The position numbers and the translations under genes are program-made. From positions 22,058 to 86,057 of the forward strand of contig UQBJ01000003.1 in NCBI GenBank assembly GCA_900539255.1: a stretch of 64,000 nucleotides of DNA, read 5' to 3'. The DNA comes from an uncultured Campylobacter sp. (GTDB taxonomy: Bacteria; Campylobacterota; Campylobacteria; Campylobacterales; Campylobacteraceae). This document shows, one piece after another, positions 1 to 64,000 of this stretch. The notes beneath the pieces are model-generated. The model saw only the letters and a list, made by a program, of their open reading frames with translations. It made no database searches and was not told the origin of the DNA. Each line of letters opens with the position of its first letter. The stretch's first letter is position 1.

Positions 1-3
1 AAT

Positions 4-1788
4 TTAGCGTTTTGCGGTGTTTGGCTTTAAAAAGCCCTCGCGGACTAAAATGTCTATGGTGTCCTTAAACACGGGCAAGGCACTTTGTGCGGCGTAGTAG
101 CTGTAAGGCTTTGTCGGGTTTCGCACAAGCACGCCTATGGTGTAAGCGTTGTTTGCGTCATTTGCAAACCCAAAAAAGCTGGCGTTATAGCGGTTGCTCG
201 TGTAGCCGCCCTTGCCCGCTATGCGTGCCGTGCCTGTTTTGCCACCTAGCACAAGCCCTTGCGTGAGCGCCTTTTTGCCCGTGCCTTTTTCTATGGTGTT
301 GATGAGCATTTTTTGCATAAGCGCGCTGGCGTTTGGAGAGAGAATTTTTTCGCTTTTTTGTGATTCTTCTTTGAAAACGCCGTTTTGGTAGGTTTTTTCG
401 CCGATTTTTGGCGTGATATATACGCCGCCGTTGTTAAAGACATTGTAGCCCGCTAAAAGCTGTATAAAGGTAGTTTTCAGCCCATAACCATAGCTTAACA
501 CTGATTTTTCAATGTCTCGTAGTTTTTTTGGCTCTGGCAGCTCGCCCCTTTGCTCATAAGGCAAGTCAATGCCGCTTTTTTCCCCAAAATGAAAGATTTT
601 AAGCCCAGCGATTATCTCAAAATTTGAAAGCCGTTTAGCAATTTGTATCATTCCGACATTTGATGAATACACCAAAATGTCCTCAGGGCTCATCGAAGCG
701 GCTTTGTGGTCATCTTGTATGGTGAAACGCCCGAGTTTATAAGAGCCGCCAAAGGTGTTTATGCGTTCATTCAGGCGCAGTTTGTCAAGGCGCAAGGCTG
801 TGGTAAAGATAAAGGGCTTGATGACGGAGCCTGCCTCGTAGCTATACTCAATCGCGCTGGCGTTTAGCACGGACAAGTCCTTGCCTCTCTTGCTTGGCTC
901 AAAGCGGCGCGAGCTGGCTAGGGCGAGTATCTTGCCCGTTTTGCTCTCCATCACGCCCACGATGATTTCGCTTGCGTTTAAGTCGGCATTTCGCGTGTCT
1001 ATCATTTTTTCTATGCTTTTTTGTAGCTTTAAAAAGACATTTATGTAAAGGTTGCAGCCGTTGATTTTGCGCTGTTGGACGGAGTCTAAATTCAGCACTA
1101 TGTTGCCACCTATGTCTTTAAGCCCTTGCACCTTTTCATCTTGCACGGCTTTTAAGCACTCATCGTAGGATTTTTCAAGCCCTTTAACGCCGACATTTTT
1201 AAGCACGCCAAGTTCCTTGTCAAGCACCACGCGCGTGTAGCCGATGACGGGCGTGAGCGAGTCCTTTGACATATAGTTTCTGTCCTCTTTATGCTCGATG
1301 ATACTCAGCCCGCGCGTTTCTACTTTGTTGTTGGAGTTTGTAAAAGCCTTGAAAAAGCCCTGCACATAGAGTTTTTTAGCAAGTTCTTTAAGATAGCTTG
1401 CTTGCTTGGAGTCTATGTTTTGCAAAAGCACGAAGTTGTGGCTTTTGGGGTTTTTGTTAGCAAGCCTTTTTTTAATGTCTCTCATCGTGGCATCATCAGC
1501 CCCGCTGTAAATTTGAAAGAGTTTTAAAAACAAATCAAATTTCGCGCCGTTGATACTTCGCAAATCAATCTCAGCGCGGTAAATTTCCTTTGACGAGCTA
1601 ATGATAAAGCCGTCTTTTGTGATGATATTGCCGCGCAGGGCTATGTCAAACTGCTCTTTTTCGGTGTTGGGTAGGTTGCGTTTGGAGGTGAGAAAAAAAG
1701 TCGCACCCAAAAACACAGCCATAAAAAACATCGCCATAAAAAAGACAAAGGCGACTTTGGAGGCTCTGTTTTTGTTGTGCGTTTGCAT
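4..1788 (-). CDS. Penicillin-binding protein 2 / peptidoglycan D,D-transpeptidase (MrdA/PBP2 family)
   Basis: 594-aa ORF with an N-terminal TM anchor and transpeptidase motifs (SxxK region, SSN, KTGTA). It sits directly upstream (same strand) of fliE-flgC-flgB, as the pbp gene does in C. jejuni. The stop codon is at positions 4-6, so the gene is complete. Confidence 0.85.
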   Translation of the reverse strand: MQTHNKNRASKVAFVFFMAMFFMAVFLGATFFLTSKRNLPNTEKEQFDIALRGNIITKDGFIISSSKEIYRAEIDLRSINGAKFDLFLKLFQIYSGADDATMRDIKKRLANKNPKSHNFVLLQNIDSKQASYLKELAKKLYVQGFFKAFTNSNNKVETRGLSIIEHKEDRNYMSKDSLTPVIGYTRVVLDKELGVLKNVGVKGLEKSYDECLKAVQDEKVQGLKDIGGNIVLNLDSVQQRKINGCNLYINVFLKLQKSIEKMIDTRNADLNASEIIVGVMESKTGKILALASSRRFEPSKRGKDLSVLNASAIEYSYEAGSVIKPFIFTTALRLDKLRLNERINTFGGSYKLGRFTIQDDHKAASMSPEDILVYSSNVGMIQIAKRLSNFEIIAGLKIFHFGEKSGIDLPYEQRGELPEPKKLRDIEKSVLSYGYGLKTTFIQLLAGYNVFNNGGVYITPKIGEKTYQNGVFKEESQKSEKILSPNASALMQKMLINTIEKGTGKKALTQGLVLGGKTGTARIAGKGGYTSNRYNASFFGFANDANNAYTIGVLVRNPTKPYSYYAAQSALPVFKDTIDILVREGFLKPNTAKR

Positions 1789-1793
1789 TAAAC

Positions 1794-2090
1794 TTAAATT
1801 TGCGTTCTTGTTATCTCTTTGTAAGCGTTTATCGCTTTGTTTCGCACTTCAAGCATAAATTTCATACTCATATCAGCCTTATTTATCGCAATGGCAGCTT
1901 GGTGCAAGTCCTTCACCTCGCCTGTGGCTATGTCCGTCATCGCTGCTTCGGCTGTTTTTTGCGTGTCATCTTGCTCTTCTAAATTTTGTTTGAGTAGCCT
2001 AGCAAATTCCTCGCCTATGGGCGTCATCTTTGCGTTTTGCTGTCTGGTTTCTTGTGAGTTGGCTACTTGCCCTATTTGTGTAATGTCCAT
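1794..2090 (-). CDS. fliE: Flagellar hook-basal body complex protein FliE
   Basis: 98-aa protein with a typical FliE sequence and size. Position is in a flgB-flgC-fliE operon. Confidence 0.9.
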   Translation of the reverse strand: MDITQIGQVANSQETRQQNAKMTPIGEEFARLLKQNLEEQDDTQKTAEAAMTDIATGEVKDLHQAAIAINKADMSMKFMLEVRNKAINAYKEITRTQI

Positions 2091-2092
2091 TT

Positions 2093-2587
2093 TTAACTCC
2101 TTAGTAAATCTATCGCACTTTGAGCTATGCTTTTGGTGCTGTTAAACGCCGCGACATTTGCTTGATAAGCCCTTGTCGCTTCTATCAAATCCGCCATTTC
2201 GATGACAGGGTTTATGTTTGGGTATGACACATAGCCCTCATCGTTGGCGTCTGGGTGATTTGGCTCGTATTTGAGCCTAAATTCCTTGTCATCTCGCACA
2301 ACCTTATGCACCACAACGCTCATTATGCTCGGGTCTGCGTCCTTTGGCGAGCTGGGGTCGTTCAAAGGGTTTTCGTATTCGAGCATATTGCTGTCGTCTT
2401 TGATTTTGCGGTTTAAAATCTCGCTAAAATCAGTCGCCTTAAAGATAACCGAACGCCTACGATAAGGTCCGCCCTCAGCAGTGCGAGTGGTGTTAGCGTT
2501 AGCTATGTTTGAACTGATGATATTGATACGAAAGCGTTGTGCGCTCAGTCCATATCCGCTTATGTCAAAATCGCTTAAATACGCCAT
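2093..2587 (-). CDS. flgC: Flagellar basal-body rod protein FlgC
   Basis: 164 aa with the N-terminal rod-protein motif (SNIANANTT). It lies between flgB and fliE. Confidence 0.9.
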   Translation of the reverse strand: MAYLSDFDISGYGLSAQRFRINIISSNIANANTTRTAEGGPYRRRSVIFKATDFSEILNRKIKDDSNMLEYENPLNDPSSPKDADPSIMSVVVHKVVRDDKEFRLKYEPNHPDANDEGYVSYPNINPVIEMADLIEATRAYQANVAAFNSTKSIAQSAIDLLRS

Positions 2588-2598
2588 TACCTAACCCC

Positions 2599-3030
2599 TT
2601 AATTCAACTTCGAGCTGGCATCAACTATGCCACCAAAAATGCTGCCTTGCTTTTTCAGCACGCCATCAAGCGCATTTACCATAGCCGCATTTTTGCTCAT
2701 CTCGCTCGTCTCCACATCTAAATCCACCGTGTTAGCATCATTTCGTGCTAAATGCCCGTCTCTCAAATAAATAGTCGATTTATTTGGGTCTGGGAACTTC
2801 CAAGGCTCTTGATGAGCCTCGTGAGTCAAAGCCACTTTCAGTTCTTTACTATCGTCTTTTTTGAAAATAACTTTTGCCCTATTGACTAATGCCGTTTCAA
2901 ATTCTATGTCGCGCGCCTTGAAAAATGGCGTATCGACATTCGCAAGGTTTGAGATAATCATCTCATTTCTAATGTTGCGCCCTGCCAAAGCCGAGCTTAC
3001 CAGCTCTTTGGACTTAAACGGAACTATCAT
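2599..3030 (-). CDS. flgB: Flagellar basal-body rod protein FlgB
   Basis: 143 aa with the rod N-terminal motif (SNLANVDTP). It is the first gene of the operon. Confidence 0.9.
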   Translation of the reverse strand: MIVPFKSKELVSSALAGRNIRNEMIISNLANVDTPFFKARDIEFETALVNRAKVIFKKDDSKELKVALTHEAHQEPWKFPDPNKSTIYLRDGHLARNDANTVDLDVETSEMSKNAAMVNALDGVLKKQGSIFGGIVDASSKLN

Positions 3031-3066
3031 TTTTATCCTTTTTCAAAGCATTAGTATCAATATGAA

Positions 3067-3083
3067 GCAAAAAGCGTTCCAAA
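3067..3083 (-). promoter_or_regulatory. sigma54 (RpoN) promoter for flgB-flgC-fliE
   Basis: The plus strand reads GCAA-aaagc-GTTCCAA, which is the reverse complement of TTGGAAC-N5-TTGC. This is an exact match to the Campylobacter sigma54 -24/-12 consensus. It lies ~37 bp upstream of the flgB ATG. Confidence 0.7.
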
Positions 3084-3166
3084 TTTTAAAACGGAGTAAA
3101 TTTTTTGAGAAATTTTTAAATTTTCAGCACAAACCTTAAAAAAGCCCAAATTCCAAAGCCAAACGC

Positions 3167-3976
3167 CTAAAAATTCAAACTCGCCCCAAGCCGAAATTCC
3201 ACACTTTGCCCCTTTTCATAAAAAATTTTACGCGGATTAAAAAGCTGATGAAAGGCGTTAAATTCGGCAAAAATGTCAAATTCTTTAAAGGCGTTTAGCC
3301 CAGCAAAAAGGCTTATTTTGCTGTCATAGCCGCGGTTGTTGTCGTTTAAATCATAATAAATTTGATATTCGCCGATAAATTTAAACCCCTCAAAGCTCGC
3401 CACAACGCCACTTTTAAGCGACACGAAAGGGTTGTGGATAAGCTCATATCTATAACCCAAATCCCCAAGCGCATAAAAGCTAAACGCCCCAGCATAAGCG
3501 CCCACGCCAAGCCCTAAATCAAGCGTAGGAAAAAGCCTTGTGCGCTCATTTTGCTCACCTTTAAAGTGCTTATTTGCTCCTTTTGCGTATAAATTTGGCT
3601 CAAAACGCAAGCTGATGAGCTTTGAAAGGCTGTTTGTCCGCAAAGTATCAGCCACGCTAAAAAGGTGCAAAAGCTCGATTTTATGCAAAAAAGCCTTGAA
3701 TTTATCGTCTTTATCAAGCCCAGCAAAACGCAGTTCAAGCGAAGTAAGGCGCGATTCTATCAGCTCTTTGTAGGCGTTGTTTGCGTTTTTTATGTCCGAG
3801 TAAATGGGCGCAAAATATAAAAAGCCTTGACGGGCTGAGCCGTTCAAATGCGTAAGCCCAAAAGAGATTTTTGAGCTTTTGCGAGTGTTTAAAATGTCGT
3901 TGCTGCCAAATTTTTGCACGAATTTTTGCTTGTTTGGCGGGGTTTTAAGCTCATATACAGCAAATAAAAAGCGCAA
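3167..3976 (-). CDS. Hypothetical protein, possible outer-membrane beta-barrel (C-terminal ...LNF)
   Basis: 269-aa ORF with a TTG start and alternating amphipathic segments. The terminal aromatic residue is typical of OMPs. No family recognised. No clear signal peptide at the annotated start. Confidence 0.4.
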   Translation of the reverse strand: MRFLFAVYELKTPPNKQKFVQKFGSNDILNTRKSSKISFGLTHLNGSARQGFLYFAPIYSDIKNANNAYKELIESRLTSLELRFAGLDKDDKFKAFLHKIELLHLFSVADTLRTNSLSKLISLRFEPNLYAKGANKHFKGEQNERTRLFPTLDLGLGVGAYAGAFSFYALGDLGYRYELIHNPFVSLKSGVVASFEGFKFIGEYQIYYDLNDNNRGYDSKISLFAGLNAFKEFDIFAEFNAFHQLFNPRKIFYEKGQSVEFRLGASLNF

Positions 3977-4046
3977 ATAAGCACTTTGACTTTTGACATT
4001 TGTATAAAAGTGCTAAATTTAGAGTAGAGTAGCGTTTGAAATGAGT

Positions 4047-4068
4047 AAGCCCGCTTCAATGCGGGCTT
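4047..4068 (-). terminator. Putative rho-independent terminator after lipoprotein gene
   Basis: GC-rich 8-bp stem aagcccgc/gcgggctt with a 6-nt loop. A moderately T-rich tail follows on the minus strand. Confidence 0.35.
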
Positions 4069-4093
4069 TACGGCTTAAATTTACAAGCAAATG

Positions 4094-4552
4094 CTAGAAT
4101 TTGCACTCATAAATCTCGCCTTTTACCCGCAATGAGCTGACTTCTTTGACATCAAAGTTGTTGCCGGGGCAAGGGATTTCAGGATTGTCGTTTGCACTGC
4201 CTGTTAGCGACTTCATAAAGCCTTTTTCAGCCTTGCAATTCCATATTTCAGCTGCGTGATACACGACCAAACGCTTGCTGCTGCCCACTTCGACAAGATA
4301 GGCGGATTTGTTGAGCAAGTCATTTTTCGCGCTTTCTCTCATCATCTCCATAGTTGCACTCGTTTCGCCGATACGCGCTATGCCTTCTTTTTCGCCTACA
4401 AGCATACAACCCATAGGCTTGCTTTGCGAAAACGCCAAACGATGAGCGTCTGATGATAAAGCTGTTACTTGGTAAAGCGGTTTTGAACTGCACGCCATAA
4501 ACAGCAACGACAAGCCGCAAAATGCGGCGACACTAAGAACGGATTTAAGCAT
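4094..4552 (-). CDS. Putative lipoprotein
   Basis: 152 aa with a signal peptide and lipobox (LLFMAC-SS). A strong RBS AAGGAG lies 5 nt upstream of the ATG. Confidence 0.7.
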   Translation of the reverse strand: MLKSVLSVAAFCGLSLLFMACSSKPLYQVTALSSDAHRLAFSQSKPMGCMLVGEKEGIARIGETSATMEMMRESAKNDLLNKSAYLVEVGSSKRLVVYHAAEIWNCKAEKGFMKSLTGSANDNPEIPCPGNNFDVKEVSSLRVKGEIYECKF

Positions 4553-4600
4553 AATAGCTCCTTTGTTGTGAAAAATTTATCTTATGAAAAGATATGCACT

Positions 4601-4619
4601 ATTATAATGCCCCCCCCCC
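4601..4619 (-). promoter_or_regulatory. Candidate phase-variable promoter: G10 homopolymer immediately upstream of TATAAT -10 box
   Basis: The minus strand reads GGGGGGGGGG-CAT-TATAAT. The poly-G spans 4610-4619 and the -10 hexamer spans 4606-4601, about 48 nt upstream of the lipoprotein ATG. Confidence 0.5.
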
Positions 4620-4848
4620 TTAAATTAACCTTAAAAGAAGCTTAAAGTTAGCTTAAATTTCAAAAATTTTTCGCCACTTGCGTGGAAAACAAATTTAGAA
4701 ATCAAAATAAAATTCAACGCAAGCGCGGAAATTTAGGCAAAAGAGCGGAAAGTGAAAGCTAAAATTTGAAAATTTAAGCGAAAATCAAAGTGTTTGAGTG
4801 AGAAATTTAAATTTTGAGTAGGAATTTAGCGTTTTAGAAAGTTTTGAA

Positions 4849-4968
4849 AAAAGGTTTGAAAAAAGTGTTAAGAAGTTTTAAAAAGTTTTGCAAAAGGTGT
4901 TAAAAGGTTTCAAAAAGTTTTAAAAAGTTCTAAAAAAGCATTAAAAAAGTTTTCAAAAATGTAAATTC
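4849..4968. repeat. Phased A-tract array (~11-bp period gttttaaaaaa-like units, ~11 copies)
   Basis: Direct reading shows repeated aaaagtttt/aaaaggttt units with a helical-repeat period. This implies intrinsically bent DNA upstream of a consensus promoter. Confidence 0.6.
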
Positions 4969-4972
4969 CCCC

Positions 4973-5001
4973 TTGACATTAGTCCCAAAAAAGACTATAA
5001 T
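4973..5001 (+). promoter_or_regulatory. Consensus sigma70-type promoter TTGACA-N17-TATAAT
   Basis: TTGACA at 4973-4978, a 17-nt spacer, then TATAAT at 4996-5001. It is followed by the inverted repeat CCTTGTAAA...TTTACAAGG at 5005-5038, a possible operator or attenuator. It drives toward the SMR pair. Confidence 0.55.
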
Positions 5002-5039
5002 TAGTCCTTGTAAAGACTAAATTTACTTGTTTTACAAGG

Positions 5040-5220
5040 ATAAGGCGCAAAAAGATTAGGAAAGTAAGAAAAATAAAAAGAAAGCAAGAAAAGCAAATAC
5101 GCAAAAAGTTAAAAAATAAGAAAACAAAAAAGCAAATTTAAGTAAAAAGTTAAAAAAAATAAAAAATACAAAAGACAAAATGCAAAAAAGTATAAGAAAG
5201 CAAAAATAAAAAAGGACAAA
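5040..5220 (+). other. Purine-rich (A/G-only) ~180-nt leader preceding SMR operon
   Basis: The sequence is almost devoid of C/T (e.g. aagaaaaataaaaagaaagcaagaaaagcaa...). It lies between the promoter and the SMR start codon. The 5056-5241 ORF on the opposite strand is a poly-F artifact. Confidence 0.5.
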
Positions 5221-5221
5221 A

Positions 5222-5602
5222 ATGACAAAAATTTCTCGCATTCGCTCGTGGATAATGCTGTGTTTGGCTATCGCGCTTGAAATTGCAGGGCTTAGTTTGC
5301 TTCAAGTTTTTGAGGAAAGTCCCGTTTTAAGCAAGGTGATTTTGGTGTGTTTTATGAACGCTTCTTATTTTCTTATGTCCTTAGCGTTGCGCCAAATTTC
5401 AGTGGGTGTGGCGTATGCGGCGTGGGAAATCATCGGCGGCATAGGCGTTTTGTTTGTGAGTTTTATCTTTTTTAACCCTATTTTAAGCACTCAGCAATAC
5501 TTCGGCGTAGCACTTGGTTTCATCGGCATAGTTTGCATTATCTTGGGCGAAAAGCACGACACAAGCGCAAATTCCGCTCTAAATTTAAAGGCAAAGGACT
5601 AA
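5222..5602 (+). CDS. Small multidrug resistance (SMR/DMT) family protein, subunit 1
   Basis: 126 aa with 4 TM segments and an EmrE/Gdx-like motif (AYAAWEIIGGIG). It is the first gene of a tandem pair. Confidence 0.8.
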   Translation: MTKISRIRSWIMLCLAIALEIAGLSLLQVFEESPVLSKVILVCFMNASYFLMSLALRQISVGVAYAAWEIIGGIGVLFVSFIFFNPILSTQQYFGVALGFIGIVCIILGEKHDTSANSALNLKAKD

Positions 5603-5603
5603 A

Positions 5604-5921
5604 ATGGCGGCGTTTTTACTCATTTGCTTTTCGGGCGTTTTGGATATTTTTTCAAATTTAGCTTTGGCAAAGTCCGATGGCTTTAAAAAGCTATGGTGGG
5701 GGCTTTTGGCTTTGTTGCTTGTGGATAGTTGCTTTGTGGCTTTGGCTTTTGCGCTTGATTTGGGTATGCAGCTGCCCGTTGCTTACACGCTTTGGGGCGC
5801 GATAGGCATTTTGGGAACTACGGCTGGGGGATATTATTTTTTCGCTCAAAAGCTCAAACCCATAGGCTTTGTAGGCATTGTGTTGGTGCTTTGCGCTGTT
5901 TATTTGCTGCATTTTGCGTAA
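5604..5921 (+). CDS. Small multidrug resistance (SMR/DMT) family protein, subunit 2
   Basis: 105 aa with 4 TM segments and an SMR motif (AYTLWGAIGILG). It is adjacent and translationally coupled, suggesting a heterodimeric SMR like EbrAB/YkkCD. Confidence 0.8.
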   Translation: MAAFLLICFSGVLDIFSNLALAKSDGFKKLWWGLLALLLVDSCFVALAFALDLGMQLPVAYTLWGAIGILGTTAGGYYFFAQKLKPIGFVGIVLVLCAVYLLHFA

Positions 5922-5931
5922 GGGCTGGGCT

Positions 5932-6384
5932 ATGCAAATCAGCGAGGCTCAAATCCACGAATTTAACAGGCTTTATTATAAGATAAATGGCTTGTATGCG
6001 CGTTTTGAGAACGCAAAAAACATAAATAGCTCGGTGTATAAGGTTTTGCACGCACTTTTCATCAGCGAACTTCACACGCAAAAGGACATTATGCAAAGCT
6101 ACGAAATGCCCAAACAAACGATAAACAATGTCATCGCAAACCTGCAAAAGCAAGGTTTTATCGACATTTCATCAAGCCAAAACGACAAGCGTGAAAGGAT
6201 TTTAAATCTCACAGCTAGGGGCAAAGCGTATGCAAAGGACTACACAAGCGCATACACAGCCTTTGAGATGAAAGTGTATCAAAGTTTGGGCGCGCGAAAT
6301 TTAAGCAAACTCACTCAAATTTATGCGGATTTTGAAAGGGCTTTCAATGAAGTTTTTAATGCGGAGTTTAGCAAAAAGGACTAA
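5932..6384 (+). CDS. MarR-family transcriptional regulator
   Basis: 150 aa with a winged-HTH MarR-like core. ATG at 5932 with AGGG 8 nt upstream. The upstream extension in the ORF track overlaps the SMR gene and is rejected. Confidence 0.7.
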   Translation: MQISEAQIHEFNRLYYKINGLYARFENAKNINSSVYKVLHALFISELHTQKDIMQSYEMPKQTINNVIANLQKQGFIDISSSQNDKRERILNLTARGKAYAKDYTSAYTAFEMKVYQSLGARNLSKLTQIYADFERAFNEVFNAEFSKKD

Positions 6385-6488
6385 ATTTGCGCCTTTAAAA
6401 AGCGCGTAAATTTAACGCTTTGCGAAAAAAGCCTTAAAACAAAGCATTTTTGACAATCAAATTCCAAAAACCTAAATTCAGCACAAGG

Positions 6489-15031: not shown

Positions 15032-16909
15032 TTGATGAAAGAATTTATAAAATTGCTCCAAGAAAATGATTTGCTTAAAATCATCGATGAAAGCGTGGAT
15101 ACCGAGCTTGAAATAGCGCACATTGCTTATGTGGAGGCGAAAAAGGGCGACAAGGGCAAGGCTTTGCTTTTTACAAAGCCCACGCATAAGGGGCAAGAGT
15201 TTGAATTTCCTGTGCTGATGAACACCTTTTGCAACGAAAAAGCCCTAAATTTAGCCTTTACGCGCCCTTATGATGAAGTAGCAACCCAAATAGCAAGCCT
15301 TTTAAAGCTTCATATACCAAAGACTTTTGGGGCGAAAATCGACTTTTTCAAAAGGCTTTTAAGCCTTAAAAATGTCCCGCCCAAACGCCTAAAAACAAAG
15401 GGCGAGTTTGAATTTAAAGAGCTAAAAAGCCTAAATGAACTGCCTATCTTAAAAACTTGGGAAAAAGATGCTGGTAAATTCATCACTATGGGGCAAATTT
15501 ACACGCAAAGTGTCGATAAAAAGCAAAACAACTTGGGTATGTATCGCTTGCAAGTAAGCGGTGAGCGCGAGCTTTTAATACACTGGCAAATCCACAAAGA
15601 CGGCGCGCACTTTTTCCACGAGTATAAAAAAGCTGGCTTAAAGCAAATGCCCGTGAGCGTTGCCATAGGCGGCGACCCGCTTTACATTTGGTGCGCACAA
15701 GCTCCGTTGCCAAAGGGCATTTTTGAGCTTTTGCTTTATGGCTTTATCAAAAAAAGCCCTGCAAGGCTTGCGCCGTGTCAAAATGGCATTTTCGTGCCAC
15801 ACGATGCTGACATTGTGATTGAGGGCTTTGTGGATTTAGATGAGTTTAAGATTGAGGGACCTTTTGGCGACCACACGGGCTTTTACACGCCTGCTGAGCC
15901 TTTTCCTGTGATGAAAGTGAGCCGAATTTTAGCCAAAAAAGACGCCATTTATCAAGCCACCGTTGTGGGAAAGCCCCCGCTTGAAGACAAGGTAATGGGG
16001 CTTGGCACTGAAAGGGTGTTTTTACCGCTCTTTCAAGCCACAACGCCTGATGTCATAGACTATAAAATGCCTGAAAATGGCGTTTTTCACAATCTCATCT
16101 TAGCTAAAATTCACTCTCATTACCCAGCGCACGCCACGCAGATAATGCACGCTTTTTGGGGTGTGGGGCAAATGAGCTTTGTCAAACACGCTATTTTTGT
16201 AGGGCAAAATGCGCCAAAGCTTGATGATTACGGCGCTCTTGTGCCTTATATCTTAAACCGCTTTGAGGCAAGCAAACTTTACATAAGCGAGGGCATTTGC
16301 GACCAGCTAGACCACGCTTCGCCAAATGCTTGTTTTGGGGGAAAGGCGGCACTTGATGCGACAAGCGAAAAAGAATGCGGCGAAAAGCTTGAAATTTTAA
16401 GCGATGAGGCGTTAAATGAGCTTTTTTCAAGCGAAATTCCACTTCTTGCTTTAAGGCAGTTTTATGCGGATACAAGCGCGCCCATAGTTTGCGTGCTACT
16501 TGATAAAAAAGAGCTTGTTAAAAAGAGCTTTGAAAGGCTTTTAAAATTTGCTAAACATTTTAAAATCGTTGTTTTTTTAGACAGCCACAACCGCTTGCAA
16601 AACCCTTATATGCTTGTTTGGCGCGTGGTAAATAATATCGATGCAAAAAGAGACATTTTCTTTGGCAAGGATTTTATAAGCGAAAATTTAAAGCAAAATT
16701 CAGTAAATTCTAGCGAAAAAAGTGTAAATTTAAATGAAAATTTAGCTGATTGCATAGGCATAGACGCCACAGCAAAGGGCGAGCTTGAAAAGCACCCAAG
16801 AAAATGGGCTTTGCAGGTTGATTGCACTCAAAAGGTTATCGAAGATTTAATCAAACGAAAACTCATTGACAAAGACAGCACACTTTTTGATAAATTCGAG
16901 CTTTTTTAA
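15032..16909 (+). CDS. ubiD: UbiD-family (prFMN-dependent) decarboxylase
   Basis: 625 aa carrying the UbiD family fold motifs. Same neighbourhood as C. jejuni Cj0546. Confidence 0.8.
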   Translation: MMKEFIKLLQENDLLKIIDESVDTELEIAHIAYVEAKKGDKGKALLFTKPTHKGQEFEFPVLMNTFCNEKALNLAFTRPYDEVATQIASLLKLHIPKTFGAKIDFFKRLLSLKNVPPKRLKTKGEFEFKELKSLNELPILKTWEKDAGKFITMGQIYTQSVDKKQNNLGMYRLQVSGERELLIHWQIHKDGAHFFHEYKKAGLKQMPVSVAIGGDPLYIWCAQAPLPKGIFELLLYGFIKKSPARLAPCQNGIFVPHDADIVIEGFVDLDEFKIEGPFGDHTGFYTPAEPFPVMKVSRILAKKDAIYQATVVGKPPLEDKVMGLGTERVFLPLFQATTPDVIDYKMPENGVFHNLILAKIHSHYPAHATQIMHAFWGVGQMSFVKHAIFVGQNAPKLDDYGALVPYILNRFEASKLYISEGICDQLDHASPNACFGGKAALDATSEKECGEKLEILSDEALNELFSSEIPLLALRQFYADTSAPIVCVLLDKKELVKKSFERLLKFAKHFKIVVFLDSHNRLQNPYMLVWRVVNNIDAKRDIFFGKDFISENLKQNSVNSSEKSVNLNENLADCIGIDATAKGELEKHPRKWALQVDCTQKVIEDLIKRKLIDKDSTLFDKFELF

Positions 16910-16973
16910 GACATAAAATTTGCACTCACATTGATAAATTCGAGTTTTTAAGGTGTAAAAGCAAATTTAGCAC

Positions 16974-18269
16974 TCACAGCACTTCGCCGTAAAGCACCAT
17001 TCTACGCGGATTTGTGATTTTAACCCTTTTCATTTGCCCCAAAAATTCAGCTCCTCCTTGTGTTTGGACTAAAAAGTTATTATCACTTCTGCCCGCTACG
17101 CCATTTTCGCGCTGTTCTTCAAACAGCACCTCAAATTCTTTAAGCCTTTGACGCGCCACAATCTCATCTAAAATCTCATTTTGTCGCCCTTGTAGCTTAC
17201 TCAAACGCCTTGTGGCAAGCTCTGGCTCGATTTGCCCGCTCATTAAAGCCGCCTTTGTAAGCGGACGCGGCGAGTATTTAAAGGAAAAAATTTGCTCAAA
17301 ACGCACCTCATTCATCACTTCAAGCGTATCCTCAAAGTCCTTTTCGCTCTCATTTGGAAAGGCGACAATTATATCTGTTGAAATGCTGGCGTTTTCGCAC
17401 ATTTTTCGCACCTTTAAGGCTTTTTCTAAATACCACTCACGCGTATAACCGCGTTTCATCGCCTTTAATACGGCATTTGAGCCACTTTGCAAGGGCAGGT
17501 GCAAGGCTTTGCAAATTTTTTCATTGTGCGTAAAAACTTCTAAAAATTTATCATCAATGTGTAAAGGGTGCGGGCTTGTAAAGCGAATTCGCTTCAAATT
17601 TGGAATTTCACTAAGCCTTGTAAGCAAGTCGGCAAAGTCCATTTTTTCGTGTGCTTTTGAAAAATACTTGCCATAATTATTGACATTTTGCCCCAGCAAA
17701 AAAAGCTCTTTTGCGCCCTTATCCACAGCCTTTTGCGCCTCATCAAAAATCAACGAAAAAGGTATGGAGATTTCCTCCCCACGCGTGTGTGGCACTATGC
17801 AGTAAGTGCAGTGTTTGTCGCAGCCTATCATTATGTTGATAAAGCTTTTATAAGGGCTTGAACGAAATTCAGCAAAGGCAAACTCGCTCTCATCGTAGTT
17901 TATGTCCGTGCCAAGAAATTTTGGCGTTTTAACAGCGCGTGTGATTTGAGAGACATTGCGCGCACCCAGCACAAAATCAACATTTGGAGCTTTTTTAAAA
18001 ATCTCAGCCCCCAAATGCGAAGCCGTGCAACCGCACACGCCGATTTTCGCGCCCTTTTTTTTGAGCTTTTCAAAGCCACCGATTTCAGAAAAAAGCTTAT
18101 GCACGGGTCTTTCACGCACGGAGCAGGTGTTGATGAGTATTAAGTCCGCAGTTTCAGGCTCGTTTGTTAGGGCATAATCTTCTTTTTGGCTCAGCTCAGC
18201 GATGATATGCTCGCTATCTCGCACATTCATCGCACAGCCAAGTGTCTGTATATAGAGCTTTTTACTCAA
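16974..18269 (-). CDS. miaB: tRNA methylthiotransferase, radical-SAM MiaB family
   Basis: 431 aa with an N-terminal MTTase Cys triad (CAMN...C..C), a radical-SAM CxxxCxxC motif (CDKHCTYC) and a C-terminal TRAM-like region. Confidence 0.85.
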
Positions 18270-18517
18270 AGAATATGCACCTCATACATATAATCACTCT
18301 CATCAAGTCCGTATTTAACGGGGCGATGATATACGCTAAACCCTTTTTTTTCAAAGTTTTGCACGAGTGCTAGCATTTGTTTGTGCGTGTTTTCCTTGTC
18401 AAAATAAAAAAAGCTTTGTCCTTCTTGGGCGAGCTTTTCTTCGATTTTAGCTAGGCTGATAGTCTTTGGCTTGCCGTTTGCTAGGTTTCTGGCTAGCTTT
18501 AAATCTTTGATTTCCAT
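18266..18517 (-). CDS. Small conserved hypothetical protein (83 aa), co-transcribed with miaB
   Basis: ATG at 18517 preceded by AAAGGAAAAA. There is a 4-bp overlap with the miaB start. No recognised domain. Confidence 0.45.
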
Positions 18518-18597
18518 AGTTTTTCCTTTAAAGTTAAATTTAAAGCACAATTTTAGCAAATTTATAGTAAAATTCATAAAAATTTAAAGGAAAATTT

Positions 18598-20754
18598 ATG
18601 CAATACACTATCGAACTCAACAATCACAGCGAAATTTTCGATGTGGATAAGGTCGCTAAGCAAGCAGCTGGTGCTGTTTTGTTAAGGCAAGGCAAAAGCG
18701 TGGTTTTAGCCACAGTCGCTCACGAGGACAAGCCTGTGGAGGAGGATTTTTTGCCCTTAACGGTGCAATATATCGAAAAAGCCTACGCAGCGGGGCGAAT
18801 CCCCGGCGGCTACATAAAGCGCGAAACCAAGCCAAGCGACAGCGAAACGCTCACAGCGCGTATCATCGACAGAAGTTTGCGCCCGCTTTTCCCAAAGGGC
18901 TATGCTTATCCTACTCAAATCGTGGTGCTGGTGCTTTCGTGCGATAGTGAAGTGGATTTGCAAGTGATGAGCCTAAATGCCGCAAGTGTCGCGCTGTATC
19001 TTAGCGACATACCGATGAAAGACCCTGTTTGTGGCGTGCGCATCGCAAGAATCAACGATGAATTTAAGCTCAATCCCACAAACACGGAGCTTAAAAAATC
19101 AACCCTTGATTTGTTTGTCTCTGGCGTGAAAGATGAGCTTTTGATGATAGAAATGCGCGCCCTGCCAAGTGAGGGCGAGTTTATCCCTGTGGTTGCGCCT
19201 TTTGCGGGCATTGACGGGCAGAGCATTCAAAATATGAACGAGTTGAGCGAGGACGAGATAGTAAATGCCCTAAATTTAGCCCAAAAAGCCATAGAAAACG
19301 GCTCAAACGCTTACGAAGAAGCATTTAGCAAACACAGAAAAAATGGCGAATTCGAGCTAAAAGAAGAAAACGAAAACGAACAAATCATCAAATTTATCGA
19401 GCAAAACTACCTTGCAAAGATGCGTGAGGCTATCACGCAAATGGCAAAAAGCGAGCGAGCGAGCGAGTTAAACAAAATCGCCAAAGAAATCGTAAATTTA
19501 GAGCTTGCCGAGCAAAACGAATGGGACGAGGAAGCGGTGAGCAAGGCTTTAAACAAGGTTAAACGCACCATCGTGCGCTCACTCATCATCAACGAGGGCG
19601 TTCGCGCGGACGGACGCGCCTTAAACGAAGTGCGCCCCATCAGCATAGAAACAAATATCTTGCCAAACGCTCACGGCTCGTGTCTTTTCACGCGCGGACA
19701 AACGCAAGCCCTTGTCGTAGCGACATTAGGCAGTGAAAATGACGCTCAAATGTCCGATTTGCTTACCGAAACGGGCGCACACGCTGAAAGATTTATGGTA
19801 AATTATAATTTTCCCGGCTTTTCAGTAGGCGAGGCAAGCCCGATAAAAGCACCGGGCAGGCGTGAGCTAGGACACGGAAACCTTGCAAAAAGGGCGTTGT
19901 ATCCAAGTGTCGATGAGGCTTATCCCTATGTTATCCGCCTTGTGAGCGAAATTTTAGAAAGCAACGGCAGTAGTTCAATGGCTACGGTGTGCGGCGGTGC
20001 GCTTGCGTTGCGAGCTGCTGGCGTGCCAAGCATAAAACTTGTGGCGGGAGTGGCTATGGGGCTTATCTTTGAAGAGGGCAAATCAGCCGTGCTTACCGAT
20101 ATAATGGGGCTTGAAGACCACGATGGCGATATGGATTTTAAAGTAGCTGGCTCAAAAGACGGCGTAACCGCACTTCAAATGGATATAAAGCTAGGCGGTA
20201 TCGACCAAGACACGCTCAAAAGGGCTTTGTATCAAGCAAAAGAAGCGAGAATGCACATTTTAGGCATTATGGAGCAAGCAGAGCAAGAAATTGTGGTAAA
20301 TGAAGAGATTTTGCCAAAACTTGAACTTTTTAGCGTAGATCCTTCCAAAATAGTCGATATCATCGGGCAAGCGGGCAAAACTATAAAAGAAATCATCGAA
20401 AAATTCGGCGTTTCGATTGATTTAGACCGCGAAAAGGGCGAAGTGAAAATCGCAGGAGCTGGCGGCGAGCAGGTAAAAGCGGCGAAAGATTATATCATAC
20501 AAATCACCTCCAAAGAAAGCAAATTCGGCAAAAAACGCGAGTTTCGCAAGGACTATCCGCCTTTTGAAGTGGGCGAGGAATTCAACGGGCGCGTGAAAAG
20601 CATAGTGCCTTTTGGGGCGTTTGTGGAGCTGCGAGACGGCGTTGATGGCTTGCTGCACGCGTCCAAAATCAAAGGCGCGCTCAGCGAGGGCGATGAGGTG
20701 CGCGTTTGCGTGCGAGAAGTGAAAAACGGCAAGGTGTCGCTGGATTTAGCCTGA
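18598..20754 (+). CDS. pnp: Polynucleotide phosphorylase
   Basis: 718 aa with two RNase PH domains and C-terminal KH and S1 domains ([15 protein letters not shown]). Confidence 0.95.
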
Positions 20755-20769
20755 ATTTAGCAAAAGCAA

Positions 20770-22038
20770 ATGTTTCAAAGCAAGACTTATGAAATCAGCT
20801 CCACAGACGACATAGAACTTGGCATAAGGCGTTACTCAAAGCTCGAATTTAAGGTGAGTTTTGATGATACAAAGCCGATGAAAGCCTTGTTTGTCTTTAT
20901 CAACGGCATTAGAGATGAGGATTATGCGGGCTATGAGGAACATTTGGCTGAATTTGTGGTGCAAACTTATGGCGTGGCAGTGCTTCGAGTAGATTATCAC
21001 TGCATAGGCTTTCGCCCGCAAACGGGGGCGACTTTTTATATGGACAAAAGAGACAAGGAAATTTTCAAGGCACAATGCAGCGAAATCGCTCAGCATTGCG
21101 ACATAGAGCTGAATTTGCCCGATGACTTGTCAAATGATGAAAATTTAGGGCAAAATGAAAGCTACGCCCTTTTAACCAGCCTTAACGACATTATTTTAGA
21201 GCTTAAAAACGCCCACAAAATTCCACAAGACTACCGCTCGCCGCTATCCATAAGTTTGCAGCCTACCAAAAACGAGTATCAAAACTTTGGACTTATGCAA
21301 GCCCTTGACATAATCAACGCCATTTATTTTGTGCGAAAGCACCACGCTGAATTTAAGCTCGCTAAAACGCCCAAAACCTTGCTCTTTGGCACTTCGCACG
21401 GAGGCTATCTTGGCTTTTTGTGCGCTAAATTTGCTCCGTGGCTCATAGATGCAGTAGTGGAAAATTCAGGCTATGCAAATGCGCCGTTGAGATTTTTGGG
21501 CTTTGGCAAGGAATTTGATTATAAGGCTTGCTTTGAAAGCAGCACGGCAAGTATGTTTGACCATCTTGCCATCTTTGTCTTTACCAAAACCTTTTTCACA
21601 AGCGTTCAAAGCTCGCCAAAGTGCTACACCGAAGCGCACGACAAAATCCGCTCTTTGCCAGAACTCGACCACCTGCAAACGCAAGCTGCTTGCCACAAAG
21701 CCGTTTTCGTGTCTTACCACAGCGCAAGAGACTTTGACATAGCCCGCCCAGAGCCAAAACAAAGGCTTTATCAAATGCTTGCTAAACTTGACTTTGACGC
21801 CACTTTGCACTTGATAAAAGATGAAGGCGAAGTTGATGGCAAATTCATCAAAAATTTAAAGCACGGAATGGATATGTCCTTAAAAACGCTCATCAAAAAA
21901 GAGCTGCCGCCCTTGCTTGCCCGAAAATTCACACATAAAAAGAGTGAGAAACACGAAATCACCTACAAAAGCGAGAATTTAGAGTATAAATTCAAAGAAA
22001 AGGCTGATAGCATCGAGCTTGTCATCAAAAAACTCTAA
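20770..22038 (+). CDS. Alpha/beta-hydrolase-fold protein of a Campylobacter-restricted family (DUF2920 / Cj0617-Cj1305-like, by recollection)
   Basis: 422 aa with a GxSxG nucleophile elbow (LLFGTSHGGYLG). The N-terminus YEISSTDDIELGIRRYSKLEFKV resembles motility-accessory '617 family' proteins. Accessory context immediately after pnp. Confidence 0.45.
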   Translation: MFQSKTYEISSTDDIELGIRRYSKLEFKVSFDDTKPMKALFVFINGIRDEDYAGYEEHLAEFVVQTYGVAVLRVDYHCIGFRPQTGATFYMDKRDKEIFKAQCSEIAQHCDIELNLPDDLSNDENLGQNESYALLTSLNDIILELKNAHKIPQDYRSPLSISLQPTKNEYQNFGLMQALDIINAIYFVRKHHAEFKLAKTPKTLLFGTSHGGYLGFLCAKFAPWLIDAVVENSGYANAPLRFLGFGKEFDYKACFESSTASMFDHLAIFVFTKTFFTSVQSSPKCYTEAHDKIRSLPELDHLQTQAACHKAVFVSYHSARDFDIARPEPKQRLYQMLAKLDFDATLHLIKDEGEVDGKFIKNLKHGMDMSLKTLIKKELPPLLARKFTHKKSEKHEITYKSENLEYKFKEKADSIELVIKKL

Positions 22039-22051
22039 ATTTCAAGCGAAA

Positions 22052-22210
22052 TTTGTGCTTTGCAAATTTTAAATAAAATTTTTGCTTTATAAATTTAAAG
22101 TGAAAATTTTGCTTTACAAATTCAAAGTGGAATTTGTGCTTTGTAAATTTAAAGTGGAATTTATGCTTTATAAATTTTTAGGGAAAATTTGTGTTTGTGT
22201 AAATTTAAAG
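22052..22210. repeat. Degenerate tandem repeat, ~27-bp unit tgctttayaaatttaaagtggaattt x ~6
   Basis: Direct reading. The repeat translates into a spurious ORF at 22082-22273. Confidence 0.8.
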
Positions 22211-22231
22211 ACTATTTTCTCAAAGGCACTA

Positions 22232-22325
22232 CTTGTCATACTGAGCTTTCGCAAGAAAGCGAAGTATCCATAATTTTAAAGTGTTTTGAATTCTGTGGAT
22301 TTTTCGCTACGCTCAAAATGACAAA
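22232..22325 (+). repeat. Dispersed imperfect-palindrome element, copy A
   Basis: TTGTCATACTGAGC-[ctttc gcaa gaaag mini-hairpin]-GCGAAGTATCCA ...~25 nt... TGTGGATTTTTCGC-tac-GCTCAAAATGACAA. The two arms are near reverse complements. The same element occurs at ~31142, ~43508 and ~57607. Confidence 0.8.
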
Positions 22326-22482
22326 AGGAAATTTTTTGCTGCGGCTTGCGCCTTGCTCTAAAAGAACTAGCCGCAAAAATCACGCCAAAAATTTATGAGT
22401 ATGGTTTTTTGCATAAGTAAAATTTAAAAAAGATAAAAAATTTAAGGTATAATGACACTTAAAATTTTGCAAAGGACACAAA

Positions 22483-22671
22483 ATGACAATAACCCTAACA
22501 AATGTCAAAGAAGAATTTTTGCCAAATGTCAAGGAATTTAGCAAGTCAATCAACGCTGAATTTCAAATCAACGCCGAAAAACCGAGCTTTGAAAAAGTGC
22601 GCGAAAATTTAAAAGCGAATTTGCAAAAGCCTGAAAATTACGCCGTATTTGAAAGGCTTAAAGACAAATGA
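22483..22671 (+). CDS. Putative antitoxin of Phd/Doc-like type II TA module
   Basis: 62-aa ORF with its own TATAAT at 22448-22453 and RBS AAAGGA. There is an ATGA overlap with the downstream Doc-family toxin. The antitoxin family was not recognised by sequence. Confidence 0.5.
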   Translation: MTITLTNVKEEFLPNVKEFSKSINAEFQINAEKPSFEKVRENLKANLQKPENYAVFERLKDK

Positions 22672-23051
22672 ACTACCTTTCGTTTGATGAAGCCATCATC
22701 TTGCATAATGACATAATGAAGCAAATGCAAGGGCTTGTGGGGTTTAACAAGGCACAAGTTAGCTACTTGCAATCTGCGCTAGAACATATACAAAATGATG
22801 AATTTTACCCTGAATTTTTGGATAAACTTACCCATTTAGTCTTTGCTTGCGTGAAATTTCACCCTTTTTTAGACGGCAACAAACGCAGCGCCATTTACCT
22901 AGCTCACGCTTTTATAGAACTCAATGCGCCTGAAATTCTGCCTGATGATTTTTATCAAAGGCTTGAAAATGTCGTTGTCGATGTGGCAAGCGATAAGATG
23001 AGCAAAGACGAGCTAAAAGCCTTTTTAAAAGGCATTTTAAAGCAAATTTAA
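22668..23051 (+). CDS. Doc (death-on-curing) / Fic-fold toxin
   Basis: 127 aa carrying the Doc signature HPFLDGNKRSA (HxFx[DN]GNKR). Confidence 0.8.
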   Translation: MNYLSFDEAIILHNDIMKQMQGLVGFNKAQVSYLQSALEHIQNDEFYPEFLDKLTHLVFACVKFHPFLDGNKRSAIYLAHAFIELNAPEILPDDFYQRLENVVVDVASDKMSKDELKAFLKGILKQI

Positions 23052-23061
23052 AGGACAAACT

Positions 23062-23946
23062 ATGCCATATCTTGTTTTCGTTACTTTTTTGTGGGCGTTT
23101 TCGTTTCCCTTAATCGGCTATTTCATTAGCGGACAAATGGACAGCTTTTTTGCGGCGTTTTTCCGCGTGTTTTTGGCGTTTTTGGTGTTTTTGGTGTTTT
23201 TGAATTGGCGTGTGTCAAACGCCTTAAAAGTCCAGCTGATGAGCATCGGCGCACTACAAATAGGCATAATGTATCTTTTTTATTATCACTCATTTTTGTA
23301 TTTAACCGTGAGCGAGGTTGCCCTTTTTACCATTTTCACGCCCTTTTATGTGAGCCTTGTTTATGATTTTTTCGCGCGCCGTTTTCGTCCGCTTTATCTC
23401 ATAAGCATTAGCCTGTGCGTGTTTGGAGCGTTTATCATCAAATTTGGCGCGATAAATTCGCACTTTTTGACAGGCTTTTTGCTCATACAAATGGCAAATT
23501 TAGCCTTTGGCACGGGGCAAAGCCTTTATAAAATCGTGCTTGAATACCACCGTATCCCTAGCCAACGCAGCATTTTTGGGTATTTCCACTTAGGTGCGGC
23601 GCTCATCACCGCACTAGCCTTTTTTACTATCGGCGACACGCAAAATCTCCCCAAAAATGCTTCATCTTGGATAGTGCTGTTTTATCTAGGGCTTGTGGCA
23701 AGCGGGCTTGGATACTTTATGTGGAACAAGGGCGCGACACTTGTGGATAGCGGCATTTTAGCCATAATGAACAACGCCCTAATCCCAGCAGCCATCATCG
23801 CTAACGCCCTTTTAGTCGCCCTTTTCTTCCCCGAAAAAAGCGTGGAATTTAGCACCGCAGAATGTGTGAAAATCACGCTTGGCACGCTGATAATGTTTTT
23901 TTCATTGTGGCTACACTATAAAATCATCAAGCGGTATGAAAGATAA
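23062..23946 (+). CDS. EamA/DMT-superfamily transporter
   Basis: 294 aa with ~10 TM segments and a duplicated EamA-like architecture. Confidence 0.7.
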   Translation: MPYLVFVTFLWAFSFPLIGYFISGQMDSFFAAFFRVFLAFLVFLVFLNWRVSNALKVQLMSIGALQIGIMYLFYYHSFLYLTVSEVALFTIFTPFYVSLVYDFFARRFRPLYLISISLCVFGAFIIKFGAINSHFLTGFLLIQMANLAFGTGQSLYKIVLEYHRIPSQRSIFGYFHLGAALITALAFFTIGDTQNLPKNASSWIVLFYLGLVASGLGYFMWNKGATLVDSGILAIMNNALIPAAIIANALLVALFFPEKSVEFSTAECVKITLGTLIMFFSLWLHYKIIKRYER

Positions 23947-24050
23947 CTCTGTGCCTTTTAAGATACTTGCCAAAGCCGTTTAAAACTTGCCTTAAAATCA
24001 AGTTTTATTTCAAAGAAATTTAAGCTTGCCCTTAAATTTCAAGCTCAGCT

Positions 24051-24386
24051 TTAAATTTCAGGCTTTTCCTTAAAGCCAGCTAAAAAGTGAAAATGCAAGT
24101 GAAAGACTTCTTGTCCAGCGCCCACACCGCAGTTTGTAACGAGTTTATAGCCCGTTTTGTCAGCTCCCGTTAAAAGGGCAAGTTCTTGGATAAAGCTCGT
24201 CATCTTCGCCATTTGCTCGGGGCTAAACTCTTGAAAGTCCCTACAATAAGCCTTTGGAATCACCAAAATATGCACGGGCGCTTTTGGATTTATATCATCA
24301 AACGCCAGAAATTCATCACTTTCAAGCCTTTTGTTGCTTGGAATTTCGCCCGCCACGATACGCTCAAAAATCGTTTTTTCTCTCAT
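24051..24386 (-). CDS. HIT-family (histidine triad) nucleotide hydrolase
   Basis: 111 aa with the histidine triad HLHFHFL. Confidence 0.85.
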   Translation of the reverse strand: MREKTIFERIVAGEIPSNKRLESDEFLAFDDINPKAPVHILVIPKAYCRDFQEFSPEQMAKMTSFIQELALLTGADKTGYKLVTNCGVGAGQEVFHLHFHFLAGFKEKPEI

Positions 24387-24497
24387 TTTGTGTCCTTTGA
24401 AAAGAAAAATTTTTAAAATTATACCTTATTTTTGTAGATATTGTTGAAAAATTTAGGTAAAATAACAGCTTATCACTTTATCATCGAAAGGGTAAAT

Positions 24498-25490
24498 TTG
24501 CAAAAAATTATTGACGAGATACACGCTTGTCAGAGTTTAGACGAGCTTGAAAAAATCCGCATAAGCGTGCTTGGCAAAAAGGGAAGCTTGACTTTGCAGT
24601 TTGGCAAGCTCAAAGATTTGGACGGCGAAGCAAAGAAAAAGTTCGCCAGCACCCTAAACACAGACAAAAACACATTTAACGAAGCCTACGAAGCCCGTAA
24701 AAAAGAGCTTGAAACGCTTTTTTTAGACGGCGATATGCGTAAGGGCGCACAGAATTTCAGTTATTTTGACGAAAACACCAAAGCAGGCGCATTTCACCCT
24801 GTAAATTCAACTATGGATAAAATCATCGATTATTTTGTGAGCCTAAATTTCAGCGTTGAAAAGGGACCTTTGATAGAAGATGACTTTCATAATTTTGAAG
24901 CCCTAAATTTACCCAAATCTCACCCCGCGCGCGATATGCAAGATACCTTTTATTTTGATGATGGCAAACTTTTACGCACTCAAACTTCGCCCGTGCAAAT
25001 CCGCACAATGCTCGCTCAAAAGCCACCCATTCGTATGATAGCCCCTGGTGCAGTGTTTAGGCGGGATTTTGACTTAACGCACACGCCTATGTTTCATCAG
25101 GTTGAAGGGCTTGTGGTAGAAAACGGACAAAAGGTGAGTTTTGCGAATTTAAAAAGCGTTTTGGTGGAGTTTTTACACTACTTTTTTGGCGATGTCAAGG
25201 TGCGCTTTCGCCCAAGTTTCTTTCCTTTCACGGAGCCGTCCGCAGAGGTTGATATATCTTGTGTGTTTTGCAAGGGTGCGGGCTGTCGTGTTTGCAAGCA
25301 AACGGGCTGGCTTGAAGTGCTAGGGTGTGGGGTTGTAGACCCAAATGTTTATAATTTTGTGGATTATAAAAATGTCAGCGGTTATGCTTTTGGGCTTGGT
25401 GTGGAGCGTTTTGCAATGCTTTATCATCAAATACCAGACTTGCGTTCGCTTTTTGAGGGAGATTTAAGACTTTTGGAGCAGTTTAGATGA
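24498..25490 (+). CDS. pheS: Phenylalanyl-tRNA synthetase alpha subunit
   Basis: Class II aaRS motifs are present. The start is probably TTG at 24498 (RBS AAAGGG 6 nt upstream), giving 330 aa. The ORF track extends to 24441. Confidence 0.88.
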
Positions 25491-27817
25491 TATTTACACG
25501 AAGTTGGATTAGTCAGTTTATCGACATAAGCGACAAAAGTTTAAGCGAAATTTGCGCCACACTCAATGCTGTGGGCATCGAAGTAGAAAGCTCTCACGCC
25601 TTACGCGCACCAGATAAAGTCGTAGTAGGCTTTGTCAAAGAAAAAAGCAAGGTAGAAAACTCCGACAAACTCAGTCTTTGCAAGGTTGATATAGGCGAAA
25701 AGGATTTGTTGCAAATCGTTTGCGGGGCGAAAAATGTCGCCGCTGGGCAGTTTGTGGCTGTGGCGCTTGTGGGCGCGGTTTTGCCAAATGGCACTAAAAT
25801 CGCCAAAGCAAAGCTTCGTGGGGTTGAAAGCGAGGGTATGATTTGCTCATCAAGCGAACTTGGCTTTGAAAAAACAAGAGACGGCATAATGGTGCTTGAC
25901 GATACTATGGGCAAACTCGTGCTTGGGCGAGCCTTAAACGCCTATGAAATCTTTAACGATGAAGTTATAGAAGTGGATATAACGCCAAATCGTGGGGATT
26001 GTCTAAGCGTGTATGGCATAGCACGCGAGTTAAGCGTGGCTTATGATAAAGATTTGAAAGCCCTTGACGCTTATGAAGAGTCCAAAGAAACCCCAACCGT
26101 TGGGCGAATTTTGCGCGTGCAAGCGGACAAAAATCTCAACAGCTGTTTTGATTATAGAGTGGTTGAAAAAGCCCAGCCCGTGAGTGTTTTTAGTATCGTG
26201 GCGGAGTTAAGACTTGCTACTATCGGCAAGCTCACGCCTTGCGTAGTCTCAAACATACTTCAATACGCCACTCACGCCACAGGCGTGCTATTTAACGCCT
26301 ATGATTTAAAGGCTTTGAGCGACAAAGATGATGAAATCCTTTTGCAAGTGCGTAAGGGCGCGCAAGGCGAAAGCAAGGTGTATCACGAAGACAAGCTATT
26401 AAGCACGAGCGGAATTTACACGCAGGATTTTGGTAAGGTTGATGAAAACAGCCGTTTTATCATCATCGAAGCAAACTACACCACGCCAAGCGTCATCGCC
26501 GCCGCAAAAGACAGCTACAAAAAACTTGACGAGGACAGCATTTACCGCGCCTTTCGGGGCAGCGAACCGCAGTTAAAGCTAGGAATGCAGTATTTGATGA
26601 GCCGCATTATATCAAGACCGCACATTCATATCTACCAAAATTCACAGCAAATTTCGCTCAAATGCAAGAGCGCGAACATAAGGCTTGATTTAAGCGAGGT
26701 GGAAAAGCTCATCGGCGTGAGTGTCAAGGCTAGCGAAGTGGCGCGGATTTTAAAAAGGCTGAATTTTGAAGTCGATGTGGTAGAAAAGGATTTGTTTAGT
26801 GTCAAAGCTCCGATTTTTCGCAGCGATATAAACAATTTCGCCGATGTTTGCGAGGAAATCACACGCGTTATCGGCATCGACAATATCCCCGCAAAGCCCT
26901 TGCAGCTTACCGAGCAAACCCGCTTGAATGAGTGTTATTACGAGTATAAAGACTTGTCCGCACTTCGCCACAAAGCAGTGGCAAATGGCTACTTTGAGAG
27001 CGTGCATTATGTGCTTGACAGCGAGGAAGAGCTTGGCGCACTTGGCTTTAAAGCGAGCAAAACAAAGCTCATCAACCCCATCAGCACCGAGCTAAACGCC
27101 TTACGCCCAACACTTATCAATCATCTTTTAAACGCCGTGAGCTTTAACACCAAAAATTCAAAAAAAATCATCAAACTTTTCACTAGCGGAGCGGTTTTTG
27201 ATGAGAATTTAAACGAAAAAAACAAAATCGCTTTCGTGTTTAGCGGCTTTAAGGACGAGCCAAAGATAGCAAACAAAGCAAAGCCTGAATTTATCGACTT
27301 TTACAGCTTTTTGCTTGAAATGAAAACCATCATCGGCGACTTTACGCTAAACCGCGCTCATTACGGCTTTTTAAACCCTTACGAGCAAGCAAGTGTCCAT
27401 AAAAACGGGCTTTGCATAGGCTTTGTAGGGCGCGTGCATTTAGGCATAGAGCGCGACAAGGACTTGCAAAAGACTTATCTTTGCGAGCTTGACTTGTCCG
27501 CCTTGCGAAATGAGCCAAAAAAAGCCAAGCCATACTCCAAATTTCCACAGATGAGCCGCGATTTGAGCGTGATTATCCCCAAAGATTACGAGTATGAAAA
27601 GATAAAAGACTGCATAAAAGCCCTTAAAATCGGCATTTTAAAAAGTTTTCGCGTTGTGGATTTATACGAGGACGCGTCCTTGCAAGGCAAATACAGCCTT
27701 ACCATAGCCTTTGTTTTCCAAAACGATGAAAAAACCCTAGCCGATAGCGAAGTGAGCGAGCAAATGGAGCTGATTGTCCGCTCACTTGATGAGAATTTAG
27801 GGCTGAAACTGCGATGA
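25487..27817 (+). CDS. pheT: Phenylalanyl-tRNA synthetase beta subunit
   Basis: 776 aa with tRNA-binding, B3/B4, B5 and FDX-ACB domains recognisable. It overlaps the pheS stop. Confidence 0.92.
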
Positions 27818-29097
27818 AAATTCACGCTTTAACGCAGGGTTTTGACAAAGAGTTTGAAAAAATCGCCGCTGATAAGAGCATATCTCATCGCTTTGCCATT
27901 TTTTCAATGCTTTGTGAGAGTGAGTGCGTGGCAAAGAACTATTTACTTGCAGAAGATACACTTAACACCCTTGAAATAGTGCGAAATTTAGGCGCACTCG
28001 TGCAAAGAAATGGCGATGAAGTGCGTATCAAAGCCCCAAAAAGCCTAAATTCTCCAAACAAAATTTTAGAGTGTGGCAACTCTGGCACGGCTATGCGCCT
28101 TTTTATGGGCTTTTTAGCTGGGGTGAATGGCTTTTTTGTTTTAAGCGGCGACAAATACCTAAATTCTCGCCCGATGAAGCGAATCAGCGAGCCTTTGCAA
28201 AGCGTTGGGGCGAAAATTTACGGGCGCGAGGGCGCAAATTTAGCCCCGCTTTGCATAGAGGGCGGCGAGCTTAAAGCCTTTGAGTATCAAAGCCCTATCT
28301 CATCGGCGCAGGTAAAAACCGCGCTCATTTTAGCGGGCTTTCGCGCAAAGGGCGTGTCGCATTTTAGCGAAACAAAACTCAGCCGCGACCACAGCGAAAA
28401 TATGCTTTTAGCGATGAATGCGCCTATAAATTTAAGCGAAAATGGACTAAAAATCGAAATTTCGCCACTCACAAAGCCTTTAAAACCGCTTAATATCGTC
28501 ATTCCAAACGACCCATCATCGGCGTTTTATTTTGCGCTTGCGGGCGCGCTTTTGCCAAATTCACGCGTGGTGCTGAAAAATGTGCTTTTAAACAAAACCC
28601 GCATTGAAGCCTTTAAGGTGCTTGAAAAAATGGGCGCAAGGATTGAATTTAAGCAAATTCACAACGACTTTGAAAGCGTGGGTGAAATTTGCGTTGAAAG
28701 CTCGCATTTAAGGGCTGTGAGCGTGAGTGAAAATATCTCGTGGTTGATTGATGAAGCCCCAGCACTTGCCATAGCCTTTGCCTGCGCTGAGGGCGTTTCA
28801 AGGCTTACTAATGCCAAAGAACTGCGCGTCAAAGAAAGCGACCGCATAAGCGCTGTGGTGCAAAATTTGCAAAAATGTGGCATCGTGGCAAAAGAGCTTG
28901 ATGATGGCTTTGAGATACAAGGTGGCGTGGCGAAAAGGGCGAAAATTCAAAGTTTTGGCGACCACCGCATAGCGATGAGCTTTGCTATCTTGGGGCTTAA
29001 ATGCGGTATGGACATAGATGAATGCGAATGTATCAACACTTCTTTTCCAAATTTTCTTTCACTGCTTGAAAATTTGGGAGCTGTGGTTGAAAGATAA
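27814..29097 (+). CDS. aroA: 3-phosphoshikimate 1-carboxyvinyltransferase (EPSP synthase)
   Basis: 427 aa with motifs LGNSGTAMRL and RPMKRI. It overlaps the pheT stop. Confidence 0.92.
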   Translation: MKIHALTQGFDKEFEKIAADKSISHRFAIFSMLCESECVAKNYLLAEDTLNTLEIVRNLGALVQRNGDEVRIKAPKSLNSPNKILECGNSGTAMRLFMGFLAGVNGFFVLSGDKYLNSRPMKRISEPLQSVGAKIYGREGANLAPLCIEGGELKAFEYQSPISSAQVKTALILAGFRAKGVSHFSETKLSRDHSENMLLAMNAPINLSENGLKIEISPLTKPLKPLNIVIPNDPSSAFYFALAGALLPNSRVVLKNVLLNKTRIEAFKVLEKMGARIEFKQIHNDFESVGEICVESSHLRAVSVSENISWLIDEAPALAIAFACAEGVSRLTNAKELRVKESDRISAVVQNLQKCGIVAKELDDGFEIQGGVAKRAKIQSFGDHRIAMSFAILGLKCGMDIDECECINTSFPNFLSLLENLGAVVER

Positions 29098-29198
29098 ATT
29101 TAAAATTTAGGATTTAAATTTTGTTATTTTAGCTAAATTTTTAAGCTTGATTTTATAAATTTTTTCTTAAATTTTTCGTATAAAATTCATAAATTTTG

Positions 29199-29207
29199 TG
29201 TTATAAT
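29199..29207 (+). promoter_or_regulatory. Extended -10 promoter (TGtTATAAT) for YafQ-type TA module 1
   Basis: TGTTATAAT lies 31 nt upstream of the antitoxin ATG at 29238. Confidence 0.5.
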
Positions 29208-29237
29208 GCAAGTATAAAGCCAAAAGAAAGGACTAAA

Positions 29238-29477
29238 ATGGGCGCAAAGGCTATTGATTACAGCGTTTATAACGAAGAAGCCTTGTTTATGGAGCTTAAC
29301 AGCACCAAAGAGCAAATCGCTGAGCTAGAAAGTAAAAAAAGCCAAATCGAGCAAGCGTTGCAAAGCATACCCACTGATGAAACGGCTAATGCTTTGAGAA
29401 ATTCTTACACCGTGCTTAAAACAAAGGATTATACGGATTTTGAAAAAATGCTTGCAAGCGAAGATGATGAGCAATAA
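29238..29477 (+). CDS. Putative antitoxin (DinJ/RelB-like position) of YafQ-type TA module 1
   Basis: 79 aa with an acidic C-terminal tail (SEDDEQ). It has an ATG/TAA overlap with the toxin gene. The start is placed at 29238 (RBS AAAGGA) rather than 29196, which overlaps the -10 box. Confidence 0.5.
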   Translation: MGAKAIDYSVYNEEALFMELNSTKEQIAELESKKSQIEQALQSIPTDETANALRNSYTVLKTKDYTDFEKMLASEDDEQ

Positions 29478-29752
29478 TGCGCGAAATTCACTTTGAAAAC
29501 ACCTACATAAAGGACTTTAAACTTGTCAAAAAACAGGGTTGGAATTTAGAAAAAATCAAAAACACGATTTTACAGCTCCAAACTTGCGAAATTTTAGACG
29601 AAAAACTTAACGACCACTCATTAAAAGGCGATTTTAAAGGGTTTAGAGAATGCCATATCTTTGGGGATTTGGTTGTCATCTATAAGCGAGATAAAGAAAT
29701 TTTGACACTTTACAGGATAGGCAGACACCAAGATTTGTTTAAAAACTACTGA
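29477..29752 (+). CDS. YafQ/RelE-family mRNA interferase toxin
   Basis: 91 aa carrying the pattern HSLKGDFKGFRECHIFGDLVVIYKRDKEILTLYRIGRHQDLF, which is characteristic of YafQ. Confidence 0.75.
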   Translation: MREIHFENTYIKDFKLVKKQGWNLEKIKNTILQLQTCEILDEKLNDHSLKGDFKGFRECHIFGDLVVIYKRDKEILTLYRIGRHQDLFKNY

Positions 29753-29858
29753 ATTTTCGTGTAAAATTTCGCAAAAATTCACAAATTTTGCGTAAAATTT
29801 CAAGGAAGTTAAAACAAATTTAAAACAGCAAAATTTCAAACGACAAAAAGGAAACATT

Positions 29859-30698
29859 GTGATTATCGAGTTAGCGGAAAATTATGGCTTTTGTTTTGGC
29901 GTAAAAAGGGCGATTAAAAAAGCCGAGCAGGTAGGAAACGCCGCTACCATAGGCGAGCTTATCCACAACCCTGCTGAAATTTCGCGCTTGCAGGCGAATT
30001 TTAATGTCAAAACCCTGCAAAACATAAGCGAGTTAAAGGACGAAAAAAAGGCGATTATACGCACGCACGGCATCACAAGGGGCGATTTGAGCGAGCTTCG
30101 CAAAAAAGACATTGAAATTTACGATGCGACTTGCCCCTTTGTAACCAAACCCCAGCAAATTTGCGAAAAGATGAGCGCGGAAGGCTATGAAGTCGTGATT
30201 TTTGGCGATGAAAACCACCCAGAAGTTAAGGGTGTGAAAAGCTATGTCAGCACCAAAGCCTATGTCGTGCTTGATGAGAGCGAGCTTTTAGGGGTGCGAC
30301 TGCCCGCAAAAATCGCCGTGGTAAGCCAAACGACAAAAAAACCCGAGCTTTTTGCCAAAATAGTGAGCTTTTTAGTGGCTAAGTGCAAGGAAGTGCGCGT
30401 GTTTAACACGATTTGCGATGCGACTTTCAAAAACCAAGATGCCATCGAAAAACTCTCATTAAAAAGCGATGTGATGGTAATTGTTGGCGGTAAAAACTCA
30501 GCAAACACCAAGCAGCTCTTTCTCATCGCGCAAGGAAACTGCAAGGATAGCTATTTAATCGAAACAAAAAGCGAGTTAAAGCCCGAGTGGTTCGCGGGCA
30601 AAAAGCATTGCGGTGTGAGCGCTGGGGCTAGCACGCCTGAGTGGATAATCGCCCAAGTTGTCGAAAAAATCAAAGAAATCGACAAAGATTTAGGCTAA
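29859..30698 (+). CDS. ispH: 4-hydroxy-3-methylbut-2-enyl diphosphate reductase
   Basis: 279 aa with a GTG start and RBS AAAGGAAAC. It has the IspH/LytB N-terminus and the three conserved Cys. Confidence 0.9.
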   Translation: MIIELAENYGFCFGVKRAIKKAEQVGNAATIGELIHNPAEISRLQANFNVKTLQNISELKDEKKAIIRTHGITRGDLSELRKKDIEIYDATCPFVTKPQQICEKMSAEGYEVVIFGDENHPEVKGVKSYVSTKAYVVLDESELLGVRLPAKIAVVSQTTKKPELFAKIVSFLVAKCKEVRVFNTICDATFKNQDAIEKLSLKSDVMVIVGGKNSANTKQLFLIAQGNCKDSYLIETKSELKPEWFAGKKHCGVSAGASTPEWIIAQVVEKIKEIDKDLG

Positions 30699-30827
30699 AA
30701 CGGCTGAATTTTGTTTGAAATGCGGATTTTGTTTGGCTTTTTTGATTTTTTTGGCTTTTGAGCTTTATTTTGTTTGATTTAAAACTAGGTTTGGTTTTTG
30801 TTTTGCTTTTAAGCTTTGTTTGTTTGT

Positions 30828-30960
30828 TTTTAGGCATTGTGAGCTTGCTTACTTTTAGACATTGCGAGTTTTTTTAGGCGTTATAAGCTTAGTTATTTTT
30901 AGGCGTTGCAGACTTGCTTTTTTGTTTTTAAGCATTTTAGGTTTGGCTTGTGTTAGATTG
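30828..30960. repeat. Degenerate tandem repeat (~25-bp unit ttttaggcrttg..agcttg.ttat x ~5)
   Basis: Direct reading of the intergenic region after ispH. Confidence 0.7.
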
Positions 30961-31020
30961 TTTTTTTGCAAAAAATTGCGTGCCGTGTTGCCGTTGCAAA
31001 CTACCAAAATAGCACGATAT

Positions 31021-31245
31021 GCTTCGTCATTGCGAGCGAGTTTTGCAAGCGTAATTTAAATGCAAATTCAGTTCTATGGATTGCCACGCTTTGCTTTCGC
31101 AAAGCTCGCAATGACAAAACCCTTGTCATACTAACTTGCGTCTTGTCATACTGAGCGCAGCGAAGTATCCATAAATTCAAAGTATATCTTAAATACTTCT
31201 TTGTGGATTTTTCGCTTTCTAGTGAAAGCTCAAAATGACAAAAAT
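31021..31245 (+). repeat. Dispersed imperfect-palindrome element, locus B (divergent copy 31024-31118, half-site 31121-31141, full copy 31142-31241)
   Basis: Full copy: TTGTCATACTGAGCG-ca-GCGAAGTATCCATAA ... TTGTGGATTTTTCGC-[ctttc tagt gaaag]-GCTCAAAATGACAA. An upstream variant reads GTCATTGCGAGCGAG...GCTCGCAATGACAAAA. It lies between convergent ispH and aroB. Confidence 0.8.
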
Positions 31246-31276
31246 GGCGTAAAAAGTCCAAATTTTCACGCTAAAT

Positions 31277-32335
31277 TCAGCCTGCAAAGCTTTCAAGCAC
31301 CTTTATAACGCTTTCTTTGCTGATGTCGTTTTTGATGATAGCCTTGCCAAGCCCTTGCAAAAGGACAAAGTTGATTTTGGAATTTGCGCTTTTTTTATCA
31401 AGGAAAAAGGCGTTGTAAAATTCCTCTGCGTTGCTGATTTTATAGTGCGTTGGCAAGCTAAATTTTTCAAACAATGCCTTTATGCGGTCGTTTTCACTCT
31501 GCGTGATAAGTCCAAGCGCGAGTGAAAGGGCGTTTGCCATCACTATGCCTATGGCGACAGCCTCGCCGTGTAGATACAGCTTGTAATCCGTTTGTTTTTC
31601 GATGATATGCGCGAACGAATGCCCGAAATTTAGAAGCATTCTCAGCTGGTTTTCGCGCTCATCGACACTCACTATGCTAGCTTTGAGCTGCACGCTTTTG
31701 CTGATGATTTGGCTAAACTGCTCGCTTGGTAAATCGGCTTTTAAAAAGGCATTTGTGTCTAAACTCTCGATGAGTTCGAGCGCGTCCGTGTCAAAACACG
31801 CCGCCATTTTGATAAATTCAGCCATACCTGCGGCAAGTTCTCGGCTACCAAGCGTTTCGAGAAACTCACTCTCACAATAAACGGCTTTTGGCTGGTAAAA
31901 TGAGCCGATGAGATTTTTGCCAAAGGCGTTATTTACTCCTGTCTTGCCACCCACAGCCGCATCAACCATAGCTAAAAGCGTAGTCGGCACGCTGATGAAA
32001 TCAATCCCGCGCTGATAAATGCTCGCCGCAAAGCCACCTATATCCGTAACAACCCCGCCGCCAAAGGCAATCAGCGTGCTTTTTCTGTCAAGCTGGCTTA
32101 CAAACATTTGATTGAACACCTCTTCAAGCGTGGCAAGGTTTTTATACTGCTCGCCGTCCTTTATGGTGATGATGAAAAGCTCATCACACGAAATTTTAGC
32201 AAGCAGATTTTTAAGGTGCAAGCCCGCGACTTTGGCGTTGGTAAGCACCGCCACTTTGCCCTCAAATTCGAGCTTTGAAAGCTCATTGATGGAGACTTTG
32301 TAGGAATTGTTTTCTAAATTTACGAGTATTTTCAT
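31277..32335 (-). CDS. aroB: 3-dehydroquinate synthase
   Basis: 352 aa with the NAD-binding [13 protein letters not shown] motif and metal-binding His residues. Confidence 0.92.
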
Positions 32336-32349
32336 CGTTTTGCCTTATT

Positions 32350-32628
32350 TTATTTTTTAAAAAGTTCGCTGTGCGAACCAAGTCGCACAAGGTGCAATTC
32401 GTCTTTGGTAATTTTATACACCAAAAGTAAATTTGGCTTTATATGACACTCTTTGTAAGCCTTTAAATCGCCCGTAAGCTTGTGGTCTTGGTATTTTGGT
32501 GCAAGTGGAATTTGACAAAGCAAGCTCTCAACGACACTTTCAATCTCATCTTGCGTGATAATGCCTTGCTTGTAGATTTTTTTAATGTCGCCTTTAAAGC
32601 TATTTTCGACTTTGAGCTTTAACTTCAT
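32350..32628 (-). CDS. YafQ/RelE-family mRNA interferase toxin (paralog 2)
   Basis: Carries HKLTGDLKAYKECHIKPNLLLVYKI...LHLVRLGSHSELF. This parallels the toxin at 29477-29752. An ATG at 32628 or a TTG at 32634 could be the start. Confidence 0.7.
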   Translation of the reverse strand: MKLKLKVENSFKGDIKKIYKQGIITQDEIESVVESLLCQIPLAPKYQDHKLTGDLKAYKECHIKPNLLLVYKITKDELHLVRLGSHSELFKK

Positions 32629-32881
32629 CGTCAATCTCTCGCTTCATTTCGTCCCAAAAATCGCTAAATTTCTCATAACTTTTGCCATTTTTTCCGCTCT
32701 CGCATTCTTTCATCGCCTTTAAAGTCTCTTTATTTGGGATTTCTTTAAGGTTTTTGGGTGCTTTTGTTTTTTTGCTTTTATCGACCTTAAATTTCGCATT
32801 AGCGACTTTGGCAAGTTCTTTAAATACCTTTAAAAATTCATCGCTGACATTTTCTAGCGTGATTGTGGCTGAATTCATCAT
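32600..32881 (-). CDS. Putative antitoxin of YafQ-type TA module 2
   Basis: 93 aa upstream of and overlapping the toxin by ~29 bp. A TATAAT -10 and RBS AAAGGACG lie upstream. The sequence is unrelated to the module-1 antitoxin. Confidence 0.45.
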   Translation of the reverse strand: MMNSATITLENVSDEFLKVFKELAKVANAKFKVDKSKKTKAPKNLKEIPNKETLKAMKECESGKNGKSYEKFSDFWDEMKREIDDEVKAQSRK

Positions 32882-32950
32882 CGTCCTTTCGCCTAAAATT
32901 TAACGCATTATAGCAAAACTTTGCTAAAATTCACGCAAAAAAGGACAAAA

Positions 32951-34069
32951 ATGCGATTTGACATAAAACACCAAGACGGCAACGCTCGCGTGTGCGAGAT
33001 ACAAACCGCACACAGCAGCTTTGAAACGCCTATTTTTATGCCTGTTGGCACGGCTGGTGCGGTGAAAAGCCTTGACGCTAACGATATGAGCGAAATTTTA
33101 GGCGCAAAAATCATCTTAGCAAACACCTATCATCTTTACTTGCGCCCTACTTCGCAGGTGGTGGCGAGTTTGGGCGGTTTGCACGGCTTTACGCGCTACA
33201 ATGGCTCGTTTTTAACCGACAGCGGCGGCTTTCAAGCCTTTTCTTTAAGCAAAAATTCAAATCCAGATGAAAGGGGCATTGCCTTTAAAAGCCACATTGA
33301 TGGGAGTTTGCACTTTTTTACGCCCCAAAGTGTGCTTGATACGCAGTATGAGCTAAACTCCGATATAATGATGATTTTAGATGATTTAGTTGCCTTGCCA
33401 GCGGAGAAAAAGCGCGTTGATTTAAGCGTGCAAAGGACGATAAAATGGGCGAAAGAGGCTATAAAATACCACAAAAGCAAGCAAAATTTGGGCGTTGGAC
33501 TTCATCAAAATATCTTTGGTATCGTGCAGGGCGGGACTGATTTTGAGGCGCGAAAGGCTTGTGCGAGCGCACTTTGCGAGCTAGAATTTGACGGATTAGC
33601 TATCGGCGGACTGAGCGTTGGGGAAGAAAATCAAGCAATGTATGATACAGTCGAGGCTATGATGCCTTTTATGGACACAAATCGCCCAAGATACTTGATG
33701 GGCGTTGGAACGCCTGAGGATTTAGTCGAAAATGTCGAGCGCGGAGTAGATATGTTTGACTGCGTAATGCCTACGCGCAACGCTCGCAACGGCACACTTT
33801 TCACAAAGCACGGGAAATTCAACATTAAACGCGCTGAATTTATCAAAGATGACGAGCCTATTGAGAAAGATTGTGAGTGCTACACCTGCAAACGCTACTC
33901 AAAAGGCTATTTAAATCATCTCTTTCGCGCTGGCGAGCTGACATTTTTTCGCCTTGCGAGCCTGCATAACTTGCATTATTATCTCACGCTGATGGCGCAA
34001 ATCCGCTCAGCGATAAAGGCGCATAAATTTAGCGGATTTAAAAAGGAATTTTACGCCAAACGCTCTTAA
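32951..34069 (+). CDS. tgt: Queuine tRNA-ribosyltransferase
   Basis: Carries the TGT signature (FMPVGT, zinc site CxCxxC...[17 protein letters not shown]). The start is ATG at 32951 with RBS AAAGGA. Confidence 0.9.
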
Positions 34070-34195
34070 ATTTAGGCTTTTGCAAGGCAAATTTCGCGCA
34101 TAAATTTGCCGCTAAAAGGTGCTTGAATTTGCTTTGCGTGCGAATGGTTTGCCAAAGATGATTATAATGCCACAAGATTTTTGTAAAGGAAAAAA

Positions 34196-34735
34196 ATGCG
34201 AGTTTTGATAATGCTTTTTGCTTTTGCGACTTTTGCCCTTGCTAACCCCGCACCGCTGGGCTTTGAGATAGACAAAGCCACTTATGATGAAGTAGTGGCA
34301 AAATACCGCCCGACTTCGTCCTTTCAAACCGACACGGGCGGCATTCGCATTGTCGTGGGTGTGAATAAAATCGAGCTTGACGATTTGGTTGGCTACAACG
34401 CCTTTTTTGACTTTGACGAACAATACAAACTCGTGTCCATTTCGCTGAGATTTGAGAAAAGAAAATTCAAAGAACTTTACTCGTCCTTGTCGAAAAAATA
34501 CAAGCTCATCAAAAAAACAGCAAGCAAATCGGGCGCAACGCTCGTTGAATTCGAGGACGGCAACTGCATTATCCGCTTGGAAACGCTCAAACATATGATA
34601 GCAGGTGCTTATATCACGGGGCTTGATTATATCTCAAAAGATGAGATTAAAAGGCAGGAAAACTACTCCAAAGAGCAAAAGCAAAGAGAAAAAGAGCGCA
34701 AACAAAGGCTAAATGAGAATTTAAACACCTTGTAA
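34196..34735 (+). CDS. Hypothetical secreted protein with Lys/Arg/Glu-rich C-terminal tail
   Basis: 179 aa with a signal peptide (MLFAFATFALANPAP). The C-terminus reads EQKQREKERKQRLNENL. Confidence 0.5.
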   Translation: MRVLIMLFAFATFALANPAPLGFEIDKATYDEVVAKYRPTSSFQTDTGGIRIVVGVNKIELDDLVGYNAFFDFDEQYKLVSISLRFEKRKFKELYSSLSKKYKLIKKTASKSGATLVEFEDGNCIIRLETLKHMIAGAYITGLDYISKDEIKRQENYSKEQKQREKERKQRLNENLNTL

Positions 34736-34810
34736 TTTGCCCAAACCCTAAAAAAGCTAAATTTCGCCGTAAAATTTAGCAAATTTAAGCCCAAAATTCA
34801 GCCTTTACGC

Positions 34811-44969: not shown

Positions 44970-45529
44970 TTGCCTTCCCCGTAGGTTTTGATTTTTTCCT
45001 CCACGACACCATCACGCGCGCTTTCCATAAAGTCAGAGCCTTTTTTTAGGGCTTCGCTAGTGAAAACGGCTTGGAATTTGTTGCCTACAAGCGGTTTAGC
45101 ATCGGTTTGTGCTATGTGGCACTGGTCGCAGTTAAAGCGCTCGTTGCTCACGGTATCGCCGCTTGGTTTGTTCGCCTGAAAGTCAAAATAATGACTCGCT
45201 GGGGCTGGTTTGGTGTTCATATCCGCTGCAAGCTCTTTGGTGTGGCAGGTTAGGCATATATTGTTGTCCTTTGTGATGGGCAGCATTTCCTCCATAGTGT
45301 GCGACACAAGCGGCGGGGCGTTTTCAAAAGAGCGTTCCAACACGACAGACTCGCCCGCTTGCACGCCCGTGTAATTCACATCGCCAAGCAAAGCAACTGA
45401 ATTTTCATTTTCCACACTACTTTTACGAAGTCCTATTTCGCTGTCGCTCAGCTCTTTTTCTTTTTTATCGCAAGCGACAAAACAAAGGCTCAAAGCTAGG
45501 GCAAAAGCCAACACGATTTTATTTGTCAT
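44966..45529 (-). CDS. napB: Periplasmic nitrate reductase diheme cytochrome c subunit NapB
   Basis: 187 aa with a signal peptide and two CxxCH motifs (CLTCH, CDQCH). Confidence 0.85.
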   Translation of the reverse strand: MTNKIVLAFALALSLCFVACDKKEKELSDSEIGLRKSSVENENSVALLGDVNYTGVQAGESVVLERSFENAPPLVSHTMEEMLPITKDNNICLTCHTKELAADMNTKPAPASHYFDFQANKPSGDTVSNERFNCDQCHIAQTDAKPLVGNKFQAVFTSEALKKGSDFMESARDGVVEEKIKTYGEGK

Positions 45530-46343
45530 TTTTTTCTCCTTGTAAATTTAAGATACTGAAATTCAAAGCGTCATCGTTGCAAACTTCAACGCAACGCCCA
45601 CAGCGGATACATTCGCCTGAATTCACGCGCCCGCTTTGCTTGCCTATCATCGACAGCACTTGCTTTTCGGGGCAAATGCTGACGCAGTTAAAGCATTTGG
45701 AGCATTTAGCGGAGTCGTATTTGACTTTTAAAAGCGCAAAATGCCCAGCTAGCGCGTAAAATGCGCCCAAAGGACAAAGGTGCGAACAAAGTGCTTTTGG
45801 GCTTAAAAATGTATCCACGACAAAGATGATAAAAGCCACCATCAGCCACGAAATCGTGCCAAAGATGACTCCCCTTTGGATAATGCCTATGTAAGAGATG
45901 CTTTCAAAGGCTGGTGTAGCAAGGACAAACGAGAGCAAAAGGCTTAATGCGAGCAGATAATAGCGGATATTTTTGCTTAAAATGAGCGTTGAACCTTGAA
46001 TTTCAAGCTTTTTACGCACAAAGGCGGCAAAATCCACGATTAAATTCACAGGGCAAACCCAAGCGCAAAACGCGCGTCCCGCAAACAAGCCATAAAAGGC
46101 GAGTATCAGCAAAGCCCCAAGCAACACAGAGCCGCTTAATGCGCCTGCGCTTATGGCTAGTCCAGCGCATAAGAGTTGCAGCACCGCATAAGGGTCGCTC
46201 AAAGGCACAGCACTAAACCACAGCGATGAGCTGAGATTGCCTTGCACGAAAAGGCTCGCACCAAAGGCAAAGCAGGCTAAAACGCCTATTTGTAGCACTC
46301 GTCTTAAAATGAGATATTTGTGTTTTAACATTAAATTCATCAC
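45519..46343 (-). CDS. napH: NapH membrane-bound quinol dehydrogenase, [4Fe-4S] protein
   Basis: 274 aa with 4 TM segments and two C-terminal CxxCxxCxxxCP ferredoxin motifs. Confidence 0.85.
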   Translation of the reverse strand: MMNLMLKHKYLILRRVLQIGVLACFAFGASLFVQGNLSSSLWFSAVPLSDPYAVLQLLCAGLAISAGALSGSVLLGALLILAFYGLFAGRAFCAWVCPVNLIVDFAAFVRKKLEIQGSTLILSKNIRYYLLALSLLLSFVLATPAFESISYIGIIQRGVIFGTISWLMVAFIIFVVDTFLSPKALCSHLCPLGAFYALAGHFALLKVKYDSAKCSKCFNCVSICPEKQVLSMIGKQSGRVNSGECIRCGRCVEVCNDDALNFSILNLQGEKNDK

Positions 46344-47092
46344 AAATCCTCCTCATTTAGATAGTCCAAAGCTCGTTGATTTTGCTTTGGCAAAGGCAAG
46401 TCTTTTGGCGCGTCTTTTAAACGCTCCTCGCCTTTGTTGTCCCAGCCTCGCACATAGTTGCTGCCGCCTCGCCCTAAAACAAAGCCTTGTGGCAGCACGG
46501 TTATCGCAGCTTTTTCGGTAACGCAAGCGCGTTCGCACTTGCCACAACCTACGCAATAATCATTATCCACCACAGGCACGGTCAAAGCGTGCTTGCCCGT
46601 GCGTTCGTTGTGCTTTGTCTCTATTTTTAACGCCTTGTCGATTAAAGGACAAGCGCGGTAGCAAGCCTCACAGCGCAAACCCCAGTAGGCTATGCAGTTT
46701 GCCGTATCGACAACAGCCGTTCCCATTTTTACCTTGAAAATACCCTTTTCTTTTTTAAGGTATTTGTTATCAAGGGCGTTTGTGGGGCATTCTCTTATGC
46801 AAGGTATGTCATCACAAAGGAAACAGGGTGTTTTTCTTGCTTCAAAAAAGGGCGTGCCGTTTTGTGCTAAATCGCTTAAATTTGCAAGTTTGAGCGTGTC
46901 ATAAGGACAAGCATCTACGCAAAGCCCACAGCGAATGCAAAGGCTTAAAAACCTTTGCTCGTTTTCAGCACCCGGCGGGCGCAAAAAATACTTGTCCTTG
47001 CGTTGCACGGCAAGGGCGGCTAAAAAGCCCCCGCCAGCGCAAAGACAGAGCATTTTCAGTGATGAAGCAAAAAATTCTCGTCTATCAGACAT
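46340..47092 (-). CDS. napG: NapG periplasmic ferredoxin-type protein
   Basis: 250 aa with a Tat-like signal (RREFF) and four 4Fe-4S CxxCxxCxxxCP motifs. Confidence 0.88.
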   Translation of the reverse strand: MSDRREFFASSLKMLCLCAGGGFLAALAVQRKDKYFLRPPGAENEQRFLSLCIRCGLCVDACPYDTLKLANLSDLAQNGTPFFEARKTPCFLCDDIPCIRECPTNALDNKYLKKEKGIFKVKMGTAVVDTANCIAYWGLRCEACYRACPLIDKALKIETKHNERTGKHALTVPVVDNDYCVGCGKCERACVTEKAAITVLPQGFVLGRGGSNYVRGWDNKGEERLKDAPKDLPLPKQNQRALDYLNEEDL

Positions 47093-47093
47093 T

Positions 47094-49898
47094 TTACGCC
47101 TTTGTTATCTTTACAGCGCACTTTTTAAAATCCGTCTCGCCAGACAGCGGACAAGTGGCGTCAAGGCAAAGCTTGTTGATATAGACATTTTCATCAAAGA
47201 AAGGCACATAGACAAGTCCCACAGGCGGTTTGTTGCGTCCGCGCATATCGACTTTGGCTTTGATTTTGCCTCGTCTTGACTCGATGAAAACAAAATCCCC
47301 TTGCTTTAAATTCATCTTCGCGCAATCTTGCTCGTTTATGTAGCACAAAGCCTCAGGCACAGCGCGATAAAGCTCAGGCACACGCATAGTCATCGTGCCA
47401 GTATGCCAATGCTCCAAAACCCGTCCCGTGCAAAGCCAGAAAGGATAGTTATCATCAGGGCGTTCAACGGCTTTCATAAACGGACGGAAAAAGATTTTTA
47501 CCTTGTTTTTACAAGAAACCTTTTCCTGCTCCTTGCCCTCAGCTGCGGCAAAAGCGGCTTTCAAATCGCCCTTTGGCAGCGCGCCCTTGTTGCCATAAAA
47601 GGCAAAAGGCATATTTGGCGTGCCAGCCTCATCGGCGGCTTTTTTAGCGTAGTAGTCAAATTTAGTGTTGAAACGCCACTTTGTCTCCTCGCCATTTACC
47701 ACAGGCCAGCGCAAACCACGCACACGATGATAAGTGTCAAATTCACCCAAATCGTGTCCCTCGCCCACGCCAAACTGCCTATACTCTTCCCAAAGTGCCT
47801 TTTGCACGAAAAAGCCATAGCCTTTAAATTCCTTGCCATCAGAGCCTACAACCTTGCGCGCGTCTCCAAAAACCTCGCTGTTGTCATAGTCTTTAAGCAT
47901 AGGGTCGCTCGCATCGTATCTTGTCATATCTTTGTGAGCAAAAAGCACATCAAAAAGCGTATCTTCCTCGCTATAACCCATCTCTTTTGCCTTGTCAAGC
48001 ACGCTTGGTAGGGTTACTTTGTCATTGACTTTCTTTTCGCCCCAGACATCTTTGAGTTTAAAGCGTTTAGCAAATTCCATCATTATCCAAGTATCGCTCA
48101 TCGCTTGTCCCACAGGCAAAACTTGTTGTCGCCAGTGTTGTGTGCGGCGTTCGGCGTTGCCATACGCTCCCCACTTTTCGTAAATCATCGCCGTTGGCAG
48201 TATCAAATCCCCTACCTTTGCTGAAATCCCGGGGTAGCTATCGCTCACCACGATGAAATTGTCCATCTCACGCGCTGCGGCTATCCAGTGGTTAGCGTTT
48301 GCGGTGTTGTGCCAAGGATTATTCACTTGCACCCACGCAAATTTAATGTTGCCGTCCTCCAAATCGCGCATTATCTTCATATAAGGCGCGCCGATAACGC
48401 CATTAAGCGTGCCTTCGGGCAAACGCCAAATTTTTTCGCTGCGCTTTCTGTGTGCAGGATTTCCCACTACCATATCAGCAGGCAAGCGGTGCGCGAAAGT
48501 GCCGACTTCTCTTGCCGTGCCGCAAGCACTTGGCTGTCCTGTGAGCGAAAAGGCTCCGTTGCCCGGTTGAGCTTGCTTGCCGACTAAAAAATGCACCATA
48601 TACGCTTGCTCATTTACCCAAGTGCCACGCACATGTTGGTTAAAGCCCATAGTCCAAAAGCTCACAACCTTGCGGTTTTTTTCCATATAGAGTTTGGCTA
48701 AATTCTGCAACTTTTTCTTGTAATCCTCCAAGCTCTCGCTCTCATCGCCTTTTGAAACGCTTGCGACATAGTCAAGCGTATAAGGCGCAAGGGCTTTTTT
48801 GAATTCCTCAAAGCTGATAGCCCAGTGGTTTGCGGCTTTGCCAGCGTTTTTCATCTCTACTTCATCGCCTGCCTTGTAGCCAAGTGCGCTTAACGCCATA
48901 GCTTCTTCATCATCAAGCGTGATTTTAAGCTGTTTTGCCACAGTGTCTTTTTCGCTGTCCTTGAATTTAGGGTGATTTGGGTTTGGACGCATTCCATAGC
49001 CTATGTCAATAGGTCCTGTGGCGAAAACGCAGTGGTTGTCGATGAATTTTTTGTCCATAGCGTTAGGGTTGTTATAGACGATTTCGCGTGCTATGTAGTT
49101 CCATATCGCTAAATCCGTGCTTGGCTTGAAGATGATTTCATAATCAGCTATGTTTGAAGTGCGGTTTGAAAAGGTGCTTAAATTCACAACCTTGACATTT
49201 GGGTTGCTCAGCTTTCTGTCAGAAACGCGACTCCACAAAACAGGGTGCATTTCAGCCATATTTGCGCCCCAAGTGATGATAGTGTCGGTATGCTCTATGT
49301 CATCATAACAGCCCGCTGGCTCATCGACACCAAAGGTTTGCATAAACGCCACAACAGCACTTGCCATACAATGCCTTGCGTTTGGGTCTATGTTGTTTGA
49401 GCGAAAGCCCGCTTTCATCAGCTTCGCAGCGACATAGCCTTCTTGAATGGTGTATTGCCCGCTACCAAAGATAGCCACGCCCGTTACACCCTTTTCGCTG
49501 TAAGCCTTGCGAAACTGCTTTTCCATCTCGTCAAAGGCGCGTTGCCACGAAATTTGCTGGAATTTGCCCTTTTTGTCAAATTCGCCCTTTGAATTCACGC
49601 GCAAAAGCGGAGCGACAAGGCGGTCCTCGCCATACATAATTTTGGCGTTAAAATAACCCTTAATGCAGTTAAGCCCGCGATTTACAGGCGCTGCTGGGTC
49701 GCCTTTGACAGCGACTATTTTGTTGTCCTTTGTCGCTACCATTATCCCACAGCCCGTTCCACAAAAGCGACAAGCTGCCTTGTCCCAACGCCATTTTTCA
49801 GGCTCTTGGGCGCTGAGCGTGCTTGGCACAGCCATACCTGCCACACTTGCCGCACTTGCGATGGCAGTGTTTTTGATGAAATCTCGTCTATTCATCAT
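47094..49898 (-). CDS. napA: Periplasmic nitrate reductase catalytic subunit NapA
   Basis: 934 aa with a twin-arginine signal (NRRDFIK), an N-terminal [4Fe-4S] motif CRFCGTGCG and molybdopterin oxidoreductase domains. Confidence 0.95.
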
Positions 49899-50291
49899 TT
49901 CCTCCCTTGTGTAAGATTTTCATTTTTGTATTATACAAGAAAAATTTTAAATTTTTTCTAAAATTTAGAATAATTTGCAAATAATTTTAAATACGACTTT
50001 TTTAGTGTTTTTAATCAAAGGCTAGAATGTTATTTTATTAAATTTTTGCATATTTTTGAAAGCCCTGCAAAATGGCATTTTCTGCTCCAAAATTTCATTT
50101 TAACGACAAAAGAGTATAAATTCATACTTTTTCACTCTATATTAAATTTTATAAGATATAATTTTGCTATCCAAATTTTTACGCCCTTTTTGTAAGCCTT
50201 AAAAAGCCCTATTTGTAGGGCAAAAGAGCATAAAAGCAAGCGCAAAGCTTTGGAAAATCAACATTTGGTTACCAAACCAGAAAGGCATAGT

Positions 50292-51116
50292 ATGAAAAAG
50301 ATAGCATTTGCTAGTCTTACGATTTTAGTTGCGCTCTTTTTGAGCGCTTGCAGCGGGGACTCTAACACGCTTGCTAAGATAAAAGAAAACGGCGTGGTGC
50401 GCATAGGCGTTTTCGCCGACAAGCCGCCCTTTGGCTTCATCGATGCCAGCGGTGTCAATCAAGGCTATGACATAGTCTTTGCTAAACGCATCGCAAGCGA
50501 GCTTTTGGGCGATGAAAACAAGGTGCAGTTCGTGCCTGTCGAGGCTGCAAACCGCGTGGAGTTTTTGAAATCCGACAAGGTAGATATAATCCTTGCAAAT
50601 TTCACGCAAACGCCCGAAAGAGCGGAGCAGGTGGATTTCACGCTGCCCTATATGAAAGTTTCACTAGGCATTGTCGTGCCTGATGGCTCTACAATCGCCA
50701 GCGTGGAGGACTTAAAAGGCAAAAAACTCATCGTTAATAAAGGCACAACAGCCGATGCGTATTTTACCAAAAATCACCCAGACATTGAGCTAGTGCGCTT
50801 TGACCAAAACACAGAGACTTTCAACGCCTTTAAAGACGGACGAGGGGACGCTTTATCACACGATAACACCCTACTTTTCGCTTGGGCGAAAGATAACGAT
50901 GGCTTTAAAGTCGTAGTGCGTGAGCTTGGCAGCAAGGATACTATCGCAGCTGCCGTGAAAAAGGGCGACACAGAGCTAAAAAGCTTTATCGATGAGCTTA
51001 TAGTAAAACTTGCAGACGAGCAGTTTTTCCACAAAGCTTATGAAAGCACACTCAAAGAGGCTTTTACCAGCGACATAAACGCTGATGAAGTCGTCATCGA
51101 GGGCGGAAAATACTAA
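50292..51116 (+). CDS. Amino-acid ABC transporter substrate-binding lipoprotein (SBP family 3, CjaA/PEB1-like)
   Basis: ATG at 50292 with RBS AGAAAGG. It has a lipobox LSAC and a PBPb fold motif (GVVRIGV...KPPFGF). Confidence 0.85.
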   Translation: MKKIAFASLTILVALFLSACSGDSNTLAKIKENGVVRIGVFADKPPFGFIDASGVNQGYDIVFAKRIASELLGDENKVQFVPVEAANRVEFLKSDKVDIILANFTQTPERAEQVDFTLPYMKVSLGIVVPDGSTIASVEDLKGKKLIVNKGTTADAYFTKNHPDIELVRFDQNTETFNAFKDGRGDALSHDNTLLFAWAKDNDGFKVVVRELGSKDTIAAAVKKGDTELKSFIDELIVKLADEQFFHKAYESTLKEAFTSDINADEVVIEGGKY

Positions 51117-51406
51117 AAACGCGAGCAAGCAACTTAAAAGCTGAATTTTGCTTGATTTTAGATGAAAATTTTGGGCGAAATTCGGCTTTTTGCGTGGCAA
51201 AACCTTGCGAAAGTCAAAAAATTTACAGCATTGAAACAAAACTATAAATTTATAGCGTTGAAACAAAGTTATAAATTTTTTAGCTAAAAAGCGTTGATTG
51301 TGAGTGAATTTTATCAATCATCGCAAGCAAAGCTTTTTTGCAAGCTTTGCTTAATCCAGCCTTTGCAAGCATTGTCTTTTCAAGCATTTGCGTTTGCTAA
51401 CGCCCG

Positions 51407-53560
51407 CTAGTATTTATACTCAAAGCCTGCAAACCATTGTCGCCCAGCGAAATGATAGCTCTGCCCTATAACGCCTGAGTAGTTATCTCTATCGGTTAAA
51501 TTCAGCACGCCAGCATTGACACTCAAACCCTTGCCAAGCTCGTAGTTTGCCGACAAGTCCAAAGTAAAGTAGTTTGCACCCTTGTCATAGCCGCCGTTGC
51601 CGTCTTCATAGTATCTTGCGCTTTCAAGTGTGCTAAGAGCGATGAATTTAAGGCTGTTTATCGGCTTTATGATGATTTTAGCATTAGCTATGTGGTTTGG
51701 ATAATCAAGGATTTTTTTGCCATCCGAGCTGCCGTAAGCTTCAAGCTCCACGCCTTTGGCTCTTTTTTGGATAAAACTATAATTCGCCCCCAAAATCAGC
51801 ATATCATCAGCGAAAAAGCCCTGCTCCACGCCCACTTCACCGCCATAAGTGTAGCCGCTGTCCGCATTGACATTTTGGTAGCAAGAGTATTTGCCTCTTT
51901 TGTTTTCAGGCACGGCGCAAACGGCTTTTGCTGCGTTTTCATCTGCCGTTTGAATAAGCGTTTTTTGGACAAACATATTTTTCATATCGTTGTAAAACAC
52001 CGCCACGCTTAAATTCGTGCTTCCAAGTGCTAAATCATACCCTAGCTCGTAATTTATGGCATTTTCTATGTCAAGCCCCGGGCTTTTAACCTGCGCGCCC
52101 CATAGTGATGAGTAGCGTTGCTTTAAGGTTGGCAGGTTGTTTTTCTTGCCAAGCGTGAAATGCACGCTTTGCGCTGAGCTTATATCATAATAAAGCACGC
52201 CCTGCAAAGAGTAGCCATCATCAAGTTCGGGCTGTTTGTCTTTGACATTGCCTTGTCCGTCCTTAAAGTCGATATTCAAAGGCTCTATAAAATCATAGCT
52301 TCCAGCCACGACAGCACGAAACACGCCCAGCCTTTGGGAGTATTGCGCGAAAATGCTTGTGCTAAGCTCTTTAAGCTCGGTGTTGATAGCCTTTGTGCTA
52401 GCGTCCTTTTCCAAATGCGTGTCTTTTTTTGTGTTGATACCAAATTTAGCGTTTGCATTTTCATAAATGTCATAGCCAAGCGTCAAAATAAGCCCCAAAG
52501 TGTTATCATCATAAATAGAGCTTACGCCGCAAAACCCAGCACTGCTCGCGCTGCCATCAGCGTTTAGGCATTTTGTTTTATCGCCAATGAGAGTGTTGTA
52601 AAAGGTATCATAATAAAGCCTTGTGTTTAGGCTCAAATCGGGCGTAAAGTATGAATTTCCTAGCAAATAAAGTGTCTTTTTGTCGTAGTTTGTCCAGTCC
52701 CACCAAGGTCCGCCGCCATCATCGCTGTATAAACCGCCCTTTTCGCCCCTTTGATAGATGAAATTCAAAGAGTATTCGTGGTTTTCATTTGGCATAATGC
52801 CCGCTTTGAGTTTAGCGGTTTTGTTTCTATAATAAGCGTTGATTTTATCGCCCTTTGGCTGTATGATAGTGGGCTTAAAATCGCTTGAAAGCGGGTAAGT
52901 GCTTCTGTCTGTGTGCGAAATGTCGGCTTGAAAGTAGAATTTACCGACATTTGAGCCTATGCCAAAGCCTTGACGAATTTCATCAGGGCTTGAATGTCTG
53001 CCAAAAAGCAAATTTTGACGCACGGAGATTTCAAGCTCTTTTTGCGGGCGGTGCGAGATGATATTTATCGCCCCGCCAAGCGTGTTCATACCATAAACAG
53101 GCGAGGCAAAGCCCTTGCTGACTTGAATGCTCCCTATGCCTTGCGTAACATACTGCCCAAAATCCGTCTGTTTGTCATAAACGCTCATCATAGGAATGCC
53201 GTCTAAAAACAGCCCGATTTGAGTGCCATTAAACCCACGAATGCTAATGCTTGGCTCGCCACGCCTTGCCGTAGCTTCACTCATCAAAACGCCCGGCGTA
53301 AAACGCACCGCTTGGGCTATATTGTCAGCATTTAACTCTTGTATGTCCCTAAAAGTCGTGCTTTGAATGCTAGGATTATAGTCTATCTCCTGCGGGGCAG
53401 TAACTTCGACAGCACCAAGTTCATAAGTAGGAAGCGTGGTGCTTAAATTTAGCTTTGAATTCAGCTCACTTGTAGCGTTACTCTCACCAAAAGCACAGCT
53501 TGCAAGCAAGCCTAAACAAAGCGTTTGCGAAAGCAAAATCTTGCTAAAATAACCTTGCAT
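51407..53560 (-). CDS. TonB-dependent outer-membrane receptor
   Basis: 717 aa with a signal peptide, a plug domain (PSISIRGFNGTQIGLFLDGIPM) and a 22-strand barrel ending ...WFAGFEYKY. Confidence 0.88.
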   Translation of the reverse strand: MQGYFSKILLSQTLCLGLLASCAFGESNATSELNSKLNLSTTLPTYELGAVEVTAPQEIDYNPSIQSTTFRDIQELNADNIAQAVRFTPGVLMSEATARRGEPSISIRGFNGTQIGLFLDGIPMMSVYDKQTDFGQYVTQGIGSIQVSKGFASPVYGMNTLGGAINIISHRPQKELEISVRQNLLFGRHSSPDEIRQGFGIGSNVGKFYFQADISHTDRSTYPLSSDFKPTIIQPKGDKINAYYRNKTAKLKAGIMPNENHEYSLNFIYQRGEKGGLYSDDGGGPWWDWTNYDKKTLYLLGNSYFTPDLSLNTRLYYDTFYNTLIGDKTKCLNADGSASSAGFCGVSSIYDDNTLGLILTLGYDIYENANAKFGINTKKDTHLEKDASTKAINTELKELSTSIFAQYSQRLGVFRAVVAGSYDFIEPLNIDFKDGQGNVKDKQPELDDGYSLQGVLYYDISSAQSVHFTLGKKNNLPTLKQRYSSLWGAQVKSPGLDIENAINYELGYDLALGSTNLSVAVFYNDMKNMFVQKTLIQTADENAAKAVCAVPENKRGKYSCYQNVNADSGYTYGGEVGVEQGFFADDMLILGANYSFIQKRAKGVELEAYGSSDGKKILDYPNHIANAKIIIKPINSLKFIALSTLESARYYEDGNGGYDKGANYFTLDLSANYELGKGLSVNAGVLNLTDRDNYSGVIGQSYHFAGRQWFAGFEYKY

Positions 53561-53783
53561 AGTGTTCTCCTTGTGTTTTGAAATTGTTTCATAAGTGCAT
53601 ATTATAACACAAAATTTGCGGATTTGTTCAAAAAGAGAATAAATTTTTTAATAAGATTTTTTGGGACTAAAACGAGTTTTGAGCGTGAATTTTTTGCAAA
53701 ATTTTTAAATTTTGATGAATTTCTGCAAATTTTTGTGAATTTTAGCTTTCAAAAGGCTTTTAGGATTTTAAAAGCCTTTTATC

Positions 53784-54005
53784 TTACGCCTTAAAAAATT
53801 CCCTTGCGGTTTTGATTTTGTTTATCGTGCCTGCAAGGGTGTTTTTCTCGCGCTCGATGAGAGCTAGGGCTTCGCTTGCTAGGTGCGCTGCTTGGACTAG
53901 CTCATCTTGCGTAGCCTCTGGCAGCTGCTTTTCAAAAAGCCGCCCTATGCTTTCTATGTCTTCTTCTGCGATGGCGATTTTGAGTTTATTGAGCCACTCT
54001 TGCAA
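53784..54005 (-). CDS. Small flagellar-operon protein (Cj0550-like; possible FliT-type chaperone)
   Basis: 73-aa helical protein immediately downstream of fliS, with a 20-bp overlap, as in C. jejuni. Confidence 0.45.
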   Translation of the reverse strand: MQEWLNKLKIAIAEEDIESIGRLFEKQLPEATQDELVQAAHLASEALALIEREKNTLAGTINKIKTAREFFKA

Positions 54006-54462
54006 GCTCGTCCTTTTGGCTTTCTTCGGCGTTATTTTGGGTTTCTTTTCTTAAATCCAAAACATTCGCCTTTTGGTTTAAGTCAGGGTGAATCTCACGC
54101 CACGCTTCAAGCAAGCAGCGCACGACATTGATGACTTCATCGACTTTGGCTTCATCGTTGCGCAAATTCGCTTGCGATAAAAGCTTGATTTCGTAAAGAT
54201 AAAGCCCGTTGAGATAGTAAGCCACATCGCCGCCGCGCTCGTAATCAAGGCTATTTATCAGCTCGATGAAAATCGCCGTAGCCCGCTTGCAGTAGTAAAG
54301 GCGTTGCTCTATGTCGTCTTTTTTGATAAAGACTTTCATACGAGAGCAAAAGCGCAAAAGCCCTTCATAAAGCATTTCGATGAGCCTTTGTGGAGACTCG
54401 ATACCTACTTGGTTTTGCGAGTAGGCGTTGTAAATTTCAGTGTTTGCTATGTTTGCTTGCAC
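53986..54462 (-). CDS. fliS: Flagellin-specific chaperone FliS
   Basis: 158-aa FliS family protein (IEMLYEGLLRF). Confidence 0.88.
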   Translation of the reverse strand: MQANIANTEIYNAYSQNQVGIESPQRLIEMLYEGLLRFCSRMKVFIKKDDIEQRLYYCKRATAIFIELINSLDYERGGDVAYYLNGLYLYEIKLLSQANLRNDEAKVDEVINVVRCLLEAWREIHPDLNQKANVLDLRKETQNNAEESQKDELARVAQ

Positions 54463-54471
54463 GGTTGCTCC

Positions 54472-56814
54472 TTATTTGTTGTTTTGGTTGTTCGCCGCGT
54501 TTATCATATTTGTTATCGCGGTGCCTTGATTTTTTATGCTGGCGATAATCGCATCATATTGCACCCACTTGCTAAACATAGCTTCATAGTAGGCGTCTAT
54601 GCGGGTTTGCTCTTTGGTTTTTTCATCACCTAACGCTTTGGCGTCTGCTTTAAGTTTATCACTATAAAGCGTCAAAGTGCCTTTTTTCGTATCCACAGTG
54701 CTTACTTTCGTGTAGCTTTGCAGTGTGCTTTTGAGCTGTGAAAACACGCCCGTGCCTGTTTTGGTTTCTGGGTTTATCTTTTGCGCTTCAAGTCCAAATT
54801 TAGCCAAAAAGTCTTTATCGCCTGAAATTTCAAAGTCTGAGCCATCATCGCTTTTAAATTTAAGCGCGTAGCCTTTCTTTTGCTGCCCGCCTTCGGTGAG
54901 CGTGAATTCTTGCATAGAAACTTTTAGCCCATTTATGCCAAAGCTGTTTATGTGGTCAAGCAGCTTTTGCGCACTTTCTGTTGCGTCTTTGCCCTCTAAC
55001 TTAAAGTCGCTTTTGCCATCGGCTGTTTTGGTTAAATCATAACTCACATCGCCAAAGGTAAGCTTAAATTCCTTGCCTTTAAATTCAAGCCCATTTTGGA
55101 ATTCCGCGCCCTCAAAAGTCTGCGCCTTGCCGATGACATTGACTTCCTCAAAGCCACTTGTGCCTGAGAAAAAGCTCTCCGCAAAGTCTGGGTCCTCAGC
55201 AAATTTTTTCTCAAATTTCGCGCTGTCAAATTTCAAAAGCGCAAGCTGGCTTGAATTTGATTTTGAAGTATCATTTAAAGATAGCCCAAAGTCCAGCACC
55301 GACACAAGCACATTTGTTTTGGTTTTGTTGCCCTTGTCATCGGTTGTCGTGCCCTCTATGGATTGCGAAGTAAAAAGCATTTTGTTGATGGTTGAACGCA
55401 AATTTTTGATTTCAATGACATCGGCTAAATCCCCTGAAACCTTTGTTTTGCTGTCATAAGCGGTTACATCGTTAAGGTAATTTACCAGCTCGTTATACTT
55501 CTCAACAAGCTCTTCCATAGTGCTTGTAAGCCCCTCGCTGTCTTGCTTTATGTCGAAATTTATCTCGCCCGCTTTGAGTAAATTCAGCGTCAAACCCGCG
55601 CCTATGTCCTTTATCTCATTTGTCGAGCGATACATTTTTACGCCATCAAGCGTAAATTCAGCATTTTGCGCCTTTTTAAGGTGATATTCGCCTTTTGCAT
55701 CATCAAGCGAGTAGCTTTTTGAAATGCCTATTTGTAGGGTTTGTTCTAAAAAGTCAGTGGTGTCTTTATCGCTTGAATAAGTGCTAGTGCCTTTATCTAG
55801 CGTGCCGTCAAAAATTTTGATTTTTGTCGAGCTGCTTGCCTTGTCGCCCGCGACAAAGTTAAAAGTAAAGTTACCCGAGCCGTCTTTCACGGCTTTGAGT
55901 TCGATTTTACCACTTGTTTTAGTCTTAACTTCATTGATAAGGTCATTGTAAGTTTGTTTGTTTGTTGCAGAAATTTCAAATTTCTCTTCCCCCGCCCAAA
56001 GCGTGAATTTAATGTCCTTGTCTATTGTTGTATTTAAATTATTTACACTGCTCGCCTTTGTGCCGCCGCTAAACGCAAAGCCTTTCATATCAGCTTCAGC
56101 GATATTGTCTTTTTTGAGTGTCCAGCCTAAATTTCCAAGTATCTTTTCGGCATTTGTGTCTTCTTGATAAACGCCCGTTTGAGAGTCTTTCGTGCCAGCA
56201 AAAAAACTTATGGCATTATCAGCTCCCGTTTCCTTGCTCGAAAGGGTAAAGCGATATGGCGTGCCTTTTTCGCCTGTGGAGACGATTTTAGCGATGACTT
56301 TGCCATCAGTGGCTGAATTTATCTTGTCCGCCAAATCCGCATAAGTGGTATTTGCCTCGACTTTTATGGTGTATTCTTTGCCATTTTGCATTATGGTAAA
56401 ACTTGCAGCTTTTTGTTGTCCTGTTAAAACTCTGTCCGTGTCTTTGGTGATACCGCCACTTTGAAAGACATCTTTTTGGGCGATTTTCTCAACCTTTACG
56501 CTTAAATTTTGCACGCTCACGCCGTTGCTTGCTGTGAGTGTCGCCGCTGCGCTGTCGCCTGTTACGCTTGGAGTTACCTTTCTTTTGCCAAAGGCTGTGG
56601 AGTCGCCTAGCGAGCTAACCGCACTTTGAAAGGCAGCAAGCTTTGTGGTAAGCTCTGTGAGCGCCTTTTGCTTTGTGGTGTTTGTCTCTATCTTTGTCTC
56701 ATAAGGCTTTACTCTCGCGCTTATGTCGGCGTTTTTGAGCTTTTCTAGTGTTTCTTGGTTTAAAACCTCTGAGCCAAGTCCTAAACTCGATAATGTTCCC
56801 GTTGCCATTTTCAA
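54472..56814 (-). CDS. fliD: Flagellar filament cap protein FliD (long form, 780 aa)
   Basis: N- and C-terminal FliD coiled-coil regions with an expanded central domain. Lies between flaG and fliS. Confidence 0.88.
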   Translation of the reverse strand: MKMATGTLSSLGLGSEVLNQETLEKLKNADISARVKPYETKIETNTTKQKALTELTTKLAAFQSAVSSLGDSTAFGKRKVTPSVTGDSAAATLTASNGVSVQNLSVKVEKIAQKDVFQSGGITKDTDRVLTGQQKAASFTIMQNGKEYTIKVEANTTYADLADKINSATDGKVIAKIVSTGEKGTPYRFTLSSKETGADNAISFFAGTKDSQTGVYQEDTNAEKILGNLGWTLKKDNIAEADMKGFAFSGGTKASSVNNLNTTIDKDIKFTLWAGEEKFEISATNKQTYNDLINEVKTKTSGKIELKAVKDGSGNFTFNFVAGDKASSSTKIKIFDGTLDKGTSTYSSDKDTTDFLEQTLQIGISKSYSLDDAKGEYHLKKAQNAEFTLDGVKMYRSTNEIKDIGAGLTLNLLKAGEINFDIKQDSEGLTSTMEELVEKYNELVNYLNDVTAYDSKTKVSGDLADVIEIKNLRSTINKMLFTSQSIEGTTTDDKGNKTKTNVLVSVLDFGLSLNDTSKSNSSQLALLKFDSAKFEKKFAEDPDFAESFFSGTSGFEEVNVIGKAQTFEGAEFQNGLEFKGKEFKLTFGDVSYDLTKTADGKSDFKLEGKDATESAQKLLDHINSFGINGLKVSMQEFTLTEGGQQKKGYALKFKSDDGSDFEISGDKDFLAKFGLEAQKINPETKTGTGVFSQLKSTLQSYTKVSTVDTKKGTLTLYSDKLKADAKALGDEKTKEQTRIDAYYEAMFSKWVQYDAIIASIKNQGTAITNMINAANNQNNK

Positions 56815-57200
56815 CTCTCCTTATCAAATAATAACCCTACGGCGTTGCGAAAATACCCCGCTAACGCCCTAGCTTCTTCACTTGGAAACTCCCTGATGAG
56901 TTTGCCTGTGTTTTTTTCAAGCACGCGCAAATACAGCCTGTCTATCTCATCGCTGAAATCAAAGGCTATGTTGGTGTTGAGTAAGTCCATTTGCTTGTTA
57001 AGCTCGCTCGCAAGCTCTTTGAGCTGCTGCGTGCCTTGCTCTTGCTGCTCCTCGCTGAGCTTTTGGGCATTTTGCACTAGGCTTTCACCCACGCCTTTGG
57101 ACTTTTGCGCCCTTTTATCTGCTGATAAAGCAGTAGCATCCGTTTTGCCTGAATTTGCCCTGACACTCGACACTATGGTCGTTTCAATCGCATCTAACAT
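56811..57200 (-). CDS. flaG: FlaG family flagellar protein
   Basis: 129 aa with a FlaG C-terminal motif (NIAFDFSDEIDRLYLRVLEKNTGKLIREFP). Confidence 0.85.
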   Translation of the reverse strand: MLDAIETTIVSSVRANSGKTDATALSADKRAQKSKGVGESLVQNAQKLSEEQQEQGTQQLKELASELNKQMDLLNTNIAFDFSDEIDRLYLRVLEKNTGKLIREFPSEEARALAGYFRNAVGLLFDKES

Positions 57201-57239
57201 CTATTTTCTCCCTTCCTGTGAGAACTCAAATCCAAACGA

Positions 57240-57275
57240 TAAATCGACAACAAGCATAAAAATTTTATACCCTTG
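57240..57275 (-). promoter_or_regulatory. Possible sigma28 promoter for flaG-fliD-fliS
   Basis: The minus strand reads TAAA-N17-CGATTT (...ggtaTAAAatttttatgcttgttgtCGATTTatcg), upstream of the flaG ATG. The match to TAAA-N15/16-CGATwT is approximate. Confidence 0.3.
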
Positions 57276-57317
57276 TATAAATTTTTTACTCACTTTTTTG
57301 TTTTGCTTTAAATTTTT

Positions 57318-57560
57318 AGCCACATTTTAAATTTTCTAAATTCTACTTTTAAATTTTAAACTCTTTTTCTAAATTTTTAAACTTTTTTGAATTCTTTTTC
57401 TAAATTTCTAATTTTTTTGAACTCTTTTTCTAAATTTTAAACTCCATTTGTAAATTGTTGAACTCTTTTTTCTAACTTTCTAAACTCTATTTTTAATTTT
57501 CTAAATTTTTATTTAAATTTCTAAACTTTTTTGATTTTTTTAAATTTTAAACTCTAATTA
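57318..57560. repeat. Degenerate tandem repeat (~21-22-bp unit aactctttttctaaattttta x ~10)
   Basis: Direct reading of the flaG/Sel1-gene intergenic region. Confidence 0.75.
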
Positions 57561-57566
57561 ACTTAT

Positions 57567-57775
57567 CTTGTCATACTTCGCTATTTTTGTCATACTTTGT
57601 TATTTCTTGTCATACTGAGCGTGAGCGAAGTATCCACAAATTTAAAGCGTGCCTTAAAATTCTTTGGATTTTTCGCTACGCTCAAAATGACAACGATTTG
57701 TTTGCCATACCGATAGTGTGATAAGTATCCATTTTGCTTTGCCATACTGAGCGTGTGCTAAGTATCCGCGAAGTT
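57567..57775 (+). repeat. Dispersed imperfect-palindrome element, locus D (three TTGTCATACT half-starts, full copy 57607-57692, two further left-arm-like units)
   Basis: Full copy: TTGTCATACTGAGCG-tga-GCGAAGTATCCACAAA...TTTGGATTTTTCGC-tac-GCTCAAAATGACAA. Flanking units: TTGCCATAC...AAGTATCCA and TGCCATACTGAGCG-tgt-GCtAAGTATCC. Confidence 0.8.
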
Positions 57776-57894
57776 GCTTTGTCTGAAAGCAAATGCTTTG
57801 AAAGCAAGCACAAGATAAGTCCGTGAATTTTATCAAATTTGTGCTACAATTTCGCAAATTTTAAATTTTCAAAGCAAAATTAAGGAGCAAACAA

Positions 57895-59463
57895 ATGAAA
57901 AAGTCGCCATCATTAAACGCAAAAGCCCTTATCATAGTGGCTTGTGTCGTTGTGGTTGTAGTGGGCGTGATTATCGCGCAAACACTTGGGCTTAGATTTG
58001 AGGTGAAATTTGACAATTACACCACGCAAAAGCAAGAGTTGCAAGCAAAGTGTTCGGTAGAAGCTGAGGAAGTCGATGAAATAGCCTGCCTTAAACTTGG
58101 CAAGATTTTTGAAAAAGAAAAGGACACGGACAACGCCATAAAGTATTATGCGGGTGCTTGCTCGGCAAATGCTTACACGCATTTAAATGAGCCTGAGTTA
58201 AAATACGCCTGCTCGGCACTTGGGGCTTTGTTTGAAGCGCAAAAAGAGTATAGCACGGCTCTTACTTACTACGCCCTTGCGTGTGAGTTTCAAGAACCAA
58301 AGGCTTGTGCCAAAATAAGCGAACTTGCGCCAAAAGAGCCTGAATTTAACGCTGCAAATGCTTTGTTTAAAGCGTGCAGGGAAAATTTTCGCAAAAAAGA
58401 GTATTATCCTGCCTGCCTTGAACTGCAAAAGATTTATGTAAAAAACGATAGAGACATACCGAGCGCTATCAAAGAGATGGCTGGAATGTGCAGGGATATA
58501 TTTTTGCCCGCTTGTGCTGAACGCAACAAGGCTGTGGATAAATATGTGGCTGATAGAATCAAAAATATCCGCGTTGAAATTGATAAAAGGGAGTATATCA
58601 TCTCAAATTTTGATAAGTATTGCGCAAATTTCAAAGTAAAAAGCGCGTGCGAGGCAAAGGAAAGTTTTCTTGCTCAATTTGATAAAGAATGCCAAACAGA
58701 CGAGGCAAACGGCGAAAGCTGCGTTTTGCTGGCTCGTTTTTATATGTCAAATAAAACAAAAAACCTATACAACGATAAAATATATTTAGAGCCTTTTAAA
58801 AAGACGGCGCAAAAGGGTTGTGATTTGGGCAATTCTAATGCTTGCTATCTTTTGGCGAAGTATTACTACAAGTATTTGGATTTGATAAATATAAGAGAAA
58901 ACAAAACAGACGAGCTAGCCATAAGCGAAGCAAGAAAATTTGGCAAAAGAGTGTGCGCGGAGTTAAAAGATGCGGGCAAATGCGTGCGGCTTGCTGAGTT
59001 TGAAACGGATATTAAAGAAAATGATGATGAGCGGGTGAAAAATATGCTTTTCTATCTTAAAACGGGTTGTGATGAGCTGGGCGATGTTAAGGTGTGTCAA
59101 ACCCTTGCAGAGCATTATGATGAAGGAGTTGTTAATAGACGAAAGCCATATCATCTTGATGAAAAATTTATCAACCAAAAACAAGCCTTGCATTACTATG
59201 ATAAGGCGTGTGCTTTGGGCGTGGGTTGTATGCGTTTAGCGCAAATTTATCTTTGGGGAGAATATGTGAGCGATAAAGAAGTAAGGCGAAATTTAGCCAA
59301 AGCAAAGCACTACTTTACTAAGGATTGCGATAGCGGTGTTGATGATTATGAATGTGGCATTGATGGCGATGATAATGTTTGCTCGGCAAGCAACCCAAGC
59401 TGCCTTATAAAGAGATTAAGCCCAAAAGAGCTTAAAAATTTAGATGAGAGCATTTTTAACTGA
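57895..59463 (+). CDS. Sel1-like repeat (SLR) cysteine-rich protein, Helicobacter Hcp-like, with N-terminal TM/signal
   Basis: 522 aa. The SLR consensus with paired Cys (AC..LG..F......A..YY..AC) recurs. The N-terminal hydrophobic segment is ALIIVACVVVVVVGVIIA. RBS AAGGAG. Confidence 0.7.
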   Translation: MKKSPSLNAKALIIVACVVVVVVGVIIAQTLGLRFEVKFDNYTTQKQELQAKCSVEAEEVDEIACLKLGKIFEKEKDTDNAIKYYAGACSANAYTHLNEPELKYACSALGALFEAQKEYSTALTYYALACEFQEPKACAKISELAPKEPEFNAANALFKACRENFRKKEYYPACLELQKIYVKNDRDIPSAIKEMAGMCRDIFLPACAERNKAVDKYVADRIKNIRVEIDKREYIISNFDKYCANFKVKSACEAKESFLAQFDKECQTDEANGESCVLLARFYMSNKTKNLYNDKIYLEPFKKTAQKGCDLGNSNACYLLAKYYYKYLDLINIRENKTDELAISEARKFGKRVCAELKDAGKCVRLAEFETDIKENDDERVKNMLFYLKTGCDELGDVKVCQTLAEHYDEGVVNRRKPYHLDEKFINQKQALHYYDKACALGVGCMRLAQIYLWGEYVSDKEVRRNLAKAKHYFTKDCDSGVDDYECGIDGDDNVCSASNPSCLIKRLSPKELKNLDESIFN

Positions 59464-59536
59464 ATTTGTGCTTTTTGTCGCTAAAATTTACTGAATTTGC
59501 GCTAAAATTCAGCGTTGAATTTGAATTTTAAGGCAA

Positions 59537-60358
59537 ATGATGAAAAATTCCAAAAAAGTGATGATTTTAAGCGGGGCAGGATTATCAGCTGAAAGTGGCT
59601 TAAAGACTTTTAGAGATAGCGGTGGGCTTTGGGAAAACTACGATGTAATGGAAGTTTGCTCGGCAACAGGATACGCTAAAAATCCGCGCAAGGTGCTTGA
59701 ATTTTACGATGAAAGGCGAATGCAGCTTAAAAATGTCGCGCCAAATCACGCTCACAAGGTTATCGCCGAGTTAAAGAGCGAATTTAAAGAGCAAATTTTC
59801 ATCATCACGCAAAATGTCGATGATTTGTTGGAGCGGGCGGGCTGTGAAAATGTCATTCATCTGCACGGCTTTTTGCCCGAAATTTATTGCGCAAAGTGTG
59901 GCTACAAGGAAAATATAGGCTATGAAAGACTCAAAAGCACACTTTGCCCAAAATGCGACAAAAACGCCCTGCGCCACAACATAGTGATGTTTGAAGAGCT
60001 TGCGCCCGAGTATGCCACGCTTTATGCTGCACTTGATGAGAGTGCGCTTTTTGTTTGCATAGGCACGAGCGGTTTTGTGCTGCCTGTGGGGCATTTTGCA
60101 AGGGCTTGCGAGCATAGCATTTTAAACAATCTTGAAGTTGATGAGAATTTAGAACGCTATTTTGAAAAATGCTATACGCAAAAAGCAAGCGTGGCTATCG
60201 ATAAAATCGCCGCTGACATTCGCGCTTTTTTACGAAATGGCGCATTTTCAGCCACAAGCGCAAATTTAAAAGGCTCAAAGGCTGGCAAAAACGACAAAAG
60301 CGAGCTTTCAAAGGCTGAAAGCGAAATTTTGGCTAAAAAGGGGCAAGATGATGATTGA
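59537..60358 (+). CDS. cobB: NAD-dependent protein deacylase, Sir2/CobB family
   Basis: 273 aa with GAGLSAESGLKTFRD, the catalytic His (HLHG) and a Zn ribbon CAKCG...CPKCD. It has a ~50-aa K/S/E-rich C-terminal extension. Confidence 0.85.
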   Translation: MMKNSKKVMILSGAGLSAESGLKTFRDSGGLWENYDVMEVCSATGYAKNPRKVLEFYDERRMQLKNVAPNHAHKVIAELKSEFKEQIFIITQNVDDLLERAGCENVIHLHGFLPEIYCAKCGYKENIGYERLKSTLCPKCDKNALRHNIVMFEELAPEYATLYAALDESALFVCIGTSGFVLPVGHFARACEHSILNNLEVDENLERYFEKCYTQKASVAIDKIAADIRAFLRNGAFSATSANLKGSKAGKNDKSELSKAESEILAKKGQDDD

Positions 60359-60950
60359 AAGCCTATTTCAAGGCGTTTTGCTTGGGCTTGGCGTGGCTGT
60401 GCCTTTTGGACCCTTAAATGTGCTGATTTTAAGCTATGCCCTGCGTTCCTTTAAAAACGCCTTTGCTTTGGGCTTGGGCGCGATGAGTGCTGACATTTTT
60501 TACTTGCTTTTGCTGCTTTTTGGGCTTTTGCGCTTTTTAAACAGCCACATTTTACAGCAAATCATCGCCCTTTTTGGCTTTGTGTTTCTCAGTTTTATGG
60601 CGTTTTCGCTGCTTAAAAGCAAGGCAAAGGCACTTCAAATCAAGCAAAATTCAGCAAATGAAAGCATTGCAAAAAGCTATTTTAAGGGCTTTGTGCTGAA
60701 TTTACTCAACCCTTTCATCATCGCTTTTTGGGCGAGCGTGTCGCTGATTTTTTCGCAAAATGAAAGCAAGGCGTTTATGGTGCTTGGGCTGTTTGTGGCG
60801 ATTTTTGCTTGGGTTTTTTCACTCAGCTATTTTGTGGCTAAATTCGCGCACAAATTTAACGCCCGCATAGTGCGCGCCATAAATCTCATCTCAGCCCTTA
60901 TCATAGAGTATTTTGCACTGCTTTTGGTGTATAAGGTTTTTTTGGTATAA
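60348..60950 (+). CDS. LysE/RhtB-family amino-acid exporter
   Basis: 200 aa with 6 TM segments and a LysE-type N-terminus ([12 protein letters not shown]). Confidence 0.75.
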
Positions 60951-60972
60951 TGTCATAAAAAAAGGACAAAAA

Positions 60973-62070
60973 ATGGACGCGAAAAATTTACTATTTGAGC
61001 TTTTGCGCTTTAAATCGCTCACCCCAAAAGATGACGGAGCGCTGAATTTCATAGCTTTGGAGCTTGATGAGTTTGAAGCCTTTTTCATCGAAAAAGAGGG
61101 CGTGAAAAACTTGCTGCTGACAAAGAAATTTGCCCAAAACGGCGAGCATTTAGCCTTTGGTGGGCATATTGATGTCGTGCCTGCGGGGGAAGGCTGGGAC
61201 AGCAATCCTTTCAAACCCCTAGAAAAAGACGGCTTTATCTATGCTCGTGGTGCGGCTGATATGAAAAGCGGGCTTGCTGCCTTTCTTAATGCTTGTCAAA
61301 GTGCTAAATTTAAAGGCTCTCGCCTTTCTCTCATCATCACAAGCGATGAAGAGGGCGAGGCGAAATTTGGCACGGTTGAGGTGCTGAAATTTATGCAGGA
61401 AAGGCAAATGTTGCCTGATTTTGCGGTGGTGGCTGAGCCAACTTGCGAAAACGCCTTTGGCGACAGCCTTAAAATCGGCAGGCGTGGCTCTATCAACGCA
61501 AAACTCATCATCAAGGGCAAGCAAGGACACGCCGCTTACCCAGAGCGGTGCGTAAATCCCGTGCATAACTTCGCTAGCAAACTTGCGAACTTGTCGGGCT
61601 TTGATTTAGACAAGGGCGATGAGGATTTTAGCCCGTCAAAAATCGTCATTACGGACATTCGCGGCGGTATAGAGCTTTGCAATGTAACGCCAAACGAGCT
61701 TTGCATAATGTTTAATGTCCGCAACTCCCCACAAACAAGCTTTCAAAGCGTGAAAGACTATGTAGAAAAGCTTTGCGCTGGGCTTGATTATGAGCTTGAC
61801 ATAAGGCAAAGCTCCAAGCCCTTTCTCACGGACAAGGACAGCAAAATCGTCCAAAGGCTCGCCCAAAGCATAAACAAAATCACAGGCATCACCCCAAAGC
61901 TCAACACCAAAGGCGGCACGAGCGATGCAAGGTATTTTGCTGAATTTGGCGTCAAAGTCGTGGAATTTGGCGTGAAAAACGCGAGCATTCACGCGGCAAA
62001 CGAGCGCGTGAGCGTGGCTGATTTTGAAAAACTTTGCCTTGTGTTTAAGGACTTGATAGAGAATTTTTAG
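60973..62070 (+). CDS. dapE: Succinyl-diaminopimelate desuccinylase (M20 peptidase)
   Basis: ATG at 60973 with RBS AAAGGA, giving 365 aa. It has the M20 metal-binding motifs ([18 protein letters not shown]). Confidence 0.88.
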
Positions 62071-62133
62071 GCTGAATTTAGGGGACAAAATGAAAATCAA
62101 CGGCGAGAATTTAGGCAAATTCAAGGGGATAAA

Positions 62134-64000: not shown

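Follow-up and report, generated by a model that had tools for sequence, protein, structure and literature searches.

The window, that is, the whole 64-kb stretch of Campylobacter DNA analyzed here, carries two small multidrug resistance (SMR) genes followed by a marR gene, preceded by a short region in which promoter hexamers, palindromes and repeats are packed together. The features of this locus, given by window position, are as follows:

4831-4958, no strand assigned: A-tract array (GTTTTAAAAA, about 12 copies) with a 10-11 bp period (repeat search, period 10/22/32)
4968-5023, + strand: conserved promoter-operator block CCCCTTGACATTAGTCCCAAAAAAGACTATAATTAGTCCTTGTAAAGACTAAATTT, about 52 bp (alignment of 12 representative loci)
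4973-4978, + strand: -35 hexamer TTGACA, present in every marR-linked locus read (sequence reading)
4979-4998, no strand assigned: putative operator O1, palindrome TTAGTCCCAAAAAAGACTAT, 1 mismatch to TTAGTC-N8-GACTAA, kept in all marR-linked loci
4996-5001, + strand: -10 hexamer TATAAT, without TG extension (sequence reading)
5001-5020, no strand assigned: putative operator O2, perfect palindrome TTAGTCCTTGTAAAGACTAA, 0 mismatches to TTAGTC-N8-GACTAA
5006-5014 and 5031-5039, + strand: arms CCTTGTAAA and TTTACAAGG of a 9-bp inverted repeat, 16 nt apart (sequence reading)
5040-5221, + strand: A-rich leader, degenerate tandem copies of a unit of about 41 nt (composition, repeat search, strain comparison)
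5213-5216, + strand: Shine-Dalgarno-like AGGA, 5 nt upstream of the SMR1 ATG (sequence reading)
5222-5602, + strand: SMR subunit 1, 126 aa (PF00893 at 62.5 bits; best match MdtJ)
5604-5921, + strand: SMR subunit 2, 105 aa (PF00893 at 58.8 bits; best match MdtI)
5932-6384, + strand: MarR-family winged-helix regulator, 150 aa, last gene of the operon (PF12802, PF01047)

A preliminary description of this DNA had placed two SMR genes and then a marR gene downstream of the promoter, and the domain assignments bear this out (PF00893 twice, then PF12802 together with PF01047). The SMR genes form a typical pair of adjacent genes for proteins of about 105-125 aa, and the pairing is conserved in all loci. 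Gaps of only 1 nt between smr1 and smr2 and 10 nt between smr2 and marR indicate that the three genes constitute one operon. The best NCBIfam match of SMR1 is MdtJ, at 52.6 bits and thus below the cut-off of 122, and that of SMR2 is MdtI, at 73.7 bits and below the cut-off of 103. As the equivalog cut-offs of the MdtJI spermidine exporter (NF007767, NF007934) are not reached, we refer to the pump as MdtJI-like only. The regulator exceeds the cut-offs of both MarR domains (32.7 bits against 27 for PF12802, 27.0 bits against 24.6 for PF01047) and belongs to this family; its closest solved structure is 3g3z, a "Transcriptional regulator, MarR family" (E = 1.5e-16), and its homologs, 150-155 aa in length, start at the same ATG.

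We found that the segment 4973-5001 is the sole 12/12 match to TTGACA-N17-TATAAT in the 64-kb window; the two perfect hexamers reported in the preliminary description were read correctly. By our own estimate from base frequency, about 0.02 perfect matches are expected per window; matches with at most one mismatch number 4, versus 0.29 expected from shuffles. Both sigma-70 hexamers are thus present at a spacing (17 nt) within the 16-18 bp range, and they are conserved in related loci, with a -10 that reads TACAAT in L022. The transcription start is predicted at about 5008.

The AAGACTA repeats noted earlier near the -10 are real, in the form of AGACTA motifs, and proved to be the halves of two tandem TTAGTC-N8-GACTAA palindromes. 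O1 occupies the spacer and extends over the first bases of the -10; the first base of O2 is the last one of the -10, and the predicted start lies within O2. The two are spaced by 22 bp, and the repeat search recovered them as two tandem 22-bp units (family D12), ATTAGTCCCAAAAAAGACTATA at 4978-4999 and ATTAGTCCTTGTAAAGACTAAA at 5000-5021, each of which holds one TTAGTC-N8-GACTA(A/T) palindrome. With at most one mismatch allowed, O1 and O2 are the only TTAGTC-N8-GACTAA sites of the 64-kb window; neither further operator sites nor a second copy of the operon were found in it. Two palindromes of 20 bp over the promoter of the regulator's own operon are what is looked for in MarR operators (palindromes of about 16-20 bp in this position). 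The half-site centers of O1 and O2 lie about 14 bp apart, which is on the long side for operators of this family. The true recognition bases may therefore be located further inside the palindromes, as hinted by the AAAAAGA in the interior of O1, which is invariant in the alignment described below.

To follow the locus in other genomes, related loci were gathered from one genome per species, from metagenome assemblies with homologous or identical SMR1, through MarR homologs and by a DNA-pattern scan for O1 plus the -10. Among named genomes, those of Candidatus Campylobacter infans and of an uncultured sister Campylobacter are the closest. In the 12 representative loci that were aligned (alignment A2), SMR1 is 62-100% and MarR 57-99% identical, and the block CCCCTTGACATTAGTCCCAAAAAAGACTATAATTAGTCCTTaTAAAGACTAAATTT is nearly invariant; its edges are sharp, and the diverged flanks directly to the left and right of it are unalignable between loci.

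We observed the block in every related locus that encodes a MarR homolog, in Campylobacter as well as in Helicobacteraceae. In the latter (Helicobacter sp. MIT 01-3238, L034, and L035, L036 and L038), marR encodes a protein 58-61% identical to the window MarR and heads an operon of two genes, marR-smr3, the block being located 30-45 nt upstream of its ATG. In turn, the smr1-smr2 pair of the same Helicobacter sp. MIT 01-3238 (L003) has no block, and no marR was found within 4 kb of it. Since in this genome marR carries the block and the smr1-smr2 pair does not, the block follows marR and not the pump pair. Loci without marR (L001, L020, L021, L024, L025 and L028-L030) code for SMR proteins 99-100% identical to those of the window, placed in an EamA ... 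hisF-like context that has only window positions 5167-5939 in common with it. They possess neither TTGACA nor O1; what is left is a TAyAAT and a single degenerate remnant resembling O2, which differs from strain to strain. The sequence AAAAAGGACAAAAATG, proximal to the SMR1 start, is conserved in all loci of the Ca. C. infans-like clade, with or without marR. In the most distant locus (L011), which has the most divergent MarR (35% identical), TTGACA, an 18-nt spacer, TATAAT and two palindromes are kept and the palindrome half-sites are changed, which fits co-evolution of protein and site. Site and regulator thus occur and change together: the block is kept with marR, absent or decayed without it, and diverged in its half-sites where MarR identity falls to 35%.

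The order of genes behind the block differs among these groups. It is P/O-marR-smr3 in Helicobacteraceae, P/O-smr1-smr2-marR in the window and P/O-smr1-smr2-marR-smr3 in Campylobacter relatives with SMR1 78-85% identical. Judging from these orders, it seems that an ancestral autoregulated marR promoter acquired the pump pair downstream and that smr3 was lost later.

The left-hand surroundings are variable as well. The operon was found in at least four different left-hand contexts, across which the block stays nearly invariant; this is in keeping with the earlier impression that the whole patch is accessory. L023, L031 and L041 share homology with the window only from within about 8 bp of the -35 onward. 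The changing contexts and this abrupt start of homology would suit a block that serves as a recombination or integration site, or as the end of a cassette that moves efflux genes, with an incidental promoter match. Yet the block is always single and in one orientation, immediately 5' of the first gene of a marR-containing operon; the other end carries no further copy, no recombinase gene lies nearby and no plasmid matches. Both hexamers are also kept at consensus, for which such a site has no need. We regard this explanation as extremely improbable. A plasmid origin of the region was rejected, as no match was found in PLSDB.

The A-tract array upstream of the block comes in different copy numbers in L026, L027, L032 and the window and is lacking in L023 and L031; it is thus not part of the conserved unit. 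It resembles the usual periodic A/T upstream signal of Campylobacter in an enlarged version.

The leader downstream of the block had been presented as purine-only; in fact, 5040-5221 consists of 68% A, 14% G, 12% T and 7% C, i.e., 81% purine, and 5002-5221 of 75% purine. No other 180-nt stretch of the window is as rich in purines as the former, and none of the others reaches 75%. Over about 5071-5231, the sequence repeats itself in tandem, in about 3 degenerate copies at a period of 40-41 nt, and the predicted A-rich 5' UTR is roughly 214 nt long (5008-5221). In 15 loci of the Ca. C. infans-like clade, the distances from TTGACA to the ATG are 187, 199, 199, 209, 213, 213, 218, 249 (the window), 263, 275, 279, 283, 289, 293 and 323 bp, which makes 13 distinct values (187-323 bp) in front of near-identical coding sequence. 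The changes in length consist of gain or loss of A-rich units, and the A content stays at 66-70% in all 15 leaders. No class A leader below 187 bp from TTGACA to ATG was seen; this minimum may be a sign that long leaders are selected for, something not expected of a repeat that is purely neutral. In loci outside the clade, block and ATG are separated by a sequence that bears no relation to this leader and in most cases is short. It measures about 40 nt in L005; L012 has about 125 nt of ordinary composition, L015 about 70 nt that include a different hairpin, L018 about 50 nt that include a repeat-like element, and the marR-first loci of Helicobacteraceae 30-45 nt. The preliminary description had itself named absence of the leader from orthologous SMR loci as a finding that would weaken its idea of a regulatory leader, and the leader is indeed absent or unrelated there. 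The most fitting description of it is that of an A-rich minisatellite of hypervariable length in the 5' UTR, restricted to the Ca. C. infans-like clade.

These data bear directly on the view that control resides in the leader, i.e., that the A-rich 5' UTR senses the pump substrate as a new riboswitch or through an attenuator with an upstream ORF of the mdtU type, acting on transcription elongation or on smr1 translation. The predicted UTR, at about 214 nt, is of unusual length, the lower limit of 187 bp from promoter to ATG in class A loci points in the same direction, and the best family matches of the pump are MdtJ and MdtI, the E. coli counterparts of which are leader-controlled (PMC7815308). 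However, marR-linked orthologs (L005, L012, L015, L018, L034 and L035) do with short or different leaders, and 13 lengths in 15 near-identical loci are hard to reconcile with a sensor. The RNA fold predicted for 5008-5240 amounts to -10.5 kcal/mol versus -14.0 +/- 2.8 for dinucleotide shuffles (z = +1.28), and being weaker than that of the shuffles it makes the leader less structured than chance. Our Rfam scan of 4400-5400 at E <= 10 gave nothing beyond noise far below gathering scores, so that the reported absence of guanidine-I, -II and -III motifs stands; in six orthologous loci, no match reached the gathering score. A conserved structured leader (riboswitch or attenuator) was therefore rejected, the sequence being unrelated in orthologs, the fold weak (z = +1.28) and the 9-bp inverted repeat devoid of covariation.

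Regarding this inverted repeat, which the preliminary description had singled out right after the promoter, a perfect 9-bp repeat is present and yet it is not conserved; what is conserved are the two TTAGTC-N8-GACTAA palindromes. Its left arm lies inside O2, and its right arm is lineage-specific and absent outside the clade. By pair counting, no compensatory change was found among 13 distinct clade sequences: 8 of the 13 cannot form the central G-C pair, and 5 cannot form the outer C-G pair. One arm is also left unused in the predicted minimum-energy RNA fold. Such frequent pair breakage without covariation led us to reject the repeat as a conserved hairpin or operator, and on these sequence grounds it is probably not a functional element.

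The upstream-ORF version of leader control was followed by listing all ATG-initiated ORFs in 15 clade leaders. Most of them contain a lysine-rich mini-ORF, "MQK..." (ATGCAAAA...), which could be taken to favor an attenuator. Yet this ORF is inconstant in presence, length and frame: it is missing in two of the 15 (L031 and L040), has 2 codons in L046 and elsewhere ranges from 4 to more than 23 codons with frame changes, never with a Shine-Dalgarno sequence. An attenuator of the mdtU type was therefore rejected, since no upstream ORF is conserved among the 15 leaders. By what is known of rut sites, a leader with 7% C and 14% G would be a poor loading site for Rho. Taken as a whole, sensing by the leader, whether as riboswitch or as attenuator, appears very unlikely to us.

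Two other coding explanations of the leader were discarded. Many SMR1 homologs are longer than the window protein, an observation that prompted a reading of the leader as the remnant of a lysine-rich N-terminal extension of SMR1; the upstream frame contains stops, and the longer homologs extend by C-terminal low-complexity tails instead. A 61-aa F/L-rich ORF on the minus strand (5056-5241) was rejected because the strains differ in length by amounts not divisible by three.

The repeat could also be a tuning device placed atop MarR control, its copy number altering the translation efficiency of the pump or the mRNA half-life, for example, through binding of ribosomal protein S1 or standby binding on unstructured A-rich RNA, with heritable differences in pump level between strains. 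Campylobacter is known to use repeat-based phase variation, and along with a poly-C tract located 400 bp away this would speak for such a device, as would the extreme length polymorphism despite identical coding sequence, the composition held at 66-70% A whatever the length and the lack of short class A alleles among those seen. An effect of length on expression is, however, conjecture; neutral drift of degenerate repeats gives the same picture, relatives do without the repeat, and the upstream A-tract array varies likewise and is dispensable, which suggests a generally unstable A/T-rich region. We therefore hold tuning by copy number to be rather unlikely, and the leader at most tunes translation or mRNA stability via its unstructured A-rich character. 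A more far-reaching version, in which the 41-nt UTR repeat provides heritable, rapidly mutating control of pump output, with copy number setting translation or mRNA lifetime, possibly via ribosome or S1 loading or via sliding on lysine-codon-like A runs, seems a distinctly long shot. If true, it would represent a UTR-minisatellite contingency locus in place of the usual homopolymeric tract, and would create a spread of pump levels atop MarR induction.

We consider it most likely that the MarR-family repressor encoded at 5932-6384 regulates its own operon through 4968-5023 as the promoter-operator, and that the leader is not a sensor. This reading accounts best for the near-invariant block, its linkage to marR, its decay where marR is missing and the apparent co-evolution in L011, taken together. 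Of the two mechanisms that the preliminary description had left side by side, the MarR operator is thus strongly supported by a block that tracks marR across Campylobacter and Helicobacteraceae, and leader-based control is disfavored by a leader that is variable, unstructured and unconserved. The regulatory element is real, well conserved and of a known type, and a new RNA sensor leader ahead of paired SMR genes is not supported.

In the scheme that we propose, the sigma-70 promoter TTGACA-N17-TATAAT would drive the tricistronic smr1-smr2-marR operon. Two MarR dimers would bind the TTAGTC-N8-GACTAA palindromes O1 and O2, and the 22-bp pitch, close to two helical turns, would put both on the same face of the DNA. 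With repressor at O1 (spacer and -10) and at O2 (start site), RNA polymerase would be excluded from an otherwise strong promoter. MarR would be released by a ligand, whereupon pump and marR would both be induced, i.e., negative autoregulation; the ligand is presumably one of the compounds that the MdtJI-like heterodimeric SMR pump exports, whether cationic, lipophilic or a polyamine. The leader would take part in this as a rapidly expanding and contracting tandem repeat and not as a sensor. The analysis shows the sequence features themselves, how they are conserved and linked to marR, and how variable and unstructured the leader is; MarR binding and repression, the start site, the ligand and the pump substrate, which may be a polyamine, a quaternary cation or another compound, are what we infer here.

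The locus thus supplies a testable candidate operator, TTAGTC-N8-GACTAA (twice), and a regulon seed for an uncharacterized MarR regulator common to emerging human gut Campylobacter lineages (Ca. C. infans-like) and enterohepatic-type Helicobacter. It also ties this regulator to SMR efflux genes, which may have an influence on tolerance to cationic biocides or polyamines. A false lead is removed at the same time, in that there is no new riboswitch at this SMR locus. The hypervariable leader is a minor curiosity, which could serve as a strain-typing marker.

Compared with a typical sigma-70 promoter of C. jejuni, the one described here is only partly alike. C. jejuni promoters are usually without a -35 and rely on periodic A/T-rich DNA and TGxTATAAT instead, the TG extension being found in about 89% of them (PMC3656092; see also Petersen et al., 2003, on C. 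jejuni sigma-70 promoters, as cited there). The TATAAT of the window is likewise preceded by periodic A/T-rich DNA (4831-4958), but it lacks the TG extension and has a perfect, conserved TTGACA at 17 bp; hence, the efflux promoter follows the classical -35/-10 class. That the Campylobacter sigma factor makes use of the TTGACA is argued for by its presence in every marR-linked locus, yet in view of the C. jejuni pattern (PMC3656092) we only assume it. The locus shows that a fully canonical -35/-10 promoter is maintained in Campylobacterales by strong purifying selection, even though a -35 is missing from the promoters typical of these bacteria.

With respect to leader-controlled pumps, two systems invite comparison. 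E. coli mdtJI has a 278-nt UTR with a 34-codon upstream ORF, mdtU, and Rho termination that is relieved by spermidine (PMC7815308). The window operon shares with it an MdtJ/MdtI-like SMR pair behind a long 5' UTR (about 214 nt, predicted). It differs by a leader that is C-poor, without a conserved upstream ORF and unconserved outside one clade, by the putative repressor-operator and by SMR proteins that score below the MdtJ/MdtI equivalog cut-offs. Guanidine riboswitches (ykkC/guanidine-I, mini-ykkC/guanidine-II and ykkC-III) lie upstream of SMR genes (Gdx, YkkCD). Here, too, a non-coding leader stands in front of small multidrug resistance genes, but it is unstructured and has no Rfam match at E <= 10, and the pump is closer to MdtJI than to SugE/Gdx.

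The closest parallels are found among autoregulated efflux operons. In E. coli marRAB (marO sites I and II), P. aeruginosa mexR-mexAB with MexR and S. aureus mepRAB with MepR, two palindromic operators overlap the promoter. Similarly, the locus described here combines a winged-helix MarR regulator in the same operon as an efflux pump with two palindromic sites over promoter and start site, and by analogy, ligand-relieved repression is to be expected. Nevertheless, the hosts are Campylobacterales, for which our literature search for an SMR-MarR unit or a UTR tandem repeat in Campylobacter returned only general reviews and no such unit, and to our knowledge the TTAGTC-N8-GACTAA half-sites are unrelated to published operators. 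In contrast to the three established systems, the regulator gene comes last in the operon, after the genes of a heterodimeric SMR pump, and in relatives of the operon it is found between two SMR modules or in first position.

As for the SMR pair itself, we found that it also occurs, with proteins 99-100% identical, in a second genomic context (related loci L001, L020, L021, L024, L025 and L028-L030), where its neighbours are a gene for an EamA-type transporter on one side and a hisF-like gene on the other. The homology of these loci to the window is limited to 5167-5939; they do not possess marR, and their leader measures only about 55 nt. This second context suggests that the SMR pair was recently copied or exchanged between sister lineages.

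Among relatives (L012-L019 and L034-L036), marR is directly followed, with an overlap of 4 nt, by a third SMR gene, smr3 (107-108 aa), and in Helicobacteraceae marR-smr3 forms a stand-alone operon. Judging from this gene order, the window operon has apparently lost smr3; here, marR is separated from the convergent autotransporter gene by only about 100 bp. Among the SMR1 homologues from Helicobacteraceae and Campylobacter (P0011-P0064), many are extended at the C terminus by a low-complexity tail of 20-90 aa. These tails are rich in S, N, K and Q, some of them contain NS(A/V)NF-like repeats, and the SMR1 of the window has none.

To the left of the operon, the following features were recognized in the window:
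4094-4552, divergent, lipoprotein-like gene (152 aa)
4610-4619, C10 homopolymer adjoining a TATAAT (whole feature 4603-4619)
4831-4958, just 5' of the promoter, array of about 12 GTTTTAAAAA-like units repeating every 10-11 bp

The TATAAT beside the C10 tract can be read as a -10 from either strand (TATTATAATG / CATTATAATA). On the minus strand, a G10 tract lies directly upstream of this -10, and the divergent lipoprotein-like gene is located about 50-60 nt downstream. The feature at 4603-4619 is a candidate phase-variable promoter. The homopolymer is C10 or C11 in related loci L026, L027 and L032, and in several loci this feature is also where homology to the window ends on the left (about 4600). 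The GTTTTAAAAA-like array should confer intrinsic DNA curvature. Its copy number differs between strains, and it is absent from L023 and L031, where the stretch homologous to the window begins about 8 bp ahead of the -35.

Downstream, the operon faces the following gene:
6489-8528, minus strand, autotransporter-like protein (679 aa)

This protein resembles an autotransporter in its C-terminal region of beta-barrel-like appearance, its long low-complexity G/S/N-rich linker and a weak match to the Mac-1 (IdeS-like cysteine protease) domain. In the related locus L002, about 1.6 kb of the gene (window 6542-8167) is deleted and the sequence runs on into DNA homologous to window 41213-43439; this indicates a rearrangement between strains.

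A short repeat with inverted ends of the type GTCATTGCGAG...ATTGCCACGC recurs between genes of related Campylobacterales loci:
L005, 100-160
L007, 3480-3660
L015, 810-860
L018, 2830-2870 and 2950-2990, within the efflux-operon leader

This element is reminiscent of REP or MITE repeats.

Follow-up and report, generated by a model that had tools for sequence, protein, structure and literature searches.

Paired hairpin repeats at four intergenic loci of an uncultured Campylobacter, probable sites for an SsnA-type single-stranded DNA nuclease

Four intergenic loci in a 64,000-nt stretch of DNA from an uncultured Campylobacter sp. (the whole stretch analysed, hereafter the window) carry imperfect palindromes built alike from two arms, which raises the question of what kind of element they are and what acts on them. 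A preliminary description made from the letters had read each palindrome as one long bipartite hairpin, and had proposed a REP/BIME, a MITE or a structured sRNA. We found that each arm of such a doublet is a self-contained hairpin repeat of about 27-45 nt. Our explanation, to which as a whole we give a probability of roughly 0.8, is that the loci are paired hairpin repeats of the type of CGTC-tagged REPs and Ssn-related motifs (SRM), and are sites for an SsnA-type nuclease of single-stranded DNA (ssDNA). The kinship of the unit with CGTC-tagged REPs and SRM is very likely; that an Ssn-site mechanism operates in this organism, which we argue by analogy, is the better bet by a smaller distance.

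The repeating unit at the four loci

Rereading the sequence at positions 22232-22325, 31021-31245, 43468-43640 and 57567-57775 (loci A to D), we recovered the two-part architecture as it had been described, with all four loci lying between long ORFs and with a different arrangement of the flanking genes each time (co-directional on the plus strand, convergent, co-directional on the minus strand, divergent). The left-arm 14-mer TTGTCATACTGAGC is present in the window in 4 exact copies, each on the plus strand; allowing up to 3 mismatches yielded 20 matches, compared with 4.6 +/- 1.9 in shuffled sequences, and a count of 20 was reached in 0 of 100 shuffles. For the right-arm 14-mer GCTCAAAATGACAA we found 3 exact and 2 one-mismatch copies, on the plus strand throughout. 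Every conserved position is intact in the eight main units. Loci B, C and D are composite and also hold a TGC doublet type, extra single units and head-only fragments, and several of the additional copies are degenerate (Table 1). The apex is extended in the left arm at locus A and in the right arm at locus B. Tails are CCA at loci A, B and D and CTC at locus C; we considered the change from CCA to CTC (TGG to GAG) as a compensation between arms and rejected it, CTC being the majority tail in other phyla.

Table 1. Units, fragments and spacer of the hairpin repeat in the window, with positions counted from its first letter.
Locus	Feature	Start	End	Strand	Details
A	ACT-type unit	22233	22270	+	TTGTC head; AT-ACT-GA-GC; apex extension ctttc-gcaa-gaaag; GC-GA-AGT-AT; CCA tail
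A	Spacer between inward-facing tails	22271	22295		AT-rich; part-similar to the spacers of loci B and D
A	TTT-type unit	22296	22324	-	5' TTGTCATTTTGAGCGTAGCGAAAAATCCA 3'
B	Degenerate TGC-type unit	31025	31055	+	CGTCATTGCGAGCGAG...GCGTAAT; left half of a second doublet
B	TGC-type unit	31077	31117	-	GTCATTGCGAGC-tttgcgaaagcaaa-GCGTGGCAATCCA
B	Head-only fragment	31123	31136	+	TTGTCATACTAACT; 20 nt ahead of the full unit
B	ACT-type unit	31143	31171	+	Minimal apex GC-GCA-GC
B	TTT-type unit	31204	31241	-	Apex extension ctttc-acta-gaaag
	Head fragment within a 749-aa ORF	38752	38765	+	(C)CGTCATTTTGAGC; adjoins a C10 tract
C	Isolated head fragment	43467	43480	-	TTGTCATTTCAAG (minus-strand reading)
C	ACT-type unit	43510	43540	+	CTC tail in place of CCA
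C	TTT-type unit	43553	43590	-	CTC tail
C	Additional degenerate TTT-like unit	43595	43637	-	TTATCATTTTGAGCAAAGTGCGTTAGCACAAAGCGAAAATCCA
D	Two head-only fragments	57568	57600	+	TTGTCATACTTCGC, TTGTCATACTTTGT; period about 20 nt; ahead of the full unit
D	ACT-type unit	57607	57636	+	
D	TTT-type unit	57665	57693	-	
D	Two decayed ACT-like single units	57701	57768	+	TTTGCCATACCGATAGTGTGATAAGTATCCA; TTGCCATACTGAGCGTGTGCTAAGTATCCG

From 5' to 3', the unit consists of a (T/C)GTC head, a stem that opens with A-T and T-A and continues with a triplet N3, G·A and A·G, G-C and C-G up to the apex, and, on the returning side, N3' and the closing A-T, followed by a C(CA) tail. The stem AT + N3 + GA + GC has nine positions, two of which are G·A and not Watson-Crick. 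Neither the GTC head nor the 3' C varies in the alignment of 40 units described below or in any unit of the window; the head is TGTC in 8 of 8 main window units and CGTC in the TGC-type unit at 31025, and CA follows ATC in 698 of 748 units in the lineage loci listed. The left arm reads ...CAT-ACT-GA...GA-AGT-ATC, and the right arm, on its own strand, ...CAT-TTT-GA...GA-AAA-ATC. The replacement of ACT by TTT between the arms, which the preliminary description had noted, is real, and it is mirrored within the same arm (AGT versus AAA), so that each arm is a self-complementary hairpin. The apex is a GC-rich mini-hairpin whose length varies, with clusters at 7-9, 15-18, 21-22, 30 and 39-40 nt. The perfect mini-hairpins that had been placed at junctions between sub-arms do exist, each of them as an extension of its own arm's apex. 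Such modular apices are explained by the report that the loop of the SsnA hairpin can be removed or extended (PMC11893778).

Compensatory base changes, for which a check had been proposed, are present, and they lie within arms. We searched the cross-phylum loci with the pattern GTCAT-N3-GA-(4-44 nt)-GA-N3-ATC, leaving the triplets free, and obtained fully complementary triplets in 291 of 306 units, with 17 triplet-pair types (cross-phylum loci listed). For the covariation analysis we used 40 distinct units from outside the query selection, with the structure ......(((((..((...))..))))).... imposed on them. In this set 95.4% of cells were paired, compared with 21-54% in slid controls, and 46 cells were changed on both sides, compared with 14.5 in shuffles, none of which (0/500) reached the observed value. 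The A-T and T-A stem opening is invariant in 40 of 40 units, and N3 covaries. With the inner dinucleotides left free, GA/GA was found in 274 of 332 units (cross-phylum loci listed), i.e. a conserved tandem G·A/A·G.

Besides full units, we observed head-only fragments, made of TTGTCATACT and about 9-13 unrelated nt, repeated once or twice at intervals of about 20 nt immediately on the 5' side of full ACT units. They occur in the window at loci B and D, at positions 7851-7889 of L023 and around ssnA in L244-L248, and they are present at the orthologous site of a 78%-identical Campylobacter MAG. In the lineage loci listed, a head-only fragment precedes 81 of 396 ACT heads. The fragments score as -35/-10-like pairs. 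They might be scars of a nuclease cutting 5' of the head.

Pairing of units and the conserved fold

In the window, a doublet is an inverted pair of units whose tails face each other across a spacer of 16-36 nt, with the ACT type on one strand and the TTT type on the opposite strand. Pairs in the cross-phylum loci listed comprised 77 tails-in, 38 heads-in and 28 tandem arrangements. ACT was paired with ACT in only 2 of the 77 tails-in pairs, its partners being TCT, TTT, GCT or CCT, and the ACT+TTT doublet recurs in Helicobacter, Bacteroidales and Mucispirillum with unrelated spacers. Because the partner triplets differ, a stem between the arms is systematically broken precisely where covariation within arms is found. 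The apical extensions of the two arms of one doublet vary independently.

Whole doublets were predicted to fold as RNA into the long hairpin as their minimum free energy (MFE) structure (-32 to -36 kcal/mol, z -5.5 to -7.4). As DNA, nearest-neighbour calculation gave -18 to -23 kcal/mol for whole doublets, compared with -1.6 to -8.4 kcal/mol for single units, so that thermodynamics would favour the long inter-arm fold if a whole doublet became single-stranded. Minimal units were weak as DNA (-1.6 to -4 kcal/mol, no better than shuffles); the ACT-type unit of locus A alone reached -7.2 kcal/mol (z -3.4) and the TTT-type unit of locus B -8.4 kcal/mol (z -4.1). The folding models for RNA and DNA thus side with the long stem of 14+12 bp in the preliminary description, but it is not the structure that is conserved: the covariation falls within arms, and the evolutionary signal is that of the single-unit hairpin, not of the inter-arm stem.

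The best-surviving alternative, a structured RNA, makes the long stem the functional form: a transcribed doublet would fold as a long bipartite hairpin and act as an sRNA, as a stabiliser of mRNA 3' ends or as a terminator, roles that some REP/BIME elements are reported to have. The fold itself speaks for this, the long hairpin being the MFE structure of every doublet as RNA, and so does the placement of doublets, which in the related loci listed are enriched between convergent (34) and co-directional (33) gene pairs, i.e. at 3' ends, with 13 divergent pairs. Passages of PMC3733652 also argue that many REPs are transcribed. The covariation, however, lies inside the arms, and partner arms differ systematically at the very triplets that covary; the apical extensions are unlike between the arms of one doublet; units that are single, in tandem or heads-in are common; and the orientation to flanking genes is arbitrary, every combination being represented. 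Nor do the elements look like intrinsic terminators, with no T-run after the hairpin and no terminator-like site overlapping them. Scanning against Rfam yielded 0 matches at the gathering thresholds and nothing above noise in an E-value scan (E = 0.88), and ARAGORN reported no tRNA or tmRNA. The characterised binding protein, SsnA, does not bind RNA (PMC11893778). We consider a structured RNA unlikely.

The tandem G·A led us to consider a hammerhead-like or kink-turn-like RNA as well; this was rejected, the core CUGANGA being absent and there being no 3-nt bulge.

The doublets of the window share one orientation, as had been stated (4 of 4, p = 0.125 by chance). As a trait of the family this did not hold: in at least 118 related loci the strands are mixed, with 22 same-strand and 11 opposite-strand cases among neighbouring doublets more than 400 bp apart, and mixed at several kb. 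A bias of orientation with the replication strand was rejected, orientations being mixed in related loci.

At the site orthologous to locus C (window 43510-43590) in a 78-80%-identical Campylobacter MAG (L023 7891-7954), the tails-in doublet is ACT+TCT and not ACT+TTT. This is either an old site in which the partner unit was replaced or a hot spot of insertion.

Distribution and linkage to a GIY-YIG nuclease gene

We scanned a sequence collection with the left arm (24 specified bases), yielding at least 112 stretches, so that the family extends well beyond the four copies of the window, as had been anticipated. The exact 24-base unit occurs in more than 10 phyla. The matches listed include Latescibacterota, Ignavibacteria, Bacteroidales, Clostridia, Gastranaerophilales, several Helicobacter species, Campylobacter MAGs, C. 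troglodytis, cyanobacteria, Mucispirillum, Anaerolineales, Verrucomicrobiota, Elusimicrobia, Nitrospinales, one Methanomethylophilaceae MAG and two IMG/VR viral contigs. A BLAST search of the doublet against PLSDB plasmids gave no match, and a search of the full-text literature for the arm sequences matched beta-lactamase and vector papers alone. Metagenomes were scanned for the CCA-tailed ACT+TTT doublet, yielding at least 118 loci with a median GC of 0.42. Two of the metagenome loci listed match the window itself at 98% over 5.8 kb and 97% over 3.1 kb, and a GTDB Campylobacter MAG matches it at 78-80% over about 7 kb, in support of its assignment to this genus.

Two exact units lie on the contig binned as a Methanomethylophilaceae archaeon (L031 2441-2466 and 2623-2648), which reflects either a transfer into a gut archaeon or a binning error. 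On the phage contigs, units are found at L003 12104-13252 and 11195-11491 and at L002 4137-4325, some of them inside ORFs or at their ends, where translation gives peptide strings like NRHSEALAEESI and DSSLRSE. Such units probably give rise to spurious or extended ORF calls.

Among the matches listed for the at least 112 cross-phylum loci, the sole protein family that recurs next to the units is a GIY-YIG protein of 94-101 aa. We approached the same association from the protein side with a protein-similarity search, which returned at least 8000 matches, and picked five GIY-YIG loci by protein similarity alone; in three of the five, G·A units lie 7-170 bp away, on both sides in two cases. In the at least 118 metagenome loci, a 95-aa GIY-YIG gene flanked by CCA-tailed ACT/TTT units was found in 4 loci (E about 1e-36). 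As proxies for membership of the Ssn family (CDD cd10448; PMC11893778), the 95-aa protein has a similar length, matches the Pfam GIY-YIG family with E = 1.8e-17 and has its Y8, Y19 and E66 spaced as the catalytic Y6, Y17 and E64 that were mutated in the 94-aa Neisseria SsnA. It shares 52-61% identity with GIY-YIG proteins of other phyla whose genes are linked to G·A units. NCBIfam gave no equivalog for these GIY-YIG proteins and PDB no named relative. A search of the viral contigs with the GIY-YIG profile gave one partial match.

No ssnA or other GIY-YIG gene was found in the 64-kb window, and the link to its lineage was made through contigs of the same or a closely related species in other assemblies. 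Assemblies with contigs 97-98% identical to the window also yield contigs on which ssnA is intact and multi-copy amid identical unit types. In human-gut assemblies we found the identical 95-aa protein in at least five unrelated chromosomal settings: following flgE, between groESL and rpsA, following a TonB-dependent receptor, close to greA/cheW and adjoining hydrogenase genes. Such a spread of settings points to a cassette that is multi-copy or recently mobile. Within 600 bp of the 95-aa gene there are 7.55 units per kb, compared with 0.39 per kb farther away (about 19-fold), and a forward ACT unit often lies about 46 bp ahead of the start codon, with another about 83 bp past the stop.

The loci with the identical 95-aa protein (L243-L258) are gut Campylobacter-like contigs from Hadza, Nepal and other cohorts. 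We compared L131 with L202 in search of an allele empty of ssnA; the locus ends inside the repeat array. In L140, a 131-bp direct duplication (8540-8670 and 9200-9330) comprises the last ssnA codons and the downstream doublet, and resembles what a second cassette, upstream of the intact one, would have left behind.

The lack of ssnA in the window is also what one would expect if the units of this strain were decaying orphan relics, with no cognate nuclease and no present function. Several copies are degenerate (31025-31055, 43595-43637 and 57701-57768), and 19% of SRM-rich genomes have no ssnA (PMC11893778). The eight main units are nevertheless intact at their conserved positions, and the assemblies that share the 97-98%-identical contigs have the intact multi-copy gene, so we regard such decay as quite improbable.

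Relation to known repeat systems and probable function

Passages of PMC3733652 describe CGTC-tagged REPs as having a CGTC or TGTC head, an 8-9-bp stem that opens with complementary A-T residues and a CCA tail, and as forming inverted dimers with 20-100-bp spacers in which heterodimers are frequent. The units studied here have this head, opening, nine-position stem and tail, and they form inverted heterodimers with spacers in the same range, although the arrangement named 'HH' in that paper may differ from our tails-in. They share with the CGTC repeats described in those passages a preference for 3' intergenic positions between convergent or co-directional gene pairs, with occasional intragenic copies. 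The REP option of the preliminary description is thus the one that fits, and the element, which it had not recognised as a known Campylobacter one, has a known anatomy. According to the same passages, Neisseria dRS3 and Rickettsia RPE-4/RPE-6 belong to the CGTC superfamily (Di Nocera et al. 2013), and Sulfurovum is listed as CGTC-positive; Campylobacter and Helicobacter are not among the species named there. The authors concluded that no transposase is dedicated to these repeats, and they reported no other associated enzyme, whereas the units here are linked to GIY-YIG genes. The paper distinguishes four families, and a stem with G·A may already be among them.

The second known system is that of Neisseria, in which the NTS (CGTCATTCCCGCGMAVGCGGGAATCYRG) and SRM flank ssnA, a 94-aa single-domain GIY-YIG gene (Chenal et al. 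2025, PMC11893778). SsnA binds its hairpin solely as ssDNA and on the forward strand only, and cuts a few nt 5' of it; cleavage is governed by the three nt before the palindrome and binding by the C after it, and the system lowers transformation by DNA that bears the NTS (PMC11893778). The units share with NTS and SRM the unpaired GTC head, the A-T/T-A opening, a palindromic hairpin with an extendable loop and the C right after the stem, and they too are oriented, mostly intergenic and present by the hundred. In other phyla and in the window's lineage, though not inside the window, the motif stands on both sides of a single-domain GIY-YIG gene of about 94-95 aa that has the Tyr-Tyr-Glu spacing of SsnA. 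They differ in having tandem G·A/A·G where Neisseria has C-G/G-C pairs, in occurring mainly as ACT+TTT heterodimers and in their Campylobacter host, a genus absent from the main text of PMC11893778. The published SRM pattern, HGTCWYN(0-2)YYVSBRHN(0-5)WNVSBRGN(0-2)RNCYNB (PMC11893778), has 0 matches in the window and fails on 8 of 8 units because the G·A positions fall where S or B is required. It thus under-detects the family, and surveys made with it will pass over a G·A form frequently found in Bacteroidales, Campylobacterota, cyanobacteria and other groups.

A further possibility is a REPIN-type element mobilised by a RAYT or IS200/IS605 Y1 transposase encoded elsewhere in the genome, a partner that had been proposed as worth a search. 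The layout is alike, with two inverted hairpin repeats and a spacer in about 100 bp, high copy number, intergenic placement and a repeat-flanked partner gene in few copies relative to the repeats (PMC3116915), and a resemblance in layout between Ssn and RAYT systems is noted by the authors of PMC11893778. REPINs, however, have a GTAG head and an HUH/Y1 transposase (PMC3116915), whereas the units have a (T/C)GTC head and a recurrent GIY-YIG neighbour among the loci listed; the two enzyme families are unrelated, and the passages of PMC3733652 know of no Y1 transposase flanked by CGTC repeats. A tblastn search with IS200 TnpA gave no match in about 2 Mb of unit-bearing loci, the query being approximate and its sensitivity for RAYT limited. 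We judge a REPIN origin highly improbable.

Least probable of all is a MITE moved by cut-and-paste by a DDE transposase, with TTGTCAT...ATGACAA as terminal inverted repeats: a doublet does end in inverted repeats, and its length of about 90-105 bp is typical of MITEs, but no target-site duplication is visible at the four doublets, the supposed ends do not move as one piece and are found alone, in tandem, heads-in or in any other relative orientation, a 24-nt unit is common to more than 10 phyla with unrelated spacers, and no transposase recurs nearby among the loci listed.

Paired units of the CGTC-REP/SRM type therefore remain our preferred reading, and by analogy with Neisseria they most likely serve as sites that an SsnA-type ssDNA nuclease recognises and cuts in a strand-specific manner. 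A unit in incoming transforming, lagging-strand or otherwise unwound ssDNA would form a small hairpin by itself. A single-domain GIY-YIG nuclease of the SsnA type would bind this hairpin, recognising the unpaired GTC head and the C that follows the stem, and would nick the ssDNA a few nt 5' of the head. With one forward unit on each strand, a doublet would allow either strand to be cut. The expected result is that unit-bearing ssDNA would be trimmed, and transformation and recombination near the sites modulated. Campylobacter is naturally competent, which makes trimming of incoming DNA plausible. The unit-flanked nuclease gene, for its part, may behave as an IS-like cassette, present in multiple copies, by which the repeats are seeded or maintained. 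To our knowledge, Ssn is a nuclease with no strand-transfer activity, and the proliferation of the repeats thus lies outside what Ssn explains.

The kind of element is one already described, and the novelty is modest: a Campylobacter instance, the tandem-G·A form, a multi-copy ssnA cassette and the strictness with which units form heterodimers. It places a previously unannotated repeat of gut Campylobacter in an experimentally characterised system. It also predicts, by analogy, that a 95-aa ssDNA nuclease cuts beside these hairpins and may shape natural transformation in a competent genus. For the ssDNA-cutting tools that have been proposed from Ssn, ACT-type and TTT-type units may provide new specificities.

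We also put forward, tentatively and as a speculation that may well be wrong, a wider reading in which the tandem-G·A unit (GTCAT-N3-GA-[apex]-GA-N3'-ATC) defines a large, so far undelimited branch of Ssn/SRM. In sequence the branch would be nearly the same in more than 10 bacterial phyla, in phage contigs from the gut and perhaps in an archaeon, and the published motif would not detect it. Its obligatory heterodimers might keep the sites of the two strands distinguishable and block perfect cruciforms, its ssnA cassette might still be moving in gut Campylobacter, and the head-only fragments, at about 20% of units, could be nuclease scars.

Two minor features of the window adjoin units or fragments. 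Directly 5' of doublet A, within its intergenic region, 22036-22210 is taken up by 6.4 copies of an AT-rich 27-bp tandem repeat (76% matches). A C10 homopolymer (G10 on the coding strand) lies at 38730-38741, in the N-terminal part of an ORF of 749 aa (36860..39109, minus strand), beside the head fragment listed in Table 1. Phase-variable homopolymer tracts are common in Campylobacter, and this one is a candidate.

Follow-up and report, generated by a model that had tools for sequence, protein, structure and literature searches.

The window analysed here, a stretch of 64,000 nucleotides from an uncultured Campylobacter sp., carries two small convergent antitoxin-toxin gene pairs with ispH, a repeat-rich 578-nt spacer and aroB between them. 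On the plus strand an antitoxin gene, A1 (79 aa; 29238-29477), pairs with a YafQ-family toxin gene, T1 (91 aa; 29477-29752), and this pair, TA1, is followed by a locus-specific spacer of 106 nt (29753-29858) and by the co-oriented ispH (lytB; 29859-30698; Pfam LYTB, 1.9e-87). On the minus strand the antitoxin gene A2 (93 aa; 32600-32881) pairs with a second YafQ-family toxin gene, T2 (92 aa; 32350-32628), and aroB (31277-32335; Pfam DHQ_synthase 9e-48, DHQS_C 6e-43) begins 14 nt 3' of this pair, TA2. The strand-less 'element B' (30717-31240), delimited by homology end points and repeats, is the junction-specific repeat-rich DNA linking the ispH and aroB blocks; it has no Rfam match. ORF calling returned all four small ORFs at the coordinates assigned to them by an earlier note on this DNA, and with Pfam matches for both toxins, ispH and aroB its picture of two antitoxin-toxin pairs bracketing ispH-aroB and element B holds. 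The GC content of both cassettes is 0.30-0.37, against 0.43-0.49 in the flanks, and among conspecific contigs the ORFs are intact (4/4) and 95-99% identical, with zero frameshifts.

The genes of TA1 overlap by 1 nt (TAATG) and those of TA2 by 29 nt, out of frame. The latter, which had been remarked upon as unusually long, is genuine and no annotation artefact, because the T2 N-terminus (MKLKLKVENSF) aligns with the Helicobacter pylori toxin HP0894 from its residue 2, and overlaps of 17-32 nt occur in relatives.

Both toxins match Pfam YafQ_toxin (PF15738; RelE/ParE superfamily) well above the cut-off of 30 bits and over nearly the whole 88-position profile (T1, 94.3 bits, 5.8e-27, positions 1-88; T2, 96.6 bits, 1.1e-27, positions 2-88). 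Both also pass NCBIfam RelE_StbE (TIGR02385; T1 66 bits, cut-off 27.9); for the YafQ subfamily model TIGR00053, with a cut-off of 87.25 bits, T2 scores just above it (87.6) and T1 below it (69.7). In a pairwise alignment the two share 38% identity across 88 residues (E 1e-19), which bears out the YafQ-type paralogy proposed previously, and each is closer to toxins of its own clade, with identities of 66-78% between T1 and the T1-clade toxins and of 63-78% between T2 and those linked to aroB. The YafQ active-site residues H50, H63, R83, H87 and F91 are found in both by alignment, while the position of D67 is Asp in T1 and Asn in T2, so that T1 retains 6/6 of the active-site residues and T2 5/6. 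The alignment includes the E. coli YafQ sequence, with a numbering that matches the published residue list. That list (H50, H63, D67, R83, H87, F91) was taken from PMC7584586. Replacement of the catalytic Asp67 equivalent by Asn means that T2 may be attenuated; the L099 lineage shares this Asn in a toxin with no other departure from conservation. The best matches of T2 in the PDB are HP0892 (E 5e-21) and HP0894 (E 3e-20), and those of T1 are HP0894 and HP0892 at about 4e-14, together with YafQ. Judged from these comparisons, T1 and T2 each belong to the YafQ family of RelE-fold toxins.

The features of a type II toxin-antitoxin (TA) operon are present at both loci: an overlapping antitoxin gene upstream, a promoter of its own, and conservation of the pair as a unit. 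Given that the toxins are of the YafQ family and that their small overlapping upstream partners are always YafQ-paired in relatives, a YafQ toxin following the A1 or A2 homologue in 32/32 loci examined, the TA assignment made earlier is well founded. So is the -10 element ascribed to each module. By pattern match, TA1 has an extended -10, TGTTATAAT, at 29199-29207 (plus strand), within a TGTGyTATAATG block that five other loci, conjugative-element copies included, share without variation ahead of their A1 homologues, and an AAGGA ribosome-binding site lies 7 nt 5' of the A1 ATG. The TA2 promoter region (32907-32926, minus strand) contains the extended -10 TGCTATAAT (32915-32907) and, overlapping it, the palindrome TAGCAAA-N2-TTTGCTA (32911-32926), a candidate operator that also overlaps the -10 element of the divergent tgt (32922-32930). 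Four lineages conserve both this promoter and the palindrome ahead of A2. The strict pattern TGNTAWAAT, with 20 occurrences in the window where 9.5 would be expected, finds no extended -10 in the T2-aroB or the T1-ispH interval, though ispH and aroB may have internal promoters of a looser form.

The antitoxins had been described as unrelated to each other, and this is so for their N-terminal halves, which are dissimilar, but not for their C-terminal ~45 residues, which are homologous and share the motif IPxxETxxA...F....E. Three comparisons support the homology: BLASTP (12/38 identities, E 7e-5), a profile-profile comparison (E 3e-5, probability 73%), and a search among 1.84 billion proteins in which the A2-family profile recovered a member of the A1 family, P0102 (E 2e-5). 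In both the C-terminal half is of a predicted toxin-binding type (IPTDET...F..ML.SEDDEQ in A1, IPNKETLKAM...FWDEM in A2), and these homologous halves probably bind the toxin. The antitoxin domains appear to have been shuffled, with differing N-terminal modules set on homologous C-terminal halves.

A1 has zero matches in Pfam, NCBIfam and the PDB, A2 has no Pfam match over threshold, and no sequence match to a PDB chain was found for either. Positions 42-74 of Pfam RelB align with A2 residues 39-70, in the C-terminal part only, at E 0.033, below the gathering score; the best such match among relatives, 3e-4, is still under it. A FitA-like ribbon-helix-helix (RHH) profile reaches only E 0.24 against A2, and relatives of the A2 N-terminal module, TITLENVSDEFLKVFKELAKVANAKFKV, give sub-threshold matches to DUF2683. 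AF2 models of the antitoxins are of low confidence (pTM 0.28 and 0.36): that of A1 (pLDDT 74) has helices at 13-43 and 47-78, the N-terminal half being one long predicted helix, and the A2 monomer (pLDDT 69) has a strand-like segment followed by one helix, with DinJ as its top, non-significant Foldseek match (E 1.3). Profile searches and these low-confidence models gave no match to an RHH, HTH or AbrB DNA-binding domain in A1 or A2, and autoregulation is therefore assumed by analogy. The two families differ in size, with 180 homologues found for A1 and 13 for A2 (35 cluster representatives in an exhaustive search). An N-module of the A2 type (TLxIENVxDEFLxAFKxLAK) is also joined to the partner of a Doc toxin at 22483-22671.

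The closest characterised relatives are the chromosomal HP0892-HP0893 and HP0894-HP0895 systems of H. pylori, of the DinJ-YafQ family, whose structures (PDB 2OTR/4NRN and 1Z8M/4LTT) are the best solved matches for T1 and T2 and in which the antitoxin's C-terminal ~30 residues bind the toxin (PMC3581365). Shared with them are a toxin of ~90 aa with a C-terminal GSHSELF motif, an antitoxin gene upstream, and the presence of two divergent YafQ paralogues within one epsilonproteobacterial chromosome. The H. pylori pairs, however, are adjacent to each other, whereas those described here stand in front of ispH and aroB, and they differ further in the Asn of T2 at the Asp67 position and in that A1 and A2 have no PDB sequence match and carry N-terminal modules that fall in no assigned family. 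E. coli DinJ-YafQ (PDB 4ML0, 4Q2U) shares the toxin fold family, the residues H50, H63, (D67), R83, H87 and F91 and the antitoxin-then-toxin order, its toxin being about 34-37% identical to T1 and T2; unlike A1 and A2, in which none was detected, DinJ has a ribbon-helix-helix N-domain, and no housekeeping gene is fused to dinJ-yafQ. A third comparison is with the TfiT-TfiA pair of the H. pylori tfs4 ICE and the six YafQ clades that Boampong et al. 2020 (PMC7584586) described. As in the modules studied here, those YafQ subtypes are species-specific, several to a genome, borne either by conjugative elements or by the chromosome, with variable presence and decaying toxin genes; their antitoxins nest within the DinJ family, where A1 and A2 could not be placed. 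The C-terminus of T2, HSELFKK, ends in the same lysine doublet that potentiates TfiT (PMC7584586). The T1 family resembles the ICE-borne module in adjoining relaxase, TrbM and ParA genes, although TA1 in the window stands alone as a chromosomal insert, without neighbouring ICE genes.

Comparison with other genomes suggests separate origins for the two modules. In 78/80 Campylobacter species ispH abuts aroA, with no TA match within 6 kb, and A1-family loci elsewhere (L102-L106, L110) adjoin TrbM, NikA-like, ParA and relaxase genes. TA1 belongs to a family usually found beside such genes of conjugative elements, a solo copy of which probably inserted into the tight aroA-ispH junction in the ancestor of the present species. 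Within the spacer between T1 and ispH are a pair of 29-nt direct repeats and one arm, the right, of a 20/21-nt inverted repeat; the left arm falls within T1 (29584-29604). Other T1-family toxins are not followed by this spacer. A conspecific strain without TA1 (L001) keeps the last 36 nt of T1 and an intact spacer, the remnant of its deletion of the module. In C. troglodytis the same aroA-ispH junction holds a restriction-modification (R-M) cassette.

TA2 belongs to a different clade, closest to HP0892/HP0894, and in four divergent lineages it immediately precedes aroB. The order A2-T2-aroB is syntenic in lineages with an aroB 83-90% identical to that of the window, with a T2-aroB gap of 9-14 nt in every TA2-bearing locus, and TA2 adjoins aroB also in lineages without the ispH junction. 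A2-T2-aroB is thus an apparent operon: TA2 has probably long resided between aroB and its promoter in this Campylobacter group, so that the three genes would form a single transcription unit. One conspecific strain (L083) has the window's arrangement without TA2; left in place there are the TA2 promoter with the first part of its leader, a fragment of A2 matching at 15/16 nt, and the ribosome-binding site of aroB. We read this as a probable deletion of TA2, its direction resting on synteny in relatives and on the short remnant, which was matched by 17/2000 shuffles (p ~0.01). With deletion alleles of each in conspecific strains, both modules are dispensable.

The earlier note had proposed a search of related genomes for the ispH-aroB arrangement with and without the TA modules. 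The modules are lost singly (in L001 and L083), and the junction itself varies across conspecific strains. In two of these (L081, L084) TA1-ispH is followed by rpsA; in two others ispH is followed by a TonB-dependent receptor gene, with TA1 (L082) or without it (L001); in L087 TA2-aroB is followed by a miaB-like gene; and a second contig (L111) has a double-TA arrangement identical to that of the window. Homology with the rpsA-type and TonB-type strains stops at 30716, and that with miaB-type strains at 31241. The ancestral neighbours are known, aroA-ispH-rpsA and tgt-aroB-miaB-like. In this strain a rearrangement probably joined the ispH and aroB blocks by their 3' ends via ~0.5 kb of repeat-rich DNA, and TA1 and TA2 would face each other only because of this recent, strain-specific event.

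We therefore favour, with a probability of roughly 80%, the reading that there are two distinct type II TA modules at this locus, both of the DinJ/RelB-YafQ kind, acquired separately and brought together by strain-specific rearrangement. Each toxin would be a ~91-aa YafQ-family mRNA endonuclease with a RelE fold, and the small antitoxin encoded just 5' would neutralise it by wrapping its own C-terminal helices around the toxin. Translation of toxin and antitoxin would be coupled through the 1-nt (TA1) or 29-nt (TA2) overlap, and each pair would be driven from its own extended -10 promoter, under probable repression by the antitoxin, alone or in complex with the toxin. The sequence comparisons show the family and active sites of the toxins, the anatomy and synteny of the genes, the presence/absence polymorphism and how the antitoxin domains are related; that the toxins are toxic and neutralised by their partners, and that the modules autoregulate and are co-transcribed with ispH and aroB, we infer. 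What the locus adds is a further pair of ordinary YafQ-type TA modules, with two minor points in the conservation of TA2-aroB as an apparent operon and in the shuffling of antitoxin domains.

It is conceivable, if rather unlikely, that the cassettes, TA2 above all, now serve by co-option as 5' regulatory modules, with aroB (perhaps also ispH) driven from a TA promoter and its expression therefore following antitoxin stability and TA autoregulation. Both modules are directly upstream of, and co-oriented with, an essential biosynthetic gene, the 9-14-nt gaps of A2-T2-aroB recur in four lineages, and the conserved TA2 promoter and palindrome, the latter overlapping the tgt -10 element, still stand before aroB after the deletion of TA2 in L083. 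That same strain, however, shows aroB working without the cassette; TA2, at 63-81% identity against 83-90% for aroB and tgt, evolves faster than its neighbours; and small cassettes are tolerated just upstream of a gene start, as with the R-M cassette of C. troglodytis. That TA2, which in four divergent lineages sits between the only recognisable promoter and aroB, has been captured into an operon is a similarly doubtful proposition. Were it true, expression of the shikimate pathway, and possibly of queuosine modification, would be wired to antitoxin stability, with TA1 acting likewise for ispH; TA modules would then be stress-responsive 5' regulators of essential biosynthetic genes, beyond selfish passengers, and the coiled-coil-type N-module of A1 and that of A2 would be undescribed operator-binding folds.

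Slightly less probable still is that one or both modules are inactive relics heading for loss. The Asn of T2 at the Asp67 position and the deletion alleles in the population are in line with such decay, as is the report by Boampong et al. (PMC7584586) that YafQ toxin genes of H. pylori often undergo mutational attrition. Intact, frameshift-free ORFs among conspecific contigs argue otherwise, as do the preserved promoters, ribosome-binding sites and overlaps and the recurrence of the same Asn in an otherwise conserved toxin of the L099 lineage.

Elsewhere among bacteria TA modules lend stability to integrons and ICEs, and the region is rearrangement-prone, so that the modules could be pictured as addiction cassettes guarding the 2.9-kb chromosomal segment from deletion, as had been suggested. 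We consider this improbable: ispH and aroB are essential and hence need no extra protection, the part between the modules is exactly what varies among strains, and each module has been cleanly deleted in a conspecific strain.

The companion suggestion, that TA1 and TA2 were once the inverted termini of a composite mobile element carrying ispH-aroB, can practically be set aside, for although the modules are convergent and roughly symmetric, are lower in GC than their flanks and recur together in L111, the toxins are only 38% identical and each nearer its own clade, there is no nucleotide inverted repeat beyond a best inter-module match of 24 nt at 79%, none of the ORFs in 29000-33100 encodes a transposase or integrase, the would-be cargo consists of single-copy essential genes with known ancestral neighbours, the two halves are unlinked in L081, L082, L084, L087 and L001, and TA2 stands next to aroB also where the ispH junction is lacking.

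Two YafQ-type toxin-antitoxin (TA) pairs are established here at the level of sequence; in each, the genes are translationally coupled and have a predicted promoter of their own. On the plus strand pheT (25487-27817) and aroA (27814-29097) are followed by the antitoxin gene A1 (29238-29477), the toxin gene T1 (29477-29752; together TA1) and ispH (29859-30698). After a repeat-rich spacer of 578 nt the minus strand carries aroB (31277-32335), the toxin gene T2 (32350-32628) and the antitoxin gene A2 (32600-32881; together TA2), beyond which tgt (32951-34069) lies on the plus strand. The ispH product shares 98% identity with its counterpart in the human-gut MAG HGM08919 and 84% with the C. troglodytis protein. 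Both cassettes have a GC content of 30-37%, against 43-49% in the flanks, which fits small genes that were horizontally acquired or are fast-evolving. None of A1, T1, A2 and T2 matched a PADLOC defence model, and an Rfam search of 28900-33100 (E <= 1) returned nothing but one chance snoRNA match.

Over its whole length the Pfam YafQ_toxin profile matches both toxins (T1, 5.8e-27 and 94 bits; T2, 1.1e-27 and 97 bits; cut-off 30), and both pass NCBIfam RelE_StbE; the NCBIfam YafQ subfamily cut-off is passed by T2, with T1 below it. They align with 38% identity over 88 residues (E 1e-19), and their description in an earlier note as paralogous YafQ-type toxins holds on both counts; that they arose as duplicates within this genome was rejected on the strength of this identity and their distinct clade memberships. 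The nearest solved structures for both come from H. pylori (HP0892 and HP0894), with E. coli YafQ next. When the active-site residues listed for YafQ (PMC7584586) were located in an alignment with the E. coli protein, H50, H63, R83, H87 and F91 were found to be kept in T1 and T2, and the position of D67 to be Asp in T1 and Asn in T2 and its orthologue from another TA2-bearing lineage (L099). T2 ends in HSELFKK, and the same lysine doublet potentiates TfiT, a toxin of an H. pylori ICE (PMC7584586). T1 and T2 are members of the YafQ family known from H. pylori.

A generic sigma-70/terminator scan gave no excess over shuffled sequence, with 7 promoter-like sites for an expectation of 7.7, and failed to pick up the two extended -10 elements that a search for TGNTAWAAT, used instead, places upstream of the cassettes: TGTTATAAT at 29199-29207 (plus strand) for TA1 and TGCTATAAT at 32915-32907 (minus strand) for TA2. 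With 20 matches where 9.5 would be expected, the pattern is over-represented in the window, and both elements are kept upstream of homologous cassettes elsewhere, in agreement with the proposal that each module has its own promoter. Palindromes overlap the -10 regions of both modules, that of TA2 being TAGCAAA-N2-TTTGCTA (TAGCAAAACTTTGCTA, within 32900-32935). The long overlap of A2 and T2 also proved real: the T2 N-terminus, MKLKLKVENSF, matches that of HP0894, and the 29 nt shared by the two genes compare with 17-32 nt in TA2 relatives.

By analogy with known pairs, T1 and T2 would cleave ribosome-bound mRNA, the C-terminal helices of the antitoxins would neutralise them, and the antitoxin or the antitoxin-toxin complex would repress its own promoter. 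Given that the TGNTAWAAT search found no extended -10 element between T1 and ispH or between T2 and aroB, these genes may be transcribed at least partly from or through the TA promoters.

Two secondary-structure candidates lie in the toxin genes. A 20/21-nt inverted repeat has one arm in the T1 coding sequence (29584-29604, codons TCEILDEK) and the other at 29754-29774; this right arm begins 2 nt past the T1 stop codon, within the locus-specific spacer, is missing at other T1-family loci, and could form an mRNA stem or be left over from an inverted toxin copy. Within the final T2 codons, some 35 nt 5' of the aroB start, an 8-bp GC-containing hairpin with a T-run (32369-32390, minus strand) could attenuate read-through into aroB.

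The antitoxins had been described as unrelated, which is true of their N-terminal halves and fails for the rest. The N-terminal half of A1, AIDYSVYNEEALFMELNSTKEQIAELESKKSQIEQAL, is predicted to form a single long helix and is unrelated to that of A2, TITLENVSDEFLKVFKELAKVANAKFKV. The C-terminal halves are homologous and have in common the motif IPxxETxxA...F....E, as seen in BLASTP (E 7e-5) and in a profile-profile comparison (E 3e-5, 73% probability, 49 columns). In addition, a profile search with A2 among 1.84 billion proteins, which gave 35 cluster representatives at E < 1e-3, reached an A1-family protein (P0102, E 2e-5) that is a natural chimera of an A1-type N-terminal half, 38 of its first 41 residues being identical to A1, and an A2-type C-terminal half. 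Because the toxins of the experimentally characterised H. pylori pairs HP0892-HP0893 and HP0894-HP0895 are bound by the C-terminal ~30 residues of the antitoxin (PMC3581365), the shared C-terminal half is most likely a YafQ-neutralising module, with the N-terminal halves as interchangeable dimerisation or operator-binding modules. Such mixing and matching, of which an A2-type N-module partnered by a Doc toxin (22483-22671) is a further instance, may interest TA specialists.

Both antitoxin families (180 homologues of A1 and 13 of A2) lack a curated family assignment, and neither A1 nor A2 matched Pfam, NCBIfam or PDB entries above threshold. Some distant relatives of the A2-type N-module gave sub-threshold DUF2683 matches, and PDB searches with the single sequences and profiles turned up nothing beyond coiled-coil or HEAT-repeat noise. 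AlphaFold2 modelled A1 and A2 with low confidence (pTM 0.36 and 0.28), and Foldseek found nothing significant with these models (top match DinJ for A2, E 1.3; no match for A1). The H. pylori YafQ systems are the closest precedent, sharing the toxin family of T1 and T2. A1 and A2 could not be placed among the DinJ/RelB antitoxins: neither N-terminus matched a ribbon-helix-helix domain, and the similarity to RelB is C-terminal and sub-threshold.

Within the A1 family (L103-L110, P0016-P0120) an N-terminal part of ~55 residues is near invariant and is joined to any of three or more alternative C-terminal tails. Across the partner toxins, the N-terminal ~30 residues change in step with the antitoxin tail and the C-terminal halves are almost identical, a pattern that indicates recombination inside the cassettes.

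With respect to origin, among representatives of 80 Campylobacter species 78 have aroA directly abutting ispH, and relatives of A1, T1, A2 or T2 were absent within 6 kb of aroA-ispH in those 78 species. One exception, C. troglodytis, of whose aroA only the 3' end is seen, has an insert of ~4.3 kb at the junction (L002, 1398-5983) with genes for a C5 DNA methyltransferase (362 aa) and a putative restriction enzyme (338 aa) and further ORFs, so that the junction hosting TA1 also serves another addiction or defence cassette as its insertion site. The other, HGM08919, is without window positions 29106-29716 but still has the final 36 nt of T1 and the complete 106-nt spacer between T1 and ispH, and its allele is therefore a deletion remnant. 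TA1 lies between aroA and ispH in five conspecific contigs (96-97% amino-acid identity). More distant A1 homologues (68-80% identical) are followed by a YafQ toxin in every case; many lie between TrbM-like and NikA-like/ParA/relaxase genes, neighbours that mark conjugative elements, and others at unrelated chromosomal sites. The family homology runs from ~70 nt 5' of A1 to the toxin stop codon. These limits, the conjugative-element relatives and the tight aroA-ispH junction elsewhere argue that TA1 is a mobilome-associated cassette, present here as a solo copy, that entered the pheST-aroA-ispH operon in the species ancestor. In one conspecific contig (L084, 1-2700) a type I R-M specificity-subunit gene (Pfam Methylase_S) replaces aroA before TA1-ispH-rpsA; homology with the window begins at 29148, so the left border of TA1 has been rearranged as well.

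TA2 has a different setting. Homologues of A2 (71-81% identity) occur in three further lineages, whose aroB and tgt are 83-90% and 85-88% identical to those of the window. In all TA2-bearing lineages looked at, A2, T2 and aroB are on one strand with a gap of 9-14 nt before aroB and tgt nearby, and the promoter and its overlapping palindrome are conserved. In a contig of the same species (L083) the window arrangement is intact but 32347-32893 is replaced by ~31 nt; the TA2 promoter with the initial ~20 nt of its leader, the aroB ribosome-binding site and a 15/16-nt piece of A2 (reached in 17 of 2000 shuffles) are kept. TA2 is accordingly old in this clade, and the data point to its co-transcription with aroB and its secondary loss in L083. 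A TA cassette fused to aroB across four divergent lineages is of possible specialist interest. The boldest reading, in which TA2, and perhaps TA1, now regulates an essential gene as its 5' module, we consider improbable.

It had also been suggested that the arrangement of the modules resembles inverted repeats of a former mobile element. This reading is not supported: there is no inverted repeat between the modules at the nucleotide level and no recombinase gene among the locus ORFs, and the two blocks lie apart in other strains. On the ispH side, identity of 96-98% with other strains ends at 30716-30718; on the aroB side it ends at 31241. Downstream of ispH is rpsA in L081 and L084, presumably the arrangement in C. 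jejuni; a TonB-dependent receptor gene, 20 kb off in the window (51407-53560), in L082 and HGM08919; and the repeat-rich DNA termed element B, then aroB, in L083, L086 and L111, as in the window. Beyond aroB, a miaB-like radical-SAM gene is found in the conspecific L087 and in the other lineages L095 and L099. Given these differing neighbours, the bracket of 2.9 kb joins two synteny blocks that are unrelated to each other and fused in some strains only; it is an accident of strain-specific rearrangement.

The motif GCTGAATTTTGYTTGA (7 matches against 0.5 expected) coincides with breakpoints, with exact copies at 30703-30718, 51140-51155 and, on the minus strand, 60640-60655, all at synteny breaks with other strains. 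HGM08919 and L082 join position 30718 straight to 51136, the intervening 20.4 kb being elsewhere there. The idea that 30719-51135 is an inserted island was rejected: aroB, tgt, rpoD and other genes lie within it, and yet more arrangements occur in other strains.

Element B (30717-31240) is seen only in the fusion strains (the window, L083, L086 and L111). It contains direct repeats of 39 nt at a spacing of 44-54 nt (30827-30963), an inverted repeat of 15 nt (31023-31037/31104-31118) and a 43-nt match to 57605-57647, and has no Rfam match.

In H. pylori up to six YafQ clades occur per species; they are ICE/plasmid-borne or chromosomal, vary in their presence and often decay (PMC7584586). TA genes with YafQ domains have also been reported for isolates of Campylobacter by an in-silico survey (PMC7826846). 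The result is mostly annotation tidying: it adds two YafQ-family pairs from a human-gut lineage of Campylobacter that has been little studied, and leaves current ideas on how TA systems work unchanged.

A third TA-like pair lies at 22483-23051 (plus strand). Its first gene (22483-22671) encodes a 62-aa protein with the N-terminus MTITLTNVKEEFLPNVKEFSKSINAEF, of the A2 module type (46% identity over 43 aa, E 2.7e-5), and overlaps by 4 nt a Fic/Doc-family toxin gene (127 aa, Pfam Fic 4.3e-11, motif HPFLDGNKR). This Doc-type pair is present in L083 and L086, and other genes take its place in L082 and L085.

What the first reader, a model, noticed from the sequence alone, without database searches (positions are those of the whole stretch)
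31021..31245. Locus B is composite: a diverged copy, a half-site and a full copy of the hairpin element between convergent ispH and aroB
Besides the full copy (31142-31241) there is a diverged copy GTCATTGCGAGCGAG...GCTCGCAATGACAAAA (31024-31118) and an isolated left half-site (cttgtcatactaacttgcg, 31121-31141). Tandem and partial copies imply repeated insertion or duplication at the same spot, which is a hallmark of a mobile or recombinogenic element. The array lies between two convergent genes, where it could also act as a bidirectional terminator. A ~25-bp degenerate tandem repeat (30828-30960) sits immediately upstream.
Basis: seen in the sequence. Interest (0 to 1): 0.6.

Follow-up and report, generated by a model that had tools for sequence, protein, structure and literature searches.

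The report
Gene-less hairpin repeats at a rearrangement junction
The repeats between ispH and aroB are gene-less copies of a hairpin-ended DNA element found in many phyla, whose full-length relatives carry a tiny GIY-YIG nuclease gene; in this Campylobacter strain the cluster sits at the edge of a 20-kb rearranged block.

Summary
In detail: a full element (31142-31243), an 11-nt duplicate of its left end (31122-31132), a second inverted-repeat element (31024-31118) and weak upstream tandem repeats lie between convergent ispH and aroB.

The "diverged copy" belongs to a separate, widespread subfamily (GTCATTGCGAG...GCAATC). It is not a decayed copy of the main element.

Each element end is a hairpin: GTC, 5 bp, GA, 2 bp, loop, 2 bp, GA, 5 bp. 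Compensatory changes support it, and the exact left hairpin occurs in more than 106 places across many bacterial phyla and one archaeon.

Starting from the protein, 80 metagenome loci encoding small UPF0213 (Slx1-like) GIY-YIG nucleases carry these hairpins in inverted orientation next to the gene (5.46 per kb near, 0.34 per kb far). Eighteen form tight 361-473-nt hairpin-ORF-hairpin cassettes. The window copies are therefore probably ORF-less derivatives; that step is inferred.

Conspecific contigs lack the ispH-aroB array. It fills the left junction of a strain-specific 20.4-kb block, and the napD locus shows copy-number and presence/absence polymorphism. There is no target-site duplication, no Rfam match and no Y1 transposase.

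Truncated left ends about 20 nt upstream are a family-wide trait.

Mobility driven by the nuclease is inferred, not shown. No description was found in the searchable literature.

The parts
30703..30718 (+). 16-nt direct repeat GCTGAATTTTGTTTGA, left copy. It marks the left junction (J1) of the strain-specific 20.4-kb block.
   Evidence: L118 positions 1-4860 equal window 25860-30718, and L118 4845-7464 equal window 51140-53758. Sequence read. Logan contig L138 spans this junction.
30719..30960 (+). T/G-rich degenerate tandem repeats (period about 21-27 nt). At least two units resemble the 5' arm of the TGC-type hairpin, so this may be a decayed stutter array.
   Evidence: (D1, D2, D3, D4, D6). 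There is no counterpart in the conspecific ispH or aroB flanks.
31024..31118 (.). TGC-subfamily element. The left arm (31026-31052) is decayed. The right hairpin is intact at 31079-31115, read on the minus strand as GTCATTGCGAGCTTTGCGAAAGCAAAGCGTGGCAATC.
   Evidence: I7; ssDNA fold -21 to -23 kcal/mol, z -3.6 to -3.9; 37 subfamily matches in other genomes.
31122..31141 (+). Truncated 5' arm ('stutter'): CTTGTCATACT plus a 9-nt spacer, 20 nt upstream of the full left end.
   Evidence: D10. Family-wide statistic. The same feature appears at 57568 and 57587.
31142..31243 (+). Full ORF-less element B: left hairpin 31145-31168 (GTCATACTGAGCGCAGCGAAGTAT), spacer 31169-31206, right hairpin 31207-31239 (minus strand GTCATTTTGAGCTTTCACTAGAAAGCGAAAAAT).
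31244..31255 (.). About 12 nt between the element end and the point where homology to the conspecific aroB 3' flank resumes.
51140..51155 (+). 16-nt direct repeat GCTGAATTTTGCTTGA, right copy. It marks the right junction (J2) of the 20.4-kb block. No hairpin element is present here.
   Evidence: Logan contig L140 spans it.
22233..22324 (+). Element copy A, preceded by a 27-nt-period AT-rich tandem array (22036-22210).
43510..43640 (+). Element copy C (43510-43590) plus an extra right-type hairpin (43594-43640), downstream of napD. This locus is polymorphic between strains.
57566..57775 (+). Locus D: two 5'-arm stutters (57568, 57587), full copy D (57607-57693) and two degenerate left-type hairpins (57702-57775). 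It is preceded by a 20-nt-period AT-rich array (57328-57532).

Best explanation
Locus B is a small mosaic cluster of non-autonomous, ORF-less members of a hairpin-ended DNA repeat family.

Anatomy. Each element end is a 24-37-nt hairpin with a conserved GTC foot. It has a 5-bp stem of free but self-complementary sequence, a tandem G.A/A.G mismatch, a GC clamp and a variable tip. The two ends are inverted, and each end keeps its own stem sequence.

Full-length relatives. Full-length members in other phyla are 360-470-bp cassettes. In these the same two hairpins bracket a 93-116-aa UPF0213 (Slx1-like) GIY-YIG nuclease gene.

Proposed mechanism (inferred). The hairpins, extruded from duplex DNA or formed on single strands, are the substrate of this structure-specific nuclease, supplied in trans. 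Nuclease-made breaks at the hairpins, repaired by host recombination, would do three things:
- copy or move elements without target-site duplication;
- leave truncated 5'-arm stutters about 20 nt upstream;
- make clusters into hot spots for rearrangement.

In this strain. The cluster occupies the left junction of a 20.4-kb block (aroB...nap operon...SBP gene) that lies between ispH and a TonB-receptor gene only here.

Shown versus inferred. Shown: the anatomy, the covariation, the cross-phylum spread, the protein-hairpin linkage, the strain polymorphism and the junction position. Inferred: that the window copies derive from GIY-YIG cassettes, that the nuclease acts on the hairpins, and the break-repair route.
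For: Hairpin reality.
- Nine or more fully complementary stem variants occur (ATACT/AGTAT, ATTTT/AAAAT, ATTCT/AGAAT, ATCCT/AGGAT, ATGCT/AGCAT and others).
- The formal count gives 23 double-sided changes against 7.5 in shuffles, 0 of 500 shuffles as high, and slid registers collapse.
- In all four window copies the left stem is ATACT/AGTAT and the right stem ATTTT/AAAAT, so pairing is kept within each end.

Spread. The exact left hairpin occurs in more than 106 stretches from many phyla and a Methanomethylophilaceae archaeon.

Protein link, hairpin-first. GIY-YIG ORFs lie between or next to hairpins in L002, L025, L040 and L106. In L040 the short elements share both hairpins and the bases next to the right hairpin with the gene-bearing copy.

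Protein link, protein-first. 583 of 600 metagenome stretches encode relatives, and 80 were kept.
- A strict detector that finds only the 8 true hairpins in the 64-kb window was applied to them.
- It finds an L-type hairpin within 200 nt upstream in 41 loci, an inverted R-type downstream in 47, both in 29 and neither in 10.
- Density is 5.46 per kb near the gene against 0.34 per kb far from it.
- Eighteen tight cassettes measure 361-473 nt, and 76 of 80 ORFs are intact.

No target-site duplication.

Polymorphism and junction.

Stutter asymmetry: 70 upstream against 9 downstream.
Against: - No GIY-YIG gene was found in the window, the conspecific contigs, or about 40 Campylobacter and Helicobacter loci. 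A trans-acting partner in this lineage is therefore unproven, and these copies may be relics.
- A GIY-YIG nuclease only hydrolyses DNA. No strand-transfer activity is known, so the route to new sites is speculative.
- The association could run the other way, with the gene homing into a pre-existing repeat.
- UPF0213 also includes single-copy, tightly packed genes without room for flanking hairpins, such as E. coli yhbQ.
- The copies in the window are diverged in their spacers (mean column identity 68%), so recent activity here is not shown.
- The join inside element B rests on one assembly.
- A strand bias of G.T over A.C mismatches (9:1) was not replicated (28:20).
Confidence: 0.6

Rival explanations
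1. REP/REPIN-type elements moved by a RAYT (Y1 HUH transposase). Two inverted imperfect palindromes would form the mobile unit, with clusters equivalent to BIMEs.
For: - The architecture matches: an inverted doublet of short imperfect palindromes, extragenic, multi-copy and clustered, with no target-site duplication.
- Class 2.1 Y1 proteins are reported as prevalent in epsilon-proteobacteria, and some classes have atypical structures (PMC6006769).
Against: - The 5' foot is GTCA, not the GT[AG]G that defines known REPs.
- tblastn with E. coli RAYT and IS200 TnpA sequences found no credible hit in about 1 Mb of element-bearing loci.
- REP sequences are lineage-specific, whereas this hairpin is the same across phyla.
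- The gene found between the hairpins is a GIY-YIG gene, in 4 of 106 loci hairpin-first and in most of 80 loci protein-first.
- Subclass 2.1 genes are reported to have no REP-like flanks.
Confidence: 0.12
2. [quoted passage not shown] In that case the GIY-YIG gene is only a frequent passenger or homing insert.
For: - NIME arrays are 20-bp inverted repeats flanking variable units. They differ in repeat number between strains and were proposed as recombinase sites; phages integrate into dRS3 (PMC1797815).
- Here, arrays vary between strains and lie at synteny breaks. A tyrosine integrase gene replaces the elements after napD in L131, L133 and L134.
- IS1111 inserts into REP-like palindromes in Coxiella (PMC5896051).
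Against: - No recombinase gene recurs next to the hairpins in 106 loci.
- The tight, repeated hairpin-ORF-hairpin geometry, with hairpins 8-30 nt from the ORF ends in many phyla, is more than a passenger would show.
- The right junction of the 20.4-kb block has no element.
Confidence: 0.15
3. The elements work as RNA: a terminator, a stabilising 3' hairpin or a regulatory structure, as the first reader suggested for the convergent pair.
For: - Whole elements fold well (ssDNA parameters: -17 to -23 kcal/mol, z -4.4 to -6.9).
- In cassettes the L hairpin would lie in the 5' leader and the R hairpin just after the stop codon.
Against: - No T-run follows the hairpins, and the terminator scan is at chance level.
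- The four window copies lie in four different transcriptional contexts, including antisense.
- There is no Rfam match at gathering threshold or at E up to 10.
- The inverted symmetry of the two ends and the equal G.T and A.C mismatch counts fit a DNA-level role better.
Confidence: 0.08
4. The composite arrangement is an assembly artefact. Repeats may have collapsed or mis-joined the ispH flank and the aroB flank in a metagenome scaffold.
For: - The window is a metagenome scaffold.
- Two independent Logan contigs of the same run stop at 31170 and 31173, inside element B, and do not overlap.
Against: - Logan contig L138 independently carries ispH, the J1 junction, the tandem repeats, the TGC element, the half-site and the left hairpin, identical to the window. 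Most of the composite is therefore confirmed.
- L108 confirms aroB through the right hairpin.
- L140 confirms the other block junction J2, which has no repeat to mis-join at.
- A single chimeric join would not return to the ispH-flank context 20 kb later.
Confidence: 0.1

Closest known systems
REP / REPIN / BIME elements with RAYT (TnpA-REP) transposases
   Same: - Short imperfect palindromes, extragenic and multi-copy.
- The mobile-looking unit is an inverted doublet.
- Clusters are mosaic.
- There is no target-site duplication.
- A conserved foot sits 5' of the hairpin.
   Different: - The foot is GTCA, not GT[AG]G.
- The same hairpin occurs across many phyla instead of being lineage-specific.
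- The gene bracketed by the hairpins is a GIY-YIG (UPF0213) nuclease, not an HUH Y1 transposase.
- The stem carries a conserved tandem G.A mismatch.
Neisseria intergenic mosaic elements (dRS3 inverted repeats flanking RS units), PMC1797815
   Same: - Arrays of about 20-nt inverted repeats separated by variable units.
- Array length differs between strains.
- Arrays are linked to recombination end-points and rearrangements.
   Different: - The sequence differs from ATTCCC-N8-GGGAAT.
- NIMEs were stated not to occur outside Neisseria, whereas this family is cross-phylum.
- A resemblance of dRS3 in its usual context (GTCATTCCCGC...GCGGGAATC) to this hairpin is recalled from memory only and was not tested.
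MITEs derived from DDE insertion sequences
   Same: - Short and non-coding, with inverted ends.
- They look like internally deleted copies of a longer gene-bearing unit (seen in L040).
   Different: - No target-site duplication.
- The ends are self-folding hairpins with compensatory evolution.
- The longer unit encodes no DDE transposase.
Prokaryotic Slx1-like / UPF0213 GIY-YIG proteins (E. coli YhbQ; PDB 1zg2, 1ywl)
   Same: The cassette proteins match this family by sequence. They are stand-alone minimal GIY-YIG domains.
   Different: - The family has been treated as vertically inherited repair proteins (PMC1564403).
- E. coli yhbQ is single-copy, overlaps its neighbour yhbS, and has no room for flanking hairpins.
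- Here the genes sit in compact hairpin-bounded cassettes.
Free-standing and intron-borne GIY-YIG homing endonuclease genes (I-TevI type)
   Same: Both are selfish GIY-YIG genes whose spread depends on a break repaired by copying.
   Different: - These proteins lack the DNA-binding modules of homing enzymes.
- They belong to the Slx1-like branch, not the UvrC/homing branch.
- They carry structured inverted ends and have abundant ORF-less derivatives.

Membership tests
   31145-31168 (+) and 31207-31239 (-) pass the strict detector. So do the ends of copies A, C and D, with no false positives in 128 kb searched.
   The flank profile (T at -1, A at +1) is the same for window copies and for the 18 tight cassettes.
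   The spacer is only 38 nt. No GIY-YIG was found in the window or related Campylobacterota loci. The window copies are therefore filed as ORF-less derivatives by inference.
REP / REPIN (RAYT-associated) | 5' GT[AG]G guide tetranucleotide at the hairpin foot | tested here: not met
   The foot is GTCA(T/C) in 488 hairpins. Definition taken from PMC6006769.
REP / REPIN (RAYT-associated) | Cognate Y1 HUH transposase gene flanked by the repeats | tested here: inconclusive
   tblastn found no credible hit in about 1 Mb of loci.
REP / REPIN (RAYT-associated) | Inverted doublet of imperfect palindromes, extragenic, multi-copy | tested here: met
MITE of a DDE insertion sequence | Target-site duplication flanking the element | tested here: not met
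   For 34 full elements, the distribution of the longest shared k-mer between flanks equals the shuffled control.
Neisseria NIME / dRS3 | 20-bp repeat ATTCCC-N8-GGGAAT | tested here: not met
   The sequences read differ from it. Definition from PMC1797815.
Neisseria NIME / dRS3 | Arrays at fixed loci that differ in repeat number between strains | tested here: met
   The napD locus in the window compared with L129-L136.
Intrinsic (Rho-independent) terminator | GC-rich hairpin followed by a T-run on the transcribed strand | tested here: not met
   the only match lies outside the elements and is at chance frequency.
Any Rfam family | Covariance-model match | tested here: not met
   No hit at gathering threshold in the window. 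Only 3 unrelated sub-threshold hits at E between 2.6 and 6.8 in 30650-31300.

The most novel reading that the evidence does not exclude
The hairpins define a previously undescribed class of minimal mobile element. It would be a roughly 390-bp cassette in which a stand-alone Slx1-like GIY-YIG nuclease is bounded by two inverted G.A-mismatch hairpins. Abundant ORF-less derivatives would populate genomes of many bacterial phyla and some archaea, build mosaic arrays and mark rearrangement junctions. Movement would go through structure-specific cleavage and host repair rather than through a transposase.
Probability: 0.4. Interest if true: 0.85.

Novelty: new variant of a known kind. Interest (0 to 1): 0.68.

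Why it matters
If the link holds, three things follow.

- It gives a biological role to part of the large, uncharacterised UPF0213 / bacterial Slx1-like family, and a defined DNA substrate to test it on.
- It adds a nuclease type not known among prokaryotic insertion-sequence-like elements, in a unit smaller than any known autonomous one.
- It explains a hairpin repeat that annotators meet in many phyla, where it generates spurious small ORFs.

For this Campylobacter species, it identifies the sequences that mark variable loci and a 20-kb rearrangement.

Tried and rejected
- Rfam scans of the window and of the locus found nothing relevant.
- Literature search by sequence strings returned only primers. 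Concept searches found REP, NIME and Coxiella MITE papers but nothing on this hairpin or on hairpin-flanked UPF0213 genes.
- BLAST of the element against the plasmid and phage collections gave only marginal 31-32-nt matches. The hairpin pattern has 0 hits in viral contigs, and GIY-YIG relatives give 1 partial hit there.
- Hammerhead-like and kink-turn readings of CUGAGC...GCGAAG were rejected on inspection. The core lacks G8-A9 spacing and lacks a bulge.
- An integron attC reading was rejected because there are no RYYYAAC/GTTRRRY ends.
- A search for a longer parent with 0.4-3.5 kb between left and right ends found only four unrelated cases in the 106 loci.
- All-against-all clustering of neighbouring ORFs gave no recurrent large gene. 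The Helicobacter cluster was restriction-modification and thiE ORFs that run into elements at their 3' ends.
- The first version of my hairpin detector was faulty and returned nothing. It was rewritten and validated on the window.
- The G.T over A.C strand bias seen in a small sample did not hold in the larger one.
- Exact-protein look-ups for locus A and for the SBP gene found only the same sample.

Full report
**1. What is in the sequence**

The interval between ispH (29859-30698, +) and aroB (31277-32335, -) is 578 nt, and the genes are convergent. It contains, in order:

- T/G-rich degenerate tandem repeats (about 30719-30960; D1-D6).
- An inverted-repeat element at 31024-31118, with 15-nt arms that are 93% complementary (I7).
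- An exact 11-nt copy of CTTGTCATACT at 31122.
- The same 11-mer 20 nt later, at the start of a full element at 31142-31243 (D10 and I9).

Three more full copies lie at 22233-22324, 43510-43590 and 57607-57693, all in the same orientation. The left-end 15-mer with up to 3 mismatches occurs 10 times against 1.03 expected.

**2. Anatomy of the element**

Each end is itself a hairpin: GTC, a 5-bp stem, GA, a 2-bp GC clamp, a variable tip, the clamp, GA, the stem, then C.

- In all four window copies the left stem is ATACT/AGTAT and the right stem is ATTTT/AAAAT. Complementarity is therefore kept within each end rather than between ends.
- Across about 1 Mb of fetched loci, at least nine fully complementary stem variants occur.
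- On an unselected alignment of 23 hairpins, the named structure has 23 double-sided changes against 7.5 in shuffles (0 of 500 shuffles as high). It loses pairing when slid by one to three columns.
- Whole elements also fold as a rod or a four-way junction. The covariation supports the local hairpins.
- A G.T over A.C bias seen in a small set (9:1) did not hold in a larger set (28:20). No strand preference can be claimed, which is what a duplex-extruded structure would give.
- There is no target-site duplication.
- There is no Rfam match.

**3. The 'diverged copy' and the 'half-site'**

The element at 31024-31118 is not a decayed copy of the main element.

- Its intact right hairpin (31079-31115, minus strand, GTCATTGCGAGCTTTGCGAAAGCAAAGCGTGGCAATC) belongs to a distinct subfamily.
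- That subfamily has 37 matches in other genomes, mainly Helicobacteraceae. It also occurs in Mucilaginibacter, Gastranaerophilales, cyanobacteria and conspecific Campylobacter contigs.
- Its left arm is decayed.

The half-site is a family-wide trait.

- Of 488 strict hairpins, 70 have a truncated copy of their own first 8 nt within 45 nt upstream, against 9 downstream.
- The spacing peaks at 18-25 nt, and the copied run is usually 7-11 nt.
- Two such stutters precede copy D.
- Two units of the upstream tandem repeat resemble the 5' arm of the TGC element (D3). That array may therefore be an old stutter array; this is inference.

**4. Distribution**

The hosts include Latescibacterota, Bacteroidota, Ignavibacteria, Chloroflexota, Bacillota, Cyanobacteria, Verrucomicrobiota, Elusimicrobia, Nitrospinales, Campylobacter and Helicobacter. 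One Methanomethylophilaceae archaeon also carries it. It does not occur in viral contigs.

**5. The gene between the hairpins**

Clustering of neighbouring ORFs gave only one cross-phylum family. It is a small GIY-YIG protein lying between or beside hairpins in L002, L025, L040 and L106. In L040 the short elements of the same contig share both hairpins, and the bases next to the right hairpin, with the gene-bearing copy. This is the pattern expected of internal-deletion derivatives.

I then reversed the test and started from the protein.

- A three-sequence alignment retrieved metagenome loci; 583 of 600 candidate stretches encode relatives, and 80 were kept.
- A strict hairpin detector finds exactly the eight known hairpins in the window and nothing else.
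- In the 80 loci it finds an L-type hairpin within 200 nt upstream of the gene in 41, an inverted R-type within 200 nt downstream in 47, both in 29 and neither in 10.
- Density is 5.46 per kb near the gene against 0.34 per kb more than 300 nt away.
- Hairpins typically end 10-30 nt before the start codon and begin 8-30 nt after the stop codon.
- Eighteen tight units T|GTCA...ORF...TGAC|A measure 361-473 nt (median 388), with unrelated flanks.
- 76 of 80 ORFs are intact, mostly 93-116 aa.

The proteins match the solved UPF0213 structures 1zg2 and 1ywl. [quoted passage not shown] The same paper asks whether other GIY-YIG members may be molecular parasites. E. coli yhbQ is a single, tightly packed member with no room for flanking hairpins.

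I found no paper that describes hairpin-bounded UPF0213 cassettes. The library lacks most subscription journals.

**6. Strain comparison**

The window is a metagenome scaffold of an uncultured Campylobacter species. The best named AroB hit is 69% identical.

*ispH side.* Conspecific contigs with 99%-identical IspH continue from window 30718 straight to window 51140, at 97.6% and 94.4% nucleotide identity. In them ispH faces a TonB-receptor gene, and seven to eight contigs show this arrangement.

*aroB side.* Contigs with 98%-identical AroB have a radical-SAM gene downstream. Their homology to the window stops at about 31255, roughly 12 nt from the element end. The same aroB-radical-SAM order holds in more distant relatives.

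*Conclusion for locus B.*
- Window 30719-51139 is a 20.4-kb block placed between ispH and the receptor gene only in this strain.
- The block is flanked by a 16-nt direct repeat (30703-30718 and 51140-51155).
- The whole repeat cluster 30719-31255 has no counterpart in either ancestral flank. It fills the left junction exactly.

*Assembly check.* Independent Logan contigs confirm the left junction through to 31170, aroB through to 31173, and the right junction. The 2-nt join inside element B is not independently covered.

*napD locus (copy C).* Strains that are 97-98% identical in the nap genes differ here:
- Some carry two full elements, a half, a TGC end and an AT-rich tandem array.
- One carries a single element with three to four stutters, followed by a different downstream gene.
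- Others carry no element and an integrase gene instead.

The module order (main element, TGC element, tandem array) recurs there and at locus B.

**7. Mechanism**

The best reading is that locus B is a mosaic cluster of ORF-less members of this family. The hairpins would be the substrate of the structure-specific GIY-YIG nuclease, and breaks repaired by the host would account for three observations: spread without target duplication, the 5'-arm stutters, and the rearrangement-prone clusters.

- Shown: the anatomy, the covariation, the linkage to the gene, the polymorphism and the junction position.
- Inferred: derivation of the Campylobacter copies from cassettes, action of the nuclease on the hairpins, and the repair route.
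- Against: no GIY-YIG gene was found in the window or in about 40 Campylobacterota loci, and the copies here are diverged.

**8. Rivals**

- REP/REPIN with a Y1 transposase fits the architecture. It fails the GT[AG]G foot test, and no Y1 gene was found, although that search was weak.
- A recombinase-site reading like Neisseria NIME arrays fits the dynamics. It does not explain the tight gene geometry.
- An RNA or terminator role lacks T-runs and lacks a consistent transcriptional context.
- An assembly artefact is limited to the centre of element B.

**9. Verdict**

The finding is real. The terminator idea is not supported.

The wider result is that this cross-phylum hairpin repeat is the boundary of compact UPF0213 GIY-YIG cassettes. 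It was not found in the literature available here and is directly testable.

Noticed in passing
window 30719-51139, with 16-nt direct repeats at 30703-30718 and 51140-51155: A 20.4-kb block of core genes (aroB, a YafQ-type toxin pair, tgt, a sigma-70 gene, the nap operon and an SBP gene) lies between ispH and a TonB-receptor gene only in this strain. It is flanked by GCTGAATTTTGYTTGA. How a core block moved, and whether the 16-mer is a duplication or a recombination site, is unexplained.
   Followed up: partly
window 22036-22210 and 57328-57532 (also 30719-30960; L129 about 3790-3990): The two largest AT-rich tandem arrays of the window (periods 27 and 20 nt) lie directly upstream of element copies A and D. 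They are always on the ACT-stem side. At locus D the array runs straight into the 19-nt-period 5'-arm stutters. They may be decayed stutter arrays.
   Followed up: partly
L001, L010, L015, L021, L022, L042, L049, L056, L062 (Latescibacterota chromosome OZ242005.1): In this genome the same hairpin is embedded, as a single hairpin, in a larger repeat with conserved flanks (...ccccagccc-hairpin-tcatacccaaaac...gtatgaaggatgtagga...). This is a different carrier for the same module.
   Followed up: no
L024, L033, L093, L102 (four Bacteroidaceae species): One hairpin sits at the same position, about 70 nt upstream of a conserved gene that starts MATNVTNE, in four species. It is either an old fixed insertion or a co-opted structure.
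   Followed up: no
L043 1-2148, L045 2781-4022, L031 3596-4732, L013, L041 (Helicobacter and Campylobacter): Stop-to-stop ORFs of restriction-modification genes (Eco57I-type, HsdS, HsdM) and thiE run into hairpin elements at their 3' ends. The elements may therefore extend or replace C-termini in enterohepatic Helicobacter.
   Followed up: partly
window 30694-30698 compared with L118 4838-4849: ispH ends three codons earlier here than in conspecific strains (TAA where they have GAA), just before the block junction.
   Followed up: no
window 29196-29752 (+) and 32350-32881 (-): Two YafQ/RelE-type toxin-antitoxin pairs lie on either side of the ispH-aroB junction. The pair next to aroB is absent from the contigs with 98%-identical AroB (L109, L110) but present in more distant relatives.
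   Followed up: no
window 51216-51281: A 38-nt-arm near-palindrome made of two 27-nt units lies upstream of the TonB-receptor gene. It is conserved in conspecific L118 and is unrelated to the hairpin family.
   Followed up: no
L150 (about 1380-1500 and 1840-1930) and L106 6400-7300: Some GIY-YIG genes are flanked by complete ORF-less elements on both sides ([L R] gene [L R]) instead of a single hairpin on each side. The gene-bearing units therefore come in more than one layout.
   Followed up: no

Follow-up and report, generated by a model that had tools for sequence, protein, structure and literature searches.

A probable cluster of Ssn-type REP hairpins upstream of flaG in an uncultured Campylobacter

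Introduction

What are the repeated units that lie between flaG and a divergently transcribed gene for a 522-aa protein in an uncultured Campylobacter sp.? A preliminary description of this locus (locus D of the window, the 64-kb stretch of DNA analysed here) counted five left-arm units around one complete element and read them either as a protein-binding half-site array in the flaG promoter region or as the outcome of repeated abortive insertion. Two groups of published hairpins bear on the choice between these readings.

CGTC-tagged REPs consist of an unpaired CGTC tag, which is often TGTC (CCTC is allowed), a stem and a CCA tail (Di Nocera 2013, PMC3733652). The stem is 8-9 bp long, its first two pairs are A-T, and it is closed by a loop of 4-5 nt, with exceptions in some hosts (PMC3733652). 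Head-to-head dimers, with the tags outside and spacers of 20-100 bp, predominate; many are heterodimers, and singletons and dimers occasionally form clusters (PMC3733652). The pipeline of that study dropped repeats with more than one stem mismatch (PMC3733652), and no tyrosine transposase flanked by CGTC repeats was found (Di Nocera, De Gregorio & Rocco 2013, BMC Genomics 14:522).

The NTS repeat of Neisseria (which contains dRS3) and SRM hairpins flank small single-domain GIY-YIG (cd10448) genes, ssn, and the small Ssn nucleases cut such repeats in Neisseria and Wolbachia (Nat Commun 2025;16:2388). Acting on ssDNA only, SsnA attaches to the hairpin and cleaves a few bases to its 5′ side; binding depends most on the C that follows the palindrome, and cleavage on the three bases that precede it (Nat Commun 2025;16:2388). 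The N. meningitidis SsnA, the only Ssn enzyme assayed on RNA in that study, was inactive on it (Nat Commun 2025;16:2388).

Results

Anatomy of the flaG upstream region

The intergenic region between flaG and the 522-aa gene spans 57201-57894, and its 694 bp agree with the earlier estimate of about 690 bp. Going away from flaG, it comprises about 115 nt of promoter-proximal sequence, an AT-rich array, two stubs, a doublet and two left-arm copies:

56811-57200, minus strand: flaG (Pfam FlaG, E 6e-21)
57243-57267, minus strand: TAAA-N17-CGAT, within the flaG-proximal ~100 nt
57328-57532: AT-rich tandem array with a period of 20-21 (TRF)
57568-57586, plus strand: 5′ stub 1, the TGTC tag and first five stem bases (TTGTCATACT) followed by TCGCTATTT
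57587-57606, plus strand: 5′ stub 2 (TTGTCATACTTTGTTATTTC), which repeats stub 1 in tandem at a 19-20-nt period
57607-57636, plus strand: intact ACT-type arm, found by the regex census and by covariance model R1 (35.8 bits, E 3e-7)
57637-57664: spacer of the head-to-head doublet, 28 nt, AT-rich and partly self-complementary
57665-57693, minus strand: intact TTT-type arm (TTGTCATTTTGAGCGTAGCGAAAAATCCA on the minus strand), heterodimer partner of the ACT arm (R1 43.8 bits, E 2e-9)
57702-57731, plus strand: heavily decayed ACT-type arm (TTGCCATACCGATAGTGTGATAAGTATCCA), a tandem repeat in head-to-tail orientation that retains 65% identity with the intact arm
57739-57768, plus strand: decayed ACT-type arm (TTGCCATACTGAGCGTGTGCTAAGTATCC), 84% identical to the intact arm (R1 16.5 bits, E 0.045)
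57895-59463, plus strand: 522-aa gene, weakly TPR/Sel1-like, under the Pfam cut-offs

Locus D (57568-57768) is thus one intact inverted doublet with two decayed ACT arms and two 5′ stubs of ~20 nt. The doublet (57607-57693, 87 bp) has the left arm TTGTCATACTGAGCGTGAGCGAAGTATCCA and the right arm TGGATTTTTCGCTACGCTCAAAATGACAA, and the complete element followed by two left-arm-like units of the preliminary description is found as claimed. The three TTGTCATACT starts given there are also real, the first at 57568 as stated and the other two, placed at 57588 and 57608, one base earlier, at 57587 and 57607. The repetition of five left-arm units stands as well. Their equivalence does not: one is an intact arm within a doublet, two are decayed and two are stubs that cannot fold.

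TRF reports a period of 19 at 57566-57616 and of 37 at 57697-57767. A repeat finder returned the same two groups, one of three 37-nt copies (family D2, the intact arm and its 65% and 84% identical relatives) and one of three 18-nt copies spaced by 19-20 (family D3). With up to three mismatches allowed, the 15-mer TTGTCATACTGAGCG matches the window 10 times where 1.03 matches would be expected, and none of 100 shuffles reached 10; the repeat pattern at locus D is not due to chance.

Stub 1 lacks the 3′ half of an arm, and no fold is possible; its homologues occur at the same locus in other strains and also upstream of ssn in contig L250. The arm at 57702-57731 has no R1 match and no fold, was reported by TRF at period 37, and is so decayed that only the likeness to its neighbour identifies it. 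The neighbour at 57739-57768 still folds (−5.4 kcal/mol). Since these two arms share TTGCC and a GTGTG loop, it was a tandem duplication of 37 nt, local to this site, that gave rise to them.

Each arm is a complete hairpin unit

The left arm reads TTGTC-AT-ACT-GA-GC-[loop]-GC-GA-AGT-AT-CCA, that is, a TGTC tag, an ATACT/AGTAT stem, a tandem G.A (GAGC/GCGA), a loop and a CCA tail. The reverse complement of the right arm reads TTGTC-AT-TTT-GA-GC-[loop]-GC-GA-AAA-AT-CCA. The three variable stem positions pair inside each arm (ACT/AGT and TTT/AAA) and not between arms. Each arm is a complete hairpin unit, not the half of an operator.

In general terms, the unit begins with a 5′ Y-GTC tag, continues with an A-T pair, a T-A pair, three covarying pairs, a tandem G.A/A.G and at least two further pairs, and ends, after a free loop or a stem extension, with a 3′ C(CA) tail. 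The stem has nine positions, seven of which are canonical pairs; the two non-canonical ones (positions 6-7) are the conserved G.A/A.G, a tandem of sheared pairs. Past the GC pair, loops range from 1-4 nt up to extensions of ~14-20 nt with a stem of their own.

The pairing is borne out by covariation. Among 111 arms whose triplet was unconstrained (those matching the search pattern were left out), 99 are fully complementary at the three variable positions, using ~10 pair types, whereas a shuffled-partner control averaged 34 and never exceeded 46. A gapless alignment of 48 sequences has 99.1% of its cells paired and double changes at 5 of 7 pairs, compared with 19-52% in slid registers; these values are to be read with the selection of its rows, which required two inner pairs, and with the search pattern, which fixed the triplet in 19 of the 48. 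The opening A-T and T-A pairs are invariant in all 48 rows, and a few G-T(U) pairs are present.

Outside the stem, 340 arms from other loci mostly have T (209) or C (102) as the base before GTC, and 300 of them begin the tail with C. Partner arms keep GTCAT, the GA/GA pair and the ATC that follows, while their triplets vary (TCT, TGC, TTT, GCT, CCT and more).

As ssDNA, the 57607-57693 doublet folds at −23.2 and −24.6 kcal/mol on its two strands (z −6.7 and −6.2), and the partial self-complementarity of its spacer makes the entire doublet foldable as one long hairpin. Single arms fold weakly (−3 to −5 kcal/mol, z −1 to −2), values in which DNA nearest-neighbour parameters may underrate the tandem G.A.

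The arm family in the window and in other genomes

Covariance model R1 was built from the 48-row alignment, which holds only loci outside the window, mostly from other phyla. In the window it recovered the eight arms of four doublets (E 3e-10 to 6e-6), followed by the decayed arm at 57738-57769 (E 0.045) and a TGC arm (E 0.6); it had no match to the unit at 57702 or to the stubs. Besides locus D, the window contains:

22233-22324, plus strand: second ACT/TTT head-to-head doublet, between two plus-strand genes, adjoining a 27-nt AT-rich tandem array
31024-31117, plus strand: decayed TGC-type doublet, between convergent genes
31124-31142, plus strand: stub, between the TGC-type and the next ACT/TTT doublet
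31143-31241, plus strand: intact ACT/TTT doublet, between convergent genes
43510-43590, plus strand: ACT/TTT doublet, between two minus-strand genes
43595-43640, plus strand: decayed single TTT-type arm, next to the preceding doublet

There are thus four head-to-head doublets in 64 kb, all intergenic and ~87-99 bp long with ~30-nt inverted ends. All eight intact arms carry the TGTC tag, with a preceding T in seven and C in one; the tail is CCA in six and CTC in both arms of 43510-43590. A doublet is also present at the site orthologous to 43510-43640 in Campylobacter MAG L035, 78% identical. The units had been tied to the flaG promoter region, a link that does not survive the occurrence of identical doublets at three other intergenic sites of the window, one convergent and two unidirectional. 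As to whether half-sites occur only within full palindromes, single arms and stubs do exist outside them (31124, 43595-43640), yet always beside a doublet.

We searched one genome per species for exact matches to GTCATACTGAGC-N(2-25)-GCGAAGTATC (22 specified bases) and obtained at least 114 loci in many phyla; hosts among the matches listed are Helicobacteraceae, Campylobacter, Bacteroidales, Cyanobacteria, Gastranaerophilales, Latescibacterota, Mucispirillum and Clostridia. The pattern further matches two contigs that were binned as a Methanomethylophilaceae archaeon. A second scan, with the TTT arm against metagenome contigs, yielded 118 loci (0.9 Mb, median GC 42%). In these related contigs 155 arm pairs are head-to-head, 65 tail-to-tail and 52 head-to-tail, and the median head-to-head spacer in the family is 37 nt. 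Arms of the Campylobacter lineage mostly form head-to-head heterodimers (ACT arm, ~37-nt spacer, TTT arm), an arrangement like that of REPINs.

The cluster is polymorphic upstream of flaG

For the comparison of strains we used contigs encoding FlaG 92-95% identical to that of the window. The flaG regions of L119/L120 and L128-L130 contain no arms at all; those of L122 and L125-L127 contain one to three intact doublets with different loops, together with stubs and the AT-rich array. Between L122 and L119, which agree in their neighbouring genes, the difference is a ~420-bp block that consists of the REP cluster and the AT array. Across strains the gene upstream of flaG comes in four versions (a Sel1-like gene, a speA-hexapeptide transferase, rpoN-ygjP and unknown genes), and the upstream intergenic region is between 233 and 1454 bp long.

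In the six strains aligned, the ~100 nt immediately upstream of the flaG ATG do not vary; they include TAAA-N17-CGAT, which we take to be a sigma28-type promoter. Because the cluster is missing or different among strains while these ~100 nt are invariant, it is accessory to flaG expression; it is neither a flaG promoter element nor an operator. The promoter-specific role proposed earlier therefore falls, both on this polymorphism and on the presence of the motif in many phyla. The stubs do form TTGTCA-17-CATACT promoter-like matches directed at the 522-aa gene, so that a side effect on the transcription of that gene is possible.

Stubs accumulate in front of ACT arms

In the 0.9-Mb set, an orphan GTCAT no more than 45 nt 5′ of the tag precedes 96 of 221 ACT arms (43%) and 23 of 217 TTT arms (11%; Fisher p 3e-15). 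Two such orphans precede 15 of the 96 stub-bearing ACT arms, and the stub-to-tag distances peak at 18-23 and 38-40 nt. Stubs stand before ACT arms in further Campylobacter/Helicobacter genomes (L019, L035, L097, L106), and in L250 five ~20-nt units in a row, with linkers homologous to those of the window, precede an ACT arm upstream of ssn. Stubs with a ~20-nt period are a family-wide, ACT-arm-specific feature that is absent from the descriptions of this family that we consulted. An origin by nested insertion was rejected, as the orphan 3′ halves expected of it were not found downstream of doublets.

GIY-YIG genes lie among the arms

An Ssn-like profile run on the set of at least 114 loci detected GIY-YIG genes in four loci among the matches listed, none of them in Campylobacterota. 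G.A-type arms lie 14-260 nt from these genes, on both sides in L006, L101 and L105; the L069 gene, which is a pseudogene, has a nearby arm on just one side. All-against-all clustering of the ORFs near the motif in the same set found the GIY-YIG pair as the only recurrent neighbour among the matches listed.

Four loci of the 118-locus set contain a gene for a 95-aa GIY-YIG protein (MNKSYCIYIITNKRNGTLYIGVTNDL...; HMM E about 1e-35; Pfam PF01541, E 1.8e-17), whose family was assigned by PF01541. On these Campylobacter-like contigs the gene is embedded in dense arrays of ACT, TTT and ATT arms identical to those of the window, and such arms flank it on both sides in L166, L199, L223, L156, L249 and L250. 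Longer scaffolds encode proteins 97-99% identical to it, and there the gene occupies three different chromosomal settings: flgE-ssn-hydrogenase, groESL-ssn-rpsA, and next to a ZorA-like gene. Between the Campylobacter protein and GIY-YIG proteins of distant phyla, one of them from a Neisseriaceae MAG, identity is 60-69%, in keeping with a hairpin that is nearly identical from phylum to phylum.

No GIY-YIG gene is present in the 64-kb window, and exact-protein look-ups for ssn in the window's own sample returned other samples only. Contig L148 is 91-95% identical to the window at 29.1-31.0 kb and 94% identical to the ssn-bearing L250, from which the ssn-bearing population appears to be the lineage of the window or a very close relative of it. 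The window strain itself would presumably encode the nuclease. A PDB sequence search with the Campylobacter protein gave no match, and a literature search on GIY-YIG with Campylobacter/Helicobacter or COG2827 gave nothing useful.

Relation to published hairpin definitions

The published NTSvar is CGTCATACTCGGG-N5-CCCGAGTATC (Nat Commun 2025;16:2388); the ACT arm of the window agrees with it in the tag, in the ATACT/AGTAT stem and in the C that comes next. The positions critical for Ssn activity, GTC before the palindrome and C after it, are the invariant positions of the arms analysed here. The published SRM string HGTCWYN(0-2)YYVSBRHN(0-5)WNVSBRGN(0-2)RNCYNB, which does match NTS and NTSvar, has no match in the 64-kb window; the arms fail it because the A of the tandem G.A occupies the S position. 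As the string is unmatched and the loops often exceed 4-5 nt, we file the arms as a tandem-G.A variant: within a known class they represent a new lineage and a variant structure, not a textbook member.

Searches for other classes gave little. Rfam returned nothing credible, either for the whole window at gathering thresholds or for the region at E up to 10, a tRNA/tmRNA search of the window found none, and a literature search with the raw arm sequence retrieved primers only. A hammerhead-like reading (GUC...CUGA...GAA) was rejected on inspection, as the U-G-A of the CUGAUGA core is absent and there is no three-way junction.

Discussion

Considering (i) the tag, stem and tail of the arms, (ii) their covariation, (iii) their dispersal in the window and among genomes, and (iv) the GIY-YIG genes embedded among them, we are highly confident that locus D is a polymorphic cluster of Ssn-type (CGTC/TGTC-tagged) REP hairpins, of the same class as the Neisseria NTS/dRS3. 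Such a cluster together with an Ssn mechanism is, in all likelihood, the best explanation of the locus as a whole.

In this mechanism, each arm would fold when the DNA is single-stranded, during replication or during uptake in natural transformation. An Ssn-type GIY-YIG nuclease, encoded elsewhere in the genome, would recognise the folded arm and nick the DNA a few bases 5′ of the tag. We propose that nicking would make the clusters sites of breakage, repair, local duplication and rearrangement. Against this explanation count the lack of a GIY-YIG gene in the 64-kb window, the misfit of the arms to the SRM string and the weak folding of single arms; moreover, the enzymes invoked, GIY-YIG nucleases, do not belong to the transposases. 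That the arms are ssDNA substrates of a GIY-YIG nuclease in this organism is the reading towards which the sequence comparisons incline us, if with some reserve. The nuclease is likewise predicted to cut arms of the G.A type, and the arms may affect transformation or rearrangement in Campylobacter.

Repeated Ssn nicking on the 5′ side of the tag, with subsequent repair by template switching or slippage, might then have left the stubs as its scar, a suggestion that we make tentatively and consider rather unlikely. If true, the stubs would record the arm type actually cut by the Campylobacter nuclease, and would offer a first sequence-level handle on the way in which CGTC-type REPs duplicate and give rise to rearrangements. 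As a weaker addition, the stub array may double as a TTGTCA-17-CATACT promoter, upstream of ssn in L250 and toward the 522-aa gene in the window.

Two alternatives would place the function of the units in gene expression. A regulator of flaG or of the 522-aa gene that binds TTGYCATACT...AAGTATCC units on dsDNA would account for their repetition in one orientation within a divergent intergenic region and for the sigma70-like TTGTCA-17-CATACT matches of the stubs. It would leave unexplained why the same units stand at convergent and unidirectional intergenic sites and in many phyla, why two of the five are mutationally decayed, and why their halves covary as a hairpin, for which a duplex operator has no need. 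The absence of the cluster from strains that share the flaG promoter, a presence/absence polymorphism, largely refutes such an array, and we hold it to be extremely unlikely. What stands of the half-site proposal is that the units are repeated, oriented, more frequent than chance allows and, loosely speaking, units of protein recognition; what does not is their nature as half-sites, each arm being a self-contained hairpin with covarying halves. Action at the RNA level, in which transcribed hairpins serve as terminators, mRNA stabilisers or a small RNA, draws on the position of REPs in other bacteria, which are mostly downstream of genes and can stabilise mRNA (PMC3733652), on the convergent or unidirectional genes that border three of the four doublets of the window, and on the few G-T(U) pairs. 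We judge it very unlikely, however, as there is neither an Rfam match nor a terminator-like T-run, no read-through transcript is expected at locus D between divergent genes, and the conserved unpaired GTC tag and tail C match the contacts of an ssDNA nuclease whose N. meningitidis representative is inactive on RNA. At loci other than D, a role in RNA could exist as a secondary effect.

The other two alternatives concern mobility. A classical MITE, that is, an IS deletion derivative with terminal inverted repeats that a DDE transposase moves, would have the size, the ~30-nt inverted ends and the several intergenic copies of the ~87-99 bp doublets, and single arms would be abortive or broken insertions. 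There is, however, no target-site duplication or direct repeat around the four doublets, each supposed terminal repeat is itself a conserved hairpin with internal covariation, and ACT and TTT arms differ systematically at positions that pair within the arm and not between arms. Tail-to-tail and head-to-tail arrangements and single arms are common, no IS with ACT/TTT ends was found in any fetched locus, and the sole gene recurrently associated with the arms codes for the 95-aa GIY-YIG nuclease instead of a transposase. We therefore regard a MITE as highly improbable; the earlier notion of repeated abortive insertion pointed in the right direction, in that it treated the units as members of a repeat family and not as locus-specific DNA. 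A GTAG-type REPIN mobilised by a RAYT, an IS200/IS605-like Y1 HUH transposase, has the same architecture, namely an inverted hairpin pair with a spacer, singletons as decay products, and clusters (PMC3733652; reportedly also PMC3337134 and PMC3116915). Against it, the tag is TGTC/CGTC where a REPIN has GTAG, the 2013 study met with no tyrosine transposase between CGTC repeats (PMC3733652), and among the matches listed for the 114 and 118 loci no transposase-like ORF recurs near the arms, a GIY-YIG gene being embedded there instead, which makes this reading extremely unlikely.

The assignment to Ssn-type REPs has practical consequences. The ~200 bp that could pass for an operator array in a flagellar promoter region should be annotated as REP/SRM repeats and not as regulatory sites, and the same label accounts for at least four other intergenic oddities of the window and explains why short-read assemblies of this species break at such sites. 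It carries the Ssn/SRM system over to Campylobacter and Helicobacter, which share natural competence and a mucosal habitat with Neisseria. As the published SRM string misses a widespread tandem-G.A variant, present surveys undercount the system. The arm-specific stub signature, finally, might reveal a mechanism of cleavage or propagation.

Among other short repeats of naturally competent mucosal bacteria, the Correia elements of Neisseria and other MITEs resemble the elements described here in being intergenic inverted repeats with the ability to create promoters. Correia elements have true terminal inverted repeats, a TA target duplication and IHF sites, all of them lacking in the window elements, whose arms are autonomous hairpins. 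The likeness to REPINs and BIMEs goes further: inverted hairpin doublets are apparently the multiplying unit, singletons are decay products, the repeats cluster, recognition is single-stranded, and a single-copy enzyme gene is flanked by repeats. REPINs and their RAYTs are reportedly described in Bertels & Rainey 2011, Nunvar 2010 and Ton-Hoang 2012. They differ in having a GTAG tag and a HUH Y1 transposase with a covalent intermediate, in place of the TGTC tag and the GIY-YIG hydrolytic nuclease considered here.

The window arms share with CGTC-tagged REPs the tag, the A-T start of the stem, the CCA tail, the head-to-head heterodimers, the clusters and the absence of a transposase. They differ from them in the conserved tandem G.A/A.G of their nine-position stem and in the loop, which is often extended to a second stem of up to ~20 nt instead of 4-5 nt. 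Tail-to-tail and head-to-tail pairs are not rare in the arm family, unlike in CGTC-tagged REPs, and Campylobacter and Helicobacter were not among the hosts of the 2013 study. With the Ssn systems, the Campylobacter relatives share the repeats that flank a ~95-aa single-domain GIY-YIG gene on both sides.

REP clusters at synteny breakpoints

The region upstream of flaG (window 57201-57894), in which a REP cluster (57568-57768) lies between flaG on the minus strand and a 522-aa gene on the plus strand, is a synteny breakpoint in comparison with L119, L122, L125, L126, L128 and L130. Among strains whose FlaG proteins are 92-95% identical, flaG has four different upstream neighbours, and the intergenic length upstream of it ranges from 233 to 1454 bp across the compared strains. 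The REP loci at 31024-31241 and 43510-43640 are points where homology of the window to related contigs stops. L148 matches the window over 29.1-31.0 kb and is divergent beyond that stretch. In L035, window 43.7-49.9 kb has the opposite orientation to 39.9-40.9 kb, and the junction carries a doublet (in the window, a head-to-head pair of ACT and TTT arms when intact). As judged from these sequence comparisons, REP clusters may mark the endpoints of rearrangements.

Five short-read Logan and ENA contigs of the window's species (L002, L003, L123, L124, L127) end inside or next to the doublet upstream of flaG; REP repeats are common enough to break assemblies.

The ACT arm is on the plus strand in all four intact doublets of the window (22233, 31143, 43510, 57607), which have flanking genes on both strands. 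With only four doublets this orientation is not significant (p about 0.125); a replication-strand bias of doublets would fit a single-strand mechanism.

AT-rich arrays and stub repeats

The window contains AT-rich tandem arrays with periods of about 10/21, 27 and 40, which take up several of its intergenic regions.

AT-rich intergenic tandem arrays (window positions)
4831-4958
5071-5231
18536-18597
22036-22210
51219-51391
57328-57532, upstream of flaG

Two of them (22036-22210 and 57328-57532) adjoin a doublet, on the side of its ACT arm, and upstream of flaG the array and the REP cluster are, strain by strain, either both present or both missing. As a period of 21 nt equals two helical turns, phased A/T tracts in the arrays with this period may bend DNA.

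The stubs, 5′ fragments of the ACT arm repeated in tandem, have a period of about 20 nt, which at window 57568-57616 yields two σ70-like sites (TTGTCA, 17-18 nt, CATACT) with TG preceding the second hexamer, both directed at the 522-aa gene. In L250, an array of five stubs lies upstream of ssn, a GIY-YIG gene.

ssn-like genes and doublets in other taxa

Near-identical copies (97-99%) of the Campylobacter ssn-like gene occupy three unrelated chromosomal contexts.

Campylobacter ssn-like genes
L249, 6001-6468
L250, 6001-6288
L253, 226-534

The gene appears to be mobile or to be located at rearrangement-prone repeat clusters. Gene callers run on through the upstream arms, which lengthens the called gene to 102-155 aa.

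A bacterial-type ACT arm, identical at the 22 specified bases, is found on two contigs from a gut sample binned as Candidatus Methanomethylophilaceae archaeon (L033, L046); its presence there is due to transfer between the domains or to incorrect binning.

A longer inverted repeat, such as AGGACTTACGCA...TGCGTAAGTCCT, is centred on the doublet in Tolypothrix, Brasilonema and Scytonema (L024, L036, L044) and in Gastranaerophilales and relatives (L014, L016, L025, L084, L100). Given this central position, the hairpin doublet of cyanobacteria and Gastranaerophilales is the core of, or nested in, a larger MITE-like element.
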